Shown here: positions 1-64,000 of the stretch, one piece after another
Layout of the letters: every line of letters begins with the position of its first letter
Position numbering within the stretch: position 1 is the first letter of the stretch
Notes under the pieces: generated by a model
What the model saw: the letters and a program-made list of their open reading frames with translations, nothing else
What the model was told of the DNA's origin: nothing
Database searches by the model: none
Made by a program: the position numbers and the translations under genes
From: Alphaproteobacteria bacterium
GTDB taxonomy: Bacteria; Pseudomonadota; Alphaproteobacteria; UBA828
Direction: 5' to 3'
Length of the DNA: 64,000 nt
NCBI GenBank assembly: GCA_963422645.2
Contig: CAXXVO010000008.1
Location: 288,001 to 352,000, forward strand

Positions 1-338
1 TCGCGCGCGCCGCGGGAACGGTCGGCTACGTGAGCTGGCTGCATCGCGCCGCGGTCGGGCTGTTCACCGACGACGATGCGAATCCGCTGGATAAACTGGT
101 CGCGCTCGGGCATAGTCTGGCCCTCGCCGAACGCCTGCTACCGGTCGATGCAGTGCTGGCCGACATCCCGGCTCTGCCGCTGACCGCTCGCGAGGCAGAT
201 CGTCTGCGCCACGGCCAGCCCGTGCCCGCGCCCGGCGCCGCACCCGGAAGGGTCCGTGCCGTTGCCGGGTCACGACTCGTGGCGCTGGCCGAAGTCGGCG
301 CGGGCCGGGCCCGCCCGTTGCGGGTCTTCAACATGTGA
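1..338 (+). CDS. truB: tRNA pseudouridine(55) synthase, C-terminal part (partial at window start)
   Basis: Frame is open from the window edge ([21 protein letters not shown]...LADIPALPL...RLRHGQPV...LRVFN), matching a TruB C-terminus; lies directly upstream of rpsO-pnp. Confidence 0.85.
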
Positions 339-354
339 CAAGCGGAGTAGCCAG

Positions 355-624
355 ATGTCGATCACCGCGGTGCGGAAGACCGAGCTGATATCGGAGTACG
401 CAACCAAGACCCACGATACCGGCTCGCCGGAGGTCCAGGTCGCGATCCTGACTGAGCGGATCAACAACCTGACCGAGCACTTTCGGAGCCACAAGAAAGA
501 TCTCCATTCGAGGCAGGGCCTCCTGAAGATGGTCAGCCGCAGGCGCCGCCTGCTCGACTATCTGAAGCGCAACGATCAGGAGCGCTACACCACCGTGATT
601 CAGCGGTTGGGTTTGCGCAAATAG
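355..624 (+). CDS. rpsO: 30S ribosomal protein S15
   Basis: 89 aa, [16 protein letters not shown]...[15 protein letters not shown]...LLDYLK; ATG at 355 with GGAG upstream. Confidence 0.98.
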
Positions 625-674
625 CATTGGCAATCGCGTGGTCCGCCGGGATGCGGCACGCGGGTCAAGAGGGC

Positions 675-712
675 ACGGCGGGAGGCGCGGCATGGGCCGC
701 CGCCACCGCCGT
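675..712 (+). promoter_or_regulatory. GC-rich stem-loop in the pnp leader (possible RNase III / autoregulatory hairpin)
   Basis: ACGGCGG...CCGCCGT outer arms with inner CGGC/GCCG pairing are visible; role inferred by analogy to E. coli pnp autoregulation. Confidence 0.35.
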
Positions 713-770
713 TGCGCCTGTGTAGGGGCGAGCCGAATGGGTGGCTCGCCATCGGAACGAAGGAAACAGC

Positions 771-2897
771 ATGTTCGATATCACACGTCGTGAGGTTATG
801 TGGGGTGGGCGCAAGCTCGTCCTCGAAACCGGGCGCATCGCCCGCCAGGCGGATGGCGCCGTCCTCGCGAGCTACGGCGAAACGGTGGTGCTCTGCACCG
901 TCGTCGGCCAACGTACAGCGAGGGAAGGGCAAGATTTCTTCCCGCTGACCGTCAACTACGAGGAAAAAGCATCCGCCGCCGGCAAGATTCCGGGCGGCTT
1001 CTTCAAGCGCGAGGGGCGCCCGAGCGAGAAGGAGACCCTGGTCTCCCGTCTCATCGACCGGCCGCTTCGGCCCCTCTTCGTCAAGTCGTTTCGCAACGAG
1101 ACCCAGGTCATCTGCACGGTGCTCTCGCACGACCTGATCAACGATTCCGACATCGTGGCCATGGTCGGCGCGTCGGCCGCGCTCACGATCTCGGGTCTCC
1201 CCTTCATGGGGCCGATCGGGGGGTGCCGGGTCGGCTTCGCGGACGGCGGCTATGTTCTGAACCCGACCTACGAGCAGCGCGCGGCCTCCGACCTCGATCT
1301 GGTCATGGCCGGCACTCAGGAGGGTGTGCTCATGGTCGAATCGGAGGCGTCCGAGCTCGCCGAGGATCAGATGCTGGGCGCAGTCACGTTCGGTCACCAG
1401 GCGATCACGCCTGTGATCGACGCGATCATCAGCCTCGCCGAGGCGTGCGCGAAGGAGCCCTGGGAGCTGCCCAAGGAAGAGGTGGACACGGCGCTGGTCG
1501 AGCGGATCCGCGCGAGCGCCGAGGCCCAGCTCCGCGCAGCCTACGCCATCGCCGGCAAGACCGAGCGGTTGGAGAAGGCGGCGGCGGCCAAGGCCGACAC
1601 CGCGGCGCAGTTCCGCGAGGACGGCGGCGCCGCCGGCATTCTCGACGGCACGCTGAGAGGGCTCGAGAAGGAGATCGTGCGCGGCCAGATTCTCGACAGC
1701 GGCGTGCGCATCGACGGCCGCACGACCAGCGATGTTCGCGCCATCGAGTGCGAAGTGGGCGTGCTGCCGCGCAGCCACGGCTCCGCGCTCTTCACGCGCG
1801 GCGAGACCCAGGCGCTGGCCACAGCGACCCTCGGCACCGGCCAGGACGAGCAGATCATGGACATGCTCGAGGGCGAGTATCGCGAGCGCTTCATGCTGCA
1901 CTACAACTTCCCGCCCTATTCGGTGGGCGAGGCGCGCTTCCTGCGTGGCCCCGGCCGGCGCGAGATCGGCCACGGCAAGCTCGCGTGGCGGGCGCTTCAT
2001 CCGCTCATGCCCGATGCCGAGGCGTTCCCCTACACCATCCGCGTGGTCTCGGAGATCACGGAGTCCAACGGCTCGTCGTCGATGGCGACGGTCTGCGGGG
2101 CCTCGCTCTCGCTGATGGATGCGGGCGTTCCCCTGACCCGGCCGGTCGCCGGTATCGCCATGGGGTTGATCAAGGACGAAGAACGCTTCGCCGTGCTCTC
2201 CGACATCCTCGGCGACGAGGATCACCTCGGAGACATGGACTTCAAGGTCGCGGGCACGGAGCAGGGCATCACTTCCCTGCAGATGGACATCAAGATCACC
2301 AGCATTACCGAGGAGATCATGCGCACCGCGCTCGCCCAGGCGCGCGATGGCCGGCTGCACATCCTCGGCGAGATGGCGAAGGCGCTTACGCGCGCGCGCG
2401 ACAGCGTGAGCGACAATGCCCCCCGCATCACCACCTTCTCGATCCCGAAGGACCGCATCCGCGAGATCATCGGCCCCGGCGGCAAGGTCATTCGCGAGAT
2501 TTGCGAAACCACGGGGACCAAGATCGACATCGAGGACGACGGCACCATCAAGGTGGCAGCGGTCGAGGCCGAGGCGGCCGAGGCAGCGATCAACATGATC
2601 CGCGACATCGTGGCCGAGCCCGAGGTCGGCGTGATCTACGACGGCAAGGTGGTCAAGATCGTCGACTTCGGCGCCTTCGTGAACTTCATCGGCAAGCGCG
2701 ACGGCCTGGTCCATATCAGCGAGATCGCGCCGCGCCGGATCAAGAGCGTGAGCGATGTGCTGAGCGAAGGTGATAATGTCAAAGTGAAGGTGCTCGGCAT
2801 CGACGACCGCGGTAAGGTCAAGCTGAGCATGAGGGCCGTGAATCAGGAGAGTGGAGAGGACCTGAGCGCGGCCGAGGAGACGGCGCAGGCCGGGTAG
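771..2897 (+). CDS. pnp: Polyribonucleotide nucleotidyltransferase (PNPase)
   Basis: [28 protein letters not shown] and GDMDFKVAG motifs; C-terminal KH and S1 domains. Confidence 0.98.
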
Positions 2898-3036
2898 GGA
2901 ACGCCGCCGAGAGAAGCGACACCTTGCAAACGGCGTCCCCGTCGCCCACATCGTGGCGTGGCGGGGGCGTAGGCCCACTGCCCTGCGCTGCTGCGTTGGG
3001 CGGATCGAGCCAGGCGCAACGGTGGACGGACCGACC

Positions 3037-4434
3037 ATGAAGGCGTTGAACGCAATCAGGTTATCGGGTCGCGAGGTCCTGCCCTTGATCGAGGGCGGCA
3101 AGGGCATCGGCGTGACCAACGGCCTGAGCTCCGGCGCCTGGGCCGCCGCTGGCGGTGTCGGCACATTCTCCGGCGTCAATGCCGACTACTACGACGAGCA
3201 CGGCCGCGCAATTCCGCAGACCTACCGCGGCCGCACCCGCAAGGAGCGGCACGAGGAGCTGGTCGACTACGCGATCAGGGGCGGCATCGCCCAGGCGCGC
3301 ATCGCCTACGAGACTTCGGGCGGCGACGGGCGGCTCCACATGAACGTGCTGTGGGAGATGGCTGCCGCCGAGCGCATCCTCCACGGCATCCTCGACGCCA
3401 CGCGCGGCATCATTCATGGCGTGACCTGCGGCGCCGGCATGCCCTACCGCCTGGCCGAGGTGGCCGCACAGTACGATGTCCAGTATTACCCGATCATTTC
3501 GTCGGCGCGGGCCTTCCGCGCGCTCTGGAAGCGCGCCTACCATCGATTCTCTGACTGGATGGGCGGCGTCGTCTACGAGGACCCCTGGCGTGCCGGCGGC
3601 CATAACGGCCTCTCCAACAGCGAAGACCCCGAACAGCCCGAGCCCGCCTATCCGCGGGTCATGGCGCTGCGCCAGCAGATGCGCGAGTACGGCCTCGACG
3701 ACGTTCCGATCGTGATGGCGGGCGGGGTCTGGTACCTGCGCGACTGGGAGGACTGGATCGACAACCCCGAGCTCGGCCCTGTGGTGTTCCAGTTCGGCAC
3801 CCGCCCGCTGGTGACCGAGGAGAGCCCCATCTCCGAGCAGTGGAAGCGTAAGCTACTATGCATGAGGGAGGGGGACGTGAAGCTCAACCGCTTCAGCCCC
3901 ACCGGCTTCTACTCCTCGGCGGTGCGCAACCACTTCATCAGGGAGCTCGCCGAGCGCGAGCATCGGCAGGTCGCCTACACCGCAGAGCCCATCGGCGACC
4001 ATAACCAGATCTTCACGCCGGGGCCGCGCGGACGCTCTTTCTATCTGACCAAGGGCGATCTGGGGCGGACCGAGGCGTGGATGGACGAGGGCTTTAACGC
4101 CGTGTTGAAGACCCCCGACACCACGATCATCTTCGTCACGGACGAGAAGGCGCGCGAGATCAGGGCCGACCAGGCGGCCTGCATGGGCTGCCTCAGCGTC
4201 TGCCGCTTCAGCAACTGGGCGACCAACGAGCTGGGCTCGACCGGCAAGAAGACCGATCCCCGCAGCTACTGCATCCAGAAGACGCTGCAGGAGATCATCC
4301 ACGGCGAAGACATCGACGACCAGCTCATGTTCGCTGGCCACGCGGCCTTCCGGTTCGCGAACGATCCCTTCTACTCGAACCGCTTCATTCCCACCGTGCG
4401 CCAGCTGGTGGAGCGCCTGCTCACCGGCGACTGA
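3037..4434 (+). CDS. Nitronate monooxygenase / FabK-like flavin oxidoreductase
   Basis: LIEGGKGIG, CGAGMP, AGGHNGLS, MAGGVW, FQFGTR motifs; typical neighbour of pnp in alphaproteobacteria. Confidence 0.85.
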   Translation: MKALNAIRLSGREVLPLIEGGKGIGVTNGLSSGAWAAAGGVGTFSGVNADYYDEHGRAIPQTYRGRTRKERHEELVDYAIRGGIAQARIAYETSGGDGRLHMNVLWEMAAAERILHGILDATRGIIHGVTCGAGMPYRLAEVAAQYDVQYYPIISSARAFRALWKRAYHRFSDWMGGVVYEDPWRAGGHNGLSNSEDPEQPEPAYPRVMALRQQMREYGLDDVPIVMAGGVWYLRDWEDWIDNPELGPVVFQFGTRPLVTEESPISEQWKRKLLCMREGDVKLNRFSPTGFYSSAVRNHFIRELAEREHRQVAYTAEPIGDHNQIFTPGPRGRSFYLTKGDLGRTEAWMDEGFNAVLKTPDTTIIFVTDEKAREIRADQAACMGCLSVCRFSNWATNELGSTGKKTDPRSYCIQKTLQEIIHGEDIDDQLMFAGHAAFRFANDPFYSNRFIPTVRQLVERLLTGD

Positions 4435-4464
4435 CCGCCGCCGCCCCGCCTGCCGCCGTCTGCT

Positions 4465-5240
4465 TCACCGCTCCTTCACATAGGGAACGCCGCTCGCCTT
4501 GCCTTGGGCGGCACCGCCTTGCCCACGAAGCCTGCGAGCAGCAGCACGGTTAGCAGGTAGGGCAGCGCCTGGATTGCTTGCACGGGGATCACGCCGACGC
4601 CGGGGATATCCACGCCTTGCAGCCTGGCCTGCACGGCATCGGCGAAGGCGAAGAGGAAGCAGGCGAAGAGGGTCGGCACCGGGCGCCACTTGCCGAAGAT
4701 GAGCGCGGCGAGGGCGAGGTAGCCCATTCCTGCGCTCATGTCGCGCACGAAGAGCGCGTTCTGGGCGATCGAGAGCGACGTGCCGGCAACGCCGCAGAGG
4801 ATGCCGCAGACGATCATCGCCCGGTAGCGCATGCCGGCGACCGAGATGCCCGCCGTGTCCACCGCCTCCGGCGCCTCGCCGACCGCGCGAAGCCTCAGCC
4901 CGAAGCGGGTCTTGTAGATGAACCACGCCGCGAGCGGGACCATGCCGAGCGCGATATAGACGATCAGATTATGGCCGCTCGCCATCTCCGAATAGATCTG
5001 GCCGATGAAGGGCACGTCGCTCAGCCGGTCGGCGAAGGGGAAGTGAATCGGGCGGAAGCGCGCGCCATCCCCCACCAAGGGCGTATGCCCCCCCTGGCCG
5101 AACCAGGCGAGTGAGAGCACCGGCCCGAGCCCCGCCACCAGGATATTCAGCGCCATGCCCGAGACCACCTGATCGCCCCGGTGGGTGACGCAGGCGAAGG
5201 CGTGAACCATCGCGAGCGCGACCGAGGCGCCCACGCCGGC
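4465..5240 (-). pseudogene. ABC transporter permease (nucleoside/BMP-type), N-terminally truncated and frameshifted near its 3' end
   Basis: GDQVVSGMALN, TRFGLRLRAVGE, GMGYLALAALIFGKWRP motifs. Homology stops at the 5240/5241 junction. A 5-bp tandem duplication GCCTT (4496-4505) moves the natural tail ASGVPYVKER* into another frame. Confidence 0.8.
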
Positions 5241-5345
5241 TGTAGCCGGCCGGAAGTCTTTGCGAATCGCGGCCGGAAGTCTTTGCGAATGGCCTGGAAA
5301 ATCGGCTGGTTTTCGGGGCTGAACCGGGCTGGAAAAACCGGCCTG
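5241..5345. mobile_element. Orphan transposon end (TGT terminus plus tandem transposase-binding-like repeats)
   Basis: TGT at 5241 exactly at the permease break; identical 21-mers CGGCCGGAAGTCTTTGCGAAT at 5247-5267 and 5270-5290; further CTGGAAAA..CGGC repeats near 5294 and 5329. Confidence 0.65.
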
Positions 5346-5412
5346 TGCATGGGCCATGAAGGAGCGCTGCGCGGGGGGTTCAGGGCCCGTGCACGGGCGG
5401 TGCGTGGGGGTT

Positions 5413-5997
5413 TCAGGCGCGGTCGGGACCGGGGCGGGCGCCGGGGCGGCACGGGCGTTCGAGTTCGGCCTTCCACCATTCGGGGTCTTCGACGGCGCGT
5501 TCTGCGGCGTCGTATCCGTCGTGACCGGTCCATCTTCCGGGGTCGGCGTCGGCGTACCACCGGCCTGCGCCGCGGTGTCGCTCGAGGGCGTCGTCGATGC
5601 GGGCGACCTGGTCCGCCGGGCGTCCCCGGCAGAAGCGCTCGAAGAAGGCGTTGAGGCGGCATCGGGGGCAGCGTCCGCAGGGCTCTGCCGCAACGGTGCA
5701 TCGCCAGGTGAGCGCCTCCAGCCCGGGCGGGAGCAGGGCCTGGAGCATGAAGCGCCCGGCGACGGGTCCGAAGGGGGCGTCCCGCGACGGCGGCCACTGC
5801 GCGCCGTCCTCCCAGCCGGGGAAGAAGGGGAGTTCCGTGGGGACGGCGGTGCGCGCGCGGTAGGCCGGATGCCAGTACATGCGGTGCATGTCGTCGGCGG
5901 TGTCCCACGAGGTGATGCCGGGCATCACCCGGTCGGCGCGGTGGCGCTCGGCCTCGTCGGCGTGGGTTGCGTACCGGTCGATGCGGATTGATGCCAC
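5413..5997 (-). CDS. Hypothetical protein with a QueC-like Cys motif (probable fragment)
   Basis: LTWRC-x6-CGRCPRC resembles the QueC TWSCY-xn-CGxCxxC zinc site; no SGGxDS PP-loop present. Confidence 0.45.
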   Translation of the reverse strand: MASIRIDRYATHADEAERHRADRVMPGITSWDTADDMHRMYWHPAYRARTAVPTELPFFPGWEDGAQWPPSRDAPFGPVAGRFMLQALLPPGLEALTWRCTVAAEPCGRCPRCRLNAFFERFCRGRPADQVARIDDALERHRGAGRWYADADPGRWTGHDGYDAAERAVEDPEWWKAELERPCRPGARPGPDRA

Positions 5998-6066
5998 GTT
6001 CGAGGAAGCGATACAGGCGCTCGTGCGGTCCGTGCGCGTCCGCTAAATTCCGCGTCGGAAGCCTCG

Positions 6067-6291
6067 ATGATGAAAGGCAGGTGCACCTTCACTCAAACTG
6101 AAGCCCATGCCATCCGGGCCATGATCGCACGACTCAGAGATTCAGACTCAAGCGAACAGAAGCGGATACGTAACAAGCTCCGGAGCGAGCATGGATTCTG
6201 GATCACTGATTTCGGTCGCAGGGGAACAAATGGCTTCACGGTCGCCGACTTCGATGCGTTGATCGAGAGTGGACGAATCCACATACATTGA
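6067..6291 (+). CDS. Small hypothetical protein (74 aa)
   Basis: Protein-like composition, lower GC than the core genes, co-oriented with the next gene. Confidence 0.55.
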   Translation: MMKGRCTFTQTEAHAIRAMIARLRDSDSSEQKRIRNKLRSEHGFWITDFGRRGTNGFTVADFDALIESGRIHIH

Positions 6292-6319
6292 TTTCGGCAC
6301 TTTCCTACATAATCCCCAA

Positions 6320-7348
6320 ATGAAAGATACCGCCTACTACTACCCGGCTCCCTACTGGCTGGCGAAGGAAGGGGACTGGATCAAGTCGTTACTGCTCTTC
6401 TTCGACGAGGTGGCCATCCTGCTGCCCGACTACATGCGGGGGCACCATAGAGACGCGGATCCGTCCCTCGCCGGACCGTTGGAAGATCAGGGGCTCCTTC
6501 GCGTTCTGGAACCGAATGAGTGGATAGACGCAGAAGTGGCCGAGACGCTGGCGAAGATCATGGTGGAATTCCTTGCGGAAGGAGTCTTCGACGGGTTGCC
6601 GGAGGAACGCTACTTTGCGGAACTGTCTCAGTCGCGGATCGGCTACGGGGCGGACGCAGAGCTGGCGGGGTTCCTGGTGGACGAACTGCGGCAGAGAGGG
6701 CTGGCGCGCCCCAGCAAGGACGGCGTGTCGATCCCGCTCCATCCGGTGGTCCGCACGACAATTCTGGTAATCCTGGGCCAACTGGCGCGCCGCGCAGGAG
6801 ACCGTCGCGGGATGGCAGTGCATCCGGCGACGGACTGCCCAAAGGCGACTACGGACCTGGTGGACGCATTGTCTAGGGAGTCGATGCCGTCCTGTGAAGG
6901 CGTGATCAGGCTGGACCTGGAGCCGGTCACGCTGGACCTGTCGTCGATCCCGCTCGAGGAGGTGCTCCAACTCCGGGAGGACCACCGGGAAGCGCACAGA
7001 GCCTACATGAGCAGTCTCCGGGGCTTTCTCGTCGAACTCGGCCGGCTCAGCGACCCCGTGGAGCGGGAGGCGGCGATATTGGAAAGGGGGCAGGAGATCG
7101 CGGACATGGCTCACGACAACCGGCGTTCGGTCAGACGATCCGTGGGCAAGAGCCTTACGTCATGGTCTATGGGAATCGCCGGAGGGGTTTGGTCAGCGGC
7201 GACCGGCGACGTCCTGGGCGCAGCAGTGGGTGGTCTAGGGCTTGGCGCGGGCCTGATTCCAGGGTCGGCGGACACGGTGGGCGCGGTGGGCGCGTACTCG
7301 TATCTCTTTGCTGTAACCAGTGCCTTCGGACAAAGGGCGGAGTGGTGA
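6320..7348 (+). CDS. Hypothetical protein with a C-terminal Gly-rich hydrophobic segment (possibly DUF6236-like)
   Basis: Long clean ORF starting AYYYPAPYW...WIKSLLLFFDEVAILLP; tail GIAGGVWSAATGDVLGAAVGGLGLGAGLI. Confidence 0.7.
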   Translation: MKDTAYYYPAPYWLAKEGDWIKSLLLFFDEVAILLPDYMRGHHRDADPSLAGPLEDQGLLRVLEPNEWIDAEVAETLAKIMVEFLAEGVFDGLPEERYFAELSQSRIGYGADAELAGFLVDELRQRGLARPSKDGVSIPLHPVVRTTILVILGQLARRAGDRRGMAVHPATDCPKATTDLVDALSRESMPSCEGVIRLDLEPVTLDLSSIPLEEVLQLREDHREAHRAYMSSLRGFLVELGRLSDPVEREAAILERGQEIADMAHDNRRSVRRSVGKSLTSWSMGIAGGVWSAATGDVLGAAVGGLGLGAGLIPGSADTVGAVGAYSYLFAVTSAFGQRAEW

Positions 7349-7357
7349 AGGAGCCCA

Positions 7358-8008
7358 GTGCGGGCGTTCCTGGATTACCCGCGCCCGCAAGCGCGACATC
7401 GACCGGGCGGAACTGCGCGGCATCTGGGCGGCGAGAGTGCTCTCGACCTGGCCGGCTACACGCATTATCTGAGCCTCGGAGGCAAGCCGCGCGTCCACTT
7501 CTACGGCGAAGTGCCGTCCTGGCTGAAACGGCTGCCGATGCAGACCCACGTCGTCGTGCACCGGCGCCCGCTTTTTGGCGACGACTCGACCGGCATCGGA
7601 GAGGTCGGTCTCGGGGCCGGGGCCGGCGGGCCGGCGGTCGATGTGTGGCGCTGGCCCATCGAGGCGTCGTCGCCGGAACGTGCCATCCTCGAGGCGCTCG
7701 ACGAGTTGCCGCGCCATGCCAACTTCGAAAACCTGGACAAGGTCTTCGAGGGGCTGGTGTCGCGGCGGCCGAGGCAGCTCGTGGCGCTGCTGGCAGCCTG
7801 CCGCAGCGTGAAGGTGCGCAGGCTGTTCTGCGTCTTCGCGGACCGGCACCGGCATGGCTGGCGCAGGCACCTGGACACCTCGACGATCGACTTCGGGTCC
7901 GGTCCGCGGGCTCTCGCGGCGGGCGGAAGGCTGCATCCGACGTACCGCATCTATGTGCCGAAGGCGTTGGCGTCGGAGCAAGCCACCGCGCGGTACAGCG
8001 ATGCTTGA
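7358..8008 (+). pseudogene. Type IV TA antitoxin AbiEi family, N-terminal domain apparently missing
   Basis: HLGGESALDLAGYTHYL, SSPERAILEALDELP, CRSVKVRRLF motifs; recognisable homology starts only near 7421. Confidence 0.75.
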
Positions 8009-8923
8009 CCGCTATGTCGCCCAAGTCCGCCTGCTGCTGAGCACGCTGCCGGTCATCGCGGGGGAAACCGCGTTCGCGCTCAAGGGCGGCACGGCCATCA
8101 ACCTGTTCTACCGGGACATGCCGCGGCTGTCCGTCGACATCGATCTCACCTGGCTGCCGGTGGGAGACCGCCGGTCGTCGCTCCGGGACATCGACGAAGC
8201 ACTCGACCGCATAGCGGGCATGATCGCCAGCCGCAACAGACGGGTCGCGGCACGCCGCATTGCGGGCGGCGGGTGGCGGCGACACGCGCATCCTGGTGAG
8301 CGACGGCCGGGCGCGCATCAAGATCGAGACCTCCCCGATGATGCGGGGAGCGGTGTATCCGGCGAGGACGATGGACGCTTCGCAGACGGTGACGGAGCGT
8401 TTCGGGTTCGTCGAGATGAACGTGCTGGCCTTTGAGGACCTGTACGCCGGCAAGCTCCATGCGGCGCTCGACCGCCAGCATCCGCGCGACCTGTTCGACG
8501 TGAAGCTCCTGTACGAAAACGAGGGTCTGACCGACGGCCTCTTCCGCGTGTTCATGGTCTATGTCGCGGGCTCCGGCCGCCCGATGCACGAGCTCCTGGC
8601 GTCGGCGGCGCCGCTCAGGGAAGACCTGTATGACGAAGAGTTTGCCGGGATGACCCACGATGCCTTGACCAGGGATGCGCTCGCCGAAACGCGCCGGCGC
8701 CTGTACGCTGTACGCCGACATCAGGTCACGACTGGAGGGCAGGATCGCCGCGTTCCTGCTTTCGCTGCACGACGCCGAGCCCGACTTCGGACTTATCGGT
8801 CTGCCCGAAGCCGCGAAGCTGCCGGCGGTTCGCTGGAAGTTGCTCAATCTGGAGAAGCTCAGGCAGGCCAATCCCCGGAAGCATGACGCGCAGCGGACCG
8901 CGCTCGAAAACCTGTTCCGGTGA
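8001..8923 (+). pseudogene. AbiEii/AbiGii nucleotidyltransferase toxin, two frameshifts
   Basis: FALKGGTAINLF..MPRLSVDIDL and GKLHAALDRQHPRDLFD split over three frames; extra G at about 8271-8273 and a 7-bp duplication CTGTACG at 8701-8714. Confidence 0.85.
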
Positions 8924-9032
8924 CGGTGGGAGCCGAATTCGCGAGTCCCCGCAGGATGATGGCATAGTGTTGATTTCGGTGCTTGGAGCGTTCCTGCGAT
9001 CAGCGTAACGTATCTGAATCATGGTACAATTT

Positions 9033-9286
9033 CCCGCGTTTCGCCACGAGCAGCTCAATCCGGCCGACAGAGTGGGAGCGGCGCGCAGCGCGATGTGGTG
9101 CATCGGGCAAGCGTCGCGACGCACGCTGTCGGCCGGAGAGCGCCGCCCTTCGGGTCGCGCCCAGGCGCCCGACCACGGCGTCGCGGGCCTCAACCGTATT
9201 CCCCGATACGCTTTTCGTCCCGCTCCTTGTGGATCGAACGCCTGGGTGCGACGCAGGCCGTGACCGTGGTGAGAAATGCGGGCTAG
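9033..9286. repeat. Possible MITE / IS1380-like end remnant
   Basis: GGTGAGAAATGCGGGCTAG at 9268-9286, weak inverted partner CCCGCGTTTC at 9033; 17/19 identical copy at 44329-44347. Confidence 0.4.
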
Positions 9287-9322
9287 ACGGGAGATCGGCG
9301 GGCGCGGCGGCCCCTCAGCCGG

Positions 9323-9763
9323 CTAAACCGCCGGCGCTGCCCGTGCTGACCGAAGAGGATCGTCACCGGCGGGTTCAGGCCCGCCCGGCCTCGGAGGATC
9401 CCTCGGCGCGGTGCCGTCGCCCTCACCGAGTACGATGGAGACCAGCTGCATCTCGCGGCCGGTCACGACCTCGGGCGTTGCCCGGCCGCAGTCGGGACAG
9501 CGGAAGTTGTAGGGTCCGCTCGGCGTCTTCACACCGTCGCAGACGCGGCAGTACACGGTGAGCGGAAGCTCTTCGATGTCGAGCACCGCTCCCTCGCAGG
9601 TCGTCCCTCGCGAAGCGGACCGAAAGCTCACGTGGAGCGCGCGGGTCAGTGCCGACAGCACGCCGAGCCGCACGTGAATCCGCGTGACCCGGCGCGCGCC
9701 ATGCGCGAGCGCGTAGTCGTCAACCATTTCGATGAGGCTCCGGGCGAGAGCAAGCTCATGCAT
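9323..9763 (-). CDS. hypA: Nickel metallochaperone HypA
   Basis: N-terminal MHE nickel motif, two CxxC motifs (CRVC, CPDC), GREMQL. Confidence 0.95.
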
Positions 9764-10664
9764 GAGCAGAGGCGTGACGTGCGGGAGGACTTGGATCTAA
9801 CCCCTTCGCCGTCGCTGCCTCCCGGACCTGGGCGCGAATCCAATCCAGCCATGCCGCCATTCCCTCTCCGCTCCGGGCGGAGAGACGGATCTCGGCGATG
9901 GCCGGGTTCACCCTCCGGGCGTACTCGAGCGCCCGGTCCGGGTCGAAGTCCACGTGCGTCAGGAGATCTGTCTTGCTGAGCAGCATCAAATCGGCCGCTG
10001 CGAACATATCGGGATACTTGATCGGCTTGTCCTCGCCCTCGGTCACCGAAAGGATGACCACCTTGCATGCTTCGCCGAGGTCGAAGGCCGCCGGGCACAC
10101 CAGATTGCCCACGTTCTCGATGAAGACGACGCCGCCCGGAGCGAGCGGCAGGTCATCCAGCGCGTGCCCGACCATGTGCGCATCCAGATGGCAGCCCCGG
10201 CCGGTGTTGATCTGCACCGCCGGCACGGCACACGCTCTGATGCGCTCCGCGTCGTTGCTGGTCTCCTGGTCTCCTTCCACCACCCCGATCGGCAGCGTGC
10301 CCTCTAGTGCCGTGATGGTCTCGACCAGTAGAGTGGTCTTGCCCCCGCCTGGGCTCGACATCAGGTTGAGCGCCAGCACCCCCTGCTCGGAGAGCCGGCG
10401 CCGGTTGGCGGCAGCATCCGCGTCGTTGCGGGAGAGGATGTCCCGCTCGATCTCGACGAGGCGCTCCTGGGAGAATCCCGGTACGGAGAGCCCGGCTTCT
10501 CCCGCCCCGTAATGGTCGTGAGCGTGACCGTGGCGGTGTCCGTCACCGGATCCGTCGTGGGAGTGATGGTGATGGGTGTGGGTGTGATGGTGGCCCGAAC
10601 GCTCACCGTGAGCGTGACCCTGGTCGCCCGCAGTAACATCGCCGCATCCGCATACCGAGCACAT
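9756..10664 (-). CDS. hypB: Nickel-incorporation GTPase HypB
   Basis: MCSVCGC, His-rich tract, [40 protein letters not shown]. Confidence 0.97.
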
Positions 10665-10932
10665 GAGCGCCTCCGCACGAAGGGTCCGTCAGAGTCCTGA
10701 CGGGGGATCGAAGAACTGATGGAGTTGAAGGGGCAGGTTACTTGGCAGGCAATGCGTGAATCAAGCGAACCTCGGTCGGGCTGACGTGGCCGATCACGTG
10801 CGCCGCGGCACGTGTGCACGAGGGGATGGCGTGTGCTATTCAGCCTGGGGCCTCCGTCGGCGGACGGCGGCCTCGAACTGGGTGCCTTGCGTCCCGCCGC
10901 ACTCGCTCTAGTCGCGCAGAGGGCCACCATTC

Positions 10933-12000
10933 ATGACCGAATCCCGCACCTCCGCTTGGGAGTTCGTGCCCCACCAGCATCGGGGCCCGAAGCAACAGGC
11001 GGGCGACGACGACCATATCCGCTCGCCCAAGCTGCACAACGGCTCCTTCAAGTCGAGCGGTATCGCGACCTTCCTCGGCGCCCCCTACTGTCCGCCGGAC
11101 CGTCATGCGATCCGCGCCATGGGGGCCAAGATCTGCTTCCTCGGCGTTCCCTGGGATCAGGGACAGATGGTGCGCGCCGGCACCTCGCAAGGCCCGGCCG
11201 GCCTGCGCGAAGCCTCGACCCAGTATTTTCCCTACATGTTCGAGTACGACGTCGACCTGGTCAGCGTCTTCCAGCCGGTCGACTGCGGCGACGTTCCGAT
11301 CGTGCCGGGCAACAACGACCTCTCCCACGAGTACATCCACCAGTACATCACCGAATGCCTGGAAGGCGGCGCCAAGGTCATCTTCTGTGGCGGCGACCAC
11401 TCTGCGCCGATCCCGGGCTCCCGTGCGCTTTCGGATTTCCACCGGGAGGGCCGCATCGGCTATCTGCACATCGATTGCCATCTCGACTCCGCGCCGGATT
11501 GGGGCGGCATCGACAACACCAACTGCTCGGGCCCTTCGCGCGCGTTCGATCTGCCCAACTGCGACGGCGCCAACATGGCCCACATGGGCTCGCGCAACGG
11601 GCTCAACCCGAAGGACTGGTACGACTTCTACGTCGACAACGACGTCCGCCTCATCCCCATGATGGAGGTGGTCGAGCGCGGCGTCGAAAGCTGCACCCGG
11701 GAGATTTTCGAGCTCGCCTGGAAGGGCACGGATGCCGTCTATTGCTCCTGGGACACCGACTCGCTGGACGCCGGCTGCATGCCCGGCACGACAGCGCCGG
11801 AATGCTTCGGCATCAAGTCCCGGGAGGCGATTCAGCTCGCCCGTATCGCCGGCACCTACGGCGCCGACGTCCTGGAGATTTCCGAGCTCTGTCCCCAGTT
11901 CGACGTGAGCCAGATGAGCACCAAGCTCGCGTGCTGCATGATCTACCACTACCTCGGCAGCCGGGCCCAAACACTCCGGGAGCAGGGGATCGCGCCATGA
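10933..12000 (+). CDS. Ureohydrolase (agmatinase/arginase family), catalytic subunit; MfmA-like
   Basis: All six metal ligands present: GGDHS, DCHLD, WDTD; also ELCP. N-terminus PHQHRGP...SPKLHNGSFK resembles metformin hydrolase MfmA as recalled (not aligned). Confidence 0.9.
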   Translation: MTESRTSAWEFVPHQHRGPKQQAGDDDHIRSPKLHNGSFKSSGIATFLGAPYCPPDRHAIRAMGAKICFLGVPWDQGQMVRAGTSQGPAGLREASTQYFPYMFEYDVDLVSVFQPVDCGDVPIVPGNNDLSHEYIHQYITECLEGGAKVIFCGGDHSAPIPGSRALSDFHREGRIGYLHIDCHLDSAPDWGGIDNTNCSGPSRAFDLPNCDGANMAHMGSRNGLNPKDWYDFYVDNDVRLIPMMEVVERGVESCTREIFELAWKGTDAVYCSWDTDSLDAGCMPGTTAPECFGIKSREAIQLARIAGTYGADVLEISELCPQFDVSQMSTKLACCMIYHYLGSRAQTLREQGIAP

Positions 12001-12040
12001 ACGCACCGACCTCGAATCACGAAGAGAAGGGGACAGAGGA

Positions 12041-13075
12041 ATGAACCCCGCCAAGGCCTACGCACACCTCTTCTCGCCTCTGGGAGGCGACGAGGCCGAC
12101 AACTACCGTGCCCCGGGGCAGATCACCTTCCTGCGTTCCGAGCACGTCGCGCTGGAGGCGGAGAAGCTGCGCGAGGTCAGCGCCCGCTATGCATTCGTCG
12201 GCGTGCCCTTCGACGAGGGCAATATCGGCAAGCCCGGCTCCGAAGAGGGACCGCGGGAGTTTCGGCTGGCCTCCCAGGAGTACTTCCCCTACTGGTTCGA
12301 GTATCAGGTCGATCTTAACGGTAGCAGCGTCGACTGCGGCGACGTGCAGATGCCCAAGGTCAACCCGGAGCTCTCGCGCCAACGCATCTACAAGGCGGTG
12401 CGAGAGATCCTCGCCGCGGGCCTGACCCCCATCATCTGCGGCGGCGATCGCTCGCTTTCCATCCCCGCGACCCAGGCGCTTTCGGATCACATCGGCGCCG
12501 ACAAGAAGATGGGCTACCTGCATTTCGGTGCTCACCTGGATCTTGCCGACACCTGGGCCGGCGAGAGGAACCTCAGCACCTGCGCGCTCTCCCGCATCAC
12601 TGAGCTCCCCAACCTGGCGAGCGACAACGTGAGCCACTTCGGCGCGCGCAACTCGCTCAACCCCAAGGACTGGATCGATCTGGCTCGGGAACGCGGGATT
12701 CGCTTCTTCCCCATGTTCGAGATCCTGGAGCGCGGGGTCGACGATGTGGCGGCGGAAGCCATCGGCCGGGCATGGGACGGCACCGACGCCCAATACGTGA
12801 GCTTCAACTTCAATGTGATGGACGCTTCGATGGCGCCGGGCGTGACGGCGGCGGAGCCGGGTGGCATCGAATCGCGAGAGATGATGCGGATCGCCGGCCT
12901 GCTCGGCGCCCGCGGCGGCGTTAGCGTCATCGATATCTCCGAGCTCTGCCCGATCTTCGACGTGAGCGGCACGACCTCCCGGCTCGCGGTCTGTGTCGTG
13001 CTGCGCACCCTGGCGGCGCTCGCCCAGTCGCGCGGCGAGCAGGTCGACCAGGCAATCAAACGGCCCAGCGACTAA
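12041..13075 (+). CDS. Ureohydrolase-fold non-catalytic subunit; MfmB-like
   Basis: Ligand motifs degenerate to GGDRS, GAHLD, FNFN; N-terminus MNPAKAYAHLFSPLGG resembles MfmB as recalled. Confidence 0.88.
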   Translation: MNPAKAYAHLFSPLGGDEADNYRAPGQITFLRSEHVALEAEKLREVSARYAFVGVPFDEGNIGKPGSEEGPREFRLASQEYFPYWFEYQVDLNGSSVDCGDVQMPKVNPELSRQRIYKAVREILAAGLTPIICGGDRSLSIPATQALSDHIGADKKMGYLHFGAHLDLADTWAGERNLSTCALSRITELPNLASDNVSHFGARNSLNPKDWIDLARERGIRFFPMFEILERGVDDVAAEAIGRAWDGTDAQYVSFNFNVMDASMAPGVTAAEPGGIESREMMRIAGLLGARGGVSVIDISELCPIFDVSGTTSRLAVCVVLRTLAALAQSRGEQVDQAIKRPSD

Positions 13076-13141
13076 CCCGTCGCATCGGCCGGCTGCAACT
13101 GTCCCGTCCAGGGGGCCCGCTCCAGGCCAAGGGGGACGGAC

Positions 13142-13975
13142 ATGCACATCGCCTGCCTGACCTTCGACTTCGATGCCGTCTCGGGCTTCATCGCCCAGGG
13201 CCTGCGCTCACCGACGCCGATCAGCCGGGGCGAGTTCGGCCTGGTCGGTGCCGATCGCATCCTGGACCTGCTCAGGCAGCACGACATTCCGACGACCTGG
13301 TTCATCCCCGGTCACACCATCGAGACCTATCCTGAGATGTCCGTCCGCATCACGATTGCAGGACATGAGATCGGCCATCACGGCTGGACCCACATGACTC
13401 CCGTCACCATGTCGCGCGACGAGGAGGAGGCGGGGCTCCAGCGCGGCACCGATGCCATCGTCAAGCTGTGCGGGCAGAAACCCAGAGGCTACCGCTCGCC
13501 CGCCTGGGACCTGAGCGAGAACACGATAGACCTGCTGGTCTCGCGCGGCTTCCTCTACGAGAGCAGCATGATGGGGAACGACTACACCCCCTATTTCGCA
13601 CGCTCGGGCGACGTGGTCGCGCTCGAAGAGCCCATGCAACTCGGGCCCGAGACCAGCCTGGTCGAGATGCCCATCAGCTGGACCCTGGACGACTACCCGC
13701 ACTTCGAATACGTGCGCAACGCACGCTACAGCATGCAGGGCCTGATGCCGGCCGGCGGCGTGCTGCAGAACTGGGTGGACGACTTCGACTACATGACCCG
13801 CACGATGGAATGGGGCGTGCTCACCTACACCTGCCATCCCTTCGTGATCGGCCGCGGCCACCGCATGATGATGCTGGAGCGGCTGATCGAGGCGCTCCGG
13901 GGGCTGGGCGCGGTCTTCATGACCATGGAGGACGCCGCGAACGCCTGGCTGGAGCGCACTAGGCCCTCAGGCTGA
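13142..13975 (+). CDS. Polysaccharide deacetylase (CE4) family, PuuE/HpPgdA-like amidohydrolase
   Basis: LTFDFD, HEIGHHGWTH, GYRSPAW, HPFVIGR motifs; no signal peptide. Confidence 0.88.
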   Translation: MHIACLTFDFDAVSGFIAQGLRSPTPISRGEFGLVGADRILDLLRQHDIPTTWFIPGHTIETYPEMSVRITIAGHEIGHHGWTHMTPVTMSRDEEEAGLQRGTDAIVKLCGQKPRGYRSPAWDLSENTIDLLVSRGFLYESSMMGNDYTPYFARSGDVVALEEPMQLGPETSLVEMPISWTLDDYPHFEYVRNARYSMQGLMPAGGVLQNWVDDFDYMTRTMEWGVLTYTCHPFVIGRGHRMMMLERLIEALRGLGAVFMTMEDAANAWLERTRPSG

Positions 13976-15562
13976 TGCGCGGATCATCTCGGCCACTTTC
14001 TCGCCGATCATGACGCAGGTCGCGAGGGGATTGCCGCTGACGATGGTCGGCATGATCGAGGCGTCCGCGACAAGGAGGTTCTCGAGCCCCCGCACGCGCA
14101 GGCGGTGATCGACCACTGCTAGCTCGTCCCGGCCCATCTTGCAGGTGCCGACCGGGTGGTATCCGCTGAGCGAGTTCTCGCGCAGGTAGGCGCGCCACTC
14201 GTCGTCCGTTTGCACCTCGCTCGAAGGGCGGTAGTCGCCGGCGATGGACTTGGCGAGCGGCTCGGTCTGGAACAGTTTGCGCTGCAGCTTGGCGCCGGCG
14301 AGCAGTAGTTCGAGGTCGCGTTCGTCGGCGAAGAGGTTTGGTTGAATCGTCGAATGCGTGAGCGGGTCCGCGGAACGGAGCCCGACCCGCCCTCGGGAGA
14401 AGGGCCTGAGCAGGTTGATGAGGCCCGTGACCGCCGGCCGGTCGAAGAGGACCGGCCCGTCCGCCGACAAATCGTAGCCGGCGGGCGTGAACATGTATTG
14501 AAGGTCGGAGCGGCCCTCGCTCCCGTCAACTCGGAGGAACGCCGTGACCTGGGCGTGGGGCGAGGCCGCCGGGCCGGAGCCCGCAAGCAGCCATTGTGCG
14601 CCGTAGAGCAGCGCGCCCACGGGGCCCATCAGCGTGTTGTAGGTCGGCACGCTTGCAAAGCAGGTCTGCGCAAGGCCCGGGTGATCGTGCAGGTTCTCGC
14701 CCACGCCCGGCAGATCGTGAACCACCGGAATGTCGAACGTGGGCAAGTGCGCCGCCGGGCCTACGCCCGAGAGCATGAGGAGCTGCGGCGAAGCATACGT
14801 ACCGGCGCACATGATCACCGCGCGCGTCGCCGCCGCCCGCTCGGTGCGCTCCCGGCGCATGTATTCAACCCCGGTCGCGCGCTTGCCGTCGAAGAGCACG
14901 CGCCGGATGTGGGCGTGAGTCAGCACCCGCAGGTTGCGCCGCCGCATCGCCGGCCTGAGGTAGGCGCGCCCCGTGCTGTGCCGCCGCCCCCTGCGCTGGG
15001 TGGCGGGCACGTAGCCGACGCCGGCCTGCGGCGGCGTGTTGATATCGGCCACGCGCTTGATACCCAAGTTGACGCAGGCCTGGAGATAGTCGTCCGAGAG
15101 CGGGTGCAGGCTGCGGATGTTGGAGACCGAGAGCGGGCCGCCCGCTCCGTGATAGGCATCGGCGCCGTTCTCGTTGTTCTCCGAGCGCTTGAAGTAGGGC
15201 AGCACGCTCTCGAAGTCCCAGCCCTCGCACCCGAGCGCGGCCCAGCCGTCGTAGTCCTCCGGCTGACCCCTGACGTACGACATGCCGTTGATCGCGCTGG
15301 TGCCGCCCAGCACCTTGCCGCGCGGCATGTAGTCCTCGCGCCCGCCGCGCGTCGGATCGGGCTCGGCCTTGAAGCCCCAGTCGTAGCGCGGATTGGACAA
15401 TGCCAGGACAAGCCCTGCGGCGGGCATCGAGACGGCGATGCTCCGGTCCGAGCCGCCGGCCTCCAGTACCAGCACGCGGCTGCGCCCGTCCTCCGTCAAG
15501 CGGTTGGCGACGACGCTGCCGGTCGTCCCCGCACCCACGACGATGTAATCCCACGTCACCAT
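13967..15562 (-). CDS. GMC family FAD oxidoreductase (choline dehydrogenase-like)
   Basis: DYIVVGAGTTG, PRGKVLGGTSAING, VGENLHDH, YHPVGTCKMG motifs. Confidence 0.93.
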   Translation of the reverse strand: MVTWDYIVVGAGTTGSVVANRLTEDGRSRVLVLEAGGSDRSIAVSMPAAGLVLALSNPRYDWGFKAEPDPTRGGREDYMPRGKVLGGTSAINGMSYVRGQPEDYDGWAALGCEGWDFESVLPYFKRSENNENGADAYHGAGGPLSVSNIRSLHPLSDDYLQACVNLGIKRVADINTPPQAGVGYVPATQRRGRRHSTGRAYLRPAMRRRNLRVLTHAHIRRVLFDGKRATGVEYMRRERTERAAATRAVIMCAGTYASPQLLMLSGVGPAAHLPTFDIPVVHDLPGVGENLHDHPGLAQTCFASVPTYNTLMGPVGALLYGAQWLLAGSGPAASPHAQVTAFLRVDGSEGRSDLQYMFTPAGYDLSADGPVLFDRPAVTGLINLLRPFSRGRVGLRSADPLTHSTIQPNLFADERDLELLLAGAKLQRKLFQTEPLAKSIAGDYRPSSEVQTDDEWRAYLRENSLSGYHPVGTCKMGRDELAVVDHRLRVRGLENLLVADASIMPTIVSGNPLATCVMIGEKVAEMIRASA

Positions 15563-15805
15563 CGCCTCCCCGCGATCCCGCCCCGCGCCGGATTTGCGCG
15601 CACACCTCCCTGAAAATGGAGACTGCGGGCCCCGGCGTTTGGACATAGGGTCAGACTTCCTGACCTCGTGATGCTGGCTGTTCTGGGCAGCGTGCCGGGA
15701 ACTCCTTGAATTCTGATACATTTCGGTTGTTTCAGGCGGTTTTTCGCTGGGTGTCGCGCCCGAGGTCTGATAGTATAATTTGATACCAATTGCACGGTCT
15801 CAACC

Positions 15806-16120
15806 ATGCCCAGTACCCTCCCAATGTGCCCTCCAGAGGCGGTCTCGATCGGCAACAGCTGCTTCGCCGTCCTGATCTCGGACGACACCTTCACCTACTT
15901 TTCCAACCTCATTCCCTTTGACAGCCACGCCGCCGATGACCGCACGGCCATGCTCTTGCGGATCGGCCGCCTCGCGGCGATCAGCGCGGTCTCGCCGCAG
16001 GAACTGGCTGACGCTTTCGCTGTCTCGCGCGCGACGGTGCAGCGCGCACGACGGCGCTACCTGGCCGAGGGCGAAGCGGGGTTCATGAAGCCCCGGCGCG
16101 GTCGCGGGCCGTCGGTGTGT
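15806..16120 (+). pseudogene. N-terminal HTH fragment of the outer-element transposase
   Basis: SPQELADAFAVSRATVQRARRRYLAEGEAGF helix-turn-helix; cut at the IS21 left end. Confidence 0.7.
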
Positions 16121-16236
16121 TGTTAAGCGTGGAAAAGTGACCCCCTATTGGGGGTGATCGGCGTCCAAAATTGACCCCCTTGGATTTGTGTCCATGAACA
16201 CACCTCGTCGTTTGGACGGACGGGGTGGTGGGGGAG

Positions 16237-17751
16237 ATGCTGGTTGTGGAAACGATCGCGAAGATCCGTCGGGATCATCTGGTGAAGGGCGTTCCGATCA
16301 AGAAGCTCGCCCGGGATTTGAGGGTTTCCAAGAACACGATACGCAAGGTGGTGCGGGGCGATGCGACCTCGCACAGCTACGAGCGCAAGATCCAGCCGAT
16401 GCCGAAGCTTGGGCTGTGGGTGGAGGAGCTTGAGCGCCAGCTGAAGGCCAACGAGAAGAAGGCACGCAAGGATCGGCTGTCTCTTCTGCGGATTCATGAA
16501 GACCTTGTGTCGCTGGGCTACAAGGGCGGCTATGACGCGGTTCGCCGCTATGCCAGGGCCTGGCGGCGCCGGTGGCGGCTGTTGTCGCCGGCGCAGGCCT
16601 ATGTGCCGCTGATCTTCGATCCCGGCGAGGCCTACCAGTTCGACTGGAGCCACGAGTACGCGCGTCTGTCGGGCGCGACGACCAGGGTGAAGGCGGCGCA
16701 CATGCGGCTGTGCCACAGCCGGATGTATCTGGTCCAGATCTTTCCCCGCGAGAGCCAGGAGATGGTCTTCGAGGCGCACGAGCGTGCCTTCCGCTTCTTC
16801 GGCGGGGTCTGCCGGCGGGGCATCTACGACAACATGAAGACGGCGGTGAGCACGATCTTCGTGGGCAAGAAGCGGGACTACAACCGCCGCTTCCAGGAGC
16901 TGTGCTCGCACCATCTGGTGGAGCCTGTGGCGTGCACGCCAGGGGCTGGCTGGGAGAAGGGGCAGGTCGAGAAGCAGGTGGGTGACCTTCGCGGCCGCCT
17001 GTTCGTGCCCATCCCGCGGGGCCGCTCCTACGCCGAGATCAACGAGTGGCTGATGGATCGGTGCATCGAGGACGCCAAGAAGCATCCGCATCCGACAATC
17101 CCGGGCAAGACGGTGTGGCAGGTGTTCGAGGAGGAGCAGCCCTTCCTGATGGCGTATCGCGGCCCCTTCGACGGCTTCCATGCCAGCGAGGTGTCGGTCT
17201 CGAAGACCTGTCTGGTGCGCTTCGACAACAACCAGTACAGCGTCGCGGCCCGCGCCGTCGGCCGGCCGGTGGACGTGCGGGCCTATGCCGATCGGATCGT
17301 CATCCGCCAGGACGGCGAGACCGTTGCCGAGCACCCCCGCAGCTTCGGGCGCGGCCGGTTCGTCTACGATCCGTGGCATTACGTGCCGATCCTGACGCGG
17401 AAGCCCGGCGCGCTACGCAATGGCGCGCCCTTCAAGGACTGGCAGTTGCCCAACGCGCTCGGCCGCCTGCGAACCCGGCTCGCGGGCCACGACGACGGCG
17501 ACCGGCAGTTCGTCAAGGTGCTCGCGGCGGTGCTGGAGGACGGACTGGAGGCGGTTGAGGCGGCCTGTGCCGAGACGCTCGACTGCGGTGCCTGCAGCGC
17601 CGACGTGGTGCTCAACATCCTCGCCCGGCAGCGCCAGCCGGCACCGCCGGCAATCATCCCGACGCCCGAGGGCCTGCAGCTTCGCCACAAGCCGGTAGCC
17701 GACTGTCAGCGCTACGACAGCCTGAGGGAGGCCGGTCATGGAGCGTCATGA
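16237..17751 (+). CDS. istA: IS21 transposase IstA
   Basis: [24 protein letters not shown] (DDE residues). Confidence 0.95.
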
Positions 17752-18466
17752 TGTGCTGGAGATGATGACCCAGCTGAAGCTCGCAGGTATGCGCGCCGCT
17801 TACGACGACATCCTTGCCGACGGGCTCAAGCGCCGCCATCCGGTGCAACAGATCATCGGTACGCTGCTGCAGGTCGAGATCGCCGACAAGAGGGCCCGCT
17901 CGATCAAGTACCAGATGGCCTCCGCCAAGCTGCCGACGGTCAAGGAGCTGGCCGACTTCGACTTCGCCGCCTCGCCGGTCAACGAGCCCCTGATCCAGGA
18001 GCTCGCCGGCGGCGGCTTCCTCGAGGGCAAACGCAACATCGTGCTGGTCGGCGGCACCGGTACCGGCAAGACCCATCTCGCCGTCGCCATCGCGCGGTCC
18101 TGCATCCGCAAGGGCGCGCGCGGCCGGTGCTACAACGTCGTCGACCTGGTCAACCTCCTCGAGGCCGAGCTTCGCGCCGGACGCCAGGGCCGCACTGCAG
18201 ACCAGCTCGTCCGCCGCGACTTCGTCATCCTCGACGAGCTCGGCTACCTGCCCTTCGCCCAGGCCGGTGGGCAGCTGCTCTTCCATCTGATGAGCCGGCT
18301 CTACGAGCGCACCTCGATCGTCATCACCACAAACCTCGCCTTCGGCGAATGGCCATCCGTCTTCGGCGACCCCAAGATGACCACAGCGCTGCTCGATCGC
18401 CTCACCCATCATTGCGAGATCATCGAGACCGGCAACGAGAGCTGGCGCTTCAAGAACCGCTCCTGA
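17738..18466 (+). CDS. istB: IS21 helper ATPase IstB
   Basis: [29 protein letters not shown]. Confidence 0.96.
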
Positions 18467-18669
18467 CCCGCCGCCGGCCTCCCTTGCGGCCCGGTTGCCC
18501 CGGTGGGCCAACAGGGACCCCCCACGCGGCTTCGCTCCGCGTAGCGCAGGGCGCCACACGAAGCCGCGCGGGTCCCCCCTATTGGCTACCGGGACAACCT
18601 CCGCCGTGCCACTCAGGGGGGTCAATTTTGCACGCCGATCGGGGGTCAGTATTGAAAGCCGATTGACAC

Positions 18670-18747
18670 ATAGTCTACGACATCGACGGGGCCTCGGAAT
18701 CCGCGCGGCTCGTGTCACCTAAAATCAGCAGAGGTCAGGAAGTCTGA
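18670..18747 (+). pseudogene. C-terminal remnant of the outer-element transposase
   Basis: Open frame IVYDIDGASESARLVSPKISRGQEV*, with its stop codon inside the right TIR. Confidence 0.55.
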
Positions 18748-18838
18748 GGGTACTCCGGTTGCGCCGCTCCACGCAGGCGAATCCGGCGATCGCGTCCGGC
18801 GGGGGCAGGCAGGGACATCGGGATGGCAGGGAACCGGT

Positions 18839-20422
18839 ATGGACGATCACACCGTCGCGGTTGATGCGGCACAGACGCCGACCGCGCTGACCTTCGCCAA
18901 CGTCTTCAACGTCGCAGTGCCCTTCATCGACCGGCACCTCGCCGAAGGGCGCAGCGCCAAGGTGGCGATCCGCGATGCGGCAGGCGACGTGACCTATGCC
19001 GAACTCGCCGCCAGCGTGAACCGGGCGGGAAACGCGCTCGCCGCCCTCGGGCTTGGCACCGGCGATCGCGTGCTGATGGTGGTGAAGGACTGCCCCGCGT
19101 TCTTCTATCTGTTCTGGGGCGCGATCAAGGCAGGGTTTGTGCCGGCCCCGCTCAATACGCTGCTGCGCGCGACCGACTACCGCTTCGTGATCGAGAACTC
19201 GCGCGCAGCCTGCATCGTCTGGTCGCCGGAGTTCGCTGGCGAGGTCGAGCCAGCGCTGGCCGAGGCCTCGCACCGGCCGGCGCACGTGTTCCCCGCAGAA
19301 GGCGAGGGCGATAGCTTCGCGGCCCGCCTCGCGGCGGCGTCCGATACACTGGCCCCGGCGCCCGCTGCCGCCGACGATCCCGCCTTCTGGCTCTACACGT
19401 CGGGTTCCACCGGTACGCCCAAGGGCGGCGTTCACCGTCACCGCGACATGGTGGTGACCAGCCAGTATTTCGGGGTCGACACGCTCGGCATCACCACCGA
19501 CGACACCCACTTCTCCGCCGCCAAGCTCTTCTTCGCCTACGGGCTCGGCAACGCCATGACGTTTCCGCTCTGGACCGGCGGCACGGCGGTGCTCCTCGAC
19601 GCCCGGCCGACGCCGGAGACCACGTTTGCCACCATCGAGGCGTTTCGGCCAACCATCTACTACGGCGTGCCGACGCTCTACGCCGCGCAGCGTCAGGCGC
19701 TGGAAAGCGCATCGCCGGATTTTTCCAGCGTGCGTCTTTGCGTCTCGGCGGGCGAACCGCTGCCGGCGGCGATCCTCGAACGCTGGCGCGCTGCCGCCGG
19801 GCTCGACATCGTCGACGGGATTGGCACGACCGAGACCCTGCATATCTTCATCTCCAACCGCCCCGGCAGGGTGGTGCCGGGCACCAGCGGCCGACCCGTG
19901 CCGGGTTACGAGGCGCGCCTGGTCGACGATGACGGGCGCGACGTGGCGCCGGGCGAGACCGGCCACCTGCTGATCCGCGGGCGCTCCCTCATCGCCGAGT
20001 ATTGGGGCGAGCCCGAGCGCACTGCGGCGGCCTTCGAGGGAGAGTGGCTCAGGACCGGCGACACCTACGCGGTCGATGAAGCCGGCTGCTACATCTGCTG
20101 CGGGCGTTCGGACGACATGCTCAAAGTCGGCGGTATCTGGGTCTCGCCCATCGAGATCGAGGCCCGCTTGATCGCCCATCCGGCGGTGCTGGAAGCCGCC
20201 GTTGTGGGCCGCACCGATGATGACGGACTAATCAAGCCCGAGGCCTGGATCGTGCTCGCCGAGGGTCACACCGCGAGCGAGCGCCTGAGCGAGGCGCTGG
20301 TGTCCCACTGCAAGGCCGGGCTCGCTCGCTACAAGTACCCGCGCTGGCTCCGCTACGTCGATCAGTTGCCCAAGACCGCGACCGGCAAGATCCAGCGCTA
20401 CAGGCTGCGCGACGGCGGTTAG
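18839..20422 (+). CDS. Benzoate-CoA ligase family adenylate-forming enzyme
   Basis: FWLYTSGSTGTPKG, FSAAKLFFAYGLGN, DGIGTTE, GRSDDMLKVGG, PKTATGKIQR. Confidence 0.92.
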   Translation: MDDHTVAVDAAQTPTALTFANVFNVAVPFIDRHLAEGRSAKVAIRDAAGDVTYAELAASVNRAGNALAALGLGTGDRVLMVVKDCPAFFYLFWGAIKAGFVPAPLNTLLRATDYRFVIENSRAACIVWSPEFAGEVEPALAEASHRPAHVFPAEGEGDSFAARLAAASDTLAPAPAAADDPAFWLYTSGSTGTPKGGVHRHRDMVVTSQYFGVDTLGITTDDTHFSAAKLFFAYGLGNAMTFPLWTGGTAVLLDARPTPETTFATIEAFRPTIYYGVPTLYAAQRQALESASPDFSSVRLCVSAGEPLPAAILERWRAAAGLDIVDGIGTTETLHIFISNRPGRVVPGTSGRPVPGYEARLVDDDGRDVAPGETGHLLIRGRSLIAEYWGEPERTAAAFEGEWLRTGDTYAVDEAGCYICCGRSDDMLKVGGIWVSPIEIEARLIAHPAVLEAAVVGRTDDDGLIKPEAWIVLAEGHTASERLSEALVSHCKAGLARYKYPRWLRYVDQLPKTATGKIQRYRLRDGG

Positions 20423-20454
20423 CCCTGACATCCCGTTCCCGTCTTTCAGTATCC

Positions 20455-20470
20455 AACCAAACGTTTGTTT
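20455..20470. promoter_or_regulatory. AT-rich palindrome, candidate repressor operator
   Basis: AACCAAACGTTTGTTT with a perfect core CAAACGTTTG, about 65 bp upstream of the LLM gene start. Confidence 0.4.
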
Positions 20471-20533
20471 TATTTCTCTAGCCCGGATAGGATCGCCGAG
20501 ACGGGACGCGGCGAGCGGCGGGAGCGAGTTGCC

Positions 20534-21628
20534 ATGAGCGAGATCAAGTTCGGAACGGTTATTTCGGCGGTCGGCGAGCCCGGCGCGTCCGATTCGGAGC
20601 AGTACGTCGAGGCCCTGGTCGACGCGGACCATGTCGCGGGGCTCGGCTACGACGCGTTCTGGGTGATCGAGCACCATTTCTCGGACTACTTCCCGACGCC
20701 GAGCCCGCTGGTGATGCTGTCCCATCTCGCCGGACGCTATCCTGACATGGACCTTGGGACCTGCGTCCTGGTGCTGCCCTGGTACAGCCCGCTCAGGCTC
20801 GCAGGCGAGATTGCCATGCTGAGCCAGCTGAGCCGGGGCACGCTGCATATCGGCTTCGGGCGTGGCCTCGCGCGCCTCGAATACGATGCCTTCGGCGTTT
20901 CCATGAGCGAAACCCGCGCGCGCTTCCGCGAGTGCCGTGAGGTCATCGGCAAGGCGCTCGCCGGCGGCTCATTCACCCATGGCGGCGAGTTCTTCAACAT
21001 CGAGCGGTCGATCGAGCTCAGGCCGAAGTCCGTGCAGGAGCGCATCAACCTCTACGGCGCGACCAGCAGCCCCGAGAGCGCCGGAATCATGGCCGAGCTC
21101 GACCTCCCCATGATCCGGGTCTCGAACTTCCCAATGCATTTCCACGGAAACGACTTCGCGCGCTGGGACGAAGAGACCCGCCAGCGCGGCGGCTCCACCG
21201 ACGTCAGCCGGCCGATCCTGATCCACGCGGTGCTGGCGGACACCGACGAGGAGGCGGACGCGCTCGCCAAGGAGCATCTCTCGCGCTACTTCGTGAAGGT
21301 GGTCGAGCATTACGAGGCCGACGCCGACCCCTGGAAGGAGCTGGAAGAGTTCAAGGCCTTCAGCAAGTTCATGGCCACCTCCAAGAAGCTGACCAATCCC
21401 GACAATCTGGGGCCGTGGCTCGACCTGCAACTCGTCGGCCGGGCCGAGACCGTGTGCGAGAAGCTCCAGGCCTACGTCGACCTGGGGTTCGACCACTTCA
21501 TCCTGCAGAACGTGACCTACGGCATGCCGCGCGCTTACCGCCACGAGATGTGGGAGCGCTTCGCCCGCGACGTGGTGCCTCACTTCGCGGCCCAACCCGC
21601 GCCCATGCAGAGGGCGAGCGCCGGCTAA
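20534..21628 (+). CDS. LLM class (luciferase-like) flavin-dependent monooxygenase
   Basis: GYDAFWVIEHHFS, PLRLAGEIAML, GFGRG motifs. Confidence 0.9.
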   Translation: MSEIKFGTVISAVGEPGASDSEQYVEALVDADHVAGLGYDAFWVIEHHFSDYFPTPSPLVMLSHLAGRYPDMDLGTCVLVLPWYSPLRLAGEIAMLSQLSRGTLHIGFGRGLARLEYDAFGVSMSETRARFRECREVIGKALAGGSFTHGGEFFNIERSIELRPKSVQERINLYGATSSPESAGIMAELDLPMIRVSNFPMHFHGNDFARWDEETRQRGGSTDVSRPILIHAVLADTDEEADALAKEHLSRYFVKVVEHYEADADPWKELEEFKAFSKFMATSKKLTNPDNLGPWLDLQLVGRAETVCEKLQAYVDLGFDHFILQNVTYGMPRAYRHEMWERFARDVVPHFAAQPAPMQRASAG

Positions 21629-21659
21629 CGACGAGCGCCGGGCTCCGCCGACGACACAG

Positions 21660-22472
21660 TCAGACCGGCCAGGCTTCCCGAAGCACGCCGCCCCGCCGCA
21701 GTACGCCGACGTGGCGGGTAAGCCCCGTCTTGTCGTCGGTCTCGACCAGGACGGCGCAGAGGGTGGCCTCGCCCTCGGCGGGCGCCGCCCGGGGACCGGG
21801 GCGTTTCCGCGTGAAGCGGGCGAGGGGGGCATCGACGGCGAGCCCGATGATCGACTCGTAGTTGCCGCACATGCCGACGTCCGAGATGTAGGCCGTCCCC
21901 TTGGGCAGGATGCGGTGGTCGGCGGTCGGCACGTGGGTGTGGGTGCCCGCCGCCAGCGACACCCGGCCGTCGGCGAGGTACGCGAGCGCCTGTTTCTCGC
22001 TCGTCGCCTCGCCGTGGATATCGAGCACGATCGCATCCACCGACTGTCCGAGCCGGTGCTCCTGCAGCGTCTCCTCGACGCAGGCGAAGGGCTCGCCGAT
22101 GGGGTCCATGAAGAGCTGGGTGAGCACCTGGAAGACGAAGACCGAGCGGCCGTCCCGCGTGCGCAGCAGCGCGCCGGCGCTGCCCGGCGTGCCTTTCGGG
22201 TAGTTGCGGGCGCGGACCAGCCGCCGGTCGGTCTCGATGTAGCTCTCGGTTCCGCGCTGGTCCCAGGCGTGGTTGCCCAGAGTGATCACGTCGGCGCCCA
22301 CCTGATAGAGGGCCTTGCAGATATCGGCGGTGATGCCGAAGCCGCCGGCGGCGTTCTCGCCATTCACGATCACCAGGTCGAGGGCGAGCTCCTCGCGCAA
22401 GCTCGGCAGGTGTTCCGTCAGGATGTCGCGGCCGGGGCGGCCGACGACATCGCCGCAGAACAGAATTCGCAC
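21660..22472 (-). CDS. YmdB/TIGR00282 metallophosphoesterase
   Basis: GDVVG, NGENAAGG, GNHAWD, DIHGEATSEK, GTHTH. Confidence 0.95.
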   Translation of the reverse strand: MRILFCGDVVGRPGRDILTEHLPSLREELALDLVIVNGENAAGGFGITADICKALYQVGADVITLGNHAWDQRGTESYIETDRRLVRARNYPKGTPGSAGALLRTRDGRSVFVFQVLTQLFMDPIGEPFACVEETLQEHRLGQSVDAIVLDIHGEATSEKQALAYLADGRVSLAAGTHTHVPTADHRILPKGTAYISDVGMCGNYESIIGLAVDAPLARFTRKRPGPRAAPAEGEATLCAVLVETDDKTGLTRHVGVLRRGGVLREAWPV

Positions 22473-22497
22473 CGTGCCGCTCCCTTCGCGCTCGCGA

Positions 22498-23097
22498 TCA
22501 GGCCGCGCGCGGAGCGATCGGCATGGCGCCCCGCTCGGTCACAATCCAGTCCAGCGGCTCGTCATGCACTTCGCGCGGCAGACCCTGCATGAGCTGCTCG
22601 GTATAGGCGAGGCCCACGGCGACGATCGGGCGCGTCCGGCGCAGCGCGCGCAGGGAGCGGTCATAGTAGCCGCCGCCGTAGCCCAGGCGGTATCCATCGC
22701 GGTCGTAGGCGAGCAGAGGCACCAGCAGGTGAGTCGGCTGGGCTGGCGCGGCGTCCTCCGTGGGTTCGGGAATGCGGAACGGCCCGCGCGAGAGCGCGGC
22801 GCCCGGCGTCCAGACGCGAAACTGGAGCGCCTCGCCCTTGCCGACCACGGCAGGCAGGCAGCAGACGAAGCCGGCGCCGACAAGCCGCGCCAACAGGGGC
22901 ATGGCGTCGATCTCTTCCCGGATCGCCCAATAGCCGGAGATCAACGCGCCCGCAGGCGTGGGAACTGCGGCCAGGTAGTGGTTGGCGGCCCTCACGCCCG
23001 CGCCCGGCCCCGCGGCCCGCTGTGCGGACCTGCGCCGCGCCAGCGCATACTCGCGCAGCGCCTGCTTGCGGTCGTGGATGGCAGCGCTGTGAGTCAC
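22498..23097 (-). CDS. ygfA: 5-formyltetrahydrofolate cyclo-ligase
   Basis: VPLLAYDRDGYRLGYGGGYYDR, HDEPLD; immediately downstream of 6S RNA. Confidence 0.93.
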   Translation of the reverse strand: MTHSAAIHDRKQALREYALARRRSAQRAAGPGAGVRAANHYLAAVPTPAGALISGYWAIREEIDAMPLLARLVGAGFVCCLPAVVGKGEALQFRVWTPGAALSRGPFRIPEPTEDAAPAQPTHLLVPLLAYDRDGYRLGYGGGYYDRSLRALRRTRPIVAVGLAYTEQLMQGLPREVHDEPLDWIVTERGAMPIAPRAA

Positions 23098-23121
23098 GGC
23101 CGGTTCCCGTCGAAAGAAAAA

Positions 23122-23283
23122 GGACGGCACCGCCTGAACCGTCGCACCCAGAGCTTCCTCCAGGCCTAAGAGACCAGGTGGGCGCCGTGTTGCCAAGACC
23201 GCGGCCTCAGCAGGGACAGCTCCCGAGAAGCGAAAATTGACCGCGGGAAACAGTCGGTGCGACTAATCCGGCAGTAACCGTCC
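23122..23283 (-). ncRNA. ssrS: 6S RNA
   Basis: Between zapA and ygfA; minus strand carries GGGAGCTGTCCCTG and GGCGCCCACCTG; ends GGACGG/CCGTCC and GTCGCACC/GGTGCGAC pair into a closing stem. Confidence 0.88.
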
Positions 23284-23293
23284 GAAAGGGAAT

Positions 23294-23647
23294 CTAGTCT
23301 TTCTCTAGTCGTCCGGCAATATTCTCGATGCGCTCGGCGAGAGCGCCCACGAGCGGCGCGAACTTGGCCTCGAGCGACGCCTCGGCGTCGACGCGGGCCC
23401 TGCGCTCCGCGATCCTCGCCCGCGATTGCAGCCGGTCGAGCTCGTCGTAGGCGTCGGCCAGCTCGTCGGCGACGACGAGGCTGGCCATGAGCAGGAGGCG
23501 GACTTCGCCGACCCGGCCCACGGTCTCCACCAGTTCCTGCGCTCGGCGATCGACATAGGCCGCGAGCTTGGCGACATGCTCTTCCTGGCCGTCGTCGCAG
23601 GAGACCGGATAGCGCCGCCCGCCGATGGTGACCGCAACTTCGCCCAT
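23294..23647 (-). CDS. zapA: Cell division protein ZapA
   Basis: VTIGGRRYPVSCDDGQEEH...RLLLMASLVVADEL. Confidence 0.92.
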   Translation of the reverse strand: MGEVAVTIGGRRYPVSCDDGQEEHVAKLAAYVDRRAQELVETVGRVGEVRLLLMASLVVADELADAYDELDRLQSRARIAERRARVDAEASLEAKFAPLVGALAERIENIAGRLEKD

Positions 23648-23959
23648 CTAGACCCCCAGAATTGCGCGGAGCGACCCGATCGCGTCGTCGAGCCGTTCGG
23701 CCACCGCTTCGTTGGCCTGACGTGTGGTGGCCTGGCGCTCCCTGGTGTCCGTCAGCGCCCGCGCAAGCCGCGCCCGCTCCACCCTGAGGTTCTCGAGATC
23801 GCCGCGCAGCCCATCTCGTTCCCGCTCGACGGCGGAAATCGCGCTCGCCAACGCTGGCGCGTGCGCGTCCTCTCCCAATAGCTGTCCGTTTGCGAGCGCC
23901 TTGTCGAGCCGGTCCACGGCCTGCTCAAGCCGGTCGCTCGCCTTCTTCAACTCCGACAT
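23648..23959 (-). CDS. DUF4164-like coiled-coil protein
   Basis: Coiled-coil pattern ending RLDDAIGSLRAILG; conserved position upstream of zapA. Confidence 0.75.
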   Translation of the reverse strand: MSELKKASDRLEQAVDRLDKALANGQLLGEDAHAPALASAISAVERERDGLRGDLENLRVERARLARALTDTRERQATTRQANEAVAERLDDAIGSLRAILGV

Positions 23960-24083
23960 GAAAAAGACGCTGTTGTTATTGTTGCGGGCTACAAAAATTC
24001 GATCCCCCGCCCGCGTCCGAAACACTAGAGCGCTCCCCGGCGAGCGTCAACTCGCCAAGCCTGGAGACCGGCGTTGGCGAGGC

Positions 24084-25565
24084 TCAGTTGAGGTAGCGCC
24101 GCTGCAGGTGGGCCTTGAAGACCCCGGTGCCGAGCGGCGCGCCGGTGGCGCGTTCGAGCAGAACCGGGCCCTCGTAGCGGGACGCGAGGCCGTGAACATT
24201 GGCCCGGAGCCACCCGAAGAGGGGCGAGAAATCGCCGCGCTCGATAGCCGGCCACAGCGCCGGCTCTTCACGCACCGCCGCATCGAAGAACTGCGCCGCC
24301 ATCAACGCACCGACGGTGTAGCTCGGGAAGTAGCCGAGCTCGCCCACGGACCAGTGGATATCCTGCAGGCAGCCTTGCGCGTCGTTTTCCGGCCTGAGCC
24401 CGAGAAGAGACTGGTGTATTTCAGCCCAGGCGCCGGGGATCTCGTCCACGGCGAGCTCATCCCCGATCAAGGCGCGCTCCAGCCGGTAGCGGAGCATGAT
24501 GTGGGCGGGGTAGGTGACTTCGTCGGCGTCAACCCGGATGGTGCCCGGCTTCACGCAGATCGCCTGCCGGTAAAGCGCCTCCGCGTCGGCAGAGTCTCCG
24601 CCGCTGAGATGTTGACCGAGCAGCGGTGCGAGGAAGCGCATGAAGGACTGGCTGCGGCAGGCCTGCATCTCGATCAACAGCGACTGGCTCTCGTGCAGCG
24701 CCATGCCGCCTGCCTGACCCACCGGCTGGTATCGCCATTCCTTAGGCAGCCCTGCCTCGTAGAGCGCGTGGCCGGTCTCGTGCAGCACCCCCATGAGGCC
24801 GGAAAGAACGTCCGCCTCGTCGTAGCGAGTGGTGATGCGGATGTCGCCGGCGCTGCCGCCGCAGAAGGGGTGGAGGCTGACATCGAGGCGGCCGTGGTCG
24901 AAGTCGAAACCCAGCGCCTTCATAAGGCGCTTGGCGAGCGCCTGCTGCGCGTCGGTGGGTGCGCTCACCGGCGGCGGCGCGTCCGCGCCCGCCTGCGCCT
25001 CCTGCACGCGGCTGAGGAACTCGGGGAGGAAGCTCGCAAGGTCGTCGAAGAGCGGATCAATGGTGGCACAGCTCAGCCCCGGCTCGTGGGAACCGACCAG
25101 CCCGTCGTAGGGCGCGCAGTCGAGCGCCTGGCCCAGTGCCGCCGCCTTCTCGCGCACGAGCCCGAGCAGCGGCGCGAAGGCCGCCGCAAAGGCCGGGAAG
25201 TCGCTCGCGGGCCGGGCCTCGCGCCACACCATCTCGCAGTGCGACGACGCCTCGCTCAGAGCCTGCACCAGGTCCGCCGGCAGCGCCGCCGCTTCGCGCC
25301 AGCGCCGCCACATTCGCGTCAGGTTGGCCCGCTGCCATTCGTCCAAGGTGTCCGCCTCTGCCTCTGCCTCGTCCAGCAGGTCGCAAACGCGGGCATCGGT
25401 CAGCAGCTCGTGGCGGATCAGCGCGAGCTCGGCGAGTTGCGCCGCGCGCGGCTCGGCGCCGCCCGGCGGCATCATCGTCGCCCAGTCCCAATGCAGCATC
25501 GCGGCCGCGCCGCCGAGCAGGCCGAGGCGGCGGAAGCGGGCCTCCAGCGTGCCGTAGGCGCTCAC
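24084..25565 (-). CDS. Carboxypeptidase Taq (M32 family)
   Basis: HPFC, DIRITTRY, HETGHALYE, HESQS, GCLQDIHW, GYFPSY. Confidence 0.95.
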   Translation of the reverse strand: MSAYGTLEARFRRLGLLGGAAAMLHWDWATMMPPGGAEPRAAQLAELALIRHELLTDARVCDLLDEAEAEADTLDEWQRANLTRMWRRWREAAALPADLVQALSEASSHCEMVWREARPASDFPAFAAAFAPLLGLVREKAAALGQALDCAPYDGLVGSHEPGLSCATIDPLFDDLASFLPEFLSRVQEAQAGADAPPPVSAPTDAQQALAKRLMKALGFDFDHGRLDVSLHPFCGGSAGDIRITTRYDEADVLSGLMGVLHETGHALYEAGLPKEWRYQPVGQAGGMALHESQSLLIEMQACRSQSFMRFLAPLLGQHLSGGDSADAEALYRQAICVKPGTIRVDADEVTYPAHIMLRYRLERALIGDELAVDEIPGAWAEIHQSLLGLRPENDAQGCLQDIHWSVGELGYFPSYTVGALMAAQFFDAAVREEPALWPAIERGDFSPLFGWLRANVHGLASRYEGPVLLERATGAPLGTGVFKAHLQRRYLN

Positions 25566-26314
25566 GCCTCGTCCTCGTCCTCGTCCGAGCGGCGGTCTCG
25601 GCGCATATAGATCGCGTAGATCACGGCCAGGCTGATCGCGAGCGCATACCAGATCACGATGTACTGCATGTGCTCGCTACGCAGCTCAATCTTGGTCTGC
25701 CCACCGATGGGCAGGCCGCCCGGGTTGGGGGCGTGGCCGGCGTCGACCAGATAGGACGGCGCGGGAATGCCCGCCTCGGCCGCGAGAGCTTCCGTGTCGG
25801 TCCAGAACCAGATGTTGTTCTCGGGCTCGTTGTCGGGCGTAAACCAGCCGGTGCGCCCGCTGGGCACGACGACGCCTTCGAGGCGATGCATGCCCTGGAT
25901 CTGGCCCCCGAGCCGGGTCTCGGGCTCCTTGTTATCAAGCGGTACCCAGCCGCGGTTGACCAGCACCGCCGGGCCGTCCGCGCGCTCGAAGGGGGTGATG
26001 ATCTGGTAGCCCACTCGGCGGTCGAAGGTGCGCGCGGCGAGGAACATCTCCGCCTCGTGGCGGAACTGTCCTTCCAGCCAGACCCGACGGTAGGTGAAGG
26101 GCGCCGGATCGGCGAGCTCGGCGGGGAGCATAACCGCCTCAGCCTGGAATTGGGCGCGGCGCTCGTCGTTGAGCTCGGTCTTCCACATCAGGCGATGCAC
26201 CTGCCAGGAGCCGAGCGCGAGGAGGATCATGATGCCCGGGATCGCGAACCAGGTCGCCCGGCGCCGGGCGCGTTCGCTGGTCACTTGTGGCCGGGCGCGG
26301 TCAGTCTTCGCCAA
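25562..26314 (-). CDS. SURF1 family cytochrome oxidase assembly protein
   Basis: LGSWQVHRL..K, VLVNRGWVP, HMQYIVIWY. Confidence 0.93.
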   Translation of the reverse strand: MAKTDRARPQVTSERARRRATWFAIPGIMILLALGSWQVHRLMWKTELNDERRAQFQAEAVMLPAELADPAPFTYRRVWLEGQFRHEAEMFLAARTFDRRVGYQIITPFERADGPAVLVNRGWVPLDNKEPETRLGGQIQGMHRLEGVVVPSGRTGWFTPDNEPENNIWFWTDTEALAAEAGIPAPSYLVDAGHAPNPGGLPIGGQTKIELRSEHMQYIVIWYALAISLAVIYAIYMRRDRRSDEDEDEA

Positions 26315-26675
26315 AGCCTGCCGCTCTGTGCCTGTATTGGAGCGCGATCAGGAGCGCCTTGGCGGGCCGCAGCAGGCCAAGGCTCAGGATGGTGATCGCA
26401 GGGAGCCAGAGCAGGGCGTGGAGCCAGTAGGGCGGCGCATGCGTGAACTCCAGCCAGAACGCGAGCGCGACGACCACCCCGCCGACGACGAACATCACGA
26501 AGACGGCCGGCCCGTCGGCGCTGTCATGCCGCGAAAGCTCGAACTGGCACGTACCGCAGCGCTCGGCGACCCGCAAGTAGCCTCTGAACAGCTTGCCGCG
26601 TCCGCACCGGGGGCAGCGGAAGAGCAGGCCGGCCTTCAGGACCGAGACCGGCGGATAGTAGGTCCCATCCGCCAT
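26301..26675 (-). CDS. DUF983 family membrane protein
   Basis: CPRCGRGKLF...C..C...DSADGPAVF...ALQY. Confidence 0.88.
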   Translation of the reverse strand: MADGTYYPPVSVLKAGLLFRCPRCGRGKLFRGYLRVAERCGTCQFELSRHDSADGPAVFVMFVVGGVVVALAFWLEFTHAPPYWLHALLWLPAITILSLGLLRPAKALLIALQYRHRAAGFGED

Positions 26676-26685
26676 GTCGTCTCGA

Positions 26686-27489
26686 TCAACCGCCCCACCA
26701 GTAGATCCAGATGAACAGGAACAGCCACACCACGTCGACGAAGTGCCAGTACCACGCCGCGGCTTCGAGCCCGATGTGCTGGTCCGGCTTGAACTGCCGC
26801 CTGATCGCCCGATAGAGGCAGACCGCGAGGAAGATGGCGCCGACGGTGACGTGGAAGCCGTGGAAACCCGTCGCCATGTAGAAGGTGGAAGGATAGATGC
26901 CATCGCGGAAACCGAAGGCCGCGTGGGCATACTCGTATCCTTGTACGCCGATGAAAGCGACGCCGAGCACCACGGTAAGCGCGAGCCCGAAGATCAGCTG
27001 CTGCTGATTGCCGTGGCGGAGCGCGTGATGCGCCCAGGTCACCGTCGCGCCCGAGGTCAGCAGCAGCAGCGTGTTCACGAAGGGAAGCCGCCAGGCAGGG
27101 ATGGTCTCGACCCCTGGCGGTGGCCACGTGTTGTCGATGACGTCGGTCGGCATGATCGAGGCGTTGAAGAAGGCCCAGAAGAACGCCGCGAAAAACATCA
27201 CCTCGGACGCGATGAAAAGCACCATGCCGAAGCGCAAACCGCGCTGAACCACCTGGGTGTGCTCGTTCTCCACGAGCGCTTCGCGGATCACGTCGCGCCA
27301 CCAGAAGTACATGGTGAGCAGGACCACAATCCCGCCGATGGTCATCAGCCAGATCTGGCCGGTGTGCATGAAGATGACCACGCCGCCGAGCCCCAGGCCG
27401 CCGCCGCCCAAGGCGCCGATAACCGGCCACGGGCTCGGCCTCACCATGTGGTACTCGTGGTTCGCGGTCCCGTGTGCGCTATCCGCCAT
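26686..27489 (-). CDS. ctaE: Cytochrome c oxidase subunit III
   Basis: YHMVRPSPWP, FIASEVMFF, ATGFHGFHV, WYWHFVDVVW. Confidence 0.97.
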   Translation of the reverse strand: MADSAHGTANHEYHMVRPSPWPVIGALGGGGLGLGGVVIFMHTGQIWLMTIGGIVVLLTMYFWWRDVIREALVENEHTQVVQRGLRFGMVLFIASEVMFFAAFFWAFFNASIMPTDVIDNTWPPPGVETIPAWRLPFVNTLLLLTSGATVTWAHHALRHGNQQQLIFGLALTVVLGVAFIGVQGYEYAHAAFGFRDGIYPSTFYMATGFHGFHVTVGAIFLAVCLYRAIRRQFKPDQHIGLEAAAWYWHFVDVVWLFLFIWIYWWGG

Positions 27490-28135
27490 AACTAAGCTCG
27501 CTCCCTGGTCTGGGGCCCGCCGCTTCGGGGCTCGGGTCGCCGGCCGTATCGTCGGTCAGCGCGGCTTCCGTCACGCCCTCTCCGCGCGCGAAGAACGTGT
27601 AGGACAAGGTGATCGTGGTCACGTCGTCGAGCCTGCGATCCTCGACGATGTCGGGGTCTACGAAGAACGACACCGGAAAGTCGGCGCGCTCGCCCGGCGC
27701 CAGCGTCTGTTCTTCGAAGCAGAAACACTCGATCTTGTTGAAGTAGACGCCGGCCTTCACCGGTGTCACGTTGAAGGTCGAGGTGCCGACGAGCGCCTGG
27801 TCGGACTGGTTGACGGCGTTATAGACCGCCATCGCCATCTCGCCGACACGCACCTTGATCTCGCGTTGCTCGGGCTTGAAGTACCACGGCAGGTCGCGCG
27901 CCGTGTCCGCATTGAAGCGGACGGTGACGAGGCGTTCGCCAATCTCCACAGGCGCTTCCTCGGCCACCTGCGTGGTGCCGCCAAAGCCAGTGACCTGGCA
28001 AAAGAGCCGGTAGAGTGGCACCGCGGCGAAGGAGAGCCCGACCATGCTGCAGACCACGCCGCCCAGGATGAGCGCGGTCGCCGCGCGGCGCCGGCTCGCG
28101 CGCTTGCTGGCGGCGTCGGGCGAGCCGGTAGCCAT
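27479..28135 (-). CDS. ctaG: Cytochrome c oxidase assembly protein CtaG/Cox11
   Basis: VPLYRLFCQVTGFGG, FNKIECFCF, ITLSYTF. Confidence 0.95.
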   Translation of the reverse strand: MATGSPDAASKRASRRRAATALILGGVVCSMVGLSFAAVPLYRLFCQVTGFGGTTQVAEEAPVEIGERLVTVRFNADTARDLPWYFKPEQREIKVRVGEMAMAVYNAVNQSDQALVGTSTFNVTPVKAGVYFNKIECFCFEEQTLAPGERADFPVSFFVDPDIVEDRRLDDVTTITLSYTFFARGEGVTEAALTDDTAGDPSPEAAGPRPGSELSYGG

Positions 28136-28136
28136 C

Positions 28137-28256
28137 CTACTCGCCCCCCATCCTGACAATGGTGATCAGGTAGAACAGGATCGCGAGCGCAAGCAGCGCG
28201 CCACCGAGGGCGAAGTTGCGAATCTTGCGCCGGCGCTCGCTGTCCCGGTCTTTCAC
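28137..28256 (-). CDS. Small membrane protein (CoxF/CtaF-like), absent from the ORF track
   Basis: GTG start, 39 aa MKDRDSERRRKIRNFALGGALLALAILFYLITIVRMGGE; fills the gap between ctaB and ctaG. Confidence 0.8.
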   Translation of the reverse strand: MKDRDSERRRKIRNFALGGALLALAILFYLITIVRMGGE

Positions 28257-28267
28257 GACACCATCCC

Positions 28268-29185
28268 TCATGGCACGATCGGGATCGGCCACGCGTGGTC
28301 TGCGAGCAGGAGCGCAAAGAGCGCGAAGAGGTAGATGATCGACGTGCCGAAGAGCCGCTTCGCTGCGGCCGGGCTGTGGTCAATGAGGACGCGGAAGGCG
28401 CCAGCCGCGAGCAGGACGCCCGCCACCAGCGCGCCGATGCCGTAGACCGCGCCGGCAGCCCCGGTCACGCAGGGCGCCAGGCTCACGGGCAAGAGGAGCA
28501 GCGTGTAAGCCACGATCTGACGCCGGGTGCTGCGAGCGCCCGCGACAACCGGCAGCATCGGCACGTCGGCGGCCTCGTAATCCGACGAGCGGACCAGCGC
28601 CAGCGCCCAAAAATGCGGCGGGGTCCAGAGGAAAATGATGCCGAAGAGCGCGACCGCCGTGAGGTCGATTCCGCCGGTCACCGCCGCCCAGCCGATCATC
28701 GGCGGGAAGGCGCCGGCGGCACCGCCGATCACGATGTTCTGCGGCGTGCGCCGTTTCAGCCACATCGTGTAGATGCAGATGTAGAAGAAGATCGTGAACG
28801 CCAGCAGGCCGGCCGCGACCCAGTTGACCGCGAGCCCCATCAGCGCGGTCGAGCCCACCGACAGCACGATGCCGAGGCCAAGCGCGGCGCCGGGTTCCAC
28901 CCGCCCGGCCGGGACCGGCCGCTCCCGGGTGCGCGTCATCACGGCGTCGATGTCGCGGTCGTACCACATGTTGATGGCCGCAGACCCGCCGGCGCCGATC
29001 GCGATGCAGAGCACCGCCACCGCCGCGATCACCGGATGAATGGTGCCGGGCGCGATGACGAGCCCGACCGCGCCGGTGAAGACCACCAGTGACATCACTC
29101 GCGGCTTCAGCAGCGCGAAGGTATCGGCGAGCGCGACCGGCGCCGCGCTTTCCGCGACCGCTACCCTCGCCGCCGGCTCACTCAT
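28268..29185 (-). CDS. ctaB: Protoheme IX farnesyltransferase (heme O synthase)
   Basis: [46 protein letters not shown]. Confidence 0.96.
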
Positions 29186-29206
29186 CGTGCTAGCCCCCGC
29201 TCCGGC

Positions 29207-30805
29207 CTAGCGGACGCGAGGCAGCTCCTCGTGGGTGTGGAAGGGCGCCGGCGAAGGCACCGACCATTCGAGCGTGCGCGCACCCTCGCCCCAGGGGTTG
29301 GCAGGGCACGGCTTACCCCGGAAGAGCGTGTAGATGAGGATGTAGATGAACAGGATCAGCCCGGCCGCCGAGATGTAGGAGCCGATCGACGAGATCATGT
29401 TCCAGCCGGCGTAGGCGTCCGGATAGTCGGGGATACGGCGCGGCATGCCCGAGACGCCCGAGAAGTGCATCGGGAAGAAGGTGAGGTTCACGCCGACGAA
29501 GGTGATCCAGAAGTGGATCTTGCCGAGCGTCTCCGGATACTGCCGGCCACACATCTTGCCGATCCAGTAGTAGAAGGCGCCGAAGGCCATGAACACGGCG
29601 CCGAGCGAGAGCACGTAGTGGAAATGCCCGACCACGTAGTAGGTGTCGTGCAGCGCGTTATCGAGACCCGCGTTGGCGAGCACGACACCGGTCACGCCGC
29701 CTACGGTGAACAGGAAGATGAAGCCGAAGGCCCATAGCATGGGTGTCTTGAAGTCGATCGAGCCGCCCCACATGGTGGCGATCCAGCTGAAGATCTTGAT
29801 ACCCGTCGGCACTGCGATGACCATCGTCGCACCGATGAAATAGGCCCGCGTGTCGACGTCCATGCCCACCGTGAACATGTGGTGCGCCCACACCACGAAG
29901 CCGATGAAGCCGATGGCGATCATGGCGTAGGCCATGCCGAGATAGCCGAAGACCGGCTTGCTGGAGAAGGTGGAGACGATGTGGCTCACGATGCCGAAGG
30001 CCGGCAGGATCAGGATGTAGACCTCCGGATGCCCGAAGAACCAGAAGAGATGCTGGTAGAGGATCGGGTCGCCGCCGCCGGCAGCATCGAAGAAGGCGGT
30101 GCCGAAGTTGCGGTCCGTCAGCAGCATCGTAATGGCGCCCGCCAGCACCGGCAGCGAGAGCAGCAGCAGGAAGGCGGTCACCAGCACCGACCAGACGAAG
30201 AGCGGCAGCTTGTGCATCGTCATGCCCGGTGCGCGCATGTTGAGAATGGTGGTGATGAAATTGATGGCGCCGAGGATCGACGACGCGCCCGCGAGATGCA
30301 GCGCGAAGATGCCGAGGTCCATGGCCGGGCCCACGTGGCCCGAGGTCGATAAGGGCGCGTAGACCGTCCAGCCCGCTCCAACGCCCGGTCCAGGCCCGCC
30401 GTCCACGAACATCGAGGTCACAAGGAGGGCGCCGGACGGCACCAGCAGCCAGAAACTGATGTTGTTCATGCGTGGGAACGCCATGTCCGGCGCCCCGATC
30501 ATCAGCGGCACCATCCAGTTGCCGAAGCCGCCGATGAAGGCAGGCATGATCATGAAGAACACCATGATCAGCCCGTGGCCGGTCACGAAGACGTTGAATG
30601 TGTGAGAATCGGCAAAGATTTGCATGCCCGGCTCGGCCAGCTCTATCCGCATGAAGATGGAGAGCACCGCGCCGATGATGCCGAACACCATCGCGTAGGC
30701 GATGTACATCGTGCCGATGTCTTTGTGATTGGTGGAGTAGAGCCACCGCGTGATGCCCCGCGGCATGTGGTCGTGTGCTGCGTGGGCGTGGGCGTGGTCC
30801 GCCAT
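29207..30805 (-). CDS. ctaD: Cytochrome c oxidase subunit I (A1 type)
   Basis: [29 protein letters not shown]. Confidence 0.98.
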
Positions 30806-30820
30806 GGCCTCTCTCCTTCC

Positions 30821-31672
30821 TCAGCGCGCCAGCGGCGCGCTGGTGTCGAGCGCGGCAAGCTCGGTCGGGGTCTCGTTCGCCGCTGCGAACTCTTCCTGCG
30901 CTTCCTCGACCCAGGCGTCGAATTCCTCCTGCGACACCGCCTCGATCATGATCGGCATGAAGCCGTGCAACGTGCCGCAGAGCTCCGAGCATTGCCCGTA
31001 ATAGGTGCCCTCGCGGTTGATCTGGAACCAGGTCTCGTTAACGCGGCCGGGCACCGAATCCATCTTCACCCCGAGCGCCGGTATCGCCCAGGAGTGGATA
31101 ACGTCATCGGCCGTTGTCAGCAGCCTGATCTTGGCACCCACCGGCAGCACCACCGCTTCGTCGGTCGCCAGCAGGCGAGGCTGCCCCTCCTCGAGCTCGT
31201 CGTCTTCCAACATCAGCGCGTCGAAGGTGAAGTCGCCGTGATCGGGATACTCATAGGACCAGTACCATTGATGGCCGATTGCCTTGAGCGTCATATCGGC
31301 CTCTTCGACCCTGTCGGTGAAATAGAGGAGCCGGAACGAGGGCACCGAGATGACCAGCAAGATGATCACCGGCACCACGGTCCAGGCCACCTCCAGCATG
31401 GTGTTGTGCGTGGTCTTGGACGGCGTCGGGTTCCGCTTCTTGTTGTAGCGGATCACGATCCACGCCATCAGGCCGAACACGAAGGCCGTGATGATGACGA
31501 TGATGATCGTCACCATGAGGTTGAAATCGACGATGCGCTCCATGGAGGGCGAGAGGGCGGTCTGAAAGTCGACTTCCCAATCGGCCGGCTGCTGCGCCAC
31601 TGCCGATCCGGCAGCGCCGAGTGCGCCGCCAAGTCCGGCGACCAACGCGCCCAGTTTCGCGAGATGCCTCAC
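30821..31672 (-). CDS. ctaC: Cytochrome c oxidase subunit II
   Basis: GHQWYWSYEY, DVIHSW, CuA motif CSELCGTLHGFM; GTG start after GGAG is inferred. Confidence 0.96.
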   Translation of the reverse strand: MRHLAKLGALVAGLGGALGAAGSAVAQQPADWEVDFQTALSPSMERIVDFNLMVTIIIVIITAFVFGLMAWIVIRYNKKRNPTPSKTTHNTMLEVAWTVVPVIILLVISVPSFRLLYFTDRVEEADMTLKAIGHQWYWSYEYPDHGDFTFDALMLEDDELEEGQPRLLATDEAVVLPVGAKIRLLTTADDVIHSWAIPALGVKMDSVPGRVNETWFQINREGTYYGQCSELCGTLHGFMPIMIEAVSQEEFDAWVEEAQEEFAAANETPTELAALDTSAPLAR

Positions 31673-32004
31673 TACACTCCTCCACTCGCTCGACAAAAAT
31701 CGCCCGACCGCCGCATTCCCGGCGCCACGCCTGCTGATCGCAGGCCTGGACCTCAGGCAGCCCGGACCCCACATACGAGACGAAACGACGCGGCCTTCGA
31801 CGCGCCGCTCACTGCGCACGAGACGCGAGGGTCCTACCATGCACCCCGCCGTTTTTGAAGCCCCTCGTTGACGGCGGGTGGGGCTCTCGCCGATCCTTGG
31901 GGCGTTCAGGATGGACGCCGGGACCCGGCAGCCCCATATGTCGTGTGCCGGACGCGTGACAGGATGCGCGCGCGGTGGCGCGCGACGAGAGAAGGACGAG
32001 CCCG

Positions 32005-33438
32005 ATGAGCCGCGAAACCGTCACTGATGAGATTTTCTTCAATCGAGCCGGCCTCGACCGGCCGCGCACCGAGGGGATCGTCGCGAACGCTCTCCAGGGC
32101 GCTGACGACGGCGAGCTCTTCCTCGAGTACTGCCAGAGCGAAAGCTTCGCCTTCGACGACGGCCGGCTCAAGAGCGCGAGCTTCGATACGCGCCAGGGTT
32201 TCGGCCTGCGCGCGGTCTCCGGCGAGACCACCGCTTATGCCCACGCCGGCGAGCTCGGCGAGGAGGCGCTGAAGCGGGCGTCCGCAACCGTGAGTACGGT
32301 GCGCCGTGGCCATGGCGGGACCATGGCGGATGCGCCCTCCCGCACCAACCGCTCGCTCTACGTGGAGGACAATCCGCTCGACGGCACGCCCTTCGACGAC
32401 AAAGTGGCGCTGCTGGCGGAGATCGACGCCTACGCGCGGGCGAAGGAACCGAGGGTGCGCCAAGTCATGGCCTCGCTGCTCGGCGAATGGCAGGCCGTGG
32501 AGATCATCCGCGCCGACGGCAGCCGCGCCTGCGACGTGCGCCCCCTCGTGCGGCTCAACGTCGCCGTCATGGTCGGCGATGGTGCGCGGCAGGAGACCGG
32601 CTCGCAAGGGGTTGGCGGGCGCGCAGTCTACGACGAATTCCTCGCGCCCGAGCGCTGGCGAGCACAGGTGGACGAGGCGCTCCGCCAGGCCTTGGTCAAT
32701 CTCGAAGCGGTTGCGACCCCCGCTGGCGAGATGCCGGTGGTGCTCGGCCCTGGCTGGCCCGGCATCCTGCTGCACGAAGCGATCGGCCACGGCCTCGAAG
32801 GCGACTTCAACCGCAAGAAGACCAGCGCCTTCTCCGGCCTCCTTGGCGAGCGGGTGGCATCGCCGGGTGTGACAGTGGTGGATGACGGGACCATCGACGA
32901 CCGGCGCGGCTCGCTCACCGTGGACGACGAGGGCACGCCCACCGGCCGCACCGTGTTGATCGAGGACGGCATCCTGCGTGGCTACCTGCAGGATCGCATG
33001 AACGCACGCCTCATGGGCATGGAACCCACCGGCAACGGCCGGCGCGAGAGCTACGCGCACTCGCCCATGCCGCGCATGACCAACACCTTCATGCTGGACG
33101 GCGCCGACGAGCCGGAAGAGATCATCGGCCGGGTGAAGAAGGGCATCTACGCCAAGAATTTCAGCGGCGGTCAGGTAGACATCACCTCCGGCAAGTTCGT
33201 GTTCTCGGCCGCCGAGGCCTACCTCATCGAGGACGGTAAGACGACCGCGCCGCTCAAGGGCGCGAGCCTGATTGGCAACGGGCCAGACGTGCTCACCCGT
33301 GTCACCGCGATCGGCAACGACTTTGCGCTCGACACCGGCATCGGCACCTGCGGCAAGAACGGCCAGGGCGTGCCGGTCGGCGTCGGCCTGCCCACGCTGC
33401 TGGTCGACCCGATCACCGTGGGCGGTACCGACGCCTGA
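32005..33438 (+). CDS. tldD: Metalloprotease TldD
   Basis: LLHEAIGHGLEGD, PMPRMTNT, GTCGKNGQ. Confidence 0.96.
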   Translation: MSRETVTDEIFFNRAGLDRPRTEGIVANALQGADDGELFLEYCQSESFAFDDGRLKSASFDTRQGFGLRAVSGETTAYAHAGELGEEALKRASATVSTVRRGHGGTMADAPSRTNRSLYVEDNPLDGTPFDDKVALLAEIDAYARAKEPRVRQVMASLLGEWQAVEIIRADGSRACDVRPLVRLNVAVMVGDGARQETGSQGVGGRAVYDEFLAPERWRAQVDEALRQALVNLEAVATPAGEMPVVLGPGWPGILLHEAIGHGLEGDFNRKKTSAFSGLLGERVASPGVTVVDDGTIDDRRGSLTVDDEGTPTGRTVLIEDGILRGYLQDRMNARLMGMEPTGNGRRESYAHSPMPRMTNTFMLDGADEPEEIIGRVKKGIYAKNFSGGQVDITSGKFVFSAAEAYLIEDGKTTAPLKGASLIGNGPDVLTRVTAIGNDFALDTGIGTCGKNGQGVPVGVGLPTLLVDPITVGGTDA

Positions 33439-33536
33439 CCGAGTTCAGAGCAACGGTGCCGGCGCCCGATTCTGCTGCGGGGTTTGCGCGCCTCGTGGTA
33501 AAAGCTAGTAATGAATATTCAGCGGAGACAGCCGGC

Positions 33537-34070
33537 ATGAGGCGCTCGAATATCGTCGTGGGGATGCTTGTCGTCTTCCTTATGGGATTGACGGCGGCCG
33601 GCTGCGAAAACTTCGGCAACCTGCCAGCGCCGCGCCCGGATCCCGTGCAGGGTGGTCCGTCCAAAATCCAAGGCAAGATATTCGGCGACGACGGCATTAC
33701 GCTGTTTAGCAGCGGCAGCAAGAGTCGAGACGCAGCGCCCCGCAGCGGCATTGGCGTCAATGCCTTCCTTTGGCGCGCGACCCTCGACACCATCTCGTTC
33801 ATGCCACTGCTCTCGGCCGATCCCTTCGGCGGGGTGATCATCACCGATTGGTACGCCCCGCCCGAGAGCCCCGACGAGCGCTTCAAGCTGACGGTCTACA
33901 TCCTCGGCAGGACGCTGCGCGCGGACGGCGTGCAGGTCTCCGTGTTTCGCCAGGAACGCGGCGGGGACGGCCAATGGGAGGATCGCACCACGAACCCGGA
34001 TACCGCTGTCAGCCTCGAGGACAAGATCCTCGAACGCGCCAGACAACTGCGCACCGCACAACTCGGCTGA
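33537..34070 (+). CDS. DUF3576 family lipoprotein
   Basis: Lipobox TAAGC; VNAFLWRATLDT..FMPL.SADPFGGVIITDWY; upstream of leuS. Confidence 0.88.
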   Translation: MRRSNIVVGMLVVFLMGLTAAGCENFGNLPAPRPDPVQGGPSKIQGKIFGDDGITLFSSGSKSRDAAPRSGIGVNAFLWRATLDTISFMPLLSADPFGGVIITDWYAPPESPDERFKLTVYILGRTLRADGVQVSVFRQERGGDGQWEDRTTNPDTAVSLEDKILERARQLRTAQLG

Positions 34071-34185
34071 CAAAGAGGCCAGCGCCCCACGACCGGCCGC
34101 CCGGTGCGGCTGCGCCGGCTCATTCTTCATGCTATAGGGACGCCGCTCTCCGGTGCCGGCCGGAGTGAGGGAGCGAGCGTTGCCG

Positions 34186-36753
34186 ATGAGTGAGCGTTAC
34201 GACGCGCAGGCGGTCGAGGCCAAGTGGCAGGCCGCCTGGGAGGACGCGGGCCTGTTCCGGGCGGAGCGCAGCGGCGGGCGCCCGACCTACTACGTCCTGG
34301 AGATGTTCCCCTACCCTTCGGGCCGCATCCACATGGGCCATGTGCGCAACTACACCATGGGCGACGTGGTTGCGCGCTACAAGCGGGCGCGGGGCTTCGA
34401 TGTCCTCCACCCCATGGGCTGGGACGCCTTCGGCCTGCCGGCGGAGAACGCGGCCTTCGAGCGCGGCGTCCACCCTGCCGAGTGGACCTACGCCAACATC
34501 GCGACCATGCGCGGGCAGTTGCAGATGATGGGGCTCTCGATCGATTGGGAGCGCGAGTTCGCGACCTGTCACCCCGGCTACTACGAACACCAGCAGGCGT
34601 TGTTCCTCGACTTCTTCGAGGCCGGGTTCGTCGAGCGCAAGGAGGCCTGGGTCAACTGGGATCCGGTCGATCGCACGGTGCTCGCCAACGAGCAGGTCGT
34701 GGACGGGCGCGGCTGGCGCTCGGGCGCGGTGGTGGAGAAGCGCCGGCTGGCGCAATGGTTCTTCCGCATCACCCGCTTCGCAGACGAGCTCCTGGAGGCA
34801 CTGGAGGCATTGCCGCGCTGGCCCGACAAGGTGCGGCTCATGCAGCGCAACTGGATCGGCCGCTCAGAGGGAGCCCGCATCCTCTTCCCCATCGAGGACC
34901 ATGACGAGGCGCTGGAGGTCTTCACCACGCGACCCGATACGCTCTTCGGCGCGTCCTTCTGCGCGCTCTCGCCCAACCACCCTCTGGCGACATCGCTTGC
35001 TGCTTCGGATTCCGCGCTCGCCGATTTCATTGCCGAGTGCAATCGCGCCGGCGTTGGCGAGCGCGACATCGAGGCGGCGGGCAAGCGCGGCTTCGATACG
35101 GGCGTCAGGGTCCGCCACCCCTTCGACGCCGAGCGGACGCTGCCGCTCTATGTCGCGAACTTCGTGCTCATGGACTACGGCACCGGCGCAATCTTCGGCT
35201 GTCCCGCCCACGACCAGCGCGACCTCGACTTCGCGCGCGGCCAGGGCCTGCCCGTCATCCCGGTGGTGTGCCCGCCAGGAGAGGATGCGAATTCGGTCGA
35301 GATCGGCGATGAGGCCTATATCGGCGACGGTACGGCCATCAATTCCGAGTTTCTCAACGGGTTGTCGGTGGCCGACGCCAAGGCGCGCGCCGTCGCAGAG
35401 CTTGCGGAATGCGGCGCGGGCGGCTCTGCCGTCAGCTATCGGCTCCGCGACTGGGGCATCTCGCGGCAGCGCTATTGGGGCTGCCCGATTCCTGTGGCCC
35501 ATTGCGCATCGTGCGGCGTGGTGCCGGTGCCGCGCGAGGCGCTGCCGGTGCGACTACCGGAGGACGTGACCTTCGATACGCCGGGCAATCCCCTCGATCG
35601 CCATCCCACCTGGAAACACACCACGTGCCCGCGCTGCGGTGCCGCTGCGGAGCGGGACACCGACACGATGGACACGTTCGTGGATTCCTCCTGGTATTTT
35701 GCGCGCTTCTGCGCGGCCCGCGCCGACGAGCCGCTGCCGGAGGAGGATGTCGCGCCCTGGCTGCCGGTCGATCAGTACATCGGCGGTATCGAGCACGCGG
35801 TGCTGCACCTGCTCTATTCCCGCTTCTTCACCAAGGCGCTCAAGCGCTGCGGATACGTGACAATCGACGAGCCCTTCGCCGGCCTCTTCACCCAGGGCAT
35901 GGTGTGCCATGAGACCTACCGCGACGCCGATGGGCGCTGGTACTACCCCGACCAGGTCGAGACCCTCGCGGGCAACCTGGTGACCAGGGAGGACGGGCGC
36001 CCGATCGCTATCGGCCGGTCGGAGGCGATGAGCAAGTCGAAACGCAACACCGTTGATCCCGAGGCGATCATCGAGGCCTACGGCGCCGACACGGCACGGC
36101 TCTTCATGCTTTCCGACAGCCCACCCGAGCGCGACCTGGAGTGGACCGATACCGGCGTCAAGGGCGCCTGGCGCTATGTCGCGGCGCTCTGGCGCCTGGT
36201 CTCGGCTCCGCCCCTTTCCCTGCCGCCCTGCGAGGCGTCGCCGCCTAAGCTCGAAGCGCTGCCCGCCCCGCTGCGCGAGCTGCGCCGGACGATCCACAAG
36301 ACCATCGCCGGTGTGAGCGACGATCTGGAGCGATTTCGCTTCAACCGGGCGGTGGCGCGGGTGCGGGAGCTGACCAATGCGCTCTCCGCTATCGAGGACG
36401 CGCCTGGCGCGGGCCACGTGATGCGGGAGGGCCTGGAGACGGCCATACGTCTGCTCGGCCCGGTGGTTCCGCACTTGGCCGAGGAGGCGTGGCGCCGCCT
36501 CGGTCACGACGGCTGGCTCGCACGCGAGCCGTGGCCGGAGGCGGACCCTACCCTGCTTGCCGACGACGTCGTGGTCATTGTCGTGCAGGTGGACGGCCGG
36601 AAGCGCGCGACCATCTCGCTTCCGGCGGGCCACGATAAAGCGGAGGCGGAAACCGCGGCGATGGCGGACGGCGGCGTGCGTCGGGCGCTTGCCGGCCGGG
36701 AAGTGCGCAAGGTGATCGTCGTGCCCGGGCGGATCGTGAATGTCGTCACCTGA
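34186..36753 (+). CDS. leuS: Leucine--tRNA ligase
   Basis: [24 protein letters not shown]. Confidence 0.98.
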
Positions 36754-37279
36754 TCGGCCGCTCTCTCGCATCGTTGCGCGCTTGAGGCGCGCGCCGACCC
36801 CCGTCCTCGCCCTCACTCTTTCCCTCGTCCTGCTCGGCGCCTGCTCCGTCGAGCCTCTCTACGGCGCCCGCACCGGCAAGGCGCGTGGCGGCGGCGTGGC
36901 AGCGATCGAAATCGCACCGATCAAAGACCGGGTCGGCCACATCGTGCGCAACCATCTGATCGACAGCCTCACCCCGAGAGGGCAGCCGACCCATCCTGAC
37001 TATCGCCTGACCCTCTCGGTCGAGCAGGAAAAGACCCCGCTGCTGATCCAGCGCGACGACCATGCGACCCGGTTCAATCTCACGCTCCGTGCCCGGTTTT
37101 CGCTAGCCGATAGGGACGGGGCGGTGGTTTACAGCGACGCCGCGCAGGCGACGGGCAGTTTCAACGTGGTCGAGTCAGGATTCGCCACCGTGACGGCGGA
37201 GCGGGATGCGGCCGAAGGGGCAGCGCGGGTGCTGAGCGAGGAAATTCTGACGCTGATTCTCCTCTATCTCCGTCGATGA
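36740..37279 (+). CDS. lptE: LPS assembly lipoprotein LptE
   Basis: Lipobox LGAC followed by PLYG; conserved leuS-lptE-holA order. Confidence 0.85.
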
Positions 37280-37316
37280 GGCGCCGGGCATCGCACTTGC
37301 CGGTGGCTGACGCACC

Positions 37317-38357
37317 ATGAAAATCCCGCCGGCGCGCGCCGACCGCTTCTGCGCCACGCCGGAGGCGGGCGTTCGGCTGGTCCTGATCTACGGCCCCAAC
37401 GAAGGCCTGGTGCGGGCCCGCGCCGAGGCCTGCGTCAAGGCCGTCGCGGAGGACCTGGGCGACCCCTTTCGCGTCACCAACCTGGACCCGGCGCTGCTGC
37501 GCGACGAGCCGGGCAGGCTTGCCGACGAAGCAGCGGCGCTCTCGCTGATCGGCGGTCGACGCGCCGTCCGCCTGCGCGGGGCGACCGAGGCTGTGGTTCC
37601 CGCAATCCGCTCGTGCCTCGCGCTGCCGGCCACGGAGAGTCTGGTGATCGCGGAGGCCGGGCTGCTAACCCCACGTTCAGGCCTCAGGCGTCTGTGCGAG
37701 CAGGACTCTCACCTCGCTGCCGTCGCCTGCTACGACGAAAGCGCCGCGGACGCCGCAGGGTTGATCGAGGCCCTCTGCACCAAGCGCGGCATCAAGGTGG
37801 CATCCGAGACCGCCGCCTGGCTTGCCGAGCGCCTGGGCAGCGACCGCCGCCAGATCGAGAGCGGGGTCGAGAAGCTCGCAGTCTATCTCGGCGATCCGGG
37901 GGCCGAGGGCGGCGTGCTCACGATGGAGGTCGCGGAGGTCTGCGTCGGTGATGCGGCCGAGGCATCCGCCGATGCGGTTGCGCGTCTGGCCCTGTCCGGC
38001 GACCGTGAGGGGCTGGACCGGGCGATGTCGCGGGCGCTCTACGGCGGCGTCCAGCCGATCACCATCCTCCGCGCTGCGGCCCGGCGTCTTGCGCGCCTTC
38101 ATCTCGCGGTTGCCGCGCTGGAAGGCGGCGCCAGCCGGGCGGATGCGATGGGCGGCCTCAAGCCACCCGTATTCCCCCGAGAGCGTGCCGCGTTCGGGCA
38201 GGAGATGACGCGTTGGCCCAGCGCCCGCGCCGCCCGCGCGCTGGGGCTGCTGACCCGTGCCGAGCGCGACTGCAAGATTTCCGGCGGCGCGCCCGAGGCG
38301 ATCTGTTGGCAGGCGCTGCTCCGGGTCGCGCGTGCGGCCCGCAGACAGGGTGCTTGA
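37317..38357 (+). CDS. holA: DNA polymerase III subunit delta
   Basis: LIYGPNEGLV...DEAAALSLIGGRRAV...CY...EKLAVY; synteny. Confidence 0.92.
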   Translation: MKIPPARADRFCATPEAGVRLVLIYGPNEGLVRARAEACVKAVAEDLGDPFRVTNLDPALLRDEPGRLADEAAALSLIGGRRAVRLRGATEAVVPAIRSCLALPATESLVIAEAGLLTPRSGLRRLCEQDSHLAAVACYDESAADAAGLIEALCTKRGIKVASETAAWLAERLGSDRRQIESGVEKLAVYLGDPGAEGGVLTMEVAEVCVGDAAEASADAVARLALSGDREGLDRAMSRALYGGVQPITILRAAARRLARLHLAVAALEGGASRADAMGGLKPPVFPRERAAFGQEMTRWPSARAARALGLLTRAERDCKISGGAPEAICWQALLRVARAARRQGA

Positions 38358-38374
38358 GCGGAACGACCTTCGCG

Positions 38375-38788
38375 TCAGGCGGCGATGCCCGCCAGGGTGC
38401 AGATGCGCCGCCACTCGGCTGCAGACACGGGGCTTACGGAAAGTCGCGATTGGCGCACGAGCTGCATGTCCTGGAGAGCCGGGTCTTCCTTGATCTGCTT
38501 CAGCGAGACCGGCTGACCCACCGGAACCACGGCTTTGACGTCGACCATGCCGAAGCGCCCGGAGGAGTCGGTGGGATCGGGGTAGTGCTCCTTGACGACC
38601 TCGACGACGCCGACGATCTCCTTCGCATTGACCGAGTGGTAGAAGAAGCAGCGGTCGCCCTGCTTCATGGCCTTCATGTTGTTGTTCGCCTGATGGTTGC
38701 GCACGCCATCCCATTCGGTGACGACATCGCGCACCTGGTCGTCCCACGACCAGGATCCGGGTTCCGATTTCAAGAGCCAATAGGCCAT
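38375..38788 (-). CDS. EVE domain protein
   Basis: MAYWLLKSEP, WDGVRNHQA, FFYHS, RLSVSPV. Confidence 0.95.
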   Translation of the reverse strand: MAYWLLKSEPGSWSWDDQVRDVVTEWDGVRNHQANNNMKAMKQGDRCFFYHSVNAKEIVGVVEVVKEHYPDPTDSSGRFGMVDVKAVVPVGQPVSLKQIKEDPALQDMQLVRQSRLSVSPVSAAEWRRICTLAGIAA

Positions 38789-38989
38789 TCCGCGCCCCTC
38801 CAAACGACCGCTTCGCCGTGAGCTAAGTGTAGCCAACCGGCACCCGGCCGTCAGCCGTCGCACCTTCTGCCCACAGGTCGCCGTCTTGATGTCGGCGAAC
38901 GATGCCCCCACACTAAGACAATTGCTAGATAAGGAGTCTGTCGGGTGGTGCCGTGAGCGGTGCCGGCGGCGGCGGGTGAACGCGGGGAA

Positions 38990-39199
38990 ATGTCGTTCTT
39001 CGAAATGGGCGGCTACGCTGCCTATGTGTGGCCGGCCTTCGGTGCCGCGGCCGTGATCATGGTCGCGCTCCTCGTGCTGAGCATCCGCACCATGCGCGCG
39101 CGGGAGGCGGCGCTCAGGGCTCTTGAGGCGACCGCCCGCCGGCAGCGTGCCGCCGATGGAGACGGCGACCGTGACGGGGAGCAGAACGCCCCGGCATGA
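38990..39199 (+). CDS. ccmD: Heme exporter protein CcmD
   Basis: FFEMGGYAAYVWPAFG followed by a transmembrane helix. Confidence 0.88.
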   Translation: MSFFEMGGYAAYVWPAFGAAAVIMVALLVLSIRTMRAREAALRALEATARRQRAADGDGDRDGEQNAPA

Positions 39200-39639
39200 A
39201 GCGCAAGCACTGGCGGTTGGTCTTTGTCGGCGGAGGGCTCGGCGCGCTTGGCCTCGCGGCGGGCCTTGTGCTCACCGCGCTCGATGACACGCTCGTCTTC
39301 TTCCAAGACCCGAGCACGATCAAGGAGCAGCAGTTTTCGCCTGAGCAGCGGCTTCGCGTGGGTGGTCTGGTAGAGGAAGAAAGCGTGGTGAGGGGTGACG
39401 ATGGGCTCACGGTGCGCTTCACCATTACCGACCTTGCTCACACCGTGCCCGTGACCTATCGCGGTATTCTGCCCGACCTGTTCCGTGAGGGGCAGGGGGT
39501 GGTGGCCGAAGGTTATCTGAAGGGCGGCGTGTTCGAGGCCGATGAGGTGCTTGCCAAGCATGATGAGAATTACATGCCCCGCGAAGTAGCGGACGCGCTG
39601 AGGAAGTCCGGTAACTGGAAGGGTGAGGGCGCCGAATGA
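39196..39639 (+). CDS. ccmE: Heme chaperone CcmE
   Basis: LPDLFREGQGVV, LAKHDENYMP. Confidence 0.96.
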   Translation: MKRKHWRLVFVGGGLGALGLAAGLVLTALDDTLVFFQDPSTIKEQQFSPEQRLRVGGLVEEESVVRGDDGLTVRFTITDLAHTVPVTYRGILPDLFREGQGVVAEGYLKGGVFEADEVLAKHDENYMPREVADALRKSGNWKGEGAE

Positions 39640-41627
39640 TCCCCGAGATCGGCCATTACGCCCTGATCCTCGCGCTGGCGATGGCGCTGGTGCAAGCCGC
39701 TGCCGCGCCACTCGGCGCAAGGCTTCGCGATGGTAGCTTGATGGCGCTGGCACGACCGGCTGCGGTGGCGCAGTTCGTCTTTATCTCGGCATCGCTCGCC
39801 TGCCTGATGCAGGCCTTCGTCGTCTCCGATTTCTCGGTGGTGACGGTCGCTGACAACTCCCACTCGGCCAAGCCGCTGCTCTACAAGTTCACCGGCACCT
39901 GGGGCAATCACGAAGGTTCAATGCTGCTCTGGGTGTGGATTCTGGCGGTCTACGGTGCCGCCGTGGCGGTCTTCGGGCGCAACTTGCCGCCGCCCTTCCG
40001 CGCTTGGGTGCTGGCTGTTCAGGCGCTGATCGGGCTCGGCTTTCTGGTCTTTGTGCTCGCCACCTCCAACCCCTTCATGAGGCTCGATCCGGCGCCGTTC
40101 GACGGGCGCGACCTCAACCCCTTGCTGCAGGACCCCGGCCTCGCCTTCCACCCGCCACTGCTCTACCTGGGCTATGTCGGGCTTTCGACAGCCTTCGCTT
40201 TCGCCGTGGCGGCGCTGATCGAAGGGCGTGTGAATGCGGCTTGGGCGCGCTGGGTCCGGCCGTGGACGCTGCTCTCATGGTGCGCGCTGACCGCTGGTAT
40301 CGCGTTGGGTTCCTGGTGGGCCTATTACGAGCTCGGCTGGGGCGGGTTCTGGTTCTGGGACCCCGTAGAGAACGCCTCCTTCATGCCCTGGCTGATGGCG
40401 ACCGCGCTGCTGCACTCTTCGATCGTGGCGGAGAAGCGGGACAGCCTGAAGAGTTGGACCGTTCTGCTGGCGATTCTCGGTTTCTCGCTCAGCCTTCTGG
40501 GGACCTTCCTTGTGCGCTCCGGCGTCCTGACTTCGGTGCATAGCTTCGCCTCCGACCCGGCACGCGGGGTCTACATCCTCGTGTTCCTGGTGATCGTGGT
40601 CGGCGGCTCGCTCACGCTCTACGCCTGGCGCGCACCGGGTATGCGGGCCGGCGGCTCGTTCCGCCCGCTCTCGCGCGAAGGCTCGCTGTTGGCCAACAAT
40701 TTGCTGCTGGCGGTCGGCTGCGCCACGGTCTTCATCGGCACGCTCTATCCGCTAATTCTCGACGCGATCGCGGACCAGAAGGTCTCGGTTGGCCCGCCCT
40801 TCTTCGAATCGACCTTCGTGCCCTTGATGATTCCGCTCCTCCTGATGATGGCGGCGGGGCCCTTGATGGCATGGAAGCGCGCGGGCCCCGGCGCCGTGCT
40901 GCCGCGCCTCGCGATCTCGCTCGCCGCAGCCATCGCGGTGGCGGCGGGGGTCGGACTGAGCGGCGGCGGCCCCTGGGGCGCGGTGCTTGGCATGGCGCTT
41001 GCCGGCTGGGTCGTGGCGGGTGTGCTGACGGAGCTTGCGGAGCGCGTGCGGCTCTTCCGGGTGCCGCTCGCGGAGAGCGCGCGTCGCGCTATCGGCCTGC
41101 CGCGCGCGGCCTGGGCGATGAGCCTCGCCCATCTCGGCGTCGCGGTTCTGGTTGTGGGCACGGTCGGCGCCAGCAATTGGGCAGTGGAGCGAGAGCAAGC
41201 GATGCGGCCGGGTGAGTCGCTCGCCCTTGCCGGCTACGACTTTGAGCTGCAGAGCATCGGCGACGTACCCGGCCCCAACTACCTCGCTCGGCAAGGCGAG
41301 GTCCGGGTCCTGCGGGACGGCGAGGACGTCGCGCTGCTCCTGCCCGAGCGACGGCACTATCCGGTGCAGGACACCTGGACCACCGAGGCCGCGATTCACA
41401 CGACCTGGCTATCCGACCTCTATGTCGTGGTCGGCGAGGACGCGCCTGGCGGCGGTACGGCAATCCGCATCCATCACAATCCGCTCGTTCCCTGGATCTG
41501 GATCGGCGCACTCGTCATGGTGGCGGGCGGTGTCGTCTCGCTGACCGACCGCCGCCACCGCGTGGGCGCACCCGCCCGACGCCGCCATTCGGCACCCGCT
41601 GTCGCCGCTGCCGGCACGGGCGACTGA
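39636..41627 (+). CDS. ccmF: Heme lyase CcmF
   Basis: WGNHEGS, WAYYELGWGGFWFWDPVENAS, SVHSF. Confidence 0.97.
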   Translation: MIPEIGHYALILALAMALVQAAAAPLGARLRDGSLMALARPAAVAQFVFISASLACLMQAFVVSDFSVVTVADNSHSAKPLLYKFTGTWGNHEGSMLLWVWILAVYGAAVAVFGRNLPPPFRAWVLAVQALIGLGFLVFVLATSNPFMRLDPAPFDGRDLNPLLQDPGLAFHPPLLYLGYVGLSTAFAFAVAALIEGRVNAAWARWVRPWTLLSWCALTAGIALGSWWAYYELGWGGFWFWDPVENASFMPWLMATALLHSSIVAEKRDSLKSWTVLLAILGFSLSLLGTFLVRSGVLTSVHSFASDPARGVYILVFLVIVVGGSLTLYAWRAPGMRAGGSFRPLSREGSLLANNLLLAVGCATVFIGTLYPLILDAIADQKVSVGPPFFESTFVPLMIPLLLMMAAGPLMAWKRAGPGAVLPRLAISLAAAIAVAAGVGLSGGGPWGAVLGMALAGWVVAGVLTELAERVRLFRVPLAESARRAIGLPRAAWAMSLAHLGVAVLVVGTVGASNWAVEREQAMRPGESLALAGYDFELQSIGDVPGPNYLARQGEVRVLRDGEDVALLLPERRHYPVQDTWTTEAAIHTTWLSDLYVVVGEDAPGGGTAIRIHHNPLVPWIWIGALVMVAGGVVSLTDRRHRVGAPARRRHSAPAVAAAGTGD

Positions 41628-41632
41628 GATCC

Positions 41633-42238
41633 ATGACAGACGAGAGCAACCAGGCGCCGGCAGGGGAGCAGGCGGAGGAGAAGCCGGTCTCCATCGCCCG
41701 CAGGCTGCGTTATCTCGCGCCGGTGTTTCTATTCGTTGCACTGGCTGCCGCGCTTGGCGTTCAGTTGCTGACTGGCGAGCCCAGCAAGGTGCCGTCGGCG
41801 CTGATCGACAAGCCGGTGCCCGGGTTCTCGCTCCCGCCGGTCCAGGGCTTCGAGGAGGCGGGCGGGTTCGCGACCGCCGACCTCGGCAAGGGCGAGATCG
41901 CGCTCGTCAACATCTTCGCGTCCTGGTGCGGCCCCTGCCGGGTCGAGCACCCGCTGCTCATGACGCTCGCTGCGGCTGGCACGGTCCCGCTCTATGGCAT
42001 CAACTATAAGGACACGCCTGACAACGCCGAGCGCTGGTTGGGCCGGCTCGGCAATCCCTACACGCTGATGGGCGCCGACCTCGACGGCCGCACCGGGATC
42101 GAGTGGGGCGTCTACGGCGTGCCTGAGACCTTCGTGGTGGACGGCTCAGGCCGCATCCGCCATCGCCACGTGGGCGTCCTCTCGAAGCATGACCTGGACG
42201 AGACCATCCTGCCTCTGATCGAGGACTTGCGCGGATGA
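41633..42238 (+). CDS. ccmG: Thiol:disulfide interchange protein CcmG/DsbE
   Basis: ASWCGPCRVEHP, GVYGVPETF. Confidence 0.95.
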   Translation: MTDESNQAPAGEQAEEKPVSIARRLRYLAPVFLFVALAAALGVQLLTGEPSKVPSALIDKPVPGFSLPPVQGFEEAGGFATADLGKGEIALVNIFASWCGPCRVEHPLLMTLAAAGTVPLYGINYKDTPDNAERWLGRLGNPYTLMGADLDGRTGIEWGVYGVPETFVVDGSGRIRHRHVGVLSKHDLDETILPLIEDLRG

Positions 42239-42735
42239 GCGCCACGATTCGGACCGTACGGTGTGCGCTCCTTGGGGCAACGTGCGCGCTCTGGCTCGGG
42301 CTCGCGGCGGGTCCCAGTCTGGCGTTCACGCCCGACGAGCCGCTGGCCGACCCCGCGCTCGAGGCCCGCGCCCGTGCGCTCCATGCGGAGCTCCGCTGTC
42401 TGGTGTGTCAGGGCCAGTCGATCGCCAATTCCAATGCGGCGCTGGCCCAGGACATGCGCGCCATCGTTCGTGAGCGCCTCGCCGCCGGCGAAAACGATGA
42501 CGCGGTAAGGGGGTTCCTGACCGACCGCTACGGCGATTACGTGCTGCTGGACCCGCCGGTGAAGCCCGAGACCTACGCGCTCTGGTTCGGCCCCGCTGCC
42601 GTCTTCGTCATCGGTGCCGGCATCGCCTTCGCCCTGTTGCGGCGCGCGAGGGCCGGTGCGCGCGAAGCGGGGGCGGCGCCGCTTTCCGCCGAGGAGAGGC
42701 GGCGGCTGGACGCGCTTCTCGACGACGACGCCTGA
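42235..42735 (+). CDS. ccmH: Cytochrome c biogenesis protein CcmH
   Basis: LRCLVCQGQSI, RYGDYVLLDPP. Confidence 0.95.
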   Translation: MSATIRTVRCALLGATCALWLGLAAGPSLAFTPDEPLADPALEARARALHAELRCLVCQGQSIANSNAALAQDMRAIVRERLAAGENDDAVRGFLTDRYGDYVLLDPPVKPETYALWFGPAAVFVIGAGIAFALLRRARAGAREAGAAPLSAEERRRLDALLDDDA

Positions 42736-42746
42736 CCGGGCAGCCG

Positions 42747-44177
42747 ATGCTCTTCGCGCTTGCCGCCGCATTGCTGACGGCGCTCGCCGTCGTGGCGGTG
42801 CTGATCCCGTTGCTGCGCCGGCACCGCCGGGAACCGTCGCGGGCGGACTACGACCTCACCGTCTATCGCGATCAGCTTCGCGAGCTGGAGAGCGACCGTG
42901 CCCGCGGGCTGGTCAGCGAGGGGCAGATCGAGGCAGCCCGCACCGAGATAGAGCGGCGCATGCTGCGCACGGCACGGGCGCGGGAAAGAGCGCAGGCGGC
43001 GGACGCGGCTCAAGCACCCGGTTCGGTGGACACCGGGTCGCGCGCGCACCGGTGGCGGTGGGCGGCGGCTATCGTGCTCGGACTCTGCGTCCCGGCCCTG
43101 GCGGCCGGCGTCTATGCGAGCCTCGGCAGCCCGGGTCTGCCCGGTCGCCCGTTCGCGGAGATCGAGCGGCCGGTCGAACCACCGGCGGCGGCCGCGGCCT
43201 TCAGCGAGCCGGTCGAGCGGCTCGCGGCGCGGCTCGCGGCGAACCCAGACGATCTCGAAGGCTGGCTTCTGCTCGGCCGCTCCTACGTGGTGCTGCAGCG
43301 CTACGGCGAGGCGGCGGACGCGCTGCGGCAGGCAGCGGCGCTTTCCGGCGGCGATCCGGACGTGCTGGGGATGCTGGGGGAGGCGATTGTCTGGGCCAAC
43401 GACGGCGTGGTGGTGCCCGAGGCTGCCGGCATCTTTCGCCAAGTCCTCGACGCGCGGCCGCAGGACCCGGCGGCGCGCTTCCATATGGCGCTTGCCCGCG
43501 CCCAGGCCGGTGAGGTGCGGGAGGCCTATGACATGTGGCTGGCGCTCGCCGCCGATACGCCGGCGGACGCGCTCTGGCGCGGGGACCTGGAGGGTCTGAT
43601 CCGCCAGGCGGCGGAAGTGTTAGGGGTGGAGCCGGGGTCGGTTCCGAGCGGGCCCGCTAGCGCGCCGCGCGCACCGGCCGTGACCGAGGCACCGTCCGGC
43701 CCGACGGTGGACGACATGGCGGCTGCGGCGGAGATGTCTCCCGACGAGCGTATGGACATGATCCGCAGCATGGTGGAAAGCCTCGCCGAGCGTCTTGAGG
43801 AGAACCCCGACGACCCCGAGGGCTGGCTACGCCTCGCGCGCTCCTACACCGTGCTTGGCGAGCCTGAAAAGGCGACAGATGCGCTGCGCCGGGCCGTGGA
43901 GCTGATGCCCGACGACCTCGCGACCCTTCACGCTTACGCCCGCGCGCTCTCTGGCGAGATCGGAGCGGAACCGCCTCCGGCAGAGGCGGTGGCCGTCTAT
44001 GAGCGCATTCTGGCGTTCGACCCGGACGATGGGGCGGCGCTCTGGTTCGTCGGGCTCGCTGCGGCGCAACGGGGCGACGGTGCCACCGCGCGCGCGCATT
44101 GGGAACGCCTCCTCGCCCTTCTTGCGCCGGGTACGGACGAGCACCAGGCGGTTCAGACGGCGCTGGACACTCTCTAG
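42747..44177 (+). CDS. ccmI: Cytochrome c biogenesis protein CcmI (TPR)
   Basis: VYRDQLRELE, YASLGSP, two GW(L)LLGRSY-type TPR blocks. Confidence 0.92.
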   Translation: MLFALAAALLTALAVVAVLIPLLRRHRREPSRADYDLTVYRDQLRELESDRARGLVSEGQIEAARTEIERRMLRTARARERAQAADAAQAPGSVDTGSRAHRWRWAAAIVLGLCVPALAAGVYASLGSPGLPGRPFAEIERPVEPPAAAAAFSEPVERLAARLAANPDDLEGWLLLGRSYVVLQRYGEAADALRQAAALSGGDPDVLGMLGEAIVWANDGVVVPEAAGIFRQVLDARPQDPAARFHMALARAQAGEVREAYDMWLALAADTPADALWRGDLEGLIRQAAEVLGVEPGSVPSGPASAPRAPAVTEAPSGPTVDDMAAAAEMSPDERMDMIRSMVESLAERLEENPDDPEGWLRLARSYTVLGEPEKATDALRRAVELMPDDLATLHAYARALSGEIGAEPPPAEAVAVYERILAFDPDDGAALWFVGLAAAQRGDGATARAHWERLLALLAPGTDEHQAVQTALDTL

Positions 44178-44328
44178 CGCTTCTCCACGCGTCCGACACT
44201 CCCTCGATTGGACGGTGCGGACACTTGCTTATCTTCCGATGACACCGAGCTGTCCCATAAGCGCAATCAGCGCGTCATGCCGGTCGCCTAGGGTCCCATT
44301 CTCCCGCTCCGCAAGGGTAAGCGCGTCG

Positions 44329-44347
44329 GGTGAGACGTGCGGGCTAG
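44329..44347. repeat. Second copy of the GGTGAGAnnTGCGGGCTAG motif
   Basis: 17/19 identical to 9268-9286, intergenic between ccmI and lexA. Confidence 0.45.
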
Positions 44348-44412
44348 CCACGGGGAATACCGCTTTTCCGCTCGACACATAGTCGCGTACGATACCTCGC
44401 GTACGTCTCCCC

Positions 44413-44467
44413 TTGACATTGGTGGCGAACCAAACTAGAACAAAGGTGGGAGGTTTCCTCTTTGTTC
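44413..44467 (+). promoter_or_regulatory. lexA sigma70 promoter with alphaproteobacterial SOS boxes
   Basis: TTGACA (44413) - 17 nt - TAGAAC; GAAC-N7-GAAC at 44427-44441 overlaps the -10; near-consensus GTTT-N7-GTTC at 44453-44467. Confidence 0.85.
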
Positions 44468-44485
44468 GACTGATGAGGTTCGCCG

Positions 44486-45193
44486 ATGCTGACCAGAAAG
44501 CAAAAGGAACTATTGCTCTTCATCGATTCCTATCTCGAAAGTCGCGGTATCGCCCCTTCGTTCGAGGAGATGAAGGAGGCGGTCAACCTCAAATCCAAAT
44601 CCGGCATTCACCGGCTTGTCAAAGCACTTGAGGAGCGCGGATTTCTGCGGCGGTTGCCGCATCGGGCACGCGCGCTGGAAGTGCTGAGGCCGCCGCCCTC
44701 CCGTGTCGCCGACGTGCCGGAGCGGCAGCCGAACCGTCGCTTTCGGCCGAGCGTGATCAAGGCCGATTTCCGCTCCGGGCGCGGGACCGAGCGCCCGTCG
44801 GACGACCGAGCCAGCGTAGCGCTTCCGCTTTACGGCCGCATTGCTGCCGGCACGCCGATCGAGGCTTTGCGCGACGAGACCAACCAAGTCGACATTCCAG
44901 GCGCAATGTTGGGTGCGGGCGAGCATTACGCGCTCGAAGTCGACGGCGATTCGATGATCGAAGCCGGGATTCTCGAGGGCGATACCGCCGTGATCGAGCG
45001 CTGCGAGACCGCCGAGAGCGGCGCCATCGTCGTGGCCCTGGTGGACGACAGCAAGGTGACGCTCAAGCGGCTGCGGCGCAAGGGCGAATCCATCGCGCTG
45101 GAGCCCGCAAACACGCGCTACGAGACGCGTATTTTCGGCCCCGGCCGGGTCAAGGTGCAGGGCAAGCTCAAGGGCATTCTCCGCAGCTACTGA
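44486..45193 (+). CDS. lexA: SOS repressor LexA
   Basis: MLTRKQ, PSFEEMK, IAAG cleavage site, GDSM serine, VTLKR lysine. Confidence 0.97.
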
Positions 45194-45204
45194 GCCAACT
45201 ACCC

Positions 45205-47313
45205 TTAACGGGCCTGCGCGCGTCGGGCGACCCAGGGCCGCTCGCCGCGCACCGCTGCCACGCTTTCGACACGAGCACCCTCTCCATCCAGCCATATGGC
45301 GTGGCTGCCGCCCCGCCAGAGGTCGAAGCGCGCCACCACCGTCTCGGGACCTTCGCACAGGTCCCAGGCCGGGACGGCACTGACCACCAGGTCGGCGCGG
45401 CGACAGTCTTCCTCGAACGCGCGTGGGTCGCGCACGAACGCAATCGTTCGATTACCGCGCCGCTGTATGCAGCCAAGTGTATCGCAGCGGATCCCTGCGG
45501 CAGGTGCGCCACGGCCGTCCCGCGGCCAGGTCGGCGCCTCCGCCTGCCCGTCCCGCCTGAGCCAAAAGTCGCTCACGAAGCGCCCCCGCTGGCGGGTGGA
45601 AATCCAAAGCTGCCCGTCCTCGCCGCGTGTCGCCATCACCTTTGCATCGCCGTCGACCAGGATGTCCGGCCTCCGCTCCAGGCCGGTCAGCACCACCCCG
45701 CCGCCAATCACCAGTATCCCGAGAAAGCGCCAGCGGCTGCGCCAGAGGCAGAGCCACAGGCCGCCAACCGAGATCGCGAGCAAGGCCGCCGGCGGCATCG
45801 CCGGAACGAGGGTAACCGCCCCCGGCTGCGCTGCGACCTCGCGCGCGATCCAGACCACCGCGTCGATCCCCCAGCCCATCGGGGCGAGGGCAATCCCCTC
45901 GAGCCCGAGCGGCATCAGGATGAGCGCGACCAGTCCCCAGGGCATGATCCAGAAGCCGGTGATCGGCACGGCCCCGAGATTGGCGAGAAGCCCGTAATCT
46001 GCGATGCGGTTGAAGTGGTAGACCGCGAAAGGGCCGGTGGCGATGCCGGCCACGAGCGACGTGAGCGCCACGCCGGCCGCGTAGACCACGGGGCGGAGAG
46101 CGAGGCCGCCGCGTGCCGCCATGCGGGCGAAGAGGCCCCGCGCCGCTTCGTAGGTCGCGATCAAGGCAGTCGCTGCGGCGAAGGACATCTGGAAACTGGG
46201 CCCGAGCATGCTTTCAGGCGCGATCGCCAGCACTAACAGCGCTGCCCAGGCGATCAGCCGCATCGAGAGGCTCGCCCGGTCCAGCATGATCGCGAGCAGC
46301 ACGACGCCCACCATGATGAATGCCCGCTGGGTCGGCACGCTCATGCCGGAGAGCAGCAGGTATGCCGCGGCACCCAACAGCGCACAGGCTGCCGCCCACT
46401 TCTTGATCGGCGCTCTGAGGGCCACCGGTTCGATCAACGCCAGCAGGCCCCGTGAGGCGAAGAAGATGAATCCGGCGATCAGGCCGACGTGGAGCCCCGA
46501 GATAGCCAGCAGGTGCGCGAGGCCGGAATCCCGCATCGCCTTGAGCGCGGTCTTCTCGATGGCGCTGCGGTCGCCGGTTAGCAGCGCCGTCGCGAACGGC
46601 CCTGCCGAGGGCGACGCCGCCGCGAGGATTCGCGACGAGACCCAATGGCGGACCCGCGAGAGCAGCGAGAGCAGGCTGTCGCTTTCTCCCTCGGGCGCGT
46701 CCTCGGGCGACGCCGCGCCGTAGACGAAGCCCACCGCGCCGATCCGCTGGAACCACGCTTGGCGCCCGAAGTCCCACGCCCCGGGTTCCGCAGGCGTGGG
46801 CGGCGGTCTTAGCGACGCGAGAGCGCTCAGCCACGACCCGGGCGAGGCCGGACCATGCGGGCCGGTGCTGCGTATGCTGAGCCGCACGCGCGTTGGCGTT
46901 TCCTCCGGGGCCAAGCCCTCAATCGTCGCGCGATCGAGGAGGTAGCGCTGTGGGCCCTCACCGGCGCCGACCCAGATCACGCGGCCCGACACGTCCACCG
47001 GGCCGATGGGGCCCGCAAGCACCGGCGCACTGACCCGGTCGGAGCGCCAGTCGGCGGCGGCGACCCCGGCGGCGAGCAGCGCCAACGCCGCGAGACCAAG
47101 GGCCGGTGCCGTGAACCGGCGCAGCAATAGCGCCGCGAGGGCGAAGAACCCGGCCCCCGCCGGCGCAATCCAGCCGATCGGTTCGGTCGGCAGCGTGAGG
47201 TAAAGGCCGCCACCGGCGCCGAAGAGGACCGGCACCCACAGGAAAACGCGGCGGCGCTCGGTGGCCCACACCGCGTCGAGTTGGATGCGCAGGCCGGCTG
47301 CGAGCCTCAGCAC
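45205..47313 (-). CDS. comEC: ComEC/Rec2 competence protein
   Basis: [30 protein letters not shown]. Confidence 0.93.
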
Positions 47314-47441
47314 TTGCTCGGAACCGTGTCGCCACGCAACCGGTGGCCGGCCGGTCGCCTGTTGCCGGACGATATGCTAAACGCTCGACGGTTCCGATCC
47401 GTGGCCAACGGCCGGGTCGTCTGCCGGGGGTAAGATCGCAC

Positions 47442-48851
47442 ATGAGCGTCGTCACGCGTTTCGCGCCGTCGCCGACCGGCATGCTGCACCTCGGCGGCGC
47501 GCGCACCGCCCTCTTCAACTGGCTTTACGCGCGCCGTCACGGCGGCAGCTTCCGGCTGCGGCTGGAGGACACCGACCGCAAACGCTCAACCCCCGAAGCC
47601 ATAGCCGCAATCATCGACGGGATCACCTGGCTCGGTCTCGATTGGGACGACGAGATCGTGCGTCAATCAGAGCGCAGAGAGCGCCATATTGACGTCGTGC
47701 AGGGCTTGCTCGCAGCCGGCGGCGCCTACCGCTGCTACTGCACGCCAGAGGAGCTGGAGGCCATGCGCGCCGAGGCTCGTGCCGCTGGTCGCGCAGCGCT
47801 CTACGACGGGCGCTGGCGAGACCGTGACCCGGCGCAAGCGCCACCCGGCGTCGATCCCGTGATCCGCTTTCGAGCACCGCAGGAAGGCAACACTATCATA
47901 CCAGATTTGGTCCAACGAGATGTCCAAATTGATAACACAGCTCTCGACGACATGGTACTGCTGCGTGCCGACGGCACGCCGACCTACATGCTCTCGGTGG
48001 TGGTGGACGACCACGACATGGGGATCACCCATGCGATCCGGGGCGACGACCACCTCACCAACGCCTTTCGGCAGACCCAGCTTTTCCTCGCCCTCGGGTG
48101 GGAGCCGCCGGCCTATGCCCATATCCCGCTGATCCACGGCCCCGACGGCGCGAAGCTCTCCAAGCGGCACGGCGCGGTCGCCGTCGGCGCCTATGCCGAG
48201 CTCGGCATTCTGCCCTCTGCCATGCGCAATGCGCTGCTGCGGCTCGGCTGGAGCCACGGTGACGACGAGATCATCGACACCGACCAGGCCATCGCCTGGT
48301 TCGACCTCGACGCGGTGAACCGCGGCGCGGCGCGCTTCGACATGGAGAAGCTCCAGAGCCTCAACGGCCACTACATCCGCACGAGTGCCGATTCCGAACT
48401 GCTGTCCGATGTCGAACGAAGGCTCGCCGCGCGCTATCCTGCGGCCGCCACGGACGAAGGACGGCGGCGGATTGCCGCCCTGCTACCGGAGGCCAAGGCG
48501 CGTGCGAAGACGCTGGTCGAGCTCGCCGACAAGCTGGCGTTCCTGGTCTGCGACCGGCCCTTGGAGATGACGCCCAAGGCAGCGCGGCTGCTGGGCGACG
48601 AAGGTAGTGAGGCGCGGGGCCGCCTCGGCCGTCTGACCGCTGTGCTGCAGGACGGCGCGGCTTCGGATGAAGCGCAACTCGAAACCGCGGTCCGCAGCTT
48701 TGCCGAGAGCGAAGGCGTCGGTCTCGGCGCCATCGCGCAGCCGCTCAGGGCGGCGTTGACAGGCGCGCACGCGTCACCCGGAATCTTCGCCGTCATGGCC
48801 GCGCTCGGCCGGGAGGAGACGCTGGCGCGCCTGGTGGACGCCGGAGGTTGA
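47442..48851 (+). CDS. gltX: Glutamate--tRNA ligase
   Basis: [25 protein letters not shown]. Confidence 0.97.
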
Positions 48852-48865
48852 GGGAGGAGCGAACG

Positions 48866-50116
48866 ATGACGGAAGACCGGGTCGACCTCGCGATCACGGG
48901 CGCGCATCTCTGGCGGGAGGACGGGCCGCGCGATCTCTTCGTCAGGGACGGCCGCTTCGTGCCCGCGCCTTCCGGCGGCGCGGCCGCGTCCGAGCGCACC
49001 ATCGATGCCGGCGGGCGCCTCTGCGTGGCGGGCTTCCTGGAGCCGCACATCCACCTCGACAAGGCGCAGATCAACGACGATGTCAGGCCCAACCGGTCCG
49101 GCACCCTCGACGAGGCCATCGAGATCATCTGGGCGCGGAAGCGTGCCTACACCGTGGAGGAGATCGCCGCGCGCGCGGTGCGCACGATCCGCTCGGCCGT
49201 CGCCAACGGCGTCACGCGCTTCCGCAGCCATGTCGATGTGGACAGCATCGGCGGCCTCCGTCCGCTGGAAGGCGTGCTGGAAGCGCGCGAGCGCACCCGC
49301 GACATTGCCGACGTTCAGATCGTCGCCTTCCCGCAAGAAGGCATTTTCAAGGACAAGGGGACCGACGACCTGATGTGGAAGGCGATGGAGGCGGGTGCCG
49401 ACCTGGTGGGCGGCATGCCCTTCAACGAGGCGACGCCGGAGGACAGCGCCCGCCATATTGCGCTCGCCTTCGAGATCGCAGCGCATCACGACGCCGACAT
49501 CGACATGCACGTGGACGAGACCGATGATCCCGACGCGAAGACGCTCGAAGTGCTGGCCGAGCAGACCATGGAGAAGGGCTGGCAGGGGCGTGTTACCGCC
49601 GGCCACACCTGCGCGCTCGCGGGCTACGAGGAGGACTACGCCAACCGCGTGATCGGGCTCGTGAAGGACGCGGGCATCCACATGATCGTGAACCCCGCGA
49701 CCAACCTCATGCTCCAGGGGCGGGGCGATGCGCAGCCCAAGCGGCGCGGCATCACCCGCGTAAAGGAGCTGCTGGAGGCCGGCGTCAACGTCTCCTGCGG
49801 ACAGGACTGTATCCGCGATACCTTTTACCCTTACGGGCTGGGGGATCCGCTGGAGGTGATGTTCCTCGCGAGTCACGCCGCGCACATGAGCCGCCCGCAC
49901 GAGATCGAGACGGTCTTCGACATGCCGACCGGTGCCGCCGCCCGCACCATGGGGCTCGACGACTATGGCGCAGAGCCCGGCTGCGTCGCCGACCTGGTGA
50001 TCATCGACGCGGCCGATCCGCTGGAAGCGCTGACCCGGCGGGCGGACCGCACCCACGTCATCAAGGGCGGCCGAGTGGTAGCCGAGACCGTGACCCAGCG
50101 GACCGCCTGGTCCTAG
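48866..50116 (+). CDS. Cytosine/creatinine deaminase-like amidohydrolase (CodA family)
   Basis: EPHIHLDKA, AFPQEG, DMHVDE, AGHTC, GQDCIRD. Confidence 0.88.
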   Translation: MTEDRVDLAITGAHLWREDGPRDLFVRDGRFVPAPSGGAAASERTIDAGGRLCVAGFLEPHIHLDKAQINDDVRPNRSGTLDEAIEIIWARKRAYTVEEIAARAVRTIRSAVANGVTRFRSHVDVDSIGGLRPLEGVLEARERTRDIADVQIVAFPQEGIFKDKGTDDLMWKAMEAGADLVGGMPFNEATPEDSARHIALAFEIAAHHDADIDMHVDETDDPDAKTLEVLAEQTMEKGWQGRVTAGHTCALAGYEEDYANRVIGLVKDAGIHMIVNPATNLMLQGRGDAQPKRRGITRVKELLEAGVNVSCGQDCIRDTFYPYGLGDPLEVMFLASHAAHMSRPHEIETVFDMPTGAAARTMGLDDYGAEPGCVADLVIIDAADPLEALTRRADRTHVIKGGRVVAETVTQRTAWS

Positions 50117-51947
50117 ATTCGCACGCTCCTAAGGTCGCCGCCGCGCGCGCTGAGCGCCTGCCGGCTCTCGCCGGGCTTGAGGTGCTCAGGATCGGACATC
50201 GCCCAACTGAGCTTGTTGTGGTTCCGTTCAGATTGCCCTGAAGGTGGCCATTTGACAGGGTGCAGACCCCCTTACCTGCTCCCCGCCCTTCTTCGCCCAG
50301 GCGACGGAGGGCCTCGTTCATCAGGATTACGGGGCCGGTGCCGGCGAGCACGATGAGGAGTGCCGGCACCGCCGCCTGCTCCAACAACTCGTCCTTGGCG
50401 TATTGGTAGAGGTGGGTCGCGAGCGTATCGAAGCCAAAGGGGCGGAGCAGGAGCGTCATCGGCAGCTCCTTCATTACGTCGACGAAGACGAGCAGCCCGC
50501 CGGCGAGGAAGGACGTGCCGAGCAATGGCAGGATCACGCGGACGACGTTCGCGGGCAGGCTCAGGCCCAGCACCCGGCCGGCGGATACCGTATTGGGCGG
50601 CAGCCGGTTCATGCCCGAAGTCAGCGCGCCGTAGCCGATCGCCTGGAAGCGCACCATGCACGCGAAGAGCACGAGGCCGATGCCGCCGGTGAGGAAGCCA
50701 TCGAACGAAAGCCCCATCACACCCGAGATCAGGTCGTCGAGCCCGCGATCCACCGCGCCGGCAAAGGTGACGACGCCGATGGCGAGGATCGTGCCGGGAA
50801 AGGCATAGCCGGACGACGCGATGCCAGCCAGCACCGTGAGAGGGCGGCTCGGCCGGTAGGCGACAGTGACCACCATCAGCGCCGCTGCCGCCATCACCAG
50901 CGCAGCTACGGCGAGCGCCACGACCACCGAGTTGAGCGCGACGATGAGGACGTCGCCGTAATCCGGCAGCGCGTAGCCTTTGACCACAAAGCTCAGCAGC
51001 ACGCCCACGGGAATGAGAAATCCCACTGTCACCGGCAGCAGGCACACGGCGAGGCAAGCGGCGCTGCCCGCCGGCCCTGCGCGAAGCCGCGCGAGGCTCC
51101 GCATCCGCCGGCCCGTGTCCACGTAGCGCCGGCGGCGGCGCGACATCAGCTCCAGCACCAGCATCGCGAGGACGAAGAGGAAGCCCAACGAGGCAATCTG
51201 CGCGGCTGCCGGCAGGCTGTTCATGCCGAGCCAGACGTTGAAGATGCCGAGCGTCAACGTCTCCAGCGCGAAATAGTCCACGGTGCCGAAGTCGGAGACC
51301 GTCTCCATCAGCACGAGCGCGAGGCCGGCGGCGATGGCGGGCCGCGCCAGCGGCAGGCCGACGGTGCGGAAGAGGCCCCGGTCGTGCACCCGCGCGATCT
51401 CGAAGAGCGTGTGCGGCGTCAGTTTGAAGGCTGTCCGCGCCATCATGTAGACGTAGGGGTAGAGCACCGCGCCCATCACCGCGATGGCGCCGCCCATGGA
51501 GCGGATCTCGGGGAACCAGTAGTCCCGCCGCGTCTGCCAGCCAAAGGCATCGCGCAGCGCGCCCTGCACCGGCCCCGCATAGTCGAGGAAATCGGTGTAG
51601 ACGTAGGCGATGAGGTAGGCCGGCACGGCGAAGGGCAGCACCAGCATCCATTCCAGCACCCGGCGGCCCGGGAACTCGTAGCGCGTCACCACCCAGGCGG
51701 TGCTCACGCCGAGCATCAGGCTGAGCCCGCCGACGCCCGCCATGAGTGCCAGTGTGTTCGCGACGTAGCGAGGCAGCACGGTCGCGAAGAGGTGCGCCCA
51801 GAGGCCTTCGCTGTCCCCGGTCGCGGCGGCGATCACCGAGAGGATCGGCGCCACAATGATCAGCGCGAGCAGGAGTGCGAGGAGCGACCATCGGTTCGAC
51901 CAGGCGAGGACGGCCCGGTGCGCCAACGTCGCCGTGTGACTTACCAC
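50061..51947 (-). CDS. Fe(III) ABC transporter permease (FbpB/FutB-like) with a non-homologous C-terminal extension
   Basis: LYPYVYM, ETVSDFG, VDVMKELPMTLLLRPFGFDTLA; last roughly 70 aa look like read-through. Confidence 0.88.
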   Translation of the reverse strand: MVSHTATLAHRAVLAWSNRWSLLALLLALIIVAPILSVIAAATGDSEGLWAHLFATVLPRYVANTLALMAGVGGLSLMLGVSTAWVVTRYEFPGRRVLEWMLVLPFAVPAYLIAYVYTDFLDYAGPVQGALRDAFGWQTRRDYWFPEIRSMGGAIAVMGAVLYPYVYMMARTAFKLTPHTLFEIARVHDRGLFRTVGLPLARPAIAAGLALVLMETVSDFGTVDYFALETLTLGIFNVWLGMNSLPAAAQIASLGFLFVLAMLVLELMSRRRRRYVDTGRRMRSLARLRAGPAGSAACLAVCLLPVTVGFLIPVGVLLSFVVKGYALPDYGDVLIVALNSVVVALAVAALVMAAAALMVVTVAYRPSRPLTVLAGIASSGYAFPGTILAIGVVTFAGAVDRGLDDLISGVMGLSFDGFLTGGIGLVLFACMVRFQAIGYGALTSGMNRLPPNTVSAGRVLGLSLPANVVRVILPLLGTSFLAGGLLVFVDVMKELPMTLLLRPFGFDTLATHLYQYAKDELLEQAAVPALLIVLAGTGPVILMNEALRRLGEEGRGAGKGVCTLSNGHLQGNLNGTTTSSVGRCPILSTSSPARAGRRSARAAATLGACESRTRRSAGSRSRLPLGRP

Positions 51948-53053
51948 CCGGTGCGGTCGATCACGCGTTGCGCCGTGGGCGCGAGCTCGGCGATGCGCAC
52001 GATCGGCAGCGAGTCTTCCTTGAATGCGCCCCAGGCGGCGACCTTGGGCGCCGGCGCCAAGGCGGGATTGACGGGGAACTCGTAGTTGACGGTGCCGTAA
52101 AGCATCTGCGCGGCGTCCTGCGTCAGGAACTCCAGGAAGGCCACGGCAGACTCCTTGTTCCTGGAATACTTGGCGACGCCGCCGCCTGAGATGTTGATAT
52201 GCGTGCCGCGGTCATCCTGATTGGGAAAGACCATAGTTATGGCCGCTGCCCACGCCCGCTGCTCCTCGATGTCGGAGGAGGCGAGCTTGCCGTAGTAGTA
52301 GCTGTTGATAATGGCCACGTCGCAGAGGCCCTCGTAGATCGCCTTGACCTGCGCCCGGTCGTTGCCCTGGGGGCGGCGCGCCAGGTTGGCCACGAGGCCG
52401 GTGGCCCACTCCTCTGCCTTCTCTTCCCCGTGCGCGGCGATCATCGAGGCCATGAGCGCCCGGTTGTAGACGTGGCTGCCGGGCCGCGTACAGATGCGCC
52501 CCTCCCATTCGGGATGCGCCAGATCCTCGTAGGTCTCGATCGCACCAGCGGGCACGCGGTCCTTGGAGACCGCGATCACCCGCGCCCGCTTCGACAGCGC
52601 GAACCAGCGCCCGTCGGGCTCGCGCAGATGGGCCGGCACCGCCTCGGTCAGCACGGTGGATTCAACCGGCGCGAGCAGGTCCTTGTCCGCATAGATGCTG
52701 AGGCGCCCGATATCCACGGTCAGCACCACGTCCGCCGGGCTGTTCTTGCCCTCCGCCTGGAGCCGCTGGGCGAGACCCTTGGAAGCATAGACGACGTTTA
52801 CCGTCACCCCGGTCTCGGCGGTGAAGGCCTCGAGGAAGGGCTCGATCAGGAAGGGCTGCCGGTGCGAATAGAGGTTGAGCTCGTCCGCCGCCTGGACTTC
52901 CGCCGCCGCCCAGGCGAGGCCGGCAAGGCCTGCGAGCACTCCAAATACACTGACGCGTGCCGGTGACCGCATCGCGGACCCGACGCGCGCCAGCAACCCA
53001 CGCCCCGCGCGAGCCGTCCGCTCGCCTGGAGCAGCGACCGCAATCCCACGCAT
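51941..53053 (-). CDS. Fe(III) ABC transporter substrate-binding protein (FbpA/FutA-like)
   Basis: LYSHRQ, EGKNSPADV, GNDRAQ, INSYYYG, NYEFPV; start chosen by GGAGG. Confidence 0.92.
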   Translation of the reverse strand: MRGIAVAAPGERTARAGRGLLARVGSAMRSPARVSVFGVLAGLAGLAWAAAEVQAADELNLYSHRQPFLIEPFLEAFTAETGVTVNVVYASKGLAQRLQAEGKNSPADVVLTVDIGRLSIYADKDLLAPVESTVLTEAVPAHLREPDGRWFALSKRARVIAVSKDRVPAGAIETYEDLAHPEWEGRICTRPGSHVYNRALMASMIAAHGEEKAEEWATGLVANLARRPQGNDRAQVKAIYEGLCDVAIINSYYYGKLASSDIEEQRAWAAAITMVFPNQDDRGTHINISGGGVAKYSRNKESAVAFLEFLTQDAAQMLYGTVNYEFPVNPALAPAPKVAAWGAFKEDSLPIVRIAELAPTAQRVIDRTGW

Positions 53054-53082
53054 AGACGTGCCTCCCTGTGAATTTGAACTGC

Positions 53083-53107
53083 AAACGCGAACGATTTTCA
53101 TGCGCAT
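53083..53107 (-). promoter_or_regulatory. Candidate iron-responsive (Fur-like) box
   Basis: AAACGCGAACGATTTTCATGCGCAT resembles GCGAATGATTCTCAT-type boxes and lies just upstream of the iron transporter. Confidence 0.4.
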
Positions 53108-53225
53108 CGTAGTCCGGCCGCCGCACTGTGACAAGCCGGTTCGCGCGAACGCGTGGCCGCTTTGAGGCACACGCCTCTGCCGTTATGTTACGGCCTCGCG
53201 AGCCGACCAATGGGAGCGTCGAGAG

Positions 53226-54572
53226 ATGAGCGAGGCGGCAACGGGTCCTGTGCGCTTCACGGGCACGAGCGATCAGGTCATCGACTGGCTGCGCGCCAAC
53301 GGCGTCCAGCGCGTCCGCGTCGAGTATTGCGACTATGGCGGCGTTTCCCGCGGCAAGGCGATGGACATCGCCCACTTCGAGCGCACGATGCACCACGGCA
53401 TCGCCTTCTGCGCCACGGTCATGGCCTTCGACATCGCCGCCAACGTGGTCCTCGGCACCGACTATGGCGAGAACATCGGCTACGCCGACTTCCTCGCCGT
53501 GCCGGACCTCTCGAGCCTGCGCATCCTGCGCCATGAGCCCGACACGGCGCTGGTCATGGGCACGATGAAATGGCCCGACGGGCGCTTGGTCGAGGGCGAG
53601 CCCCGCAACGTGCTGCACCGGGTCGCCAAGCGCATGGAGGCGATGGGCTACGACGCCCGCTGCGCGCCGGAGTTCGAGTTCTTCCTCCTGGATAGCGAGC
53701 ACGAGAGGCTCGATGACGGCCTGCAGTGCTACTCGATGCAGAAGCGCACACAGTTCCTGGCCGAGGAATACTCGCTGCTCGACGCGGTCGCCGCCCACGG
53801 CGAGCTCGAATGCAGCCACTACGAGTGGGGCCCCGGTCAGTACGAGGTGAGCATCCGCCACCGGCCGGTGCGCGAGATGGGCGACGACGGCCACCTCTTC
53901 CGCGCCACCATGAAGGAGGCGGCGATGCAGATGGGCCGCCGCATCACCTTCATGGCGAAGCCCTTCGACAAGATGACCGGCAACTCCTGCCATATCCACA
54001 TGTCGCTGGTGGACGGCGACGGCAACAATGCCTTCGCGGCGCCGGACGAGCCGCAGCACATCAACGACACCTGCCGGCACTTCATGGGCGGCGTGCTCGC
54101 CCGGCTCACGGAACTGACCGCCGTCTTCTTCCCCAATTCCAACTCTTATCGACGGCTGGTGCCCGGCGCCTTCGCGCCGATTTCGCTAGCCTGGGGCGTG
54201 GACAACCGGACCGCCGCGATCCGCCTGATCAACGAGAGCCCGGCTGCCACGCGGCCGGAACTCCGCGTCTGTGGCGGCGACGTCAACGTCTACCTCGCCC
54301 TCGCCGCCTATCTCGCGGCCGGCCTCGACGGTATCGCCAACCGGACCGATCCGGGCCCGCCGGCGGAGGGCGACCTCGACGAGCAGGACGTGACCCGGCT
54401 ACCCGACGACTGGGGCGAGGCCCTCGCCAAGTTCGAGGCCTCGGACTGGGCCAAGGAGTGGTTCAGCGAGAAGTTCTGCCGCAACTACGCCCTGGTCAAG
54501 CGCTACGAGTACGACGATTTTCGTCGCCAGGTGCCGGAAACCGAGCGCGCGCGCTACGTTGAGTGGCTGTAG
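53226..54572 (+). CDS. Glutamine synthetase-like gamma-glutamyl ligase (PuuA-like)
   Basis: PEFEFFL, HYEWGPGQYE, TFMAKP, GNSCHIHMSL, WGVDNRT. Confidence 0.9.
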   Translation: MSEAATGPVRFTGTSDQVIDWLRANGVQRVRVEYCDYGGVSRGKAMDIAHFERTMHHGIAFCATVMAFDIAANVVLGTDYGENIGYADFLAVPDLSSLRILRHEPDTALVMGTMKWPDGRLVEGEPRNVLHRVAKRMEAMGYDARCAPEFEFFLLDSEHERLDDGLQCYSMQKRTQFLAEEYSLLDAVAAHGELECSHYEWGPGQYEVSIRHRPVREMGDDGHLFRATMKEAAMQMGRRITFMAKPFDKMTGNSCHIHMSLVDGDGNNAFAAPDEPQHINDTCRHFMGGVLARLTELTAVFFPNSNSYRRLVPGAFAPISLAWGVDNRTAAIRLINESPAATRPELRVCGGDVNVYLALAAYLAAGLDGIANRTDPGPPAEGDLDEQDVTRLPDDWGEALAKFEASDWAKEWFSEKFCRNYALVKRYEYDDFRRQVPETERARYVEWL

Positions 54573-54590
54573 TTCGAGCCTTCGCGCTAG

Positions 54591-55823
54591 CTAAAGCGGC
54601 TCGCCCCGTGCGAGGCGCGACAGGTCGCCCGCGAGACCCATGGCGTGGCGCATGAAGAAGCGCTTGACCGGCGGCATCTCATTGACCGCCGCGAGGCCCA
54701 CGTCGCGGACCAGACGCAGCCCTTGATTGTCGTTCGAGAACAGGCGGTTGAGCCCGTCAGTCACGCCCATCAGCACCACTGAGTCGAAGCGCCGGCGGCG
54801 CTGATAGTGCGTGAGCACGTCGTCGCCGCCGATGTCGAGGCCGAGACGCGCGCGATCCACCACGAGCTCGGCCAGCACCGCGGCGTCGCGGATTCCGAGA
54901 TTGAAGCCCTGGCCTGCCAGCGGGTGAATCGCGTGCGCCGCATCGCCCGCGAGCGCGAGGCGTGGCGCGACATAGCGCTTCGCATGGGCGAGCCGGAGGG
55001 GATAGCTCCAGCGCGGGCCAGTCGGCTCCAGCGCGCCGAGGAAATCGCCGAAGCGCGCGCCGAGCTCCCTGGCAAAGACCTCGGATGAAGCCTCCATCAG
55101 GGAGGGCGCCAGCGCCGCCCTCTCGGTCCAGACCAGGGAGGAGCGGTCGCCCGTCATCGGCAGAATCGCGAAGGGACCGGCCGGCAGAAAGCGCTCGTGC
55201 GCGATGCCCCGGTGCGGTCGCTCGTGCGCCACCGTGCAGACGATTCCTGTCTGCTCGTAGGACCAGCGCACGGTCTCGATCCCGGCGGCGGCCCGCAGGC
55301 CGGAATTGGCGCCGTCAGCGGCGACCGCAAGCCGCGCACGCACGCACCGGCCGTCCGCAAGCCTCGCCTCCACCCCGCTGCCGGCGGGCTCCAGCGCCTC
55401 GACCGAGGCCGGCGCCAGGTGCCGGAGTGCAGCCAGCGCCGCCGCCCGCTCCAGCAAGGCGGCACGGATGTTCCGGTTCTCGACGATGTAGCCGAGCGGA
55501 TCGCTGCCCACGGTCTCGTGGTCATAGTGCAGGAAGAGCGGTGCATCGCTGTCGGAGACGCGGATCTCCAGGATCGGCTGCGCATCGTCCGCGAGCGCGA
55601 GCCACACTCCGATGCCGTCCAGAACCCGCCTGGAACCGAGCGCGATCGACGAGACCCTGCCGTCGAACGCGGCATCCTTCATCGCCGCCGGCGGCGCACC
55701 GTCGACCACCGCCGTCTCGATCCCGGCGCCGGCGAGCGCGACACCCAAGGTGAGCCCGACGAGGCCGCCGCCGGCGATGACGACATCGACCTCGATCCGC
55801 TCCCCCGCTTCAGCCGCCGCCAT
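54591..55823 (-). CDS. UbiH/UbiL/VisC family FAD-dependent hydroxylase
   Basis: GGGLVG, AADG, GDAAHAIHPLAGQGFNLG. Confidence 0.93.
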   Translation of the reverse strand: MAAAEAGERIEVDVVIAGGGLVGLTLGVALAGAGIETAVVDGAPPAAMKDAAFDGRVSSIALGSRRVLDGIGVWLALADDAQPILEIRVSDSDAPLFLHYDHETVGSDPLGYIVENRNIRAALLERAAALAALRHLAPASVEALEPAGSGVEARLADGRCVRARLAVAADGANSGLRAAAGIETVRWSYEQTGIVCTVAHERPHRGIAHERFLPAGPFAILPMTGDRSSLVWTERAALAPSLMEASSEVFARELGARFGDFLGALEPTGPRWSYPLRLAHAKRYVAPRLALAGDAAHAIHPLAGQGFNLGIRDAAVLAELVVDRARLGLDIGGDDVLTHYQRRRRFDSVVLMGVTDGLNRLFSNDNQGLRLVRDVGLAAVNEMPPVKRFFMRHAMGLAGDLSRLARGEPL

Positions 55824-55909
55824 GCCTCGCCATGCTCCGGGACTTGCCCTCCGACCGCCTCATCCTACCCCGGATCGCCGCTTGGCGGGCGTCGAGCGGG
55901 CAGCCGGCG

Positions 55910-56410
55910 CTAACGTTTCAGGCCGGCCAGGTCCCAGCCCACCTGGTTGTACATGTCGGGCGCGTTCCAGAGGCCGCGCAGGTACTGAATCCGGCCCTTC
56001 TCGACGAAGCAGATCTGGGAGAACTGGCAGTCGAAGCGCTGGCCGGTGCCCGCAAGGCCAAAGTAGTCTTTCGTGATGGTGCCGCTCATCCAGCCCATGT
56101 CGCAGACGACATTGCCCTGGACGCAGAACGCCTCGATGTAGAGCGAGAGGTCGGGCACTGCGTCCAGCCAGCCCGCGCCGAACTTCCGGATCGCGTCGTG
56201 GCCCACCGCCGGCGGCAGGGTGATGTCGTGATAGACCCCGTCCGCGGCCATGACGGCCACCACTTCATCGATATTCTGGCTCGACCAGCCTCGGCACTGC
56301 CGGACGAGGAGCGCGAGATTGTCCCGCTCGCTCTCGCTCATATCGCCGAGGTTCTCGATCGCCTCGTCGGCCAGGTTGCGCTCGCTCATCAACCACTCGC
56401 GTGTGCCCAT
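55910..56410 (-). CDS. SnoaL-like / NTF2-fold protein
   Basis: MAADGVYHDI..P..VGHDAIR.F...VPD...FGLAGTG pattern. Confidence 0.75.
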   Translation of the reverse strand: MGTREWLMSERNLADEAIENLGDMSESERDNLALLVRQCRGWSSQNIDEVVAVMAADGVYHDITLPPAVGHDAIRKFGAGWLDAVPDLSLYIEAFCVQGNVVCDMGWMSGTITKDYFGLAGTGQRFDCQFSQICFVEKGRIQYLRGLWNAPDMYNQVGWDLAGLKR

Positions 56411-56436
56411 GCGTTGCTCCTCTTTCCCTGCTTCTC

Positions 56437-57045
56437 TCAGCCCCGTCCGCCGGGTGCGAGCTCTGGACCGCCATGATCCGTCCGCCTCGACCACTGGATG
56501 ATTGTCTCGATCATCCCGGACTTCGCCTGAGCATAGGCGTTCATGTCCTGCCAGTCCTGCGCAGCGAGGTTCTGCTTGAGCGCCTGATATCGCGCGCGGA
56601 GGAAGGGGGCGGCACGCAGCGCGTCTCGCAGGCGCAGATAGCGCTCGATCTCAGGCGAGCCGACGGAGAGGACATGGACATGCACGTCGCGCTCCGGCGT
56701 GCGGAACATCCTGTGCTCCTCGAAGTCGGGCTCGCGCACGCGAAGCACGTAGCCCGCGCGCTCCATCGCCGGCAGATAGGAGTCTTCATCGGCTGAATTG
56801 GCGACCACCACCAGAATGTCCACGACCGGCTTCGCGGCGAGGCCAGGCACGGCGGTGGAGCCGATATGGTCGATCCCGACCGCGCCCGCGCCCAGCGCGG
56901 CGGCGATGCGCGCGCGATGCCGGCCGACGGTCTCGGGCCACTCCTGGCGGTACGGCACGATGACGACGGCAGGCGCCTCGACCCCGCCGATCAGTTCGGT
57001 CTCCCGCGGCGACCCGTCGCCGGACCCGTTCTCAGCTTCCGTCAC
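56437..57045 (-). CDS. GrpB family nucleotidyltransferase-fold protein
   Basis: HIGSTAVPGLAAKPVVDI, HVHV, RDALR, Y..AK. Confidence 0.92.
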   Translation of the reverse strand: MTEAENGSGDGSPRETELIGGVEAPAVVIVPYRQEWPETVGRHRARIAAALGAGAVGIDHIGSTAVPGLAAKPVVDILVVVANSADEDSYLPAMERAGYVLRVREPDFEEHRMFRTPERDVHVHVLSVGSPEIERYLRLRDALRAAPFLRARYQALKQNLAAQDWQDMNAYAQAKSGMIETIIQWSRRTDHGGPELAPGGRG

Positions 57046-57262
57046 AGGCTGCTCCCTGCGCCTCAGGGCGGATGATGCACCAATACCACAGCCGCCCCCG
57101 TCTCTTCCCGTTGGTGGGAGTGGCGAGGGCTGGGCCGCAAAGCGGCCCGGAGCGCGCGACCGCGCGCCGCGCCAATGGCGCGTAGCGTCGCGCGTCCACG
57201 CGCGCGGAACGCACGATCGAGCGGAGCGAACGCCCGGCGCCTGAGGGATTTGAAAGAATCAC

Positions 57263-57496
57263 GTGGCGACGCATAATGGCGTCGTGATGACGGCAGTAAC
57301 GGTTGAGCAACGCAGACTTCGGCGCGGCGCGCGCCGCGGGCTCCTGATCGGGGCGGCGGCGGTGCTCGGCGTCGGACTCGTCGCCGCGCACGCGGACACC
57401 TGCTACGCACTGGCCGCCGAGGCCTACCAAAGCGTCACGGATTCCTACCTCGTCATGTGGATCGAGCGGGCGGGCGCCGCGCTCGGTTGCTTCTAA
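57263..57496 (+). CDS. Small hypothetical membrane protein
   Basis: Arg-rich N-terminus, hydrophobic helix, ends in GCF; start uncertain. Confidence 0.5.
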   Translation: MATHNGVVMTAVTVEQRRLRRGARRGLLIGAAAVLGVGLVAAHADTCYALAAEAYQSVTDSYLVMWIERAGAALGCF

Positions 57497-57535
57497 CGCG
57501 CAGCCTCGCCGGGGCCGCCGGGCACCGGAGGGACC

Positions 57536-58336
57536 ATGCCGAATTTTGCTGCCAATCTCAGCTTCCTCTTCCAGGAGCACGACTTTCTCGACCGCTTCGA
57601 GGCGGCGCAGCGCGCCGGCTTCAAGGCGGTCGAATACCTGTTTCCTTACGATCTTGCGTCGCCCGGGGAGATCGCGGCCCGTCTCAACGACCACGGGCTC
57701 GCCCAGGCGCTTTTCAACCTCGGGCAAGGCAACTGGCAGGCCGGCGAGCGCGGCATTACCGCATTGCCGGGCAGGGAGGACGACGTCCGCCGCGCGGTCG
57801 ACAACGCGCTACGCTATGCCGATGCGTTGGGCTGCCGCCAGCTCCACGTGATGGCCGGCATCGTGCCGGAGGGGGCGGACGCGCGGGCCTACGAGGACAC
57901 GTTCGTCGAGAATCTCGCCTACGCGGCGGAAGCACTGGGGCGCGAAGGCATCCGTGCGCTCATCGAGCCTCTGAACACGATCGACAATCCAGGCTATCTG
58001 CTGTCAACCGCTGGCCAAGCGCAGCGGGTGATTGACACGGTGGGGAGCGACAACCTCTTCCTCCAGTACGACTTCTATCACCGCCAGATCATGGAGGGGA
58101 GCTTGGCAGCGGGCTTCGCCCAGCATCGCCCGATCATCGCCCACATCCAGGTTTCCGGCGTCCCCGGCCGCCATGAGCCCGACGTGGGTGAGATCAACTA
58201 CCCCTACCTTTTCGACATGCTCGATGCGGCGGGGTATGACGGCTGGATCGGCTGCGAGTACCGACCCAAGGGAGGCACGCTGGAGGGCCTGGGCTGGCTC
58301 GAGCCTTACGGCATCGGAACCGCTTTGATCGCCTGA
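57536..58336 (+). CDS. Hydroxypyruvate isomerase family (Hyi/OtnI)
   Basis: FAANLS, IEPLN, QYDFYHRQ, VPGRHEP, GWIGCEY. Confidence 0.93.
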   Translation: MPNFAANLSFLFQEHDFLDRFEAAQRAGFKAVEYLFPYDLASPGEIAARLNDHGLAQALFNLGQGNWQAGERGITALPGREDDVRRAVDNALRYADALGCRQLHVMAGIVPEGADARAYEDTFVENLAYAAEALGREGIRALIEPLNTIDNPGYLLSTAGQAQRVIDTVGSDNLFLQYDFYHRQIMEGSLAAGFAQHRPIIAHIQVSGVPGRHEPDVGEINYPYLFDMLDAAGYDGWIGCEYRPKGGTLEGLGWLEPYGIGTALIA

Positions 58337-58371
58337 GCAGCCGCAAGCGGCGCAGGAGCGAGGGGAAGGCA

Positions 58372-58738
58372 ATGAGCGACGACACTTACCAGGACATCGG
58401 CTACGGCGCGATGGAGATCGGCTTCGGCGAGCGACCCGGCATTCTCGTGGTCGATTTCCAGACCGGCTTCACCCAACCCCAATTTCCCCTCGGCAACTGC
58501 CCCCTGGTGCATCGCGCCGTGGAGAACACGGCGCGGGTGCTCGAGTCCGCCCGCGCGGCGCGTGTGCCGGTCGCCAACTGCTACACCGCCTATCATTCCG
58601 AGCGCGACATGCCCTACTGGAAGATCGCACCGGTGCGCGAGCACTTCTTCGAGGGCGACCCTTGCGCCGAGATGGAGCCCCGGACCTCCGACCCCGACTA
58701 TGACTACATCCTGCGCAAGTCGGGCCCTTCGATCTTCT
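58372..58738 (+). pseudogene. Isochorismatase-family cysteine hydrolase, truncated by IS66
   Basis: GFGERPGILVVDFQ...LRKSGPSIF, then breaks at GTAACTGCCCAGG; catalytic Cys region absent. Confidence 0.85.
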
Positions 58739-60570
58739 GTAACTGCCCAGGTTCTTGCTGTGAAAATTCTCTGGGATTCGGCACAACGCTACCCACGCGA
58801 CGCCCGTGTGCTCCTCTGGGGTCGCCGGGTTTCACAGCTCACGATGCCCCTCTTGCGGACTGCGACCGGTAAGCTACCCCGATGTGGCCCGAAGTCCGCC
58901 CGCGCGACGGGCACCGATTTTCATTCTATGGGGTGGTCCAGCACGGCGTCGACCATGATCGTTTATGAGAATGGCTCCGCTGTTGGAGAACCCGTGCCAG
59001 GTGAGCTTACGCGCACTTGACGGTGGCGATGAGCCGATCCGATGGGCTGGTCAGGGCTTCGATGATATTCCAGCCCTGCTTTCTGGCGGTGGTGATGACG
59101 CTGCGCAGGATGGCGAAGTTCTCGGCCCCCTGCGCGGACCGGAAGCCCCCGGAGATCTTCTGGCGCAGCTTCATCATCCGAAGGTCGCGCTCGGCCTCGT
59201 TGTTCGTGAACCCGACCTCGAGGTCGATCAGGAACCGGAGCACCGCGCATTTGTGGTCGCGCAGCCTCAAGGCCAGATTGTGACCGATCCTTCGCTTCCG
59301 GCGCTTCTTCCTCTTGCCAGGCGAGAACGGTGGTTGGCTCTCGTGAAAGGCCAGCGCATCGGCGATGATCTCGTCGTATCGGCGCTCGATCAGCGCCACA
59401 AGCCTCGCCGGAACGGCGATATCCTTGTCCAGCGCGATGCGGGCGGCGCGATTGGCTCGGCGCAGGAGCTGCTGCATCCGCCGGGCCCAAGCCTCCCCTT
59501 CGATGTCCACCAGCGCCTGCAACTCCCGCAGGTGATGGGCGTTGCACAGGCCGTGCTCCACCCCTTCCATCGCGAAGTACGGCTTCCAGTGATCGTGCAC
59601 GACGATGCCGGAGACACCCGAGAGCAGGGCGCCGCGCTTGCCGCTGACCCGGTACGCCGCCAGCAGCGGCGTGCAGATCACATGAAGCCACTGCGTCTGA
59701 CCGCCGATCCGCAAGCCGGTCTCGTCCATGTGTTTCACCCGCGCCGTGCCCGCCGCCAGGTCCTGTATGTGCAAGGCCGCGTCCCGCAGCCGCTCGGCCG
59801 CCCTCTCGCTCATCGTCGCCAACGTCGCAGCCGTCACCGGCGCGCCGAAGAGCTCGGCCATCACCTGCGACAGCCGATCCTCCGGCAGGAAGTGAGCGTG
59901 CTGAAGGTAGACCGCCACCCCGGCAATGCGCGGGCCGTACTGCACCGGCGCCGACACCCCGTCGGGGAACGCCGCCCGGGTCACCGTCCCGCAATGCCCG
60001 CAGCACTTGGCATGCGCCCGGTGCTCGGTCACCTCCAGGGGGCTCGGCTCGGGCAGATCGAACACCTGGCGGGCGACGGGCGTTCCCGCCCTGGCCGCGT
60101 CCGAAAGCGGCGAACCGCATCCCTTGCAGGAAGCCGGGACGTGATCCTTCACCCGATCCGGGTGATCGGCGCGGCGCAGCGTCTTGCCCTTGTGGCCGGG
60201 CTGGCCACCGGGCTTGCGGCCCGATTTGCCGCGCAGGCTTCGGGTTCGCCGCTTCGAATTCGGCTTCCTCAGCCCATCGCTCGAAGGCGGCTTGCCGCTG
60301 TTGAGGCCGAGACGGCGCTCCAACTCCTCGATGCGCTCGACGAGACGCGCGACTTGCTCTTCCAGCCGCGCGTTCTGCTGCCGAAGCCAGGCATTTTCCT
60401 CCCGAAGCCGGGCGTTCTCCTCCTCCAGGCGGGCGATCTTCTGCGCGGGCGTTTCGGGCGCTGCTCCCGTCGAAGGGCCGCGCGGCGACTCGGGATTGCT
60501 CATGTCGTTGTTGAGTCATTTCCCGAAATTCCCGTCAAGCCCTTTCCACCAACTCCGAACGAGAAACGCC
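58739..60570 (-). mobile_element. IS66-family element 1 (single transposase; second TIR missing)
   Basis: Terminus GTAACTGCCCAGGT at 58739; element 2 abuts 67 bp upstream of the transposase ATG. Confidence 0.8.
59007..60503 (-). CDS. IS66 transposase
   Basis: KPPSSDG, GGQPGHKG, HMDETG, CNAHHLREL, FTNNEAERDLR. Confidence 0.95.
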   Translation of the reverse strand: MSNPESPRGPSTGAAPETPAQKIARLEEENARLREENAWLRQQNARLEEQVARLVERIEELERRLGLNSGKPPSSDGLRKPNSKRRTRSLRGKSGRKPGGQPGHKGKTLRRADHPDRVKDHVPASCKGCGSPLSDAARAGTPVARQVFDLPEPSPLEVTEHRAHAKCCGHCGTVTRAAFPDGVSAPVQYGPRIAGVAVYLQHAHFLPEDRLSQVMAELFGAPVTAATLATMSERAAERLRDAALHIQDLAAGTARVKHMDETGLRIGGQTQWLHVICTPLLAAYRVSGKRGALLSGVSGIVVHDHWKPYFAMEGVEHGLCNAHHLRELQALVDIEGEAWARRMQQLLRRANRAARIALDKDIAVPARLVALIERRYDEIIADALAFHESQPPFSPGKRKKRRKRRIGHNLALRLRDHKCAVLRFLIDLEVGFTNNEAERDLRMMKLRQKISGGFRSAQGAENFAILRSVITTARKQGWNIIEALTSPSDRLIATVKCA

Positions 60571-60735
60571 GTAACTGCCCAGGTACCCCCTCTCTCTTAT
60601 GGAACAAGCCAGTTCCTTTTGCGTCAACGCCCCCACGCCGCGGGGGTGCCTACTCTCTTGAGCGCGAGAGGATGATGAACGCCGCGTCGCGAACAAGATG
60701 AGAGGACAGCGATACTCAGGATGAGCCGGAGAAGT

Positions 60736-62274
60736 TCAGGAGCGCAGTATAGGGATCAGCTGCATCGGTTCCGGGTGCGCCAGGATTTGCAGGATGTTCC
60801 AGCCTTGCTTTCGAGCGGTGACGATGACGCTGCGCATTCCGGCGAAGTTGCAGGCGCCTTGCAGGGAGCGGAAGCCGCCTGAGATCTTCTCATGCACTTT
60901 GTTCATACGGATGTCACGCTCCGCCTCGTTATTCGTGAACGGCGTGCGCAGGTCGGTGAGGAAGCGCAGGCAGCCCTCCTTATGCTTTTGAAGGCGGCGC
61001 GCGAGGTTGTGGCCGATGCGGCGTTTCTTTCGCCCTCGCTTTGCGATCTGGAGCGGCGGTTGGGCCTCATGGAAGGCGATGGCTTCTTCGAGGATACGGT
61101 CCCATGCCCTTGAGATGCGGGCCACCAGGGAGGCGGGGACTTGACGGTCTTTCTCACGGGCGAAGCGGGCGGCCCTGCGCGCGCGCTGAAGCAGGCGGTG
61201 CATGCTCGCCGCCCATTCCTCCTTCTCGATGTCGATCAGGGCCTGGAGTTCGCGCAGGTGATGTGCGTTGCAGGCGCCGTGGCGGACGCCCTTGATGGTG
61301 AAGTAGGGGGCGAAGTCGTCGTGGACGAGGATGCCTTTCAGGTTCTTTTCGACATCGCCGCGTCCCTCGCCGATGCGCAGGACGGTGAGCAACGGGGTGC
61401 ACAGCACATGGAGCCAGCGGGTACGGGCGGCGATACGCAGGCCGGTCTCGTCGAGGTGCTTGACCGGCGCCTGCGTGCGGATCAGATCGGCGACATGGTC
61501 GAGGAAGCCCTCGAAGCGCTGCGCTGTGCGCCGGCCCATGGCGGCGATCGTGGCAGTGGAGATGGACACCGCGAAGATGTCGCTCATGAGTTCGGCCAGA
61601 CGCTTCTCGGGCACGAACTGGGCGTACAGCAGGTAACTCACCCAAGCGGTGATGCGAGGGCCGTACTGGACCGGGGCGGTGACGCCCGGCGGGAAGGCGG
61701 CTCGTGTCAGCGTGCCGCATGCGCCGCAGAGGCAGCGATGGGCGCGGTGTTCGGTGACCTCGAGAGGCTGCGGCTCGGGTACGTCGAAGACCTGCCGACA
61801 GGCGGGCGCGCCTTGCCGGTCGGCGTCCGAGAGCTCGACGCCACAGCCGGAACAGGTGGAGGGGTGGTGATCGACGACACGGTCCGGGCTGTCGCTCCGC
61901 GCGAGGGTGGTTCCCTTGTGGCCGGGCTGGCCGCCACTGGGCCCGCCGGACTTTCCGCGCTGGCTTTGGGTGCGCCTCTGGGCTCCGCTTTTCTTCTTGA
62001 GCCCGTCGCTGGCGGGGGGCTTGCTGCTTGTGGTGCTGTTGAGGGCCGCGCTGCGCTCGAGTTCGGCGATGCGCTCGCGCAGGGCCGCGTTCTCCTGCTC
62101 GAGTGCGGCATTTTCCCGGGCGAGCGCGGTGGCTGATCGCAGCAGCCCCTGCCCCCATTCCCGGACGGCAACGACGACAGTGGTTGCGAGGGATGATGGC
62201 TCGAGAAGCTCCTTCAGGCAGCAGAAGGCCTCGTTACGGGCGGCGAGGTCTTCGTGCCAGTGCGACACCGTCAC
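60736..62274 (-). CDS. IS66 transposase
   Basis: SSKPPASDG, HLDETG, CNAHHLREL, FTNNEAERDIR; GTG start overlapping the upstream stop (GTGA) is inferred. Confidence 0.93.
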   Translation of the reverse strand: MTVSHWHEDLAARNEAFCCLKELLEPSSLATTVVVAVREWGQGLLRSATALARENAALEQENAALRERIAELERSAALNSTTSSKPPASDGLKKKSGAQRRTQSQRGKSGGPSGGQPGHKGTTLARSDSPDRVVDHHPSTCSGCGVELSDADRQGAPACRQVFDVPEPQPLEVTEHRAHRCLCGACGTLTRAAFPPGVTAPVQYGPRITAWVSYLLYAQFVPEKRLAELMSDIFAVSISTATIAAMGRRTAQRFEGFLDHVADLIRTQAPVKHLDETGLRIAARTRWLHVLCTPLLTVLRIGEGRGDVEKNLKGILVHDDFAPYFTIKGVRHGACNAHHLRELQALIDIEKEEWAASMHRLLQRARRAARFAREKDRQVPASLVARISRAWDRILEEAIAFHEAQPPLQIAKRGRKKRRIGHNLARRLQKHKEGCLRFLTDLRTPFTNNEAERDIRMNKVHEKISGGFRSLQGACNFAGMRSVIVTARKQGWNILQILAHPEPMQLIPILRS

Positions 62275-62936
62275 GTGTCTTCGGCCTCGACGGCCATCAT
62301 GGCGGCGAGCACGGCGAGGCGTTCGCCCGGCGGCAAGGCCTGGTAGCGCCGGCCCCAGTTGGCTGCCTTGCGCTTGATGCGCTGGCGGTCGGTGAAGTTC
62401 CGGCCTGCGTGGCTGGCCCAATGCATCCGGTCGGGGGCGTAGTTGAACCAGACGACCTCGGTTCGCACCAGACCCTGGGTCGTGACCTGCAGCGCCAGCC
62501 GGCGCCATCCCGCCAGCACCTCGTCATAGAGCGCCGACGGATGGCCCGAGATCATGACCTGGCAGGGCAGAGCCTTGAGCAGCGCGAGAAGCGCGACGTG
62601 GCCGGCCTCCTCGTACTCGAAGCGGTAGCGCTGCGCCGAGCGGCGGGTCGCGTGCAGATAGGGCGGATCGCTGTAAACCAGCTCCGGGCCCAGGAACGGG
62701 AACGAGGCCAGGAAGTCATGGGCACAGCCGTGAACCAGATCGACCGGGTAGTCGCAGACGAAGGCCTCGAGCGCCTGCGCATCGCGGTCGATGCCGATCG
62801 AACGCACGGCCGGCGGCTTGCGCTTCGTCAGCGCCCCGCCCCCAAGGTGGCTTTCGATGTAGACGGAGTGCGGCGGCATCAGCGCAATCAGCGCTTGGCA
62901 CAGACCTGCTGTCGCCTTCGAGCCGAAATACCCCAT
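62271..62936 (-). CDS. Dam-like (D12 class) N6-adenine DNA methyltransferase
   Basis: YFGSK, YIESHLGGGA (SAM-binding motif I), YSDPPY (motif IV), VMISG. Confidence 0.88.
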   Translation of the reverse strand: MGYFGSKATAGLCQALIALMPPHSVYIESHLGGGALTKRKPPAVRSIGIDRDAQALEAFVCDYPVDLVHGCAHDFLASFPFLGPELVYSDPPYLHATRRSAQRYRFEYEEAGHVALLALLKALPCQVMISGHPSALYDEVLAGWRRLALQVTTQGLVRTEVVWFNYAPDRMHWASHAGRNFTDRQRIKRKAANWGRRYQALPPGERLAVLAAMMAVEAEDT

Positions 62937-63128
62937 GGACCGCTCCCGTCACGCGAGAGAGCAGTCCATAGTCCCGCAACTCTATGAGGTCAAGAACCAA
63001 TCGCGGTGGCAGAACCAGGCCGCGGCCGCCGCCATAATCACCGTCCTCAACTCAGGATTGGGGTACCTGGGTAGTTACCATATATTTAGTCAGTTAGGCG
63101 ATGAACTTCATCCGATGAGACAATATCA

Positions 63129-63613
63129 ATGTCCTCCGTAATCGTCGAACGGATCGAGTTGCTGGCGATCGGGCCCGATGGCGAGAGGGTGACGTGGTCG
63201 TCGCACCTCGGGCCCATGTACGAGGCGCTGATCGTGGCGCGGCTCTTCCTCTCCAATGGCGTGGAGGCCATTGCCGGTACGACGACCTATACGGAACACG
63301 AGTTCGACAAGACTGCGTACTCTGCTGCCAACCTGATGGCGCCATTCGTGCTCGGGCGAGACGCATTCGACACCCACGCTGCTTACAAAGACATGCGAAA
63401 GCGCTACGTCCCTCTTGGGCATGCGGCGCTTTCCCTCTTCGACATTGCCCTGCACGACGGCAAAGCGAAGTCTGAGAACCTGCCGATATATCGAATGCTG
63501 GGCGCCGCCCGGCACGAAATCCCCGCCTATGCGTCGAGCCCGTTATTGTCTACAGATCAAGCCTATATCGAGTACTGCCGTCAAGTACTTGAGCTGGGCT
63601 ATCGGGCGAACCG
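63129..63613 (+). pseudogene. Mandelate racemase / enolase superfamily enzyme, truncated by IS1595
   Basis: SLFDIALHDGKAK...LPIYRMLG...IPAYAS...GYRA, then breaks before the catalytic barrel. Confidence 0.85.
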
Positions 63614-64000
63614 CTTATGCACATGGCTCCGGTCGCGAGAGTTTGCCACCAGATGTTGAGGTTGAGGTTAGGGCGGGAGAACGGGTAGAATGTTGCCTAT
63701 ACGTTCCTGCCGACGGAGCCACCACATGAAACAGGTCGCCGACAGCCTCCTCGCCTTCCAGCACATGTTCCCGGACGATGACGCCTGCGCCGCCTGGCTG
63801 ATCGAAATGCGCTGGCCGGACGGCTTCGTCTGTCCCGCGTGCGGCCATGAAAAGGGATGGGCGCTGCGCAGAAAAGCACACACCTTCGAGTGCGCCGGCT
63901 GCCGCCGGCAGACCTCGGTGACGGCCGGGACGATCCTGCACGCCAGCAAGCTGCCGCTCACCGTCTGGTTCTGGGCCGCCTACCTGATGGCGACCCACTC
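63614..64000 (+). mobile_element. IS1595 family element (partial)
   Basis: Probable left end CTTATGCACATGGCTCCGG followed by the transposase; exact boundary uncertain. Confidence 0.75.
63726..64000 (+). CDS. IS1595 transposase, N-terminal zinc ribbon (partial, not in the ORF track)
   Basis: Hand translation: MKQVADSLLAFQHMFPDDDACAAWLIEMRWPDGFVCPACG...FECAGCRRQTSVTAGTILHASKLPLTVWFWAAYLM. Confidence 0.92.
   Translation, partial: MKQVADSLLAFQHMFPDDDACAAWLIEMRWPDGFVCPACGHEKGWALRRKAHTFECAGCRRQTSVTAGTILHASKLPLTVWFWAAYLMATH

Follow-up and report, generated by a model that had tools for sequence, protein, structure and literature searches.

A dimethylguanidine hydrolase-family gene pair and its adjacent nickel chaperone genes in a rearranged chromosomal cassette of an alphaproteobacterium

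The stretch of DNA analysed here (the window; 64,000 nt of contig CAXXVO010000008.1 from an Alphaproteobacteria bacterium) carries two nickel chaperone genes transcribed divergently from a tandem pair of ureohydrolase genes. On the minus strand, hypA (9323..9763; Pfam HypA, 88.5 bits) encodes a 146-aa nickel metallochaperone with an N-terminal MHE motif, two CxxC pairs and a C-terminal tail of about 34 aa, and hypB (9756..10664; TIGR00073, 278.9 bits against a cut-off of 121.2), which overlaps it by 8 bases, encodes a 302-aa nickel-binding GTPase with an N-terminal CxxCGC motif and a His-rich stretch. On the plus strand, the gene for a predicted catalytic alpha subunit of the DmgH/MefH family (10933..12000, 355 aa; PDB 8snf_D/8ryi_B, E 2.7e-181) lies directly upstream of that for a predicted non-catalytic, scaffold beta subunit with a degenerate metal site (12041..13075, 344 aa; PDB 8ryi_C, MfmB, E 1e-164), with a gap of 40 bp. 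Both products match the arginase family in the Pfam/NCBIfam profile search (167 and 200 bits), and as paralogues they share 42% identity over 316 aa. Behind them, on the same strand, follows a gene of the CE4 polysaccharide-deacetylase fold (HP0310-like; 13142..13975; Polysacc_deac_1 match), and convergent with it a gene for a GMC (choline-dehydrogenase-like) flavoprotein oxidoreductase (13967..15721, minus strand).

The 268-bp intergenic region between hypB and alpha (10665..10932) presumably holds both promoters. It contains an inverted repeat, CACGTGC-N6-GCACGTG, at 10795-10814, and gave neither a sigma-70 consensus match nor an Rfam riboswitch; with 93% column identity to the congeners G005 and G009, it is conserved no more than coding DNA. 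The layout, with all of its ORFs present, is that of the original prediction, which had also placed the locus on a chromosome and described the window as free of hydrogenase and urease genes. Both descriptions hold: the locus is set among housekeeping genes of a chromosome (rpsO, pnp, cox, ccm, leuS, lexA, gltX), and a scan of 54 window ORFs gave no hydrogenase or urease domain.

Judged by their sequences, the two hydrolase subunits belong to the MfmAB/MefH-DmgH family of heteromeric Ni-ureohydrolases, a two-subunit nickel enzyme family that was described in 2024 as splitting dimethylguanidine and as the source of the bacterial metformin hydrolase (Sinn et al., 2024; PMC11399263). The prediction of a nickel-type heteromeric ureohydrolase related to, but clearly diverged from, metformin hydrolase is thus supported by one intact and one degenerate subunit, with identities of 69.1% and 67.2% to MfmA and MfmB of pMET-2. 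In the numbering of Tassoulas (PMC10927577), alpha retains all six ligands of the binuclear metal site (H159, D184, H186, D188, D277 and D279) and all the family-specific residues, namely Asn200, which replaces the catalytic His, together with Q81, C201, W232 and E321. Beta has lost metal ligands: GGDRS shows Arg in place of His, HFGAHLD has Gly for the first Asp, and in SFNFNVMD two Asp are replaced by Asn. The first and last of these motifs are shared with 68 to 72 of 83 compared beta sequences, and HFGAHLD occurs exactly in 39 of the 83. Two other assignments were tried and rejected: alpha scores 113.1 bits with the Mn-agmatinase (SpeB) model TIGR01230 against a cut-off of 174.3, and beta scores 122.6 bits with the formimidoylglutamase (HutG) model TIGR01227 against a cut-off of 229.15.

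The specificity positions of alpha are C182 and T286-T287-A288, the latter within the loop CMPGTTAPEC (residues 282-291). This signature, C/TTA, is the majority state of the family (50 of 87 alpha sequences), and the sequences that carry it come from metagenome-assembled genomes of varied taxa, several of them sponge symbionts. Four changes, Cys184 and Asn288-Ser289-Ala290, are reported to give DmgH metformin activity (Sinn et al., 2024; PMC11399263). Our survey corrects the reading of two of these 'metformin-enabling' residues: in the same numbering, Cys184 is found in 72/87 and Ala290 in 50/87 alpha sequences, and both are thus the family's majority state. Asn288 occurs only in MfmA among the alpha sequences compared, and Ser289 also in 18/87.

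Among the enzymes with known activity, the closest counterpart is that of Hyphomicrobium sp. isolate SMAG_U6089, which has the same tandem alpha/beta arrangement (75.6% and 71.3% identical to the window pair), a degenerate beta metal site and adjacent HypB and HypA genes. Window alpha equals it at all 15 published active-site positions (Q81, H159, D184, C185, H186, D188, N200, C201, W232, D277, D279, 289-291 and E321 in the Tassoulas numbering), including an identical C/TTA signature. Sinn et al. (2024; PMC11399263) synthesised this operon and describe hydrolysis of dimethylguanidine, with metformin activity undetectable in their assays. There are differences, however: in Hyphomicrobium hypB, hypA, alpha and beta are co-directional, whereas in the window hypBA is inverted and its HypB is of another lineage, and the window clade is not sister to the Hyphomicrobium locus in the alpha tree. 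The DmgH of Aminobacter niigataensis DSM 7050 shares family, architecture, metal ligands and N200, E321, Q81, C201 and W232 with the window pair (68.6% and 68.0% identity), but it has S/STS at the specificity positions and a TetR gene in its cluster, downstream of which urease genes are described (Sinn et al.; PMC11399263). The two tested DmgH enzymes are 69.8% and 68.0% identical to each other in our comparison, reproducing the 70% and 68% given in that paper. The window clade falls outside the node that they bracket, in a quick tree with SH-aLRT support only, whose basal branching is poorly resolved.

The metformin hydrolase itself (MfmAB/MefH/MetCaCb; PDB 8snf, 8ryi, 8x3g; pMET-2, CP098607.1) has the same fold, alpha/beta pairing and adjacent nickel chaperones. 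MefH shares Cys184 and Ala290 with window alpha, but has Asn288-Ser289 where the latter has Thr-Thr, and window alpha was not accepted as a metformin hydrolase proper. The pMET-2 cluster, on an IS-flanked plasmid segment, runs XRE, CodB, TetR, hypB, hypA, mfmA, mfmB, hupE; XRE, CodB, TetR and HupE are all missing from the window cassette, and HupE was not found genome-wide either. The chaperones are 51% (HypA) and 61% (HypB) identical to those of pMET-2. A further relative, GdmH, is a homomer with free guanidine as its substrate. Together with GhaA/GhaB (PDB 7esr, 7oi1), it offers a parallel as a Ni-dependent ureohydrolase that relies on homologues of HypA/HypB for its maturation, but it is far more distant (alpha E 1.6e-40), with a single-chain entry and no paired alpha and beta.

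Linkage of nickel chaperones to the hydrolase pair is a feature of the family, as the original prediction implied, with HypA co-directional just upstream of alpha in 71/80 other loci. The different layout that it pointed out is also real, and the inversion of hypBA seen in the window recurs in 0/80 of those loci. Moreover, window HypB groups with the HypB of two other loci (L078 and L079), and the HypB and alpha trees are incongruent (p-AU 2.9e-48 for congruence); on this phylogeny, the hypBA module is foreign. Since the 99.6%-complete source genome gave no match for a [NiFe]-hydrogenase large subunit, hypA and hypB do not serve a hydrogenase, which had likewise been anticipated; hypA is the single match of its kind in the genome. 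The genome has one NicO-family transporter and three urease alpha genes with E-values of 1e-43 or lower, with two weaker matches listed besides. The nearest urease gene on the same contig is about 230 kb away and none adjoins the locus. Across 84 loci of the family, the genes found beside it include ureF (28), ureAB (27), ureC (25) and an ABC ATPase (66).

The comparison with congeners shows how the locus arose. A cassette of about 7 kb, comprising a NitT/TauT-type ABC transporter, hypBA and alpha-beta, brought the enzyme genes into the lineage by inserting between resident CE4 and isochorismatase-family genes, and the transporter part was lost later in this IS-expanded genome. No intact dedicated transporter or regulator adjoins the locus, as had been noted from the start, but the missing transporter is not an original feature: in two congeners the cassette includes an ABC transporter, which makes its absence here a secondary loss. 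The breakpoint is marked by a dispersed repeat of about 225 bp (9059..9284) that abuts the end of hypA and occurs in multiple copies of 80-96% identity across contigs. Synteny with G005 and G009 ends there, at the point from which the transporter is missing, and the former flank now lies on contig C16. Read depth over the bin 9051-9301 is raised roughly tenfold in DNA run X2 and much more strongly in X7, and in run X1 this bin has depth when both adjoining bins have none. On the other side of the locus, nested insertion sequences (15652..18746, plus strand), which G005 and G009 lack at this position, consist of an IS21 element (about 16118-18669; istA 16225-17751, istB 17738-18466) inside a second IS.

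The CE4 gene, which the original prediction had included in the system as a PuuE-like hydrolase, turned out to be neither. As allantoinase PuuE it reaches 56.4 bits with TIGR03212 against a cut-off of 424.6, and among solved structures Helicobacter HP0310 (3qbu, E 2.7e-59) is closest to it. An orthologue (80-96% identity) is present in 18/20 congeners with or without the hydrolase, which itself occurs in 3/20. In G008, G017 and G011, where the hydrolase is absent, the CE4 gene sits between the GMC and isochorismatase genes, and the GMC gene holds the same position beside CE4 in hydrolase-free congeners. CE4 and GMC are thus resident genes of the genus and not part of the hydrolase system, and the adjacency exists because the cassette happened to land there. 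The CE4 gene starts 66 bp behind beta, and the cassette breakpoint precedes its start codon by 4 bp; because the insertion removed its own upstream region, CE4 is probably now co-transcribed with alpha-beta, and read-through from the alpha-beta promoter may occur. Outside the genus, 9/81 loci have a CE4 gene of the same family (30-35% identical) no more than 10 kb from alpha, and in six marine gammaproteobacterial loci CE4 is found 0.2-1.2 kb behind beta.

Taken together, the analysis establishes membership of the family, an active site identical to that of a tested enzyme, the history of the cassette and the lack of a hydrogenase match, while substrate, nickel dependence, stoichiometry and current expression are inferred. 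We consider it probable that the locus encodes a Ni-dependent DmgH/MefH-family hydrolase of dimethylguanidine, served by its own HypAB. A catalytic alpha with a dinickel site would pair with a metal-free beta, presumably as alpha2beta4 like the solved MfmAB/MefH complexes (67-69% identity), and the neighbouring HypB (GTPase) and HypA (metallochaperone) would be dedicated to loading alpha with nickel. The enzyme would convert N,N-dimethylguanidine to dimethylamine and urea, and the urea could then be used by the ureases of the genome. The foreign origin and inversion of hypBA, which bear on its match to this alpha-beta pair, weigh against this explanation, as does the placement of the window clade outside the node of the two tested DmgH enzymes. 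With the transporter missing and no urease gene adjacent, the substrate supply of the system may also be poor.

A different natural guanidine (methylguanidine, guanidine itself or a compound from a host or sponge, for instance), with the CE4 gene drawn into the same pathway, appears unlikely. It would fit the position of the window clade outside the bracket of the tested enzymes, the probable co-transcription of CE4 and its recurrence near alpha outside the genus, and the natural origin of dimethylguanidine is given as not known (PMC11399263; PMC12508155). However, all 15 active-site positions equal those of a tested, dimethylguanidine-specific enzyme, MefH and DmgH are described as inactive on methylguanidine and the other guanidines tested (PMC11399263), and the residence of CE4 at the same place in three hydrolase-free genomes reduces its adjacency to a matter of landing site. 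The more specific idea that the C/TTA branch in sponge-associated and marine bacteria serves a holobiont-made guanidine (dimethylguanidine or a related compound), with CE4 as a working third step of the operon, strikes us as quite improbable.

It is very unlikely that the locus is an eroding remnant, out of use since an IS-mediated loss of the transporter but with ORFs not yet broken. The genome is indeed rich in such elements, with IS21 copies of 2500 bp or longer numbering 60 and with 99 copies of the 467-bp end of the outer element, and the synteny break at the dispersed repeat directly after hypA, with its flank displaced to another contig, speaks for this reading. Against it, none of the four genes is truncated or carries a stop or frameshift, their identity to the G005 counterparts is 87-98%, and a paralogous NitT/TauT-type transporter, only 50-54% identical to the missing one, is present on contig C7. 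Current expression would agree with small contigs from an RNA library that lie on a close relative's hypB, alpha and beta, a weak hint only since DNA carry-over is not excluded. That the enzyme is a metformin hydrolase functionally equal to MfmAB is hardly credible. Two of the four 'tipping-point' residues are shared with MefH, and a homologue with 71% alpha identity is reported to show trace metformin turnover, but at a level about 20,000-fold below MetCaCb (Li et al., 2024; PMC11271267). Positions 288-289 are Thr-Thr, the two shared residues are common in the family, the Hyphomicrobium enzyme combines the same C/TTA with the lack of detectable metformin activity described for it, and CodB, TetR and HupE of the metformin cluster are missing. 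The expectation of a natural substrate other than metformin is very probably right, and dimethylguanidine was among the compounds proposed.

Dimethylguanidine hydrolysis thus being the reading we favour, the locus is a further copy of a known enzyme family in a rearranged cassette. The idea of a natural reservoir behind the drug-degrading enzymes is not new, as Sinn et al. (2024; PMC11399263) already characterised DmgH as a widespread predecessor and tested a homologue with the active site found here, and the published picture is unchanged. The locus adds a chromosomal, host-associated member to the natural reservoir that gave rise to metformin hydrolase, and it illustrates the mobility of the module, which can travel as a cassette of about 7 kb with its own transporter and nickel chaperones, whose chaperone genes can be swapped and inverted, and which can erode in an IS-rich genome. 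The real interest lies in the substrate and in the natural source of dimethylguanidine.

Every gene described at this locus was recovered in the ORF list for positions 6000-18000, and the families were confirmed by Pfam and NCBIfam. The nickel chaperone genes hypA (9323-9763) and hypB (9756-10664) lie on the minus strand with an 8-base overlap, and a 268-bp gap separates hypB from two plus-strand arginase-fold genes, alpha (10933-12000) and beta (12041-13075), whose products are 42% identical to each other. Downstream are a plus-strand gene of the polysaccharide-deacetylase fold (CE4; 13142-13975, 277 aa) and, convergent with it, a GMC oxidoreductase gene (13967-15721, minus strand). Chromosomal housekeeping genes surround the locus (rpsO, pnp, cytochrome oxidase, ccm, leuS, lexA, gltX), and a domain scan found no hydrogenase or urease domain in the window, as had been noted from the sequence.

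Among all PDB chains, alpha matched subunit A of metformin hydrolase (8snf_D, 8ryi_B, 8x3g_A; E 2.7e-181) and beta matched subunit B (8ryi_C; E 1e-164), with the runner-up families far weaker (GdmH-like ‘agmatinase 2’, about 1e-40). Relative to the annotated pMET-2 plasmid of Pseudomonas mendocina MET-2, identities are 69.1% for alpha-MfmA, 67.2% for beta-MfmB, 60.6% for HypB and 51.4% for HypA, so that ‘clearly diverged’ was a fair description of the pair. Alpha retains every one of the six metal ligands and also Q81, N200, C201, W232 and E321, which are specific to the family (numbering of PMC10927577, in its available text), and beta has lost ligands (GGDRS, HFGAHLD, SFNFNVMD). In the active site, alpha equals the dimethylguanidine hydrolase (DmgH) of a Hyphomicrobium genome, locus L046, at 15/15 published positions, with overall identities of 75.6% (alpha) and 71.3% (beta), against 68.6% and 68.0% for the Aminobacter DmgH locus, L053. 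The comparison of active-site loops proposed in the original prediction sets the window alpha with L046 and apart from MfmA: at specificity positions 184 and 288-290 (Sinn numbering) the first two read C and TTA, MfmA reads C and NSA, and Aminobacter DmgH reads S and STS.

According to the available text of Sinn et al. (2024; PMC11399263), metformin hydrolase derives from DmgH, and four changes (S184C plus S288N/T289S/S290A) confer metformin activity on DmgH. The same text reports two enzymes that act on N,N-dimethylguanidine but not on metformin: the DmgH of Aminobacter niigataensis DSM 7050 and, 70% identical to it, a homologue from ‘Hyphomicrobium sp. isolate SMAG_U6089’. Both tested operons are present among our 80 scanned loci, as L053 and L046 respectively, and their identities to each other (69.8% alpha, 68.0% beta) reproduce the published 70% and 68%. 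Li et al. (2024; PMC11271267, available text) describe a homologue with 71% alpha identity as a heterohexamer with metformin activity about 20,000-fold below that of MetCaCb, as metformin hydrolase is also called. Because alpha matches the L046 active site, the tested DmgH enzymes are inactive on metformin and the Li homologue is so much less active, the pair is most likely a nickel-dependent dimethylguanidine hydrolase and not a metformin hydrolase. The part of the original prediction that proposed a heteromeric nickel ureohydrolase related to MfmAB, with a substrate other than metformin, is thus upheld at this strength. The main weakness of the substrate assignment is that alpha lies outside the tested bracket: the node joining L046 and L053 excludes its clade, in a quick tree whose basal order is not settled. 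The matches listed in a search of the literature from 2022 onward included no further characterisation of DmgH, and a 2025 paper (PMC12508155, available text) calls the natural source of dimethylguanidine still elusive.

The family survey took one genome per GTDB species and gave 114 pattern matches, 98 of them encoding a relative, from which 80 loci were kept. Adding three loci from congeners, further loci found in the genus search and that of the window brought the set to 87 alphas, including duplicate rows (L082-L084 are copies of L087-L089, and L085 and L027 are identical). Their signatures were C/TTA (50), C/TSC (18), S/STS (12), A/STS (3), C/TTC (3) and C/TTL (1). Most members of the family carry Cys184 (72/87) and Ala290 (50/87), and in the compared set Asn288 alone is private to MfmA. 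In the quick maximum-likelihood tree (89 rows, rooted on six beta subunits, with the L082-L084 duplicates and the fragment L007 left out), C/TTA is paraphyletic. The S/STS group, comprising Aminobacter and its relatives (15 rows, support 99), forms a derived clade whose sister is a Hyphomicrobium/Methyloceanibacter C/TTA clade (support 90); another derived clade is the C/TSC group, with 21 rows and support 100. The window alpha falls within a 12-row C/TTA clade (support 96), closest to two congeners (97% and 95%) and then to three gammaproteobacterial MAGs (about 88-90%). In the closest relatives from outside the genus (L001 and L075, alpha about 90%), alpha and beta are spaced by 1.8 kb and 0.7 kb, with no hypA or hypB within 10 kb upstream. 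A well-supported branch of 21 alphas within L055-L080 (for example L078 and L066) carries C/TSC or C/TTC, with Thr in place of Q81 and Ala in place of C201; we know of no tested member, and its substrate may therefore differ. Across 84 loci the recurrent neighbours were an ABC ATPase (66), permease (38), NMT1-type binding protein (34), AsnC-type regulator (30), urease genes (19-28), a glutamine-synthetase-like gene (26) and TetR (24), which agrees with the published urease linkage.

A co-directional hypA lies at most 400 bp upstream of alpha in 71/80 loci, preceded by hypB in 62 of the 71; in the others hypA is absent (7, each with at least 1.5 kb of upstream flank), elsewhere (1) or the locus is too short (1). 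The metformin cluster of pMET-2 has the order XRE, CodB, TetR, hypB, hypA, mfmA, mfmB, hupE. Since the window's own genome (99.6% complete) gave no match to a [NiFe]-hydrogenase large subunit and has a single hypA, the HypAB pair would serve the alpha-beta hydrolase; its predicted tie to the ureohydrolase, not to a hydrogenase, fits this adjacency. The genome also holds three clear urease alpha genes, with two weaker matches listed, and one NicO-family gene; HupE/UreJ was not found in it.

The divergent hypBA order of the window occurs in 0/80 loci, and the chaperones are xenologous, with an origin distinct from that of alpha-beta. The window's HypA and HypB share 86% and 93% identity with their counterparts in L078, a locus with a C/TSC-class alpha that is only 68% identical to the window alpha; against loci of alpha's own clade they reach only 50-78% and 66-74%. 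The HypB tree groups the window with L078 and L079 (support 80.9), and forcing its HypB into the alpha-clade group, a constraint chosen post hoc after the identities had been seen, costs 200.6 log-likelihood units (p-AU 2.9e-48).

Comparison within the genus shows how the locus was assembled. A close alpha orthologue is present in 3/20 other genomes (G005, 97%; G009, 95%; G012, 86%), and the other 17 have only agmatinase-like genes of about 28% identity. Three hydrolase-free congeners (G008, G017 and G011) carry the string M32 peptidase, 5-FTHF cyclo-ligase, YmdB, luciferase-like monooxygenase, AMP-ligase, GMC, CE4, isochorismatase-family gene and EamA. In G005 and G009 the same string is split, with CE4 on one side and the isochorismatase gene on the other, by an insert of beta, alpha, hypB, hypA and the genes for a NitT/TauT-type ABC transporter (its ATPase, NMT1-type binding protein and permease); about 6.97 kb stands in place of 197 bp, starting 4 bp before CE4's start codon. 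G012 has the canonical co-directional order at a different site, with a like transporter upstream. Read from the permease, the G005 cassette runs permease, binding protein, ATPase, inverted hypA-hypB, alpha, beta: it differs from the canonical order in that the chaperone module has been inverted and swapped for another.

Because this cassette was inserted next to a resident gene string, CE4 and GMC are bystanders, and on this comparison a place for them in the pathway was rejected. The original prediction had counted the CE4 gene, as ‘PuuE-like’, into the system; this part fails, since orthologues of 80-96% identity occur in 18/20 congeners, at the same site in the three hydrolase-free genomes. 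A homologue search placed the CE4 protein in an extremely large family (7778/8000 scored candidates at E 1e-30 or better), whose members bear only generic ‘deacetylase’ names. The insertion removed CE4's own upstream region, and the gene may now be read through from alpha-beta. In G012, genes for a ring-opening amidohydrolase of the AtzD/TrzD type (Pfam 456 bits) and for an Amidohydro_3 protein lie about 5 kb downstream of the DmgH operon (L089, 17026-19440), which hints at broader catabolism of nitrogen-rich compounds. All 5/5 genomes of a sister family (f2, G025-G029) carry an unusual load of guanidine-type hydrolases, with 10-16 ureohydrolase matches each and up to three DmgH-like alphas (75%, 74% and 74% in G026).

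No regulator or transporter adjoins the locus, as originally observed, but this is not its original state, since the G005/G009 cassette carries an ABC transporter. Homology to these genomes stops at 9283/9323, directly past hypA, at a dispersed repeat of about 225 bp; the genes that once flanked the cassette (isochorismatase, EamA) now lie on another contig (C16), and the cassette transporter genes were not found in the window's own genome, where only a 50-54% identical paralogue occurs (on contig C7). With the transporter kept in G005 and G009, the absence of transporter and regulator is a secondary loss in an IS-expanded genome. On the opposite side a nested IS is inserted (15652-18746): an IS21 element of 2552 bp (about 16118-18669; 60 copies of 2500 bp or longer, for the most part 99.7-100% identical) within a second IS (99 copies of its 467-bp end). 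Elsewhere in the window, a repeat of about 745 bp (about 5240-5985), present in about two dozen copies at 96-99% identity across many contigs, overlaps the last part of a truncated BPD_transp_2 permease ORF (4476-5693), and at 58963-62508 two IS66-family transposase genes (59007-60503, 60736-62508) adjoin a truncated isochorismatase-domain ORF (58372-58872). At 7358-8886 lie an AbiEi antitoxin gene (7358-8008) and an AbiEii toxin ORF (8260-8886) whose match is confined to profile positions 93-219 of 238 and whose front is overlapped by another ORF (7854-8435); the toxin gene may be frameshifted.

Searches for regulatory signals gave little. An Rfam scan of 8500-16500 (E up to 1) found no guanidine riboswitch, its sole match being a chance miRNA. 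For 9000-14200, a sigma-70 scan found 0 promoter-like sites and a terminator scan found one terminator-like site, on the wrong strand in the alpha-beta junction, a yield below shuffle expectation and uninformative for a genome this GC-rich. An intergenic inverted repeat (CACGTGC-N6-GCACGTG) was dropped as a regulator site: it is only partially retained in G005 and G009, and since the intergenic region is no more conserved than coding DNA, no such site can be claimed. One RNA library labelled as a sponge metatranscriptome (X1) contained 5% of sampled words, with small contigs on hypB, alpha, beta, CE4 and GMC among those listed; stretches without cover carry no meaning. These contigs derive from a relative, because each has 10-40 differing letters, and they are not taken as evidence of transcription, DNA carry-over in the library being uncontrolled.

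The massive IS expansion suggests a recently host-restricted lifestyle. The hydrolase pair is an additional member of the published DmgH/MefH family, and the peculiarities of the locus are local: an inverted and xenologous HypBA, a landing site next to resident genes unrelated to the system, and a transporter that was lost afterwards.

Follow-up and report, generated by a model that had tools for sequence, protein, structure and literature searches.

An active two-gene IS66-family insertion sequence carries a Dam-like gene of the Upf31 family in what is probably a self-repressing promoter cassette

Insertion sequences (ISs) of the IS66 family are defined by terminal inverted repeats (TIRs) beginning 5'-GTAA and by an 8-bp target duplication, and a single-ORF subgroup without tnpA/tnpB exists that we take to be the ISBst12 group of ISfinder. 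IS-encoded repressors of transposition are known in IS1 (InsA), IS911 (OrfA) and Tn5 (Inh), and host Dam regulates IS10 and IS50. The one homologue of the protein studied here that we found to have been studied is Upf31, the product of upf31.0 on IncP-1beta plasmids such as pBP136 and pB3 (Elg et al., Mol Biol Evol 2025, PMC11997246). According to the main text of that paper, promoter activity was 4.76 XylE units without Upf31 and 0.09 with it, which is autorepression, as measured in E. coli with a hybrid R751/pBP136 protein that is 45% identical to the 221-aa protein described below (PMC11997246). The same text gives no SMRT methylation signal for Upf31 in methylase-free E. coli, and no GATC protection in a restriction test (PMC11997246). 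The homologue search it describes used BLASTN in PLSDB only, and the terms 'transposase' and 'insertion sequence' do not occur in the main text (PMC11997246).

Here we analysed an IS near the end of a 64,000-nucleotide stretch of an alphaproteobacterial genome (the window). An earlier note, made from the letters alone, had described it as IS66-type, with no more than two genes: a Dam-like methyltransferase gene lies immediately upstream of the transposase gene and is coupled to it. Its features, in window coordinates, are as follows.

60571-63078, minus strand (both genes): complete IS66-family insertion sequence, 2508 bp (genome copies and target duplications)
60571-60589, no strand: TIR at the transposase end, GTAACTGCCCAGGTACCCC (inverted-repeat search)
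60736-62274, minus strand: IS66-family DDE transposase, 512 aa from the GTG at 62274 (NF033517, Pfam)
62271-62274, minus strand: GTGA stop/start overlap joining both genes (read directly)
62271-62936, minus strand: gene of the 221-aa Upf31-family protein (AF2 model, Dam fold match, Upf31 homology)
62943-62947, minus strand: Shine-Dalgarno-like GGGAG, 6 nt ahead of the ATG of the 221-aa gene (read from the sequence)
62965-62970, minus strand: putative -10 box TATGGA, 17 nt past the -35 box (read and aligned)
62967-62986, no strand: operator-like inverted repeat CATAG-N10-CTATG (genome pattern search, related loci)
62988-62993, minus strand: putative -35 box TTGACC (alignment with an IS701-type cassette, homology from the first base of the hexamer)
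63060-63078, no strand: TIR at the cassette end, reverse complement GTAACTACCCAGGTACCCC (inverted-repeat search)

A BLASTN search of its own genome with the 2508-bp element returned 105 HSPs at 90% identity or more, among which were 36 full-length copies (1-2508) that are 99.7-100% identical; copies of this IS make up 2.5% of the genome. Perfect 8-bp direct repeats flank 22 of the 36 full-length copies, and the duplicated targets have 37.5% GC in a genome of 67% GC. The window's own copy lies between GAAACGCC and CATATATT, with no target duplication. Since 36 copies run from end to end and 22 of them carry 8-bp repeats, the end at 63060 is part of the same element; its origin from an unrelated one, which the earlier note had named as a way for its reading to fail, is thereby contradicted. 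All 36 full-length copies carry the 221-aa gene, with the ORF intact in 34, and the transposase ORF is intact in 32 (26 with 512 aa and six with 513 aa), so that the further copies with both genes that the note had looked to are indeed present. There is no third family-matching ORF within 60571-63078 and, as the note had said, no restriction enzyme gene in the element. These results indicate that 60571-63078 is a discrete, highly active IS66-family insertion sequence, which transposes by its DDE transposase, duplicating 8 bp of AT-rich target.

The transposase matched NF033517 at 3.6e-86 (289.7 bits, cutoff 180) and Pfam DDE_Tnp_IS66 at 6.3e-41, and its domains are DUF6444, zf-IS66 and DDE_Tnp_IS66. 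A neighbouring IS in the window, which has no methyltransferase gene, encodes a transposase that is 60% identical from residue 51 onward and lacks the N-terminal stretch of about 50 aa. The element thus has the TnpC-type DDE transposase of IS66 (NF033517, DDE_Tnp_IS66) together with GTAA ends (GTAACT...) and the 8-bp duplication, the latter in 22/36 full copies. Models of tnpA and tnpB gave no match to the upstream ORF, so the canonical three-gene form of IS66 is not present; with two ORFs only, and an upstream one that is neither tnpA nor tnpB by these models, we place the element in the tnpA/tnpB-less IS66 subgroup. Both ORFs are on the minus strand, and they lie between the two TIRs, as the earlier note had said. 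The coupling that it had described can also be read directly: GTGA at 62271-62274 is at once the stop of the 221-aa ORF and an in-frame GTG of the transposase ORF. The same in-frame GTGA overlap occurs in 59 of 80 related genome loci. The related loci counted here and below are a biased sample, since each search contributed its 80 top-scoring loci and a small set of genomes supplied many of them.

The TIRs are 19 nt long, complementary at 18 of 19 positions, and start GTAACT...; their pattern occurs twice in the window, where shuffled sequences give an expectation of 0.01. GGTACC can be read in each end of the 2508-bp element, and the near-perfect repeats with GGTACC in both were correctly noticed in the earlier note. 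The inference that this palindrome might be a functional target did not hold. A sister IS in the same genome (14 full copies, 11 with target duplications) has GGTACC at one end only, as do the alpha-type relatives; GTAC lies at both ends in the 2508-bp element and the IS701-type IS and at just one end in the other alpha-type elements; and neither GTAC nor GGTACC was found in the first 70 nt of gamma-type ends (GTAACTACTCACCC), despite 68-70% protein identity. GGTACC or GTAC as a shared functional target was rejected on these grounds.

The AF2 model of the 221-aa protein (pLDDT 91.3) matched E. coli Dam (2g1p_B) with Z 18.2 and an rmsd of 2.4 A over 149 residues, pairing 149 positions between model residues 1-167 and Dam residues 8-270. 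Dam, T4 Dam, DpnM and Mcbe1 all scored Z 17-18, and other methyltransferases reached 14.4 at most. The protein has DPPY at residues 90-93 and ESHLGGGA at 28-35, so that the catalytic motif and the SAM-binding glycine motif of the D12/Dam class are both present, and the model adds two C-terminal helices at residues 181-220. About 100 Dam residues, the target-recognition domain, were unmatched in the model, where no such domain was found as an insert separating the SAM-binding half from the DPPY half. As modelled, the 221-aa protein is the Dam catalytic core without the target-recognition domain. A profile search of PDB sequences found Dam-class matches in two separate pieces, with DPPY and the N-terminal motifs in common, and a single-sequence search of the same set gave no match. 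Pfam returned no family at E 0.01, PF02086 included, and TIGR00571 reached 21.1 bits against a cutoff of 114.85, over residues 85-150 only; the close relatives P0031 and P0084 lie above the PF02086 cutoff (27.8-28.8 bits against 22). Across 44 sequences, the most distant at 39% identity, residues D90, P91, P92 and G32 do not vary and Y93, E28 and G34 hardly do, and the 221-aa protein is far more conserved than its partner transposases. Invariance of the DPP and SAM-motif residues, together with this high conservation, is more in keeping with a functional enzyme than with a repressor and nothing else.

Homology to Upf31 extends over the full length of the protein, including the C-terminal domain: the 221-aa protein and pBP136 Upf31 are 45% identical over residues 1-218 (E 2e-67). 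It extends also to the promoter. The IS cassettes have TTGACA followed by CA(N)CATAG-N10-CTATG(N)TG, and the upf31 promoter, which aligns with them, has TTGACAGCATCG at that place, with one CAGCATCG repeat where the cassette has CA(N)CATAG; the second operator arm is degenerate in pBP136. The element therefore shares with upf31 a promoter of its own with CAGCATCG-type repeats. It does not share the IncP-1beta backbone location, the gene lying within a chromosomal IS.

Comparison with other elements indicates that the promoter and the 221-aa gene form a portable cassette, found upstream of IS66, IS701 and IS1634 transposases. Nucleotide homology to an IS701-type IS (L071, L076) covers element positions 86-809 only, that is, from the -35 box through the stop of the 221-aa gene. 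In gamma-type IS66 elements the 221-aa homologue is 68-70% identical, against just 28-33% for the transposases. The genes downstream include transposases of the IS66 (NF033517), IS701 (NF049999, 4.5e-92) and IS1634 (NF033559, 8.1e-74) families, and the IS-borne proteins form one clade (support 100/98) apart from the plasmid homologues. In 90%-identity clusters, 3704 proteins were homologous at E of 0.001 or below, and the best 120 of them are all at least 69% identical. The wider family resides mainly on conjugative plasmids, which account for 134 of 196 records. No plasmid record had a relative at 60% identity or more, and the nearest transposases borne on plasmids, none above 48% identity, are annotated generically as 'IS66 family transposase'. 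On Sphingobium plasmids, a homologue of 51% identity has ISSp1 (IS1380 family) as its neighbour, but the TIRs of ISSp1 bracket the transposase only, so that this homologue is not IS-borne. We found no published description of the cassette or of a methylase-carrying IS66 group in a literature search at title and abstract level.

The repeat CATAG-N10-CTATG lies between the putative -35 and -10 boxes, its right arm overlapping the -10 box. All of its 59 occurrences in the genome are within copies of the 2508-bp IS (59/59). A consensus promoter scan made no call in the window's copy; at the homologous place in a related locus (L082) it called TTGACA-17-TATGCT. Of 161 related loci, 155 have TTGAC followed by TAG-N10-CTA in the corresponding position, with a variable spacer. 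Among 89 unique sites, where arm positions 6-8 are fixed by the search rule, the arms are complementary at position 5 in 80 sites, at position 4 in 66, at position 2 in 71, at position 1 in 48 and at position 3 in just 17; a both-sided G...C change occurs in three sites, and all ten spacer positions vary. Because the right arm extends into the -10 box, promoter function alone may account for part of this conservation. Each element has a single copy of the motif, and none was found at the IS ends; ATAG-like words near gamma-type transposase ends are within coding sequence and were not counted as operators. The conserved cis site is the putative promoter/operator of the cassette and not the terminal repeats. 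The general idea in the earlier note of a self-regulating element survives in this form, and its placing of the cis site at the ends does not.

The best reading, which we favour with moderate confidence, is a portable cassette that represses its own promoter and thereby keeps transposase expression in check. The cassette would consist of the promoter, the CATAG-N10-CTATG operator and the 221-aa gene of the Upf31 family on a Dam core, and its promoter, just inside one end, would be the only one in the element. A single mRNA from this promoter is expected to serve both genes, with the transposase translated by re-initiation at the GTGA overlap. The Upf31-like protein would bind the operator across the -35/-10 region and shut the promoter off, probably as a dimer via the two C-terminal helices; dimerisation is also part of the model in the Upf31 paper. 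Every copy would be subject to this repression, both in cis and in trans, so that transposase would stay scarce and become scarcer with each added copy. If the DPPY pocket methylates adenine, the target is probably restricted to the operator. The cassette is probably a self-repressing switch for jumping rather than a general DNA methylase.

The earlier note had suggested a methylase that might regulate the element's own ends, shield the element from restriction or alter the host methylome. On this view the protein would be an orphan N6-adenine methyltransferase, active on a short recognition motif, that changes the methylome or protects incoming DNA, with the IS merely as carrier; the conserved DPPY and ESHLGGGA SAM-binding motifs and a fold closest to Dam-class enzymes speak for it. 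Anti-restriction methylases are common on conjugative plasmids, where the wider family mainly resides (134/196 records). Dam's target-recognition domain is missing, however, and the gene, behind a conserved operator-like promoter, always comes just ahead of a transposase, where a free passenger would have no need to be; GGTACC/GTAC at the ends is not conserved; and Upf31 gave neither an SMRT signal in methylase-free E. coli nor GATC protection, by the main text of the paper (PMC11997246). With no target-recognition domain and a homologue without methylation, such a methylase is unsupported so far, and we consider it distinctly unlikely.

The invariant catalytic pocket in an unusually conserved protein would be better explained if the repressor were also an enzyme, methylating adenine only in its own operator or -10 box, with promoter activity and binding following the methylation state and tying transposase expression to replication, as host Dam does for IS10/IS50. 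There are adenines in the operator arms, the right arm overlaps the -10 box, and the Upf31 construct used for SMRT, to judge from the cloning primers in the paper, begins downstream of the upf31 promoter repeats, so that a long, operator-only target would have been missed. Against this, methyl transfer in the Upf31-like family is hypothetical, and an enzyme acting on half-sites should have shown, given the many single CAGCATCG octamers that we estimate for E. coli; on balance we regard an added enzymatic role as unlikely. Equally doubtful is an extended scenario in which a Dam-fold protein, having lost its general target-recognition domain, became an operator-specific repressor-methylase. Here IS66, IS701 and IS1634, three or more transposase families that are unrelated, would each have taken up the module independently, the methyl mark would fall on its own -10/operator, and copy number would cap transposase expression, with release confined to hemimethylated DNA fresh from replication. 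The position of the 221-aa gene in place of tnpA/tnpB, and its translational coupling to the transposase in alpha-type elements, might also point to a transposition cofactor that replaces TnpA/TnpB and directly touches either the IS66 transposase or the ends of the IS. The same cassette, though, serves IS701 and IS1634 transposases as well as IS66 transposases just 29% identical to this one, which argues against a specific protein-protein fit, and the single operator motif of each element is away from its ends; a cofactor role is highly improbable.

ISs are usually described as a transposase plus its ends. Here a probable regulator gene with its promoter and putative operator behaves as an exchangeable module across unrelated transposases, one that is abundant and accompanies large IS expansions, and the puzzling plasmid protein Upf31 becomes linked to a much larger mobile-element family. 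If the autorepressor reading is true, the cassette is a simple case of copy-number control of transposition, and it would explain thousands of automatic 'DNA adenine methylase' labels given without evidence.

Compared with known systems, the element resembles the single-ORF IS66 subgroup in its TnpC-type DDE transposase (DUF6444, zf-IS66, DDE_Tnp_IS66), GTAA ends and 8-bp duplications, but adds a promoter-bearing upstream gene coupled through GTGA; the neighbouring IS in the window is the plain single-ORF form without the extra gene. With E. coli Dam, T4 Dam and DpnM (D12-class) the 221-aa protein shares the catalytic core fold, DPPY and the N-terminal motifs, whereas it adds a C-terminal helical pair and leaves about 100 Dam residues unmatched. 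Upf31 is alike in length class, in its DPPY and GGG motifs, in a basic two-helix C-terminal domain and in its promoter, where a CAGCAT(C/A)G repeat comes after TTGACA at the matching place. Unlike the IS-borne proteins, which form a separate clade and always precede a transposase, Upf31 is encoded by a plasmid backbone gene between the trb genes and parA and not by part of a transposon, and its partner, as proposed in the main text of the paper, is KorB. The proposed brake follows the logic of IS1 InsA, IS911 OrfA, Tn5 Inh and the Dam control of IS10 and IS50: element-encoded or methylation-based, it would act on transposase expression at a promoter inside the IS end. It would differ from them in being a protein of the Dam fold that brings its own promoter along and can be swapped among transposase families that are unrelated.

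The studied IS (2508 bp) is an IS66-family element filled by two minus-strand ORFs. The features considered here are as follows.

60571-63078, the studied IS, with 19-nt inverted repeats at both ends, complementary at 18 of 19 positions
62936..62271, minus strand, ORF of the 221-aa Dam-like protein
62274 to 60736, minus strand, transposase ORF, 512 aa from the possible GTG start at 62274
62271-62274, GTGA overlap, stop of the 221-aa gene and start of the transposase gene
62988-62993, putative -35 box
62967-62986, inverted repeat
62965-62970, -10-like TATGGA
59007-60503, minus strand, transposase of the neighbouring IS66 element, its single gene, 498 aa, 60% identical to the studied transposase

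Within the window, the end-repeat pattern occurred only at the two ends of the studied IS (0.01 expected). The transposase matched the curated IS66 model NF033517 (3.6e-86, 289.7 bits, cutoff 180) and the Pfam families DDE_Tnp_IS66 (6.3e-41), DUF6444 and, weakly, zf-IS66. The earlier note had described an IS66-type element with two genes joined by a stop/start GTGA, and the model match, the two ORFs and the overlap bear this out. The overlap was found in frame in 59 of 80 related genome loci, while 10-36 nt separated the cassette gene (the Dam-like gene with its promoter repeat) from the transposase gene in the ten gamma-type loci, and about 68 nt in the IS701-type elements. The operon-like layout and the gene order are thus general, and the 4-nt overlap is an alpha-type trait.

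To follow the element in its own 5.9-Mb genome, the 2508 bp were compared with it by BLASTN. Results showed 105 HSPs at ≥90% identity, which occupy 147 kb (2.5%) of the genome. Among the 36 full-length HSPs, 34 keep the 221-aa ORF, the transposase ORF is 512 aa long in 26 and 513 aa in 6 more, and 22 are flanked by perfect 8-bp direct repeats, with a GC content of the duplicated target sites of 37.5% against 67% for the genome. The studied IS is thus a live element. These are the further two-gene copies that the earlier note had called for (34 and 32 of 36 for the two ORFs) and settle its doubt whether the right end at 63060 belongs to another element. Seven of 30 relatives' genomes had a match, with 1 to 23 each and 92 in the own genome, a spread that fits recent, patchy bursts. 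The window's copy lacks a target duplication (flanks 60563-60570 and 63079-63086). Since its left flank, GAAACGCC, recurs as the right flank of the copies at C3:226134 and C16:2108, recombination between IS copies after insertion is the simplest reading. A sister IS of 2434 bp in the same genome (e.g. G000:C8:733460-735893; 14 full copies, of which 11 have 8-bp duplications) encodes a Dam-like protein 85-87% identical to the studied one and has the same GTGA overlap and operator.

Around the studied IS, insertion sequences are nested among disrupted host genes. The neighbouring IS66 element (58739-60570), without a Dam-like gene, interrupts an isochorismatase-family gene at 58738 (PF00857 on 58372-58737), and its end shares the first 14 nt with the studied IS (GTAACTGCCCAGGT). 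The studied IS is inserted into this neighbour and replaces its other end; further copies lie inside the same element at a different site (duplication GTCATTTC at C9:244240). The studied IS is in turn a repeated target of a 2512-bp element (e.g. G000:C18:4988-7499; ends CAGACTTCCTGA...) in which HTH domains precede a frameshifted Transposase_29 (PF21804) gene and of which the genome has 78 near-full copies. All these insertions lie no more than 440 nt inside the transposase end (positions 176-438), and several share an identical position. To the right of the studied IS are a 176-aa fragment with the N-terminal domain of a mandelate racemase/muconate lactonizing enzyme (63129-63659) and the beginning of an IS1595-type transposase with its zinc-ribbon domain (63726-64000).

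The cassette was then considered with its partners in the best 80 of 142 relatives from species-representative genomes and in the best 80 metagenome loci; being best matches with many copies from few genomes, the counts are not frequencies. In 72 of the 80 genome loci the cassette was followed within 600 nt by a same-strand IS66 transposase, in six by an IS701-family transposase (DDE_5, 4e-27; NF049999, 4.5e-92) and in two by no recognisable partner. The metagenome loci, sorted by downstream partner, comprised gamma-type IS66 (65), alpha-like IS66 (1), other IS66 lineages (2), IS701 (1), IS1634 (2; NF033559, 8.1e-74 and 1e-38), a non-IS context (1), no family match (3) and contigs too short for classification (5). 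The IS701-type unit (L071, L072 and L075-L078, about 3446-6226 in each) is a clean IS of ~2776 bp with perfect 19-nt ends, a target that is always CTNAG and several copies per genome. Its nucleotide homology to the studied IS is confined to element positions 86-809, which begin at the -35 box and end with the stop codon of the 221-aa gene. The cassette protein of gamma-type IS66 elements is 68-70% identical to that of the studied IS, against 28-33% for the transposase; the transposase of the methyltransferase-less neighbour is 60% identical. An opposite-strand 176-aa ORF of unknown function lies upstream of the IS701-type cassette. One Thalassobaculaceae genome has the cassette alone (L069 and L074, 3865-4692; 828 bp, two copies 94% identical), where the downstream sequence is unrelated and no transposase was recognised. 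In metagenome contig L151 (3001-6369), cassette and operator are followed by an Ogg-HhH glycosylase-like ORF instead of a transposase, and then by a PfkB/nucleoside 2-deoxyribosyltransferase fusion.

Upstream alignments gave CTTGAC(A), then CATAG, ten variable bases and CTATG(CTG), common to alpha-type, gamma-type and IS701-type cassettes and a Xanthomonas plasmid homologue. TTGAC or TTTAC followed 8-11 nt on by TAG-N10-CTA was present in 155 of 161 sources, and three of the other six lie on contigs truncated upstream. The search rule itself set the three inner arm positions; over 89 unique sites the outer arms were complementary at position 5 in 80, 4 in 66, 3 in only 17, 2 in 71 and 1 in 48, the both-sided change CGTAG...CTACG occurred in three, and every spacer position varied. 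CATAG-N10-CTATG occurs 59 times in the own genome, always within studied-IS copies (about 4 expected from base composition). A simple promoter scan yielded no promoter for the window's copy, since TATGGA does not satisfy the scan's rule; in the element of the related locus L082 its only call was TTGACA-17-TATGCT, at the homologous position. GGTACC, which the earlier note had pointed out in each terminal repeat, is present at both ends here, but at one end only in the sister IS and alpha-type relatives, and gamma-type ends are without any GTAC; this distribution gives no support to GGTACC as the target of the Dam-like protein. A search for a motif common to operator and ends found none.

The 221-aa protein matched no Pfam family at E 0.01 and reached only 21.1 bits with TIGR00571 (dam). 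A profile of 44 homologues reached DpnM (3e-9) and E. coli Dam (6.7e-6), with two separate matching segments, one over the N-terminal motifs and one over the half that contains DPPY. The AlphaFold model was confident (pLDDT 91.3, pTM 0.85), with Dam, Mcbe1 and DpnM as top Foldseek matches. VIA-align of residues 1-167 with E. coli Dam 8-270 gave Z 18.2 (rmsd 2.4 Å, 149 residues aligned), with 18.1 for T4 Dam, 17.3 for DpnM and Mcbe1 and ≤14.4 for unrelated methyltransferases. The catalytic core is thus Dam-like, but nothing in the model corresponds to the ~100 residues of Dam that make up its target-recognition domain. D90, P91, P92 and G32 are invariant in homologues down to 39% identity, and Y93, E28 and G34 nearly so.

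A word-indexed search returned 3704 proteins with E ≤0.001, the best 120 all ≥69% identical, and an exhaustive search 5554 cluster representatives (553 at E 1e-30 or better). Annotated plasmids contained 196 homologue records, none reaching 60% identity and 134 on conjugative plasmids. Among the 196 is upf31.0 from pB3 and other IncP-1 plasmids. In the tree a single clade (support 100/98) unites the IS-borne proteins and separates them from three plasmid homologues, with IS701-linked proteins nested in the alpha group (99/97).

An autoregulated expression cassette best fits the evidence. By binding the repeat within its promoter, the Upf31-like protein would restrict transcription of its own gene and of the transposase gene behind, in trans across all IS copies. 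Elg et al. (Mol Biol Evol 2025, PMC11997246) report that full-length hybrid Upf31 lowers upf31 promoter activity from 4.76 to 0.09 XylE units and that inverted repeats of CAGCATCG form an operator-like group in this promoter; we found TTGACAGCATCG in it at the position aligned with the cassette repeat. They also report no GATC methylation by Upf31 and no SMRT kinetic signal in methylase-free E. coli. The autoregulated cassette leaves room for genuine, narrowly targeted methylation by the 221-aa protein, because its catalytic pocket is invariant and its evolution unusually slow. By its primers, the SMRT-test construct begins downstream of the promoter repeats (PMC11997246), so a long, operator-only target would probably escape that test. 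The homologue search in that paper used BLASTN in PLSDB only, and the words 'transposase' and 'insertion sequence' are absent from its main text (PMC11997246); our literature searches of titles and abstracts found no published description of methylase-carrying ISs like this one. Compared with E. coli Dam, the 221-aa protein has two added C-terminal helices (181-220). Its 45% identity to pBP136 Upf31 (residues 1-218, E 2e-67) includes DPPY and the C-terminal part, and the C-terminal domain of Upf31 is predicted to dimerise (PMC11997246).
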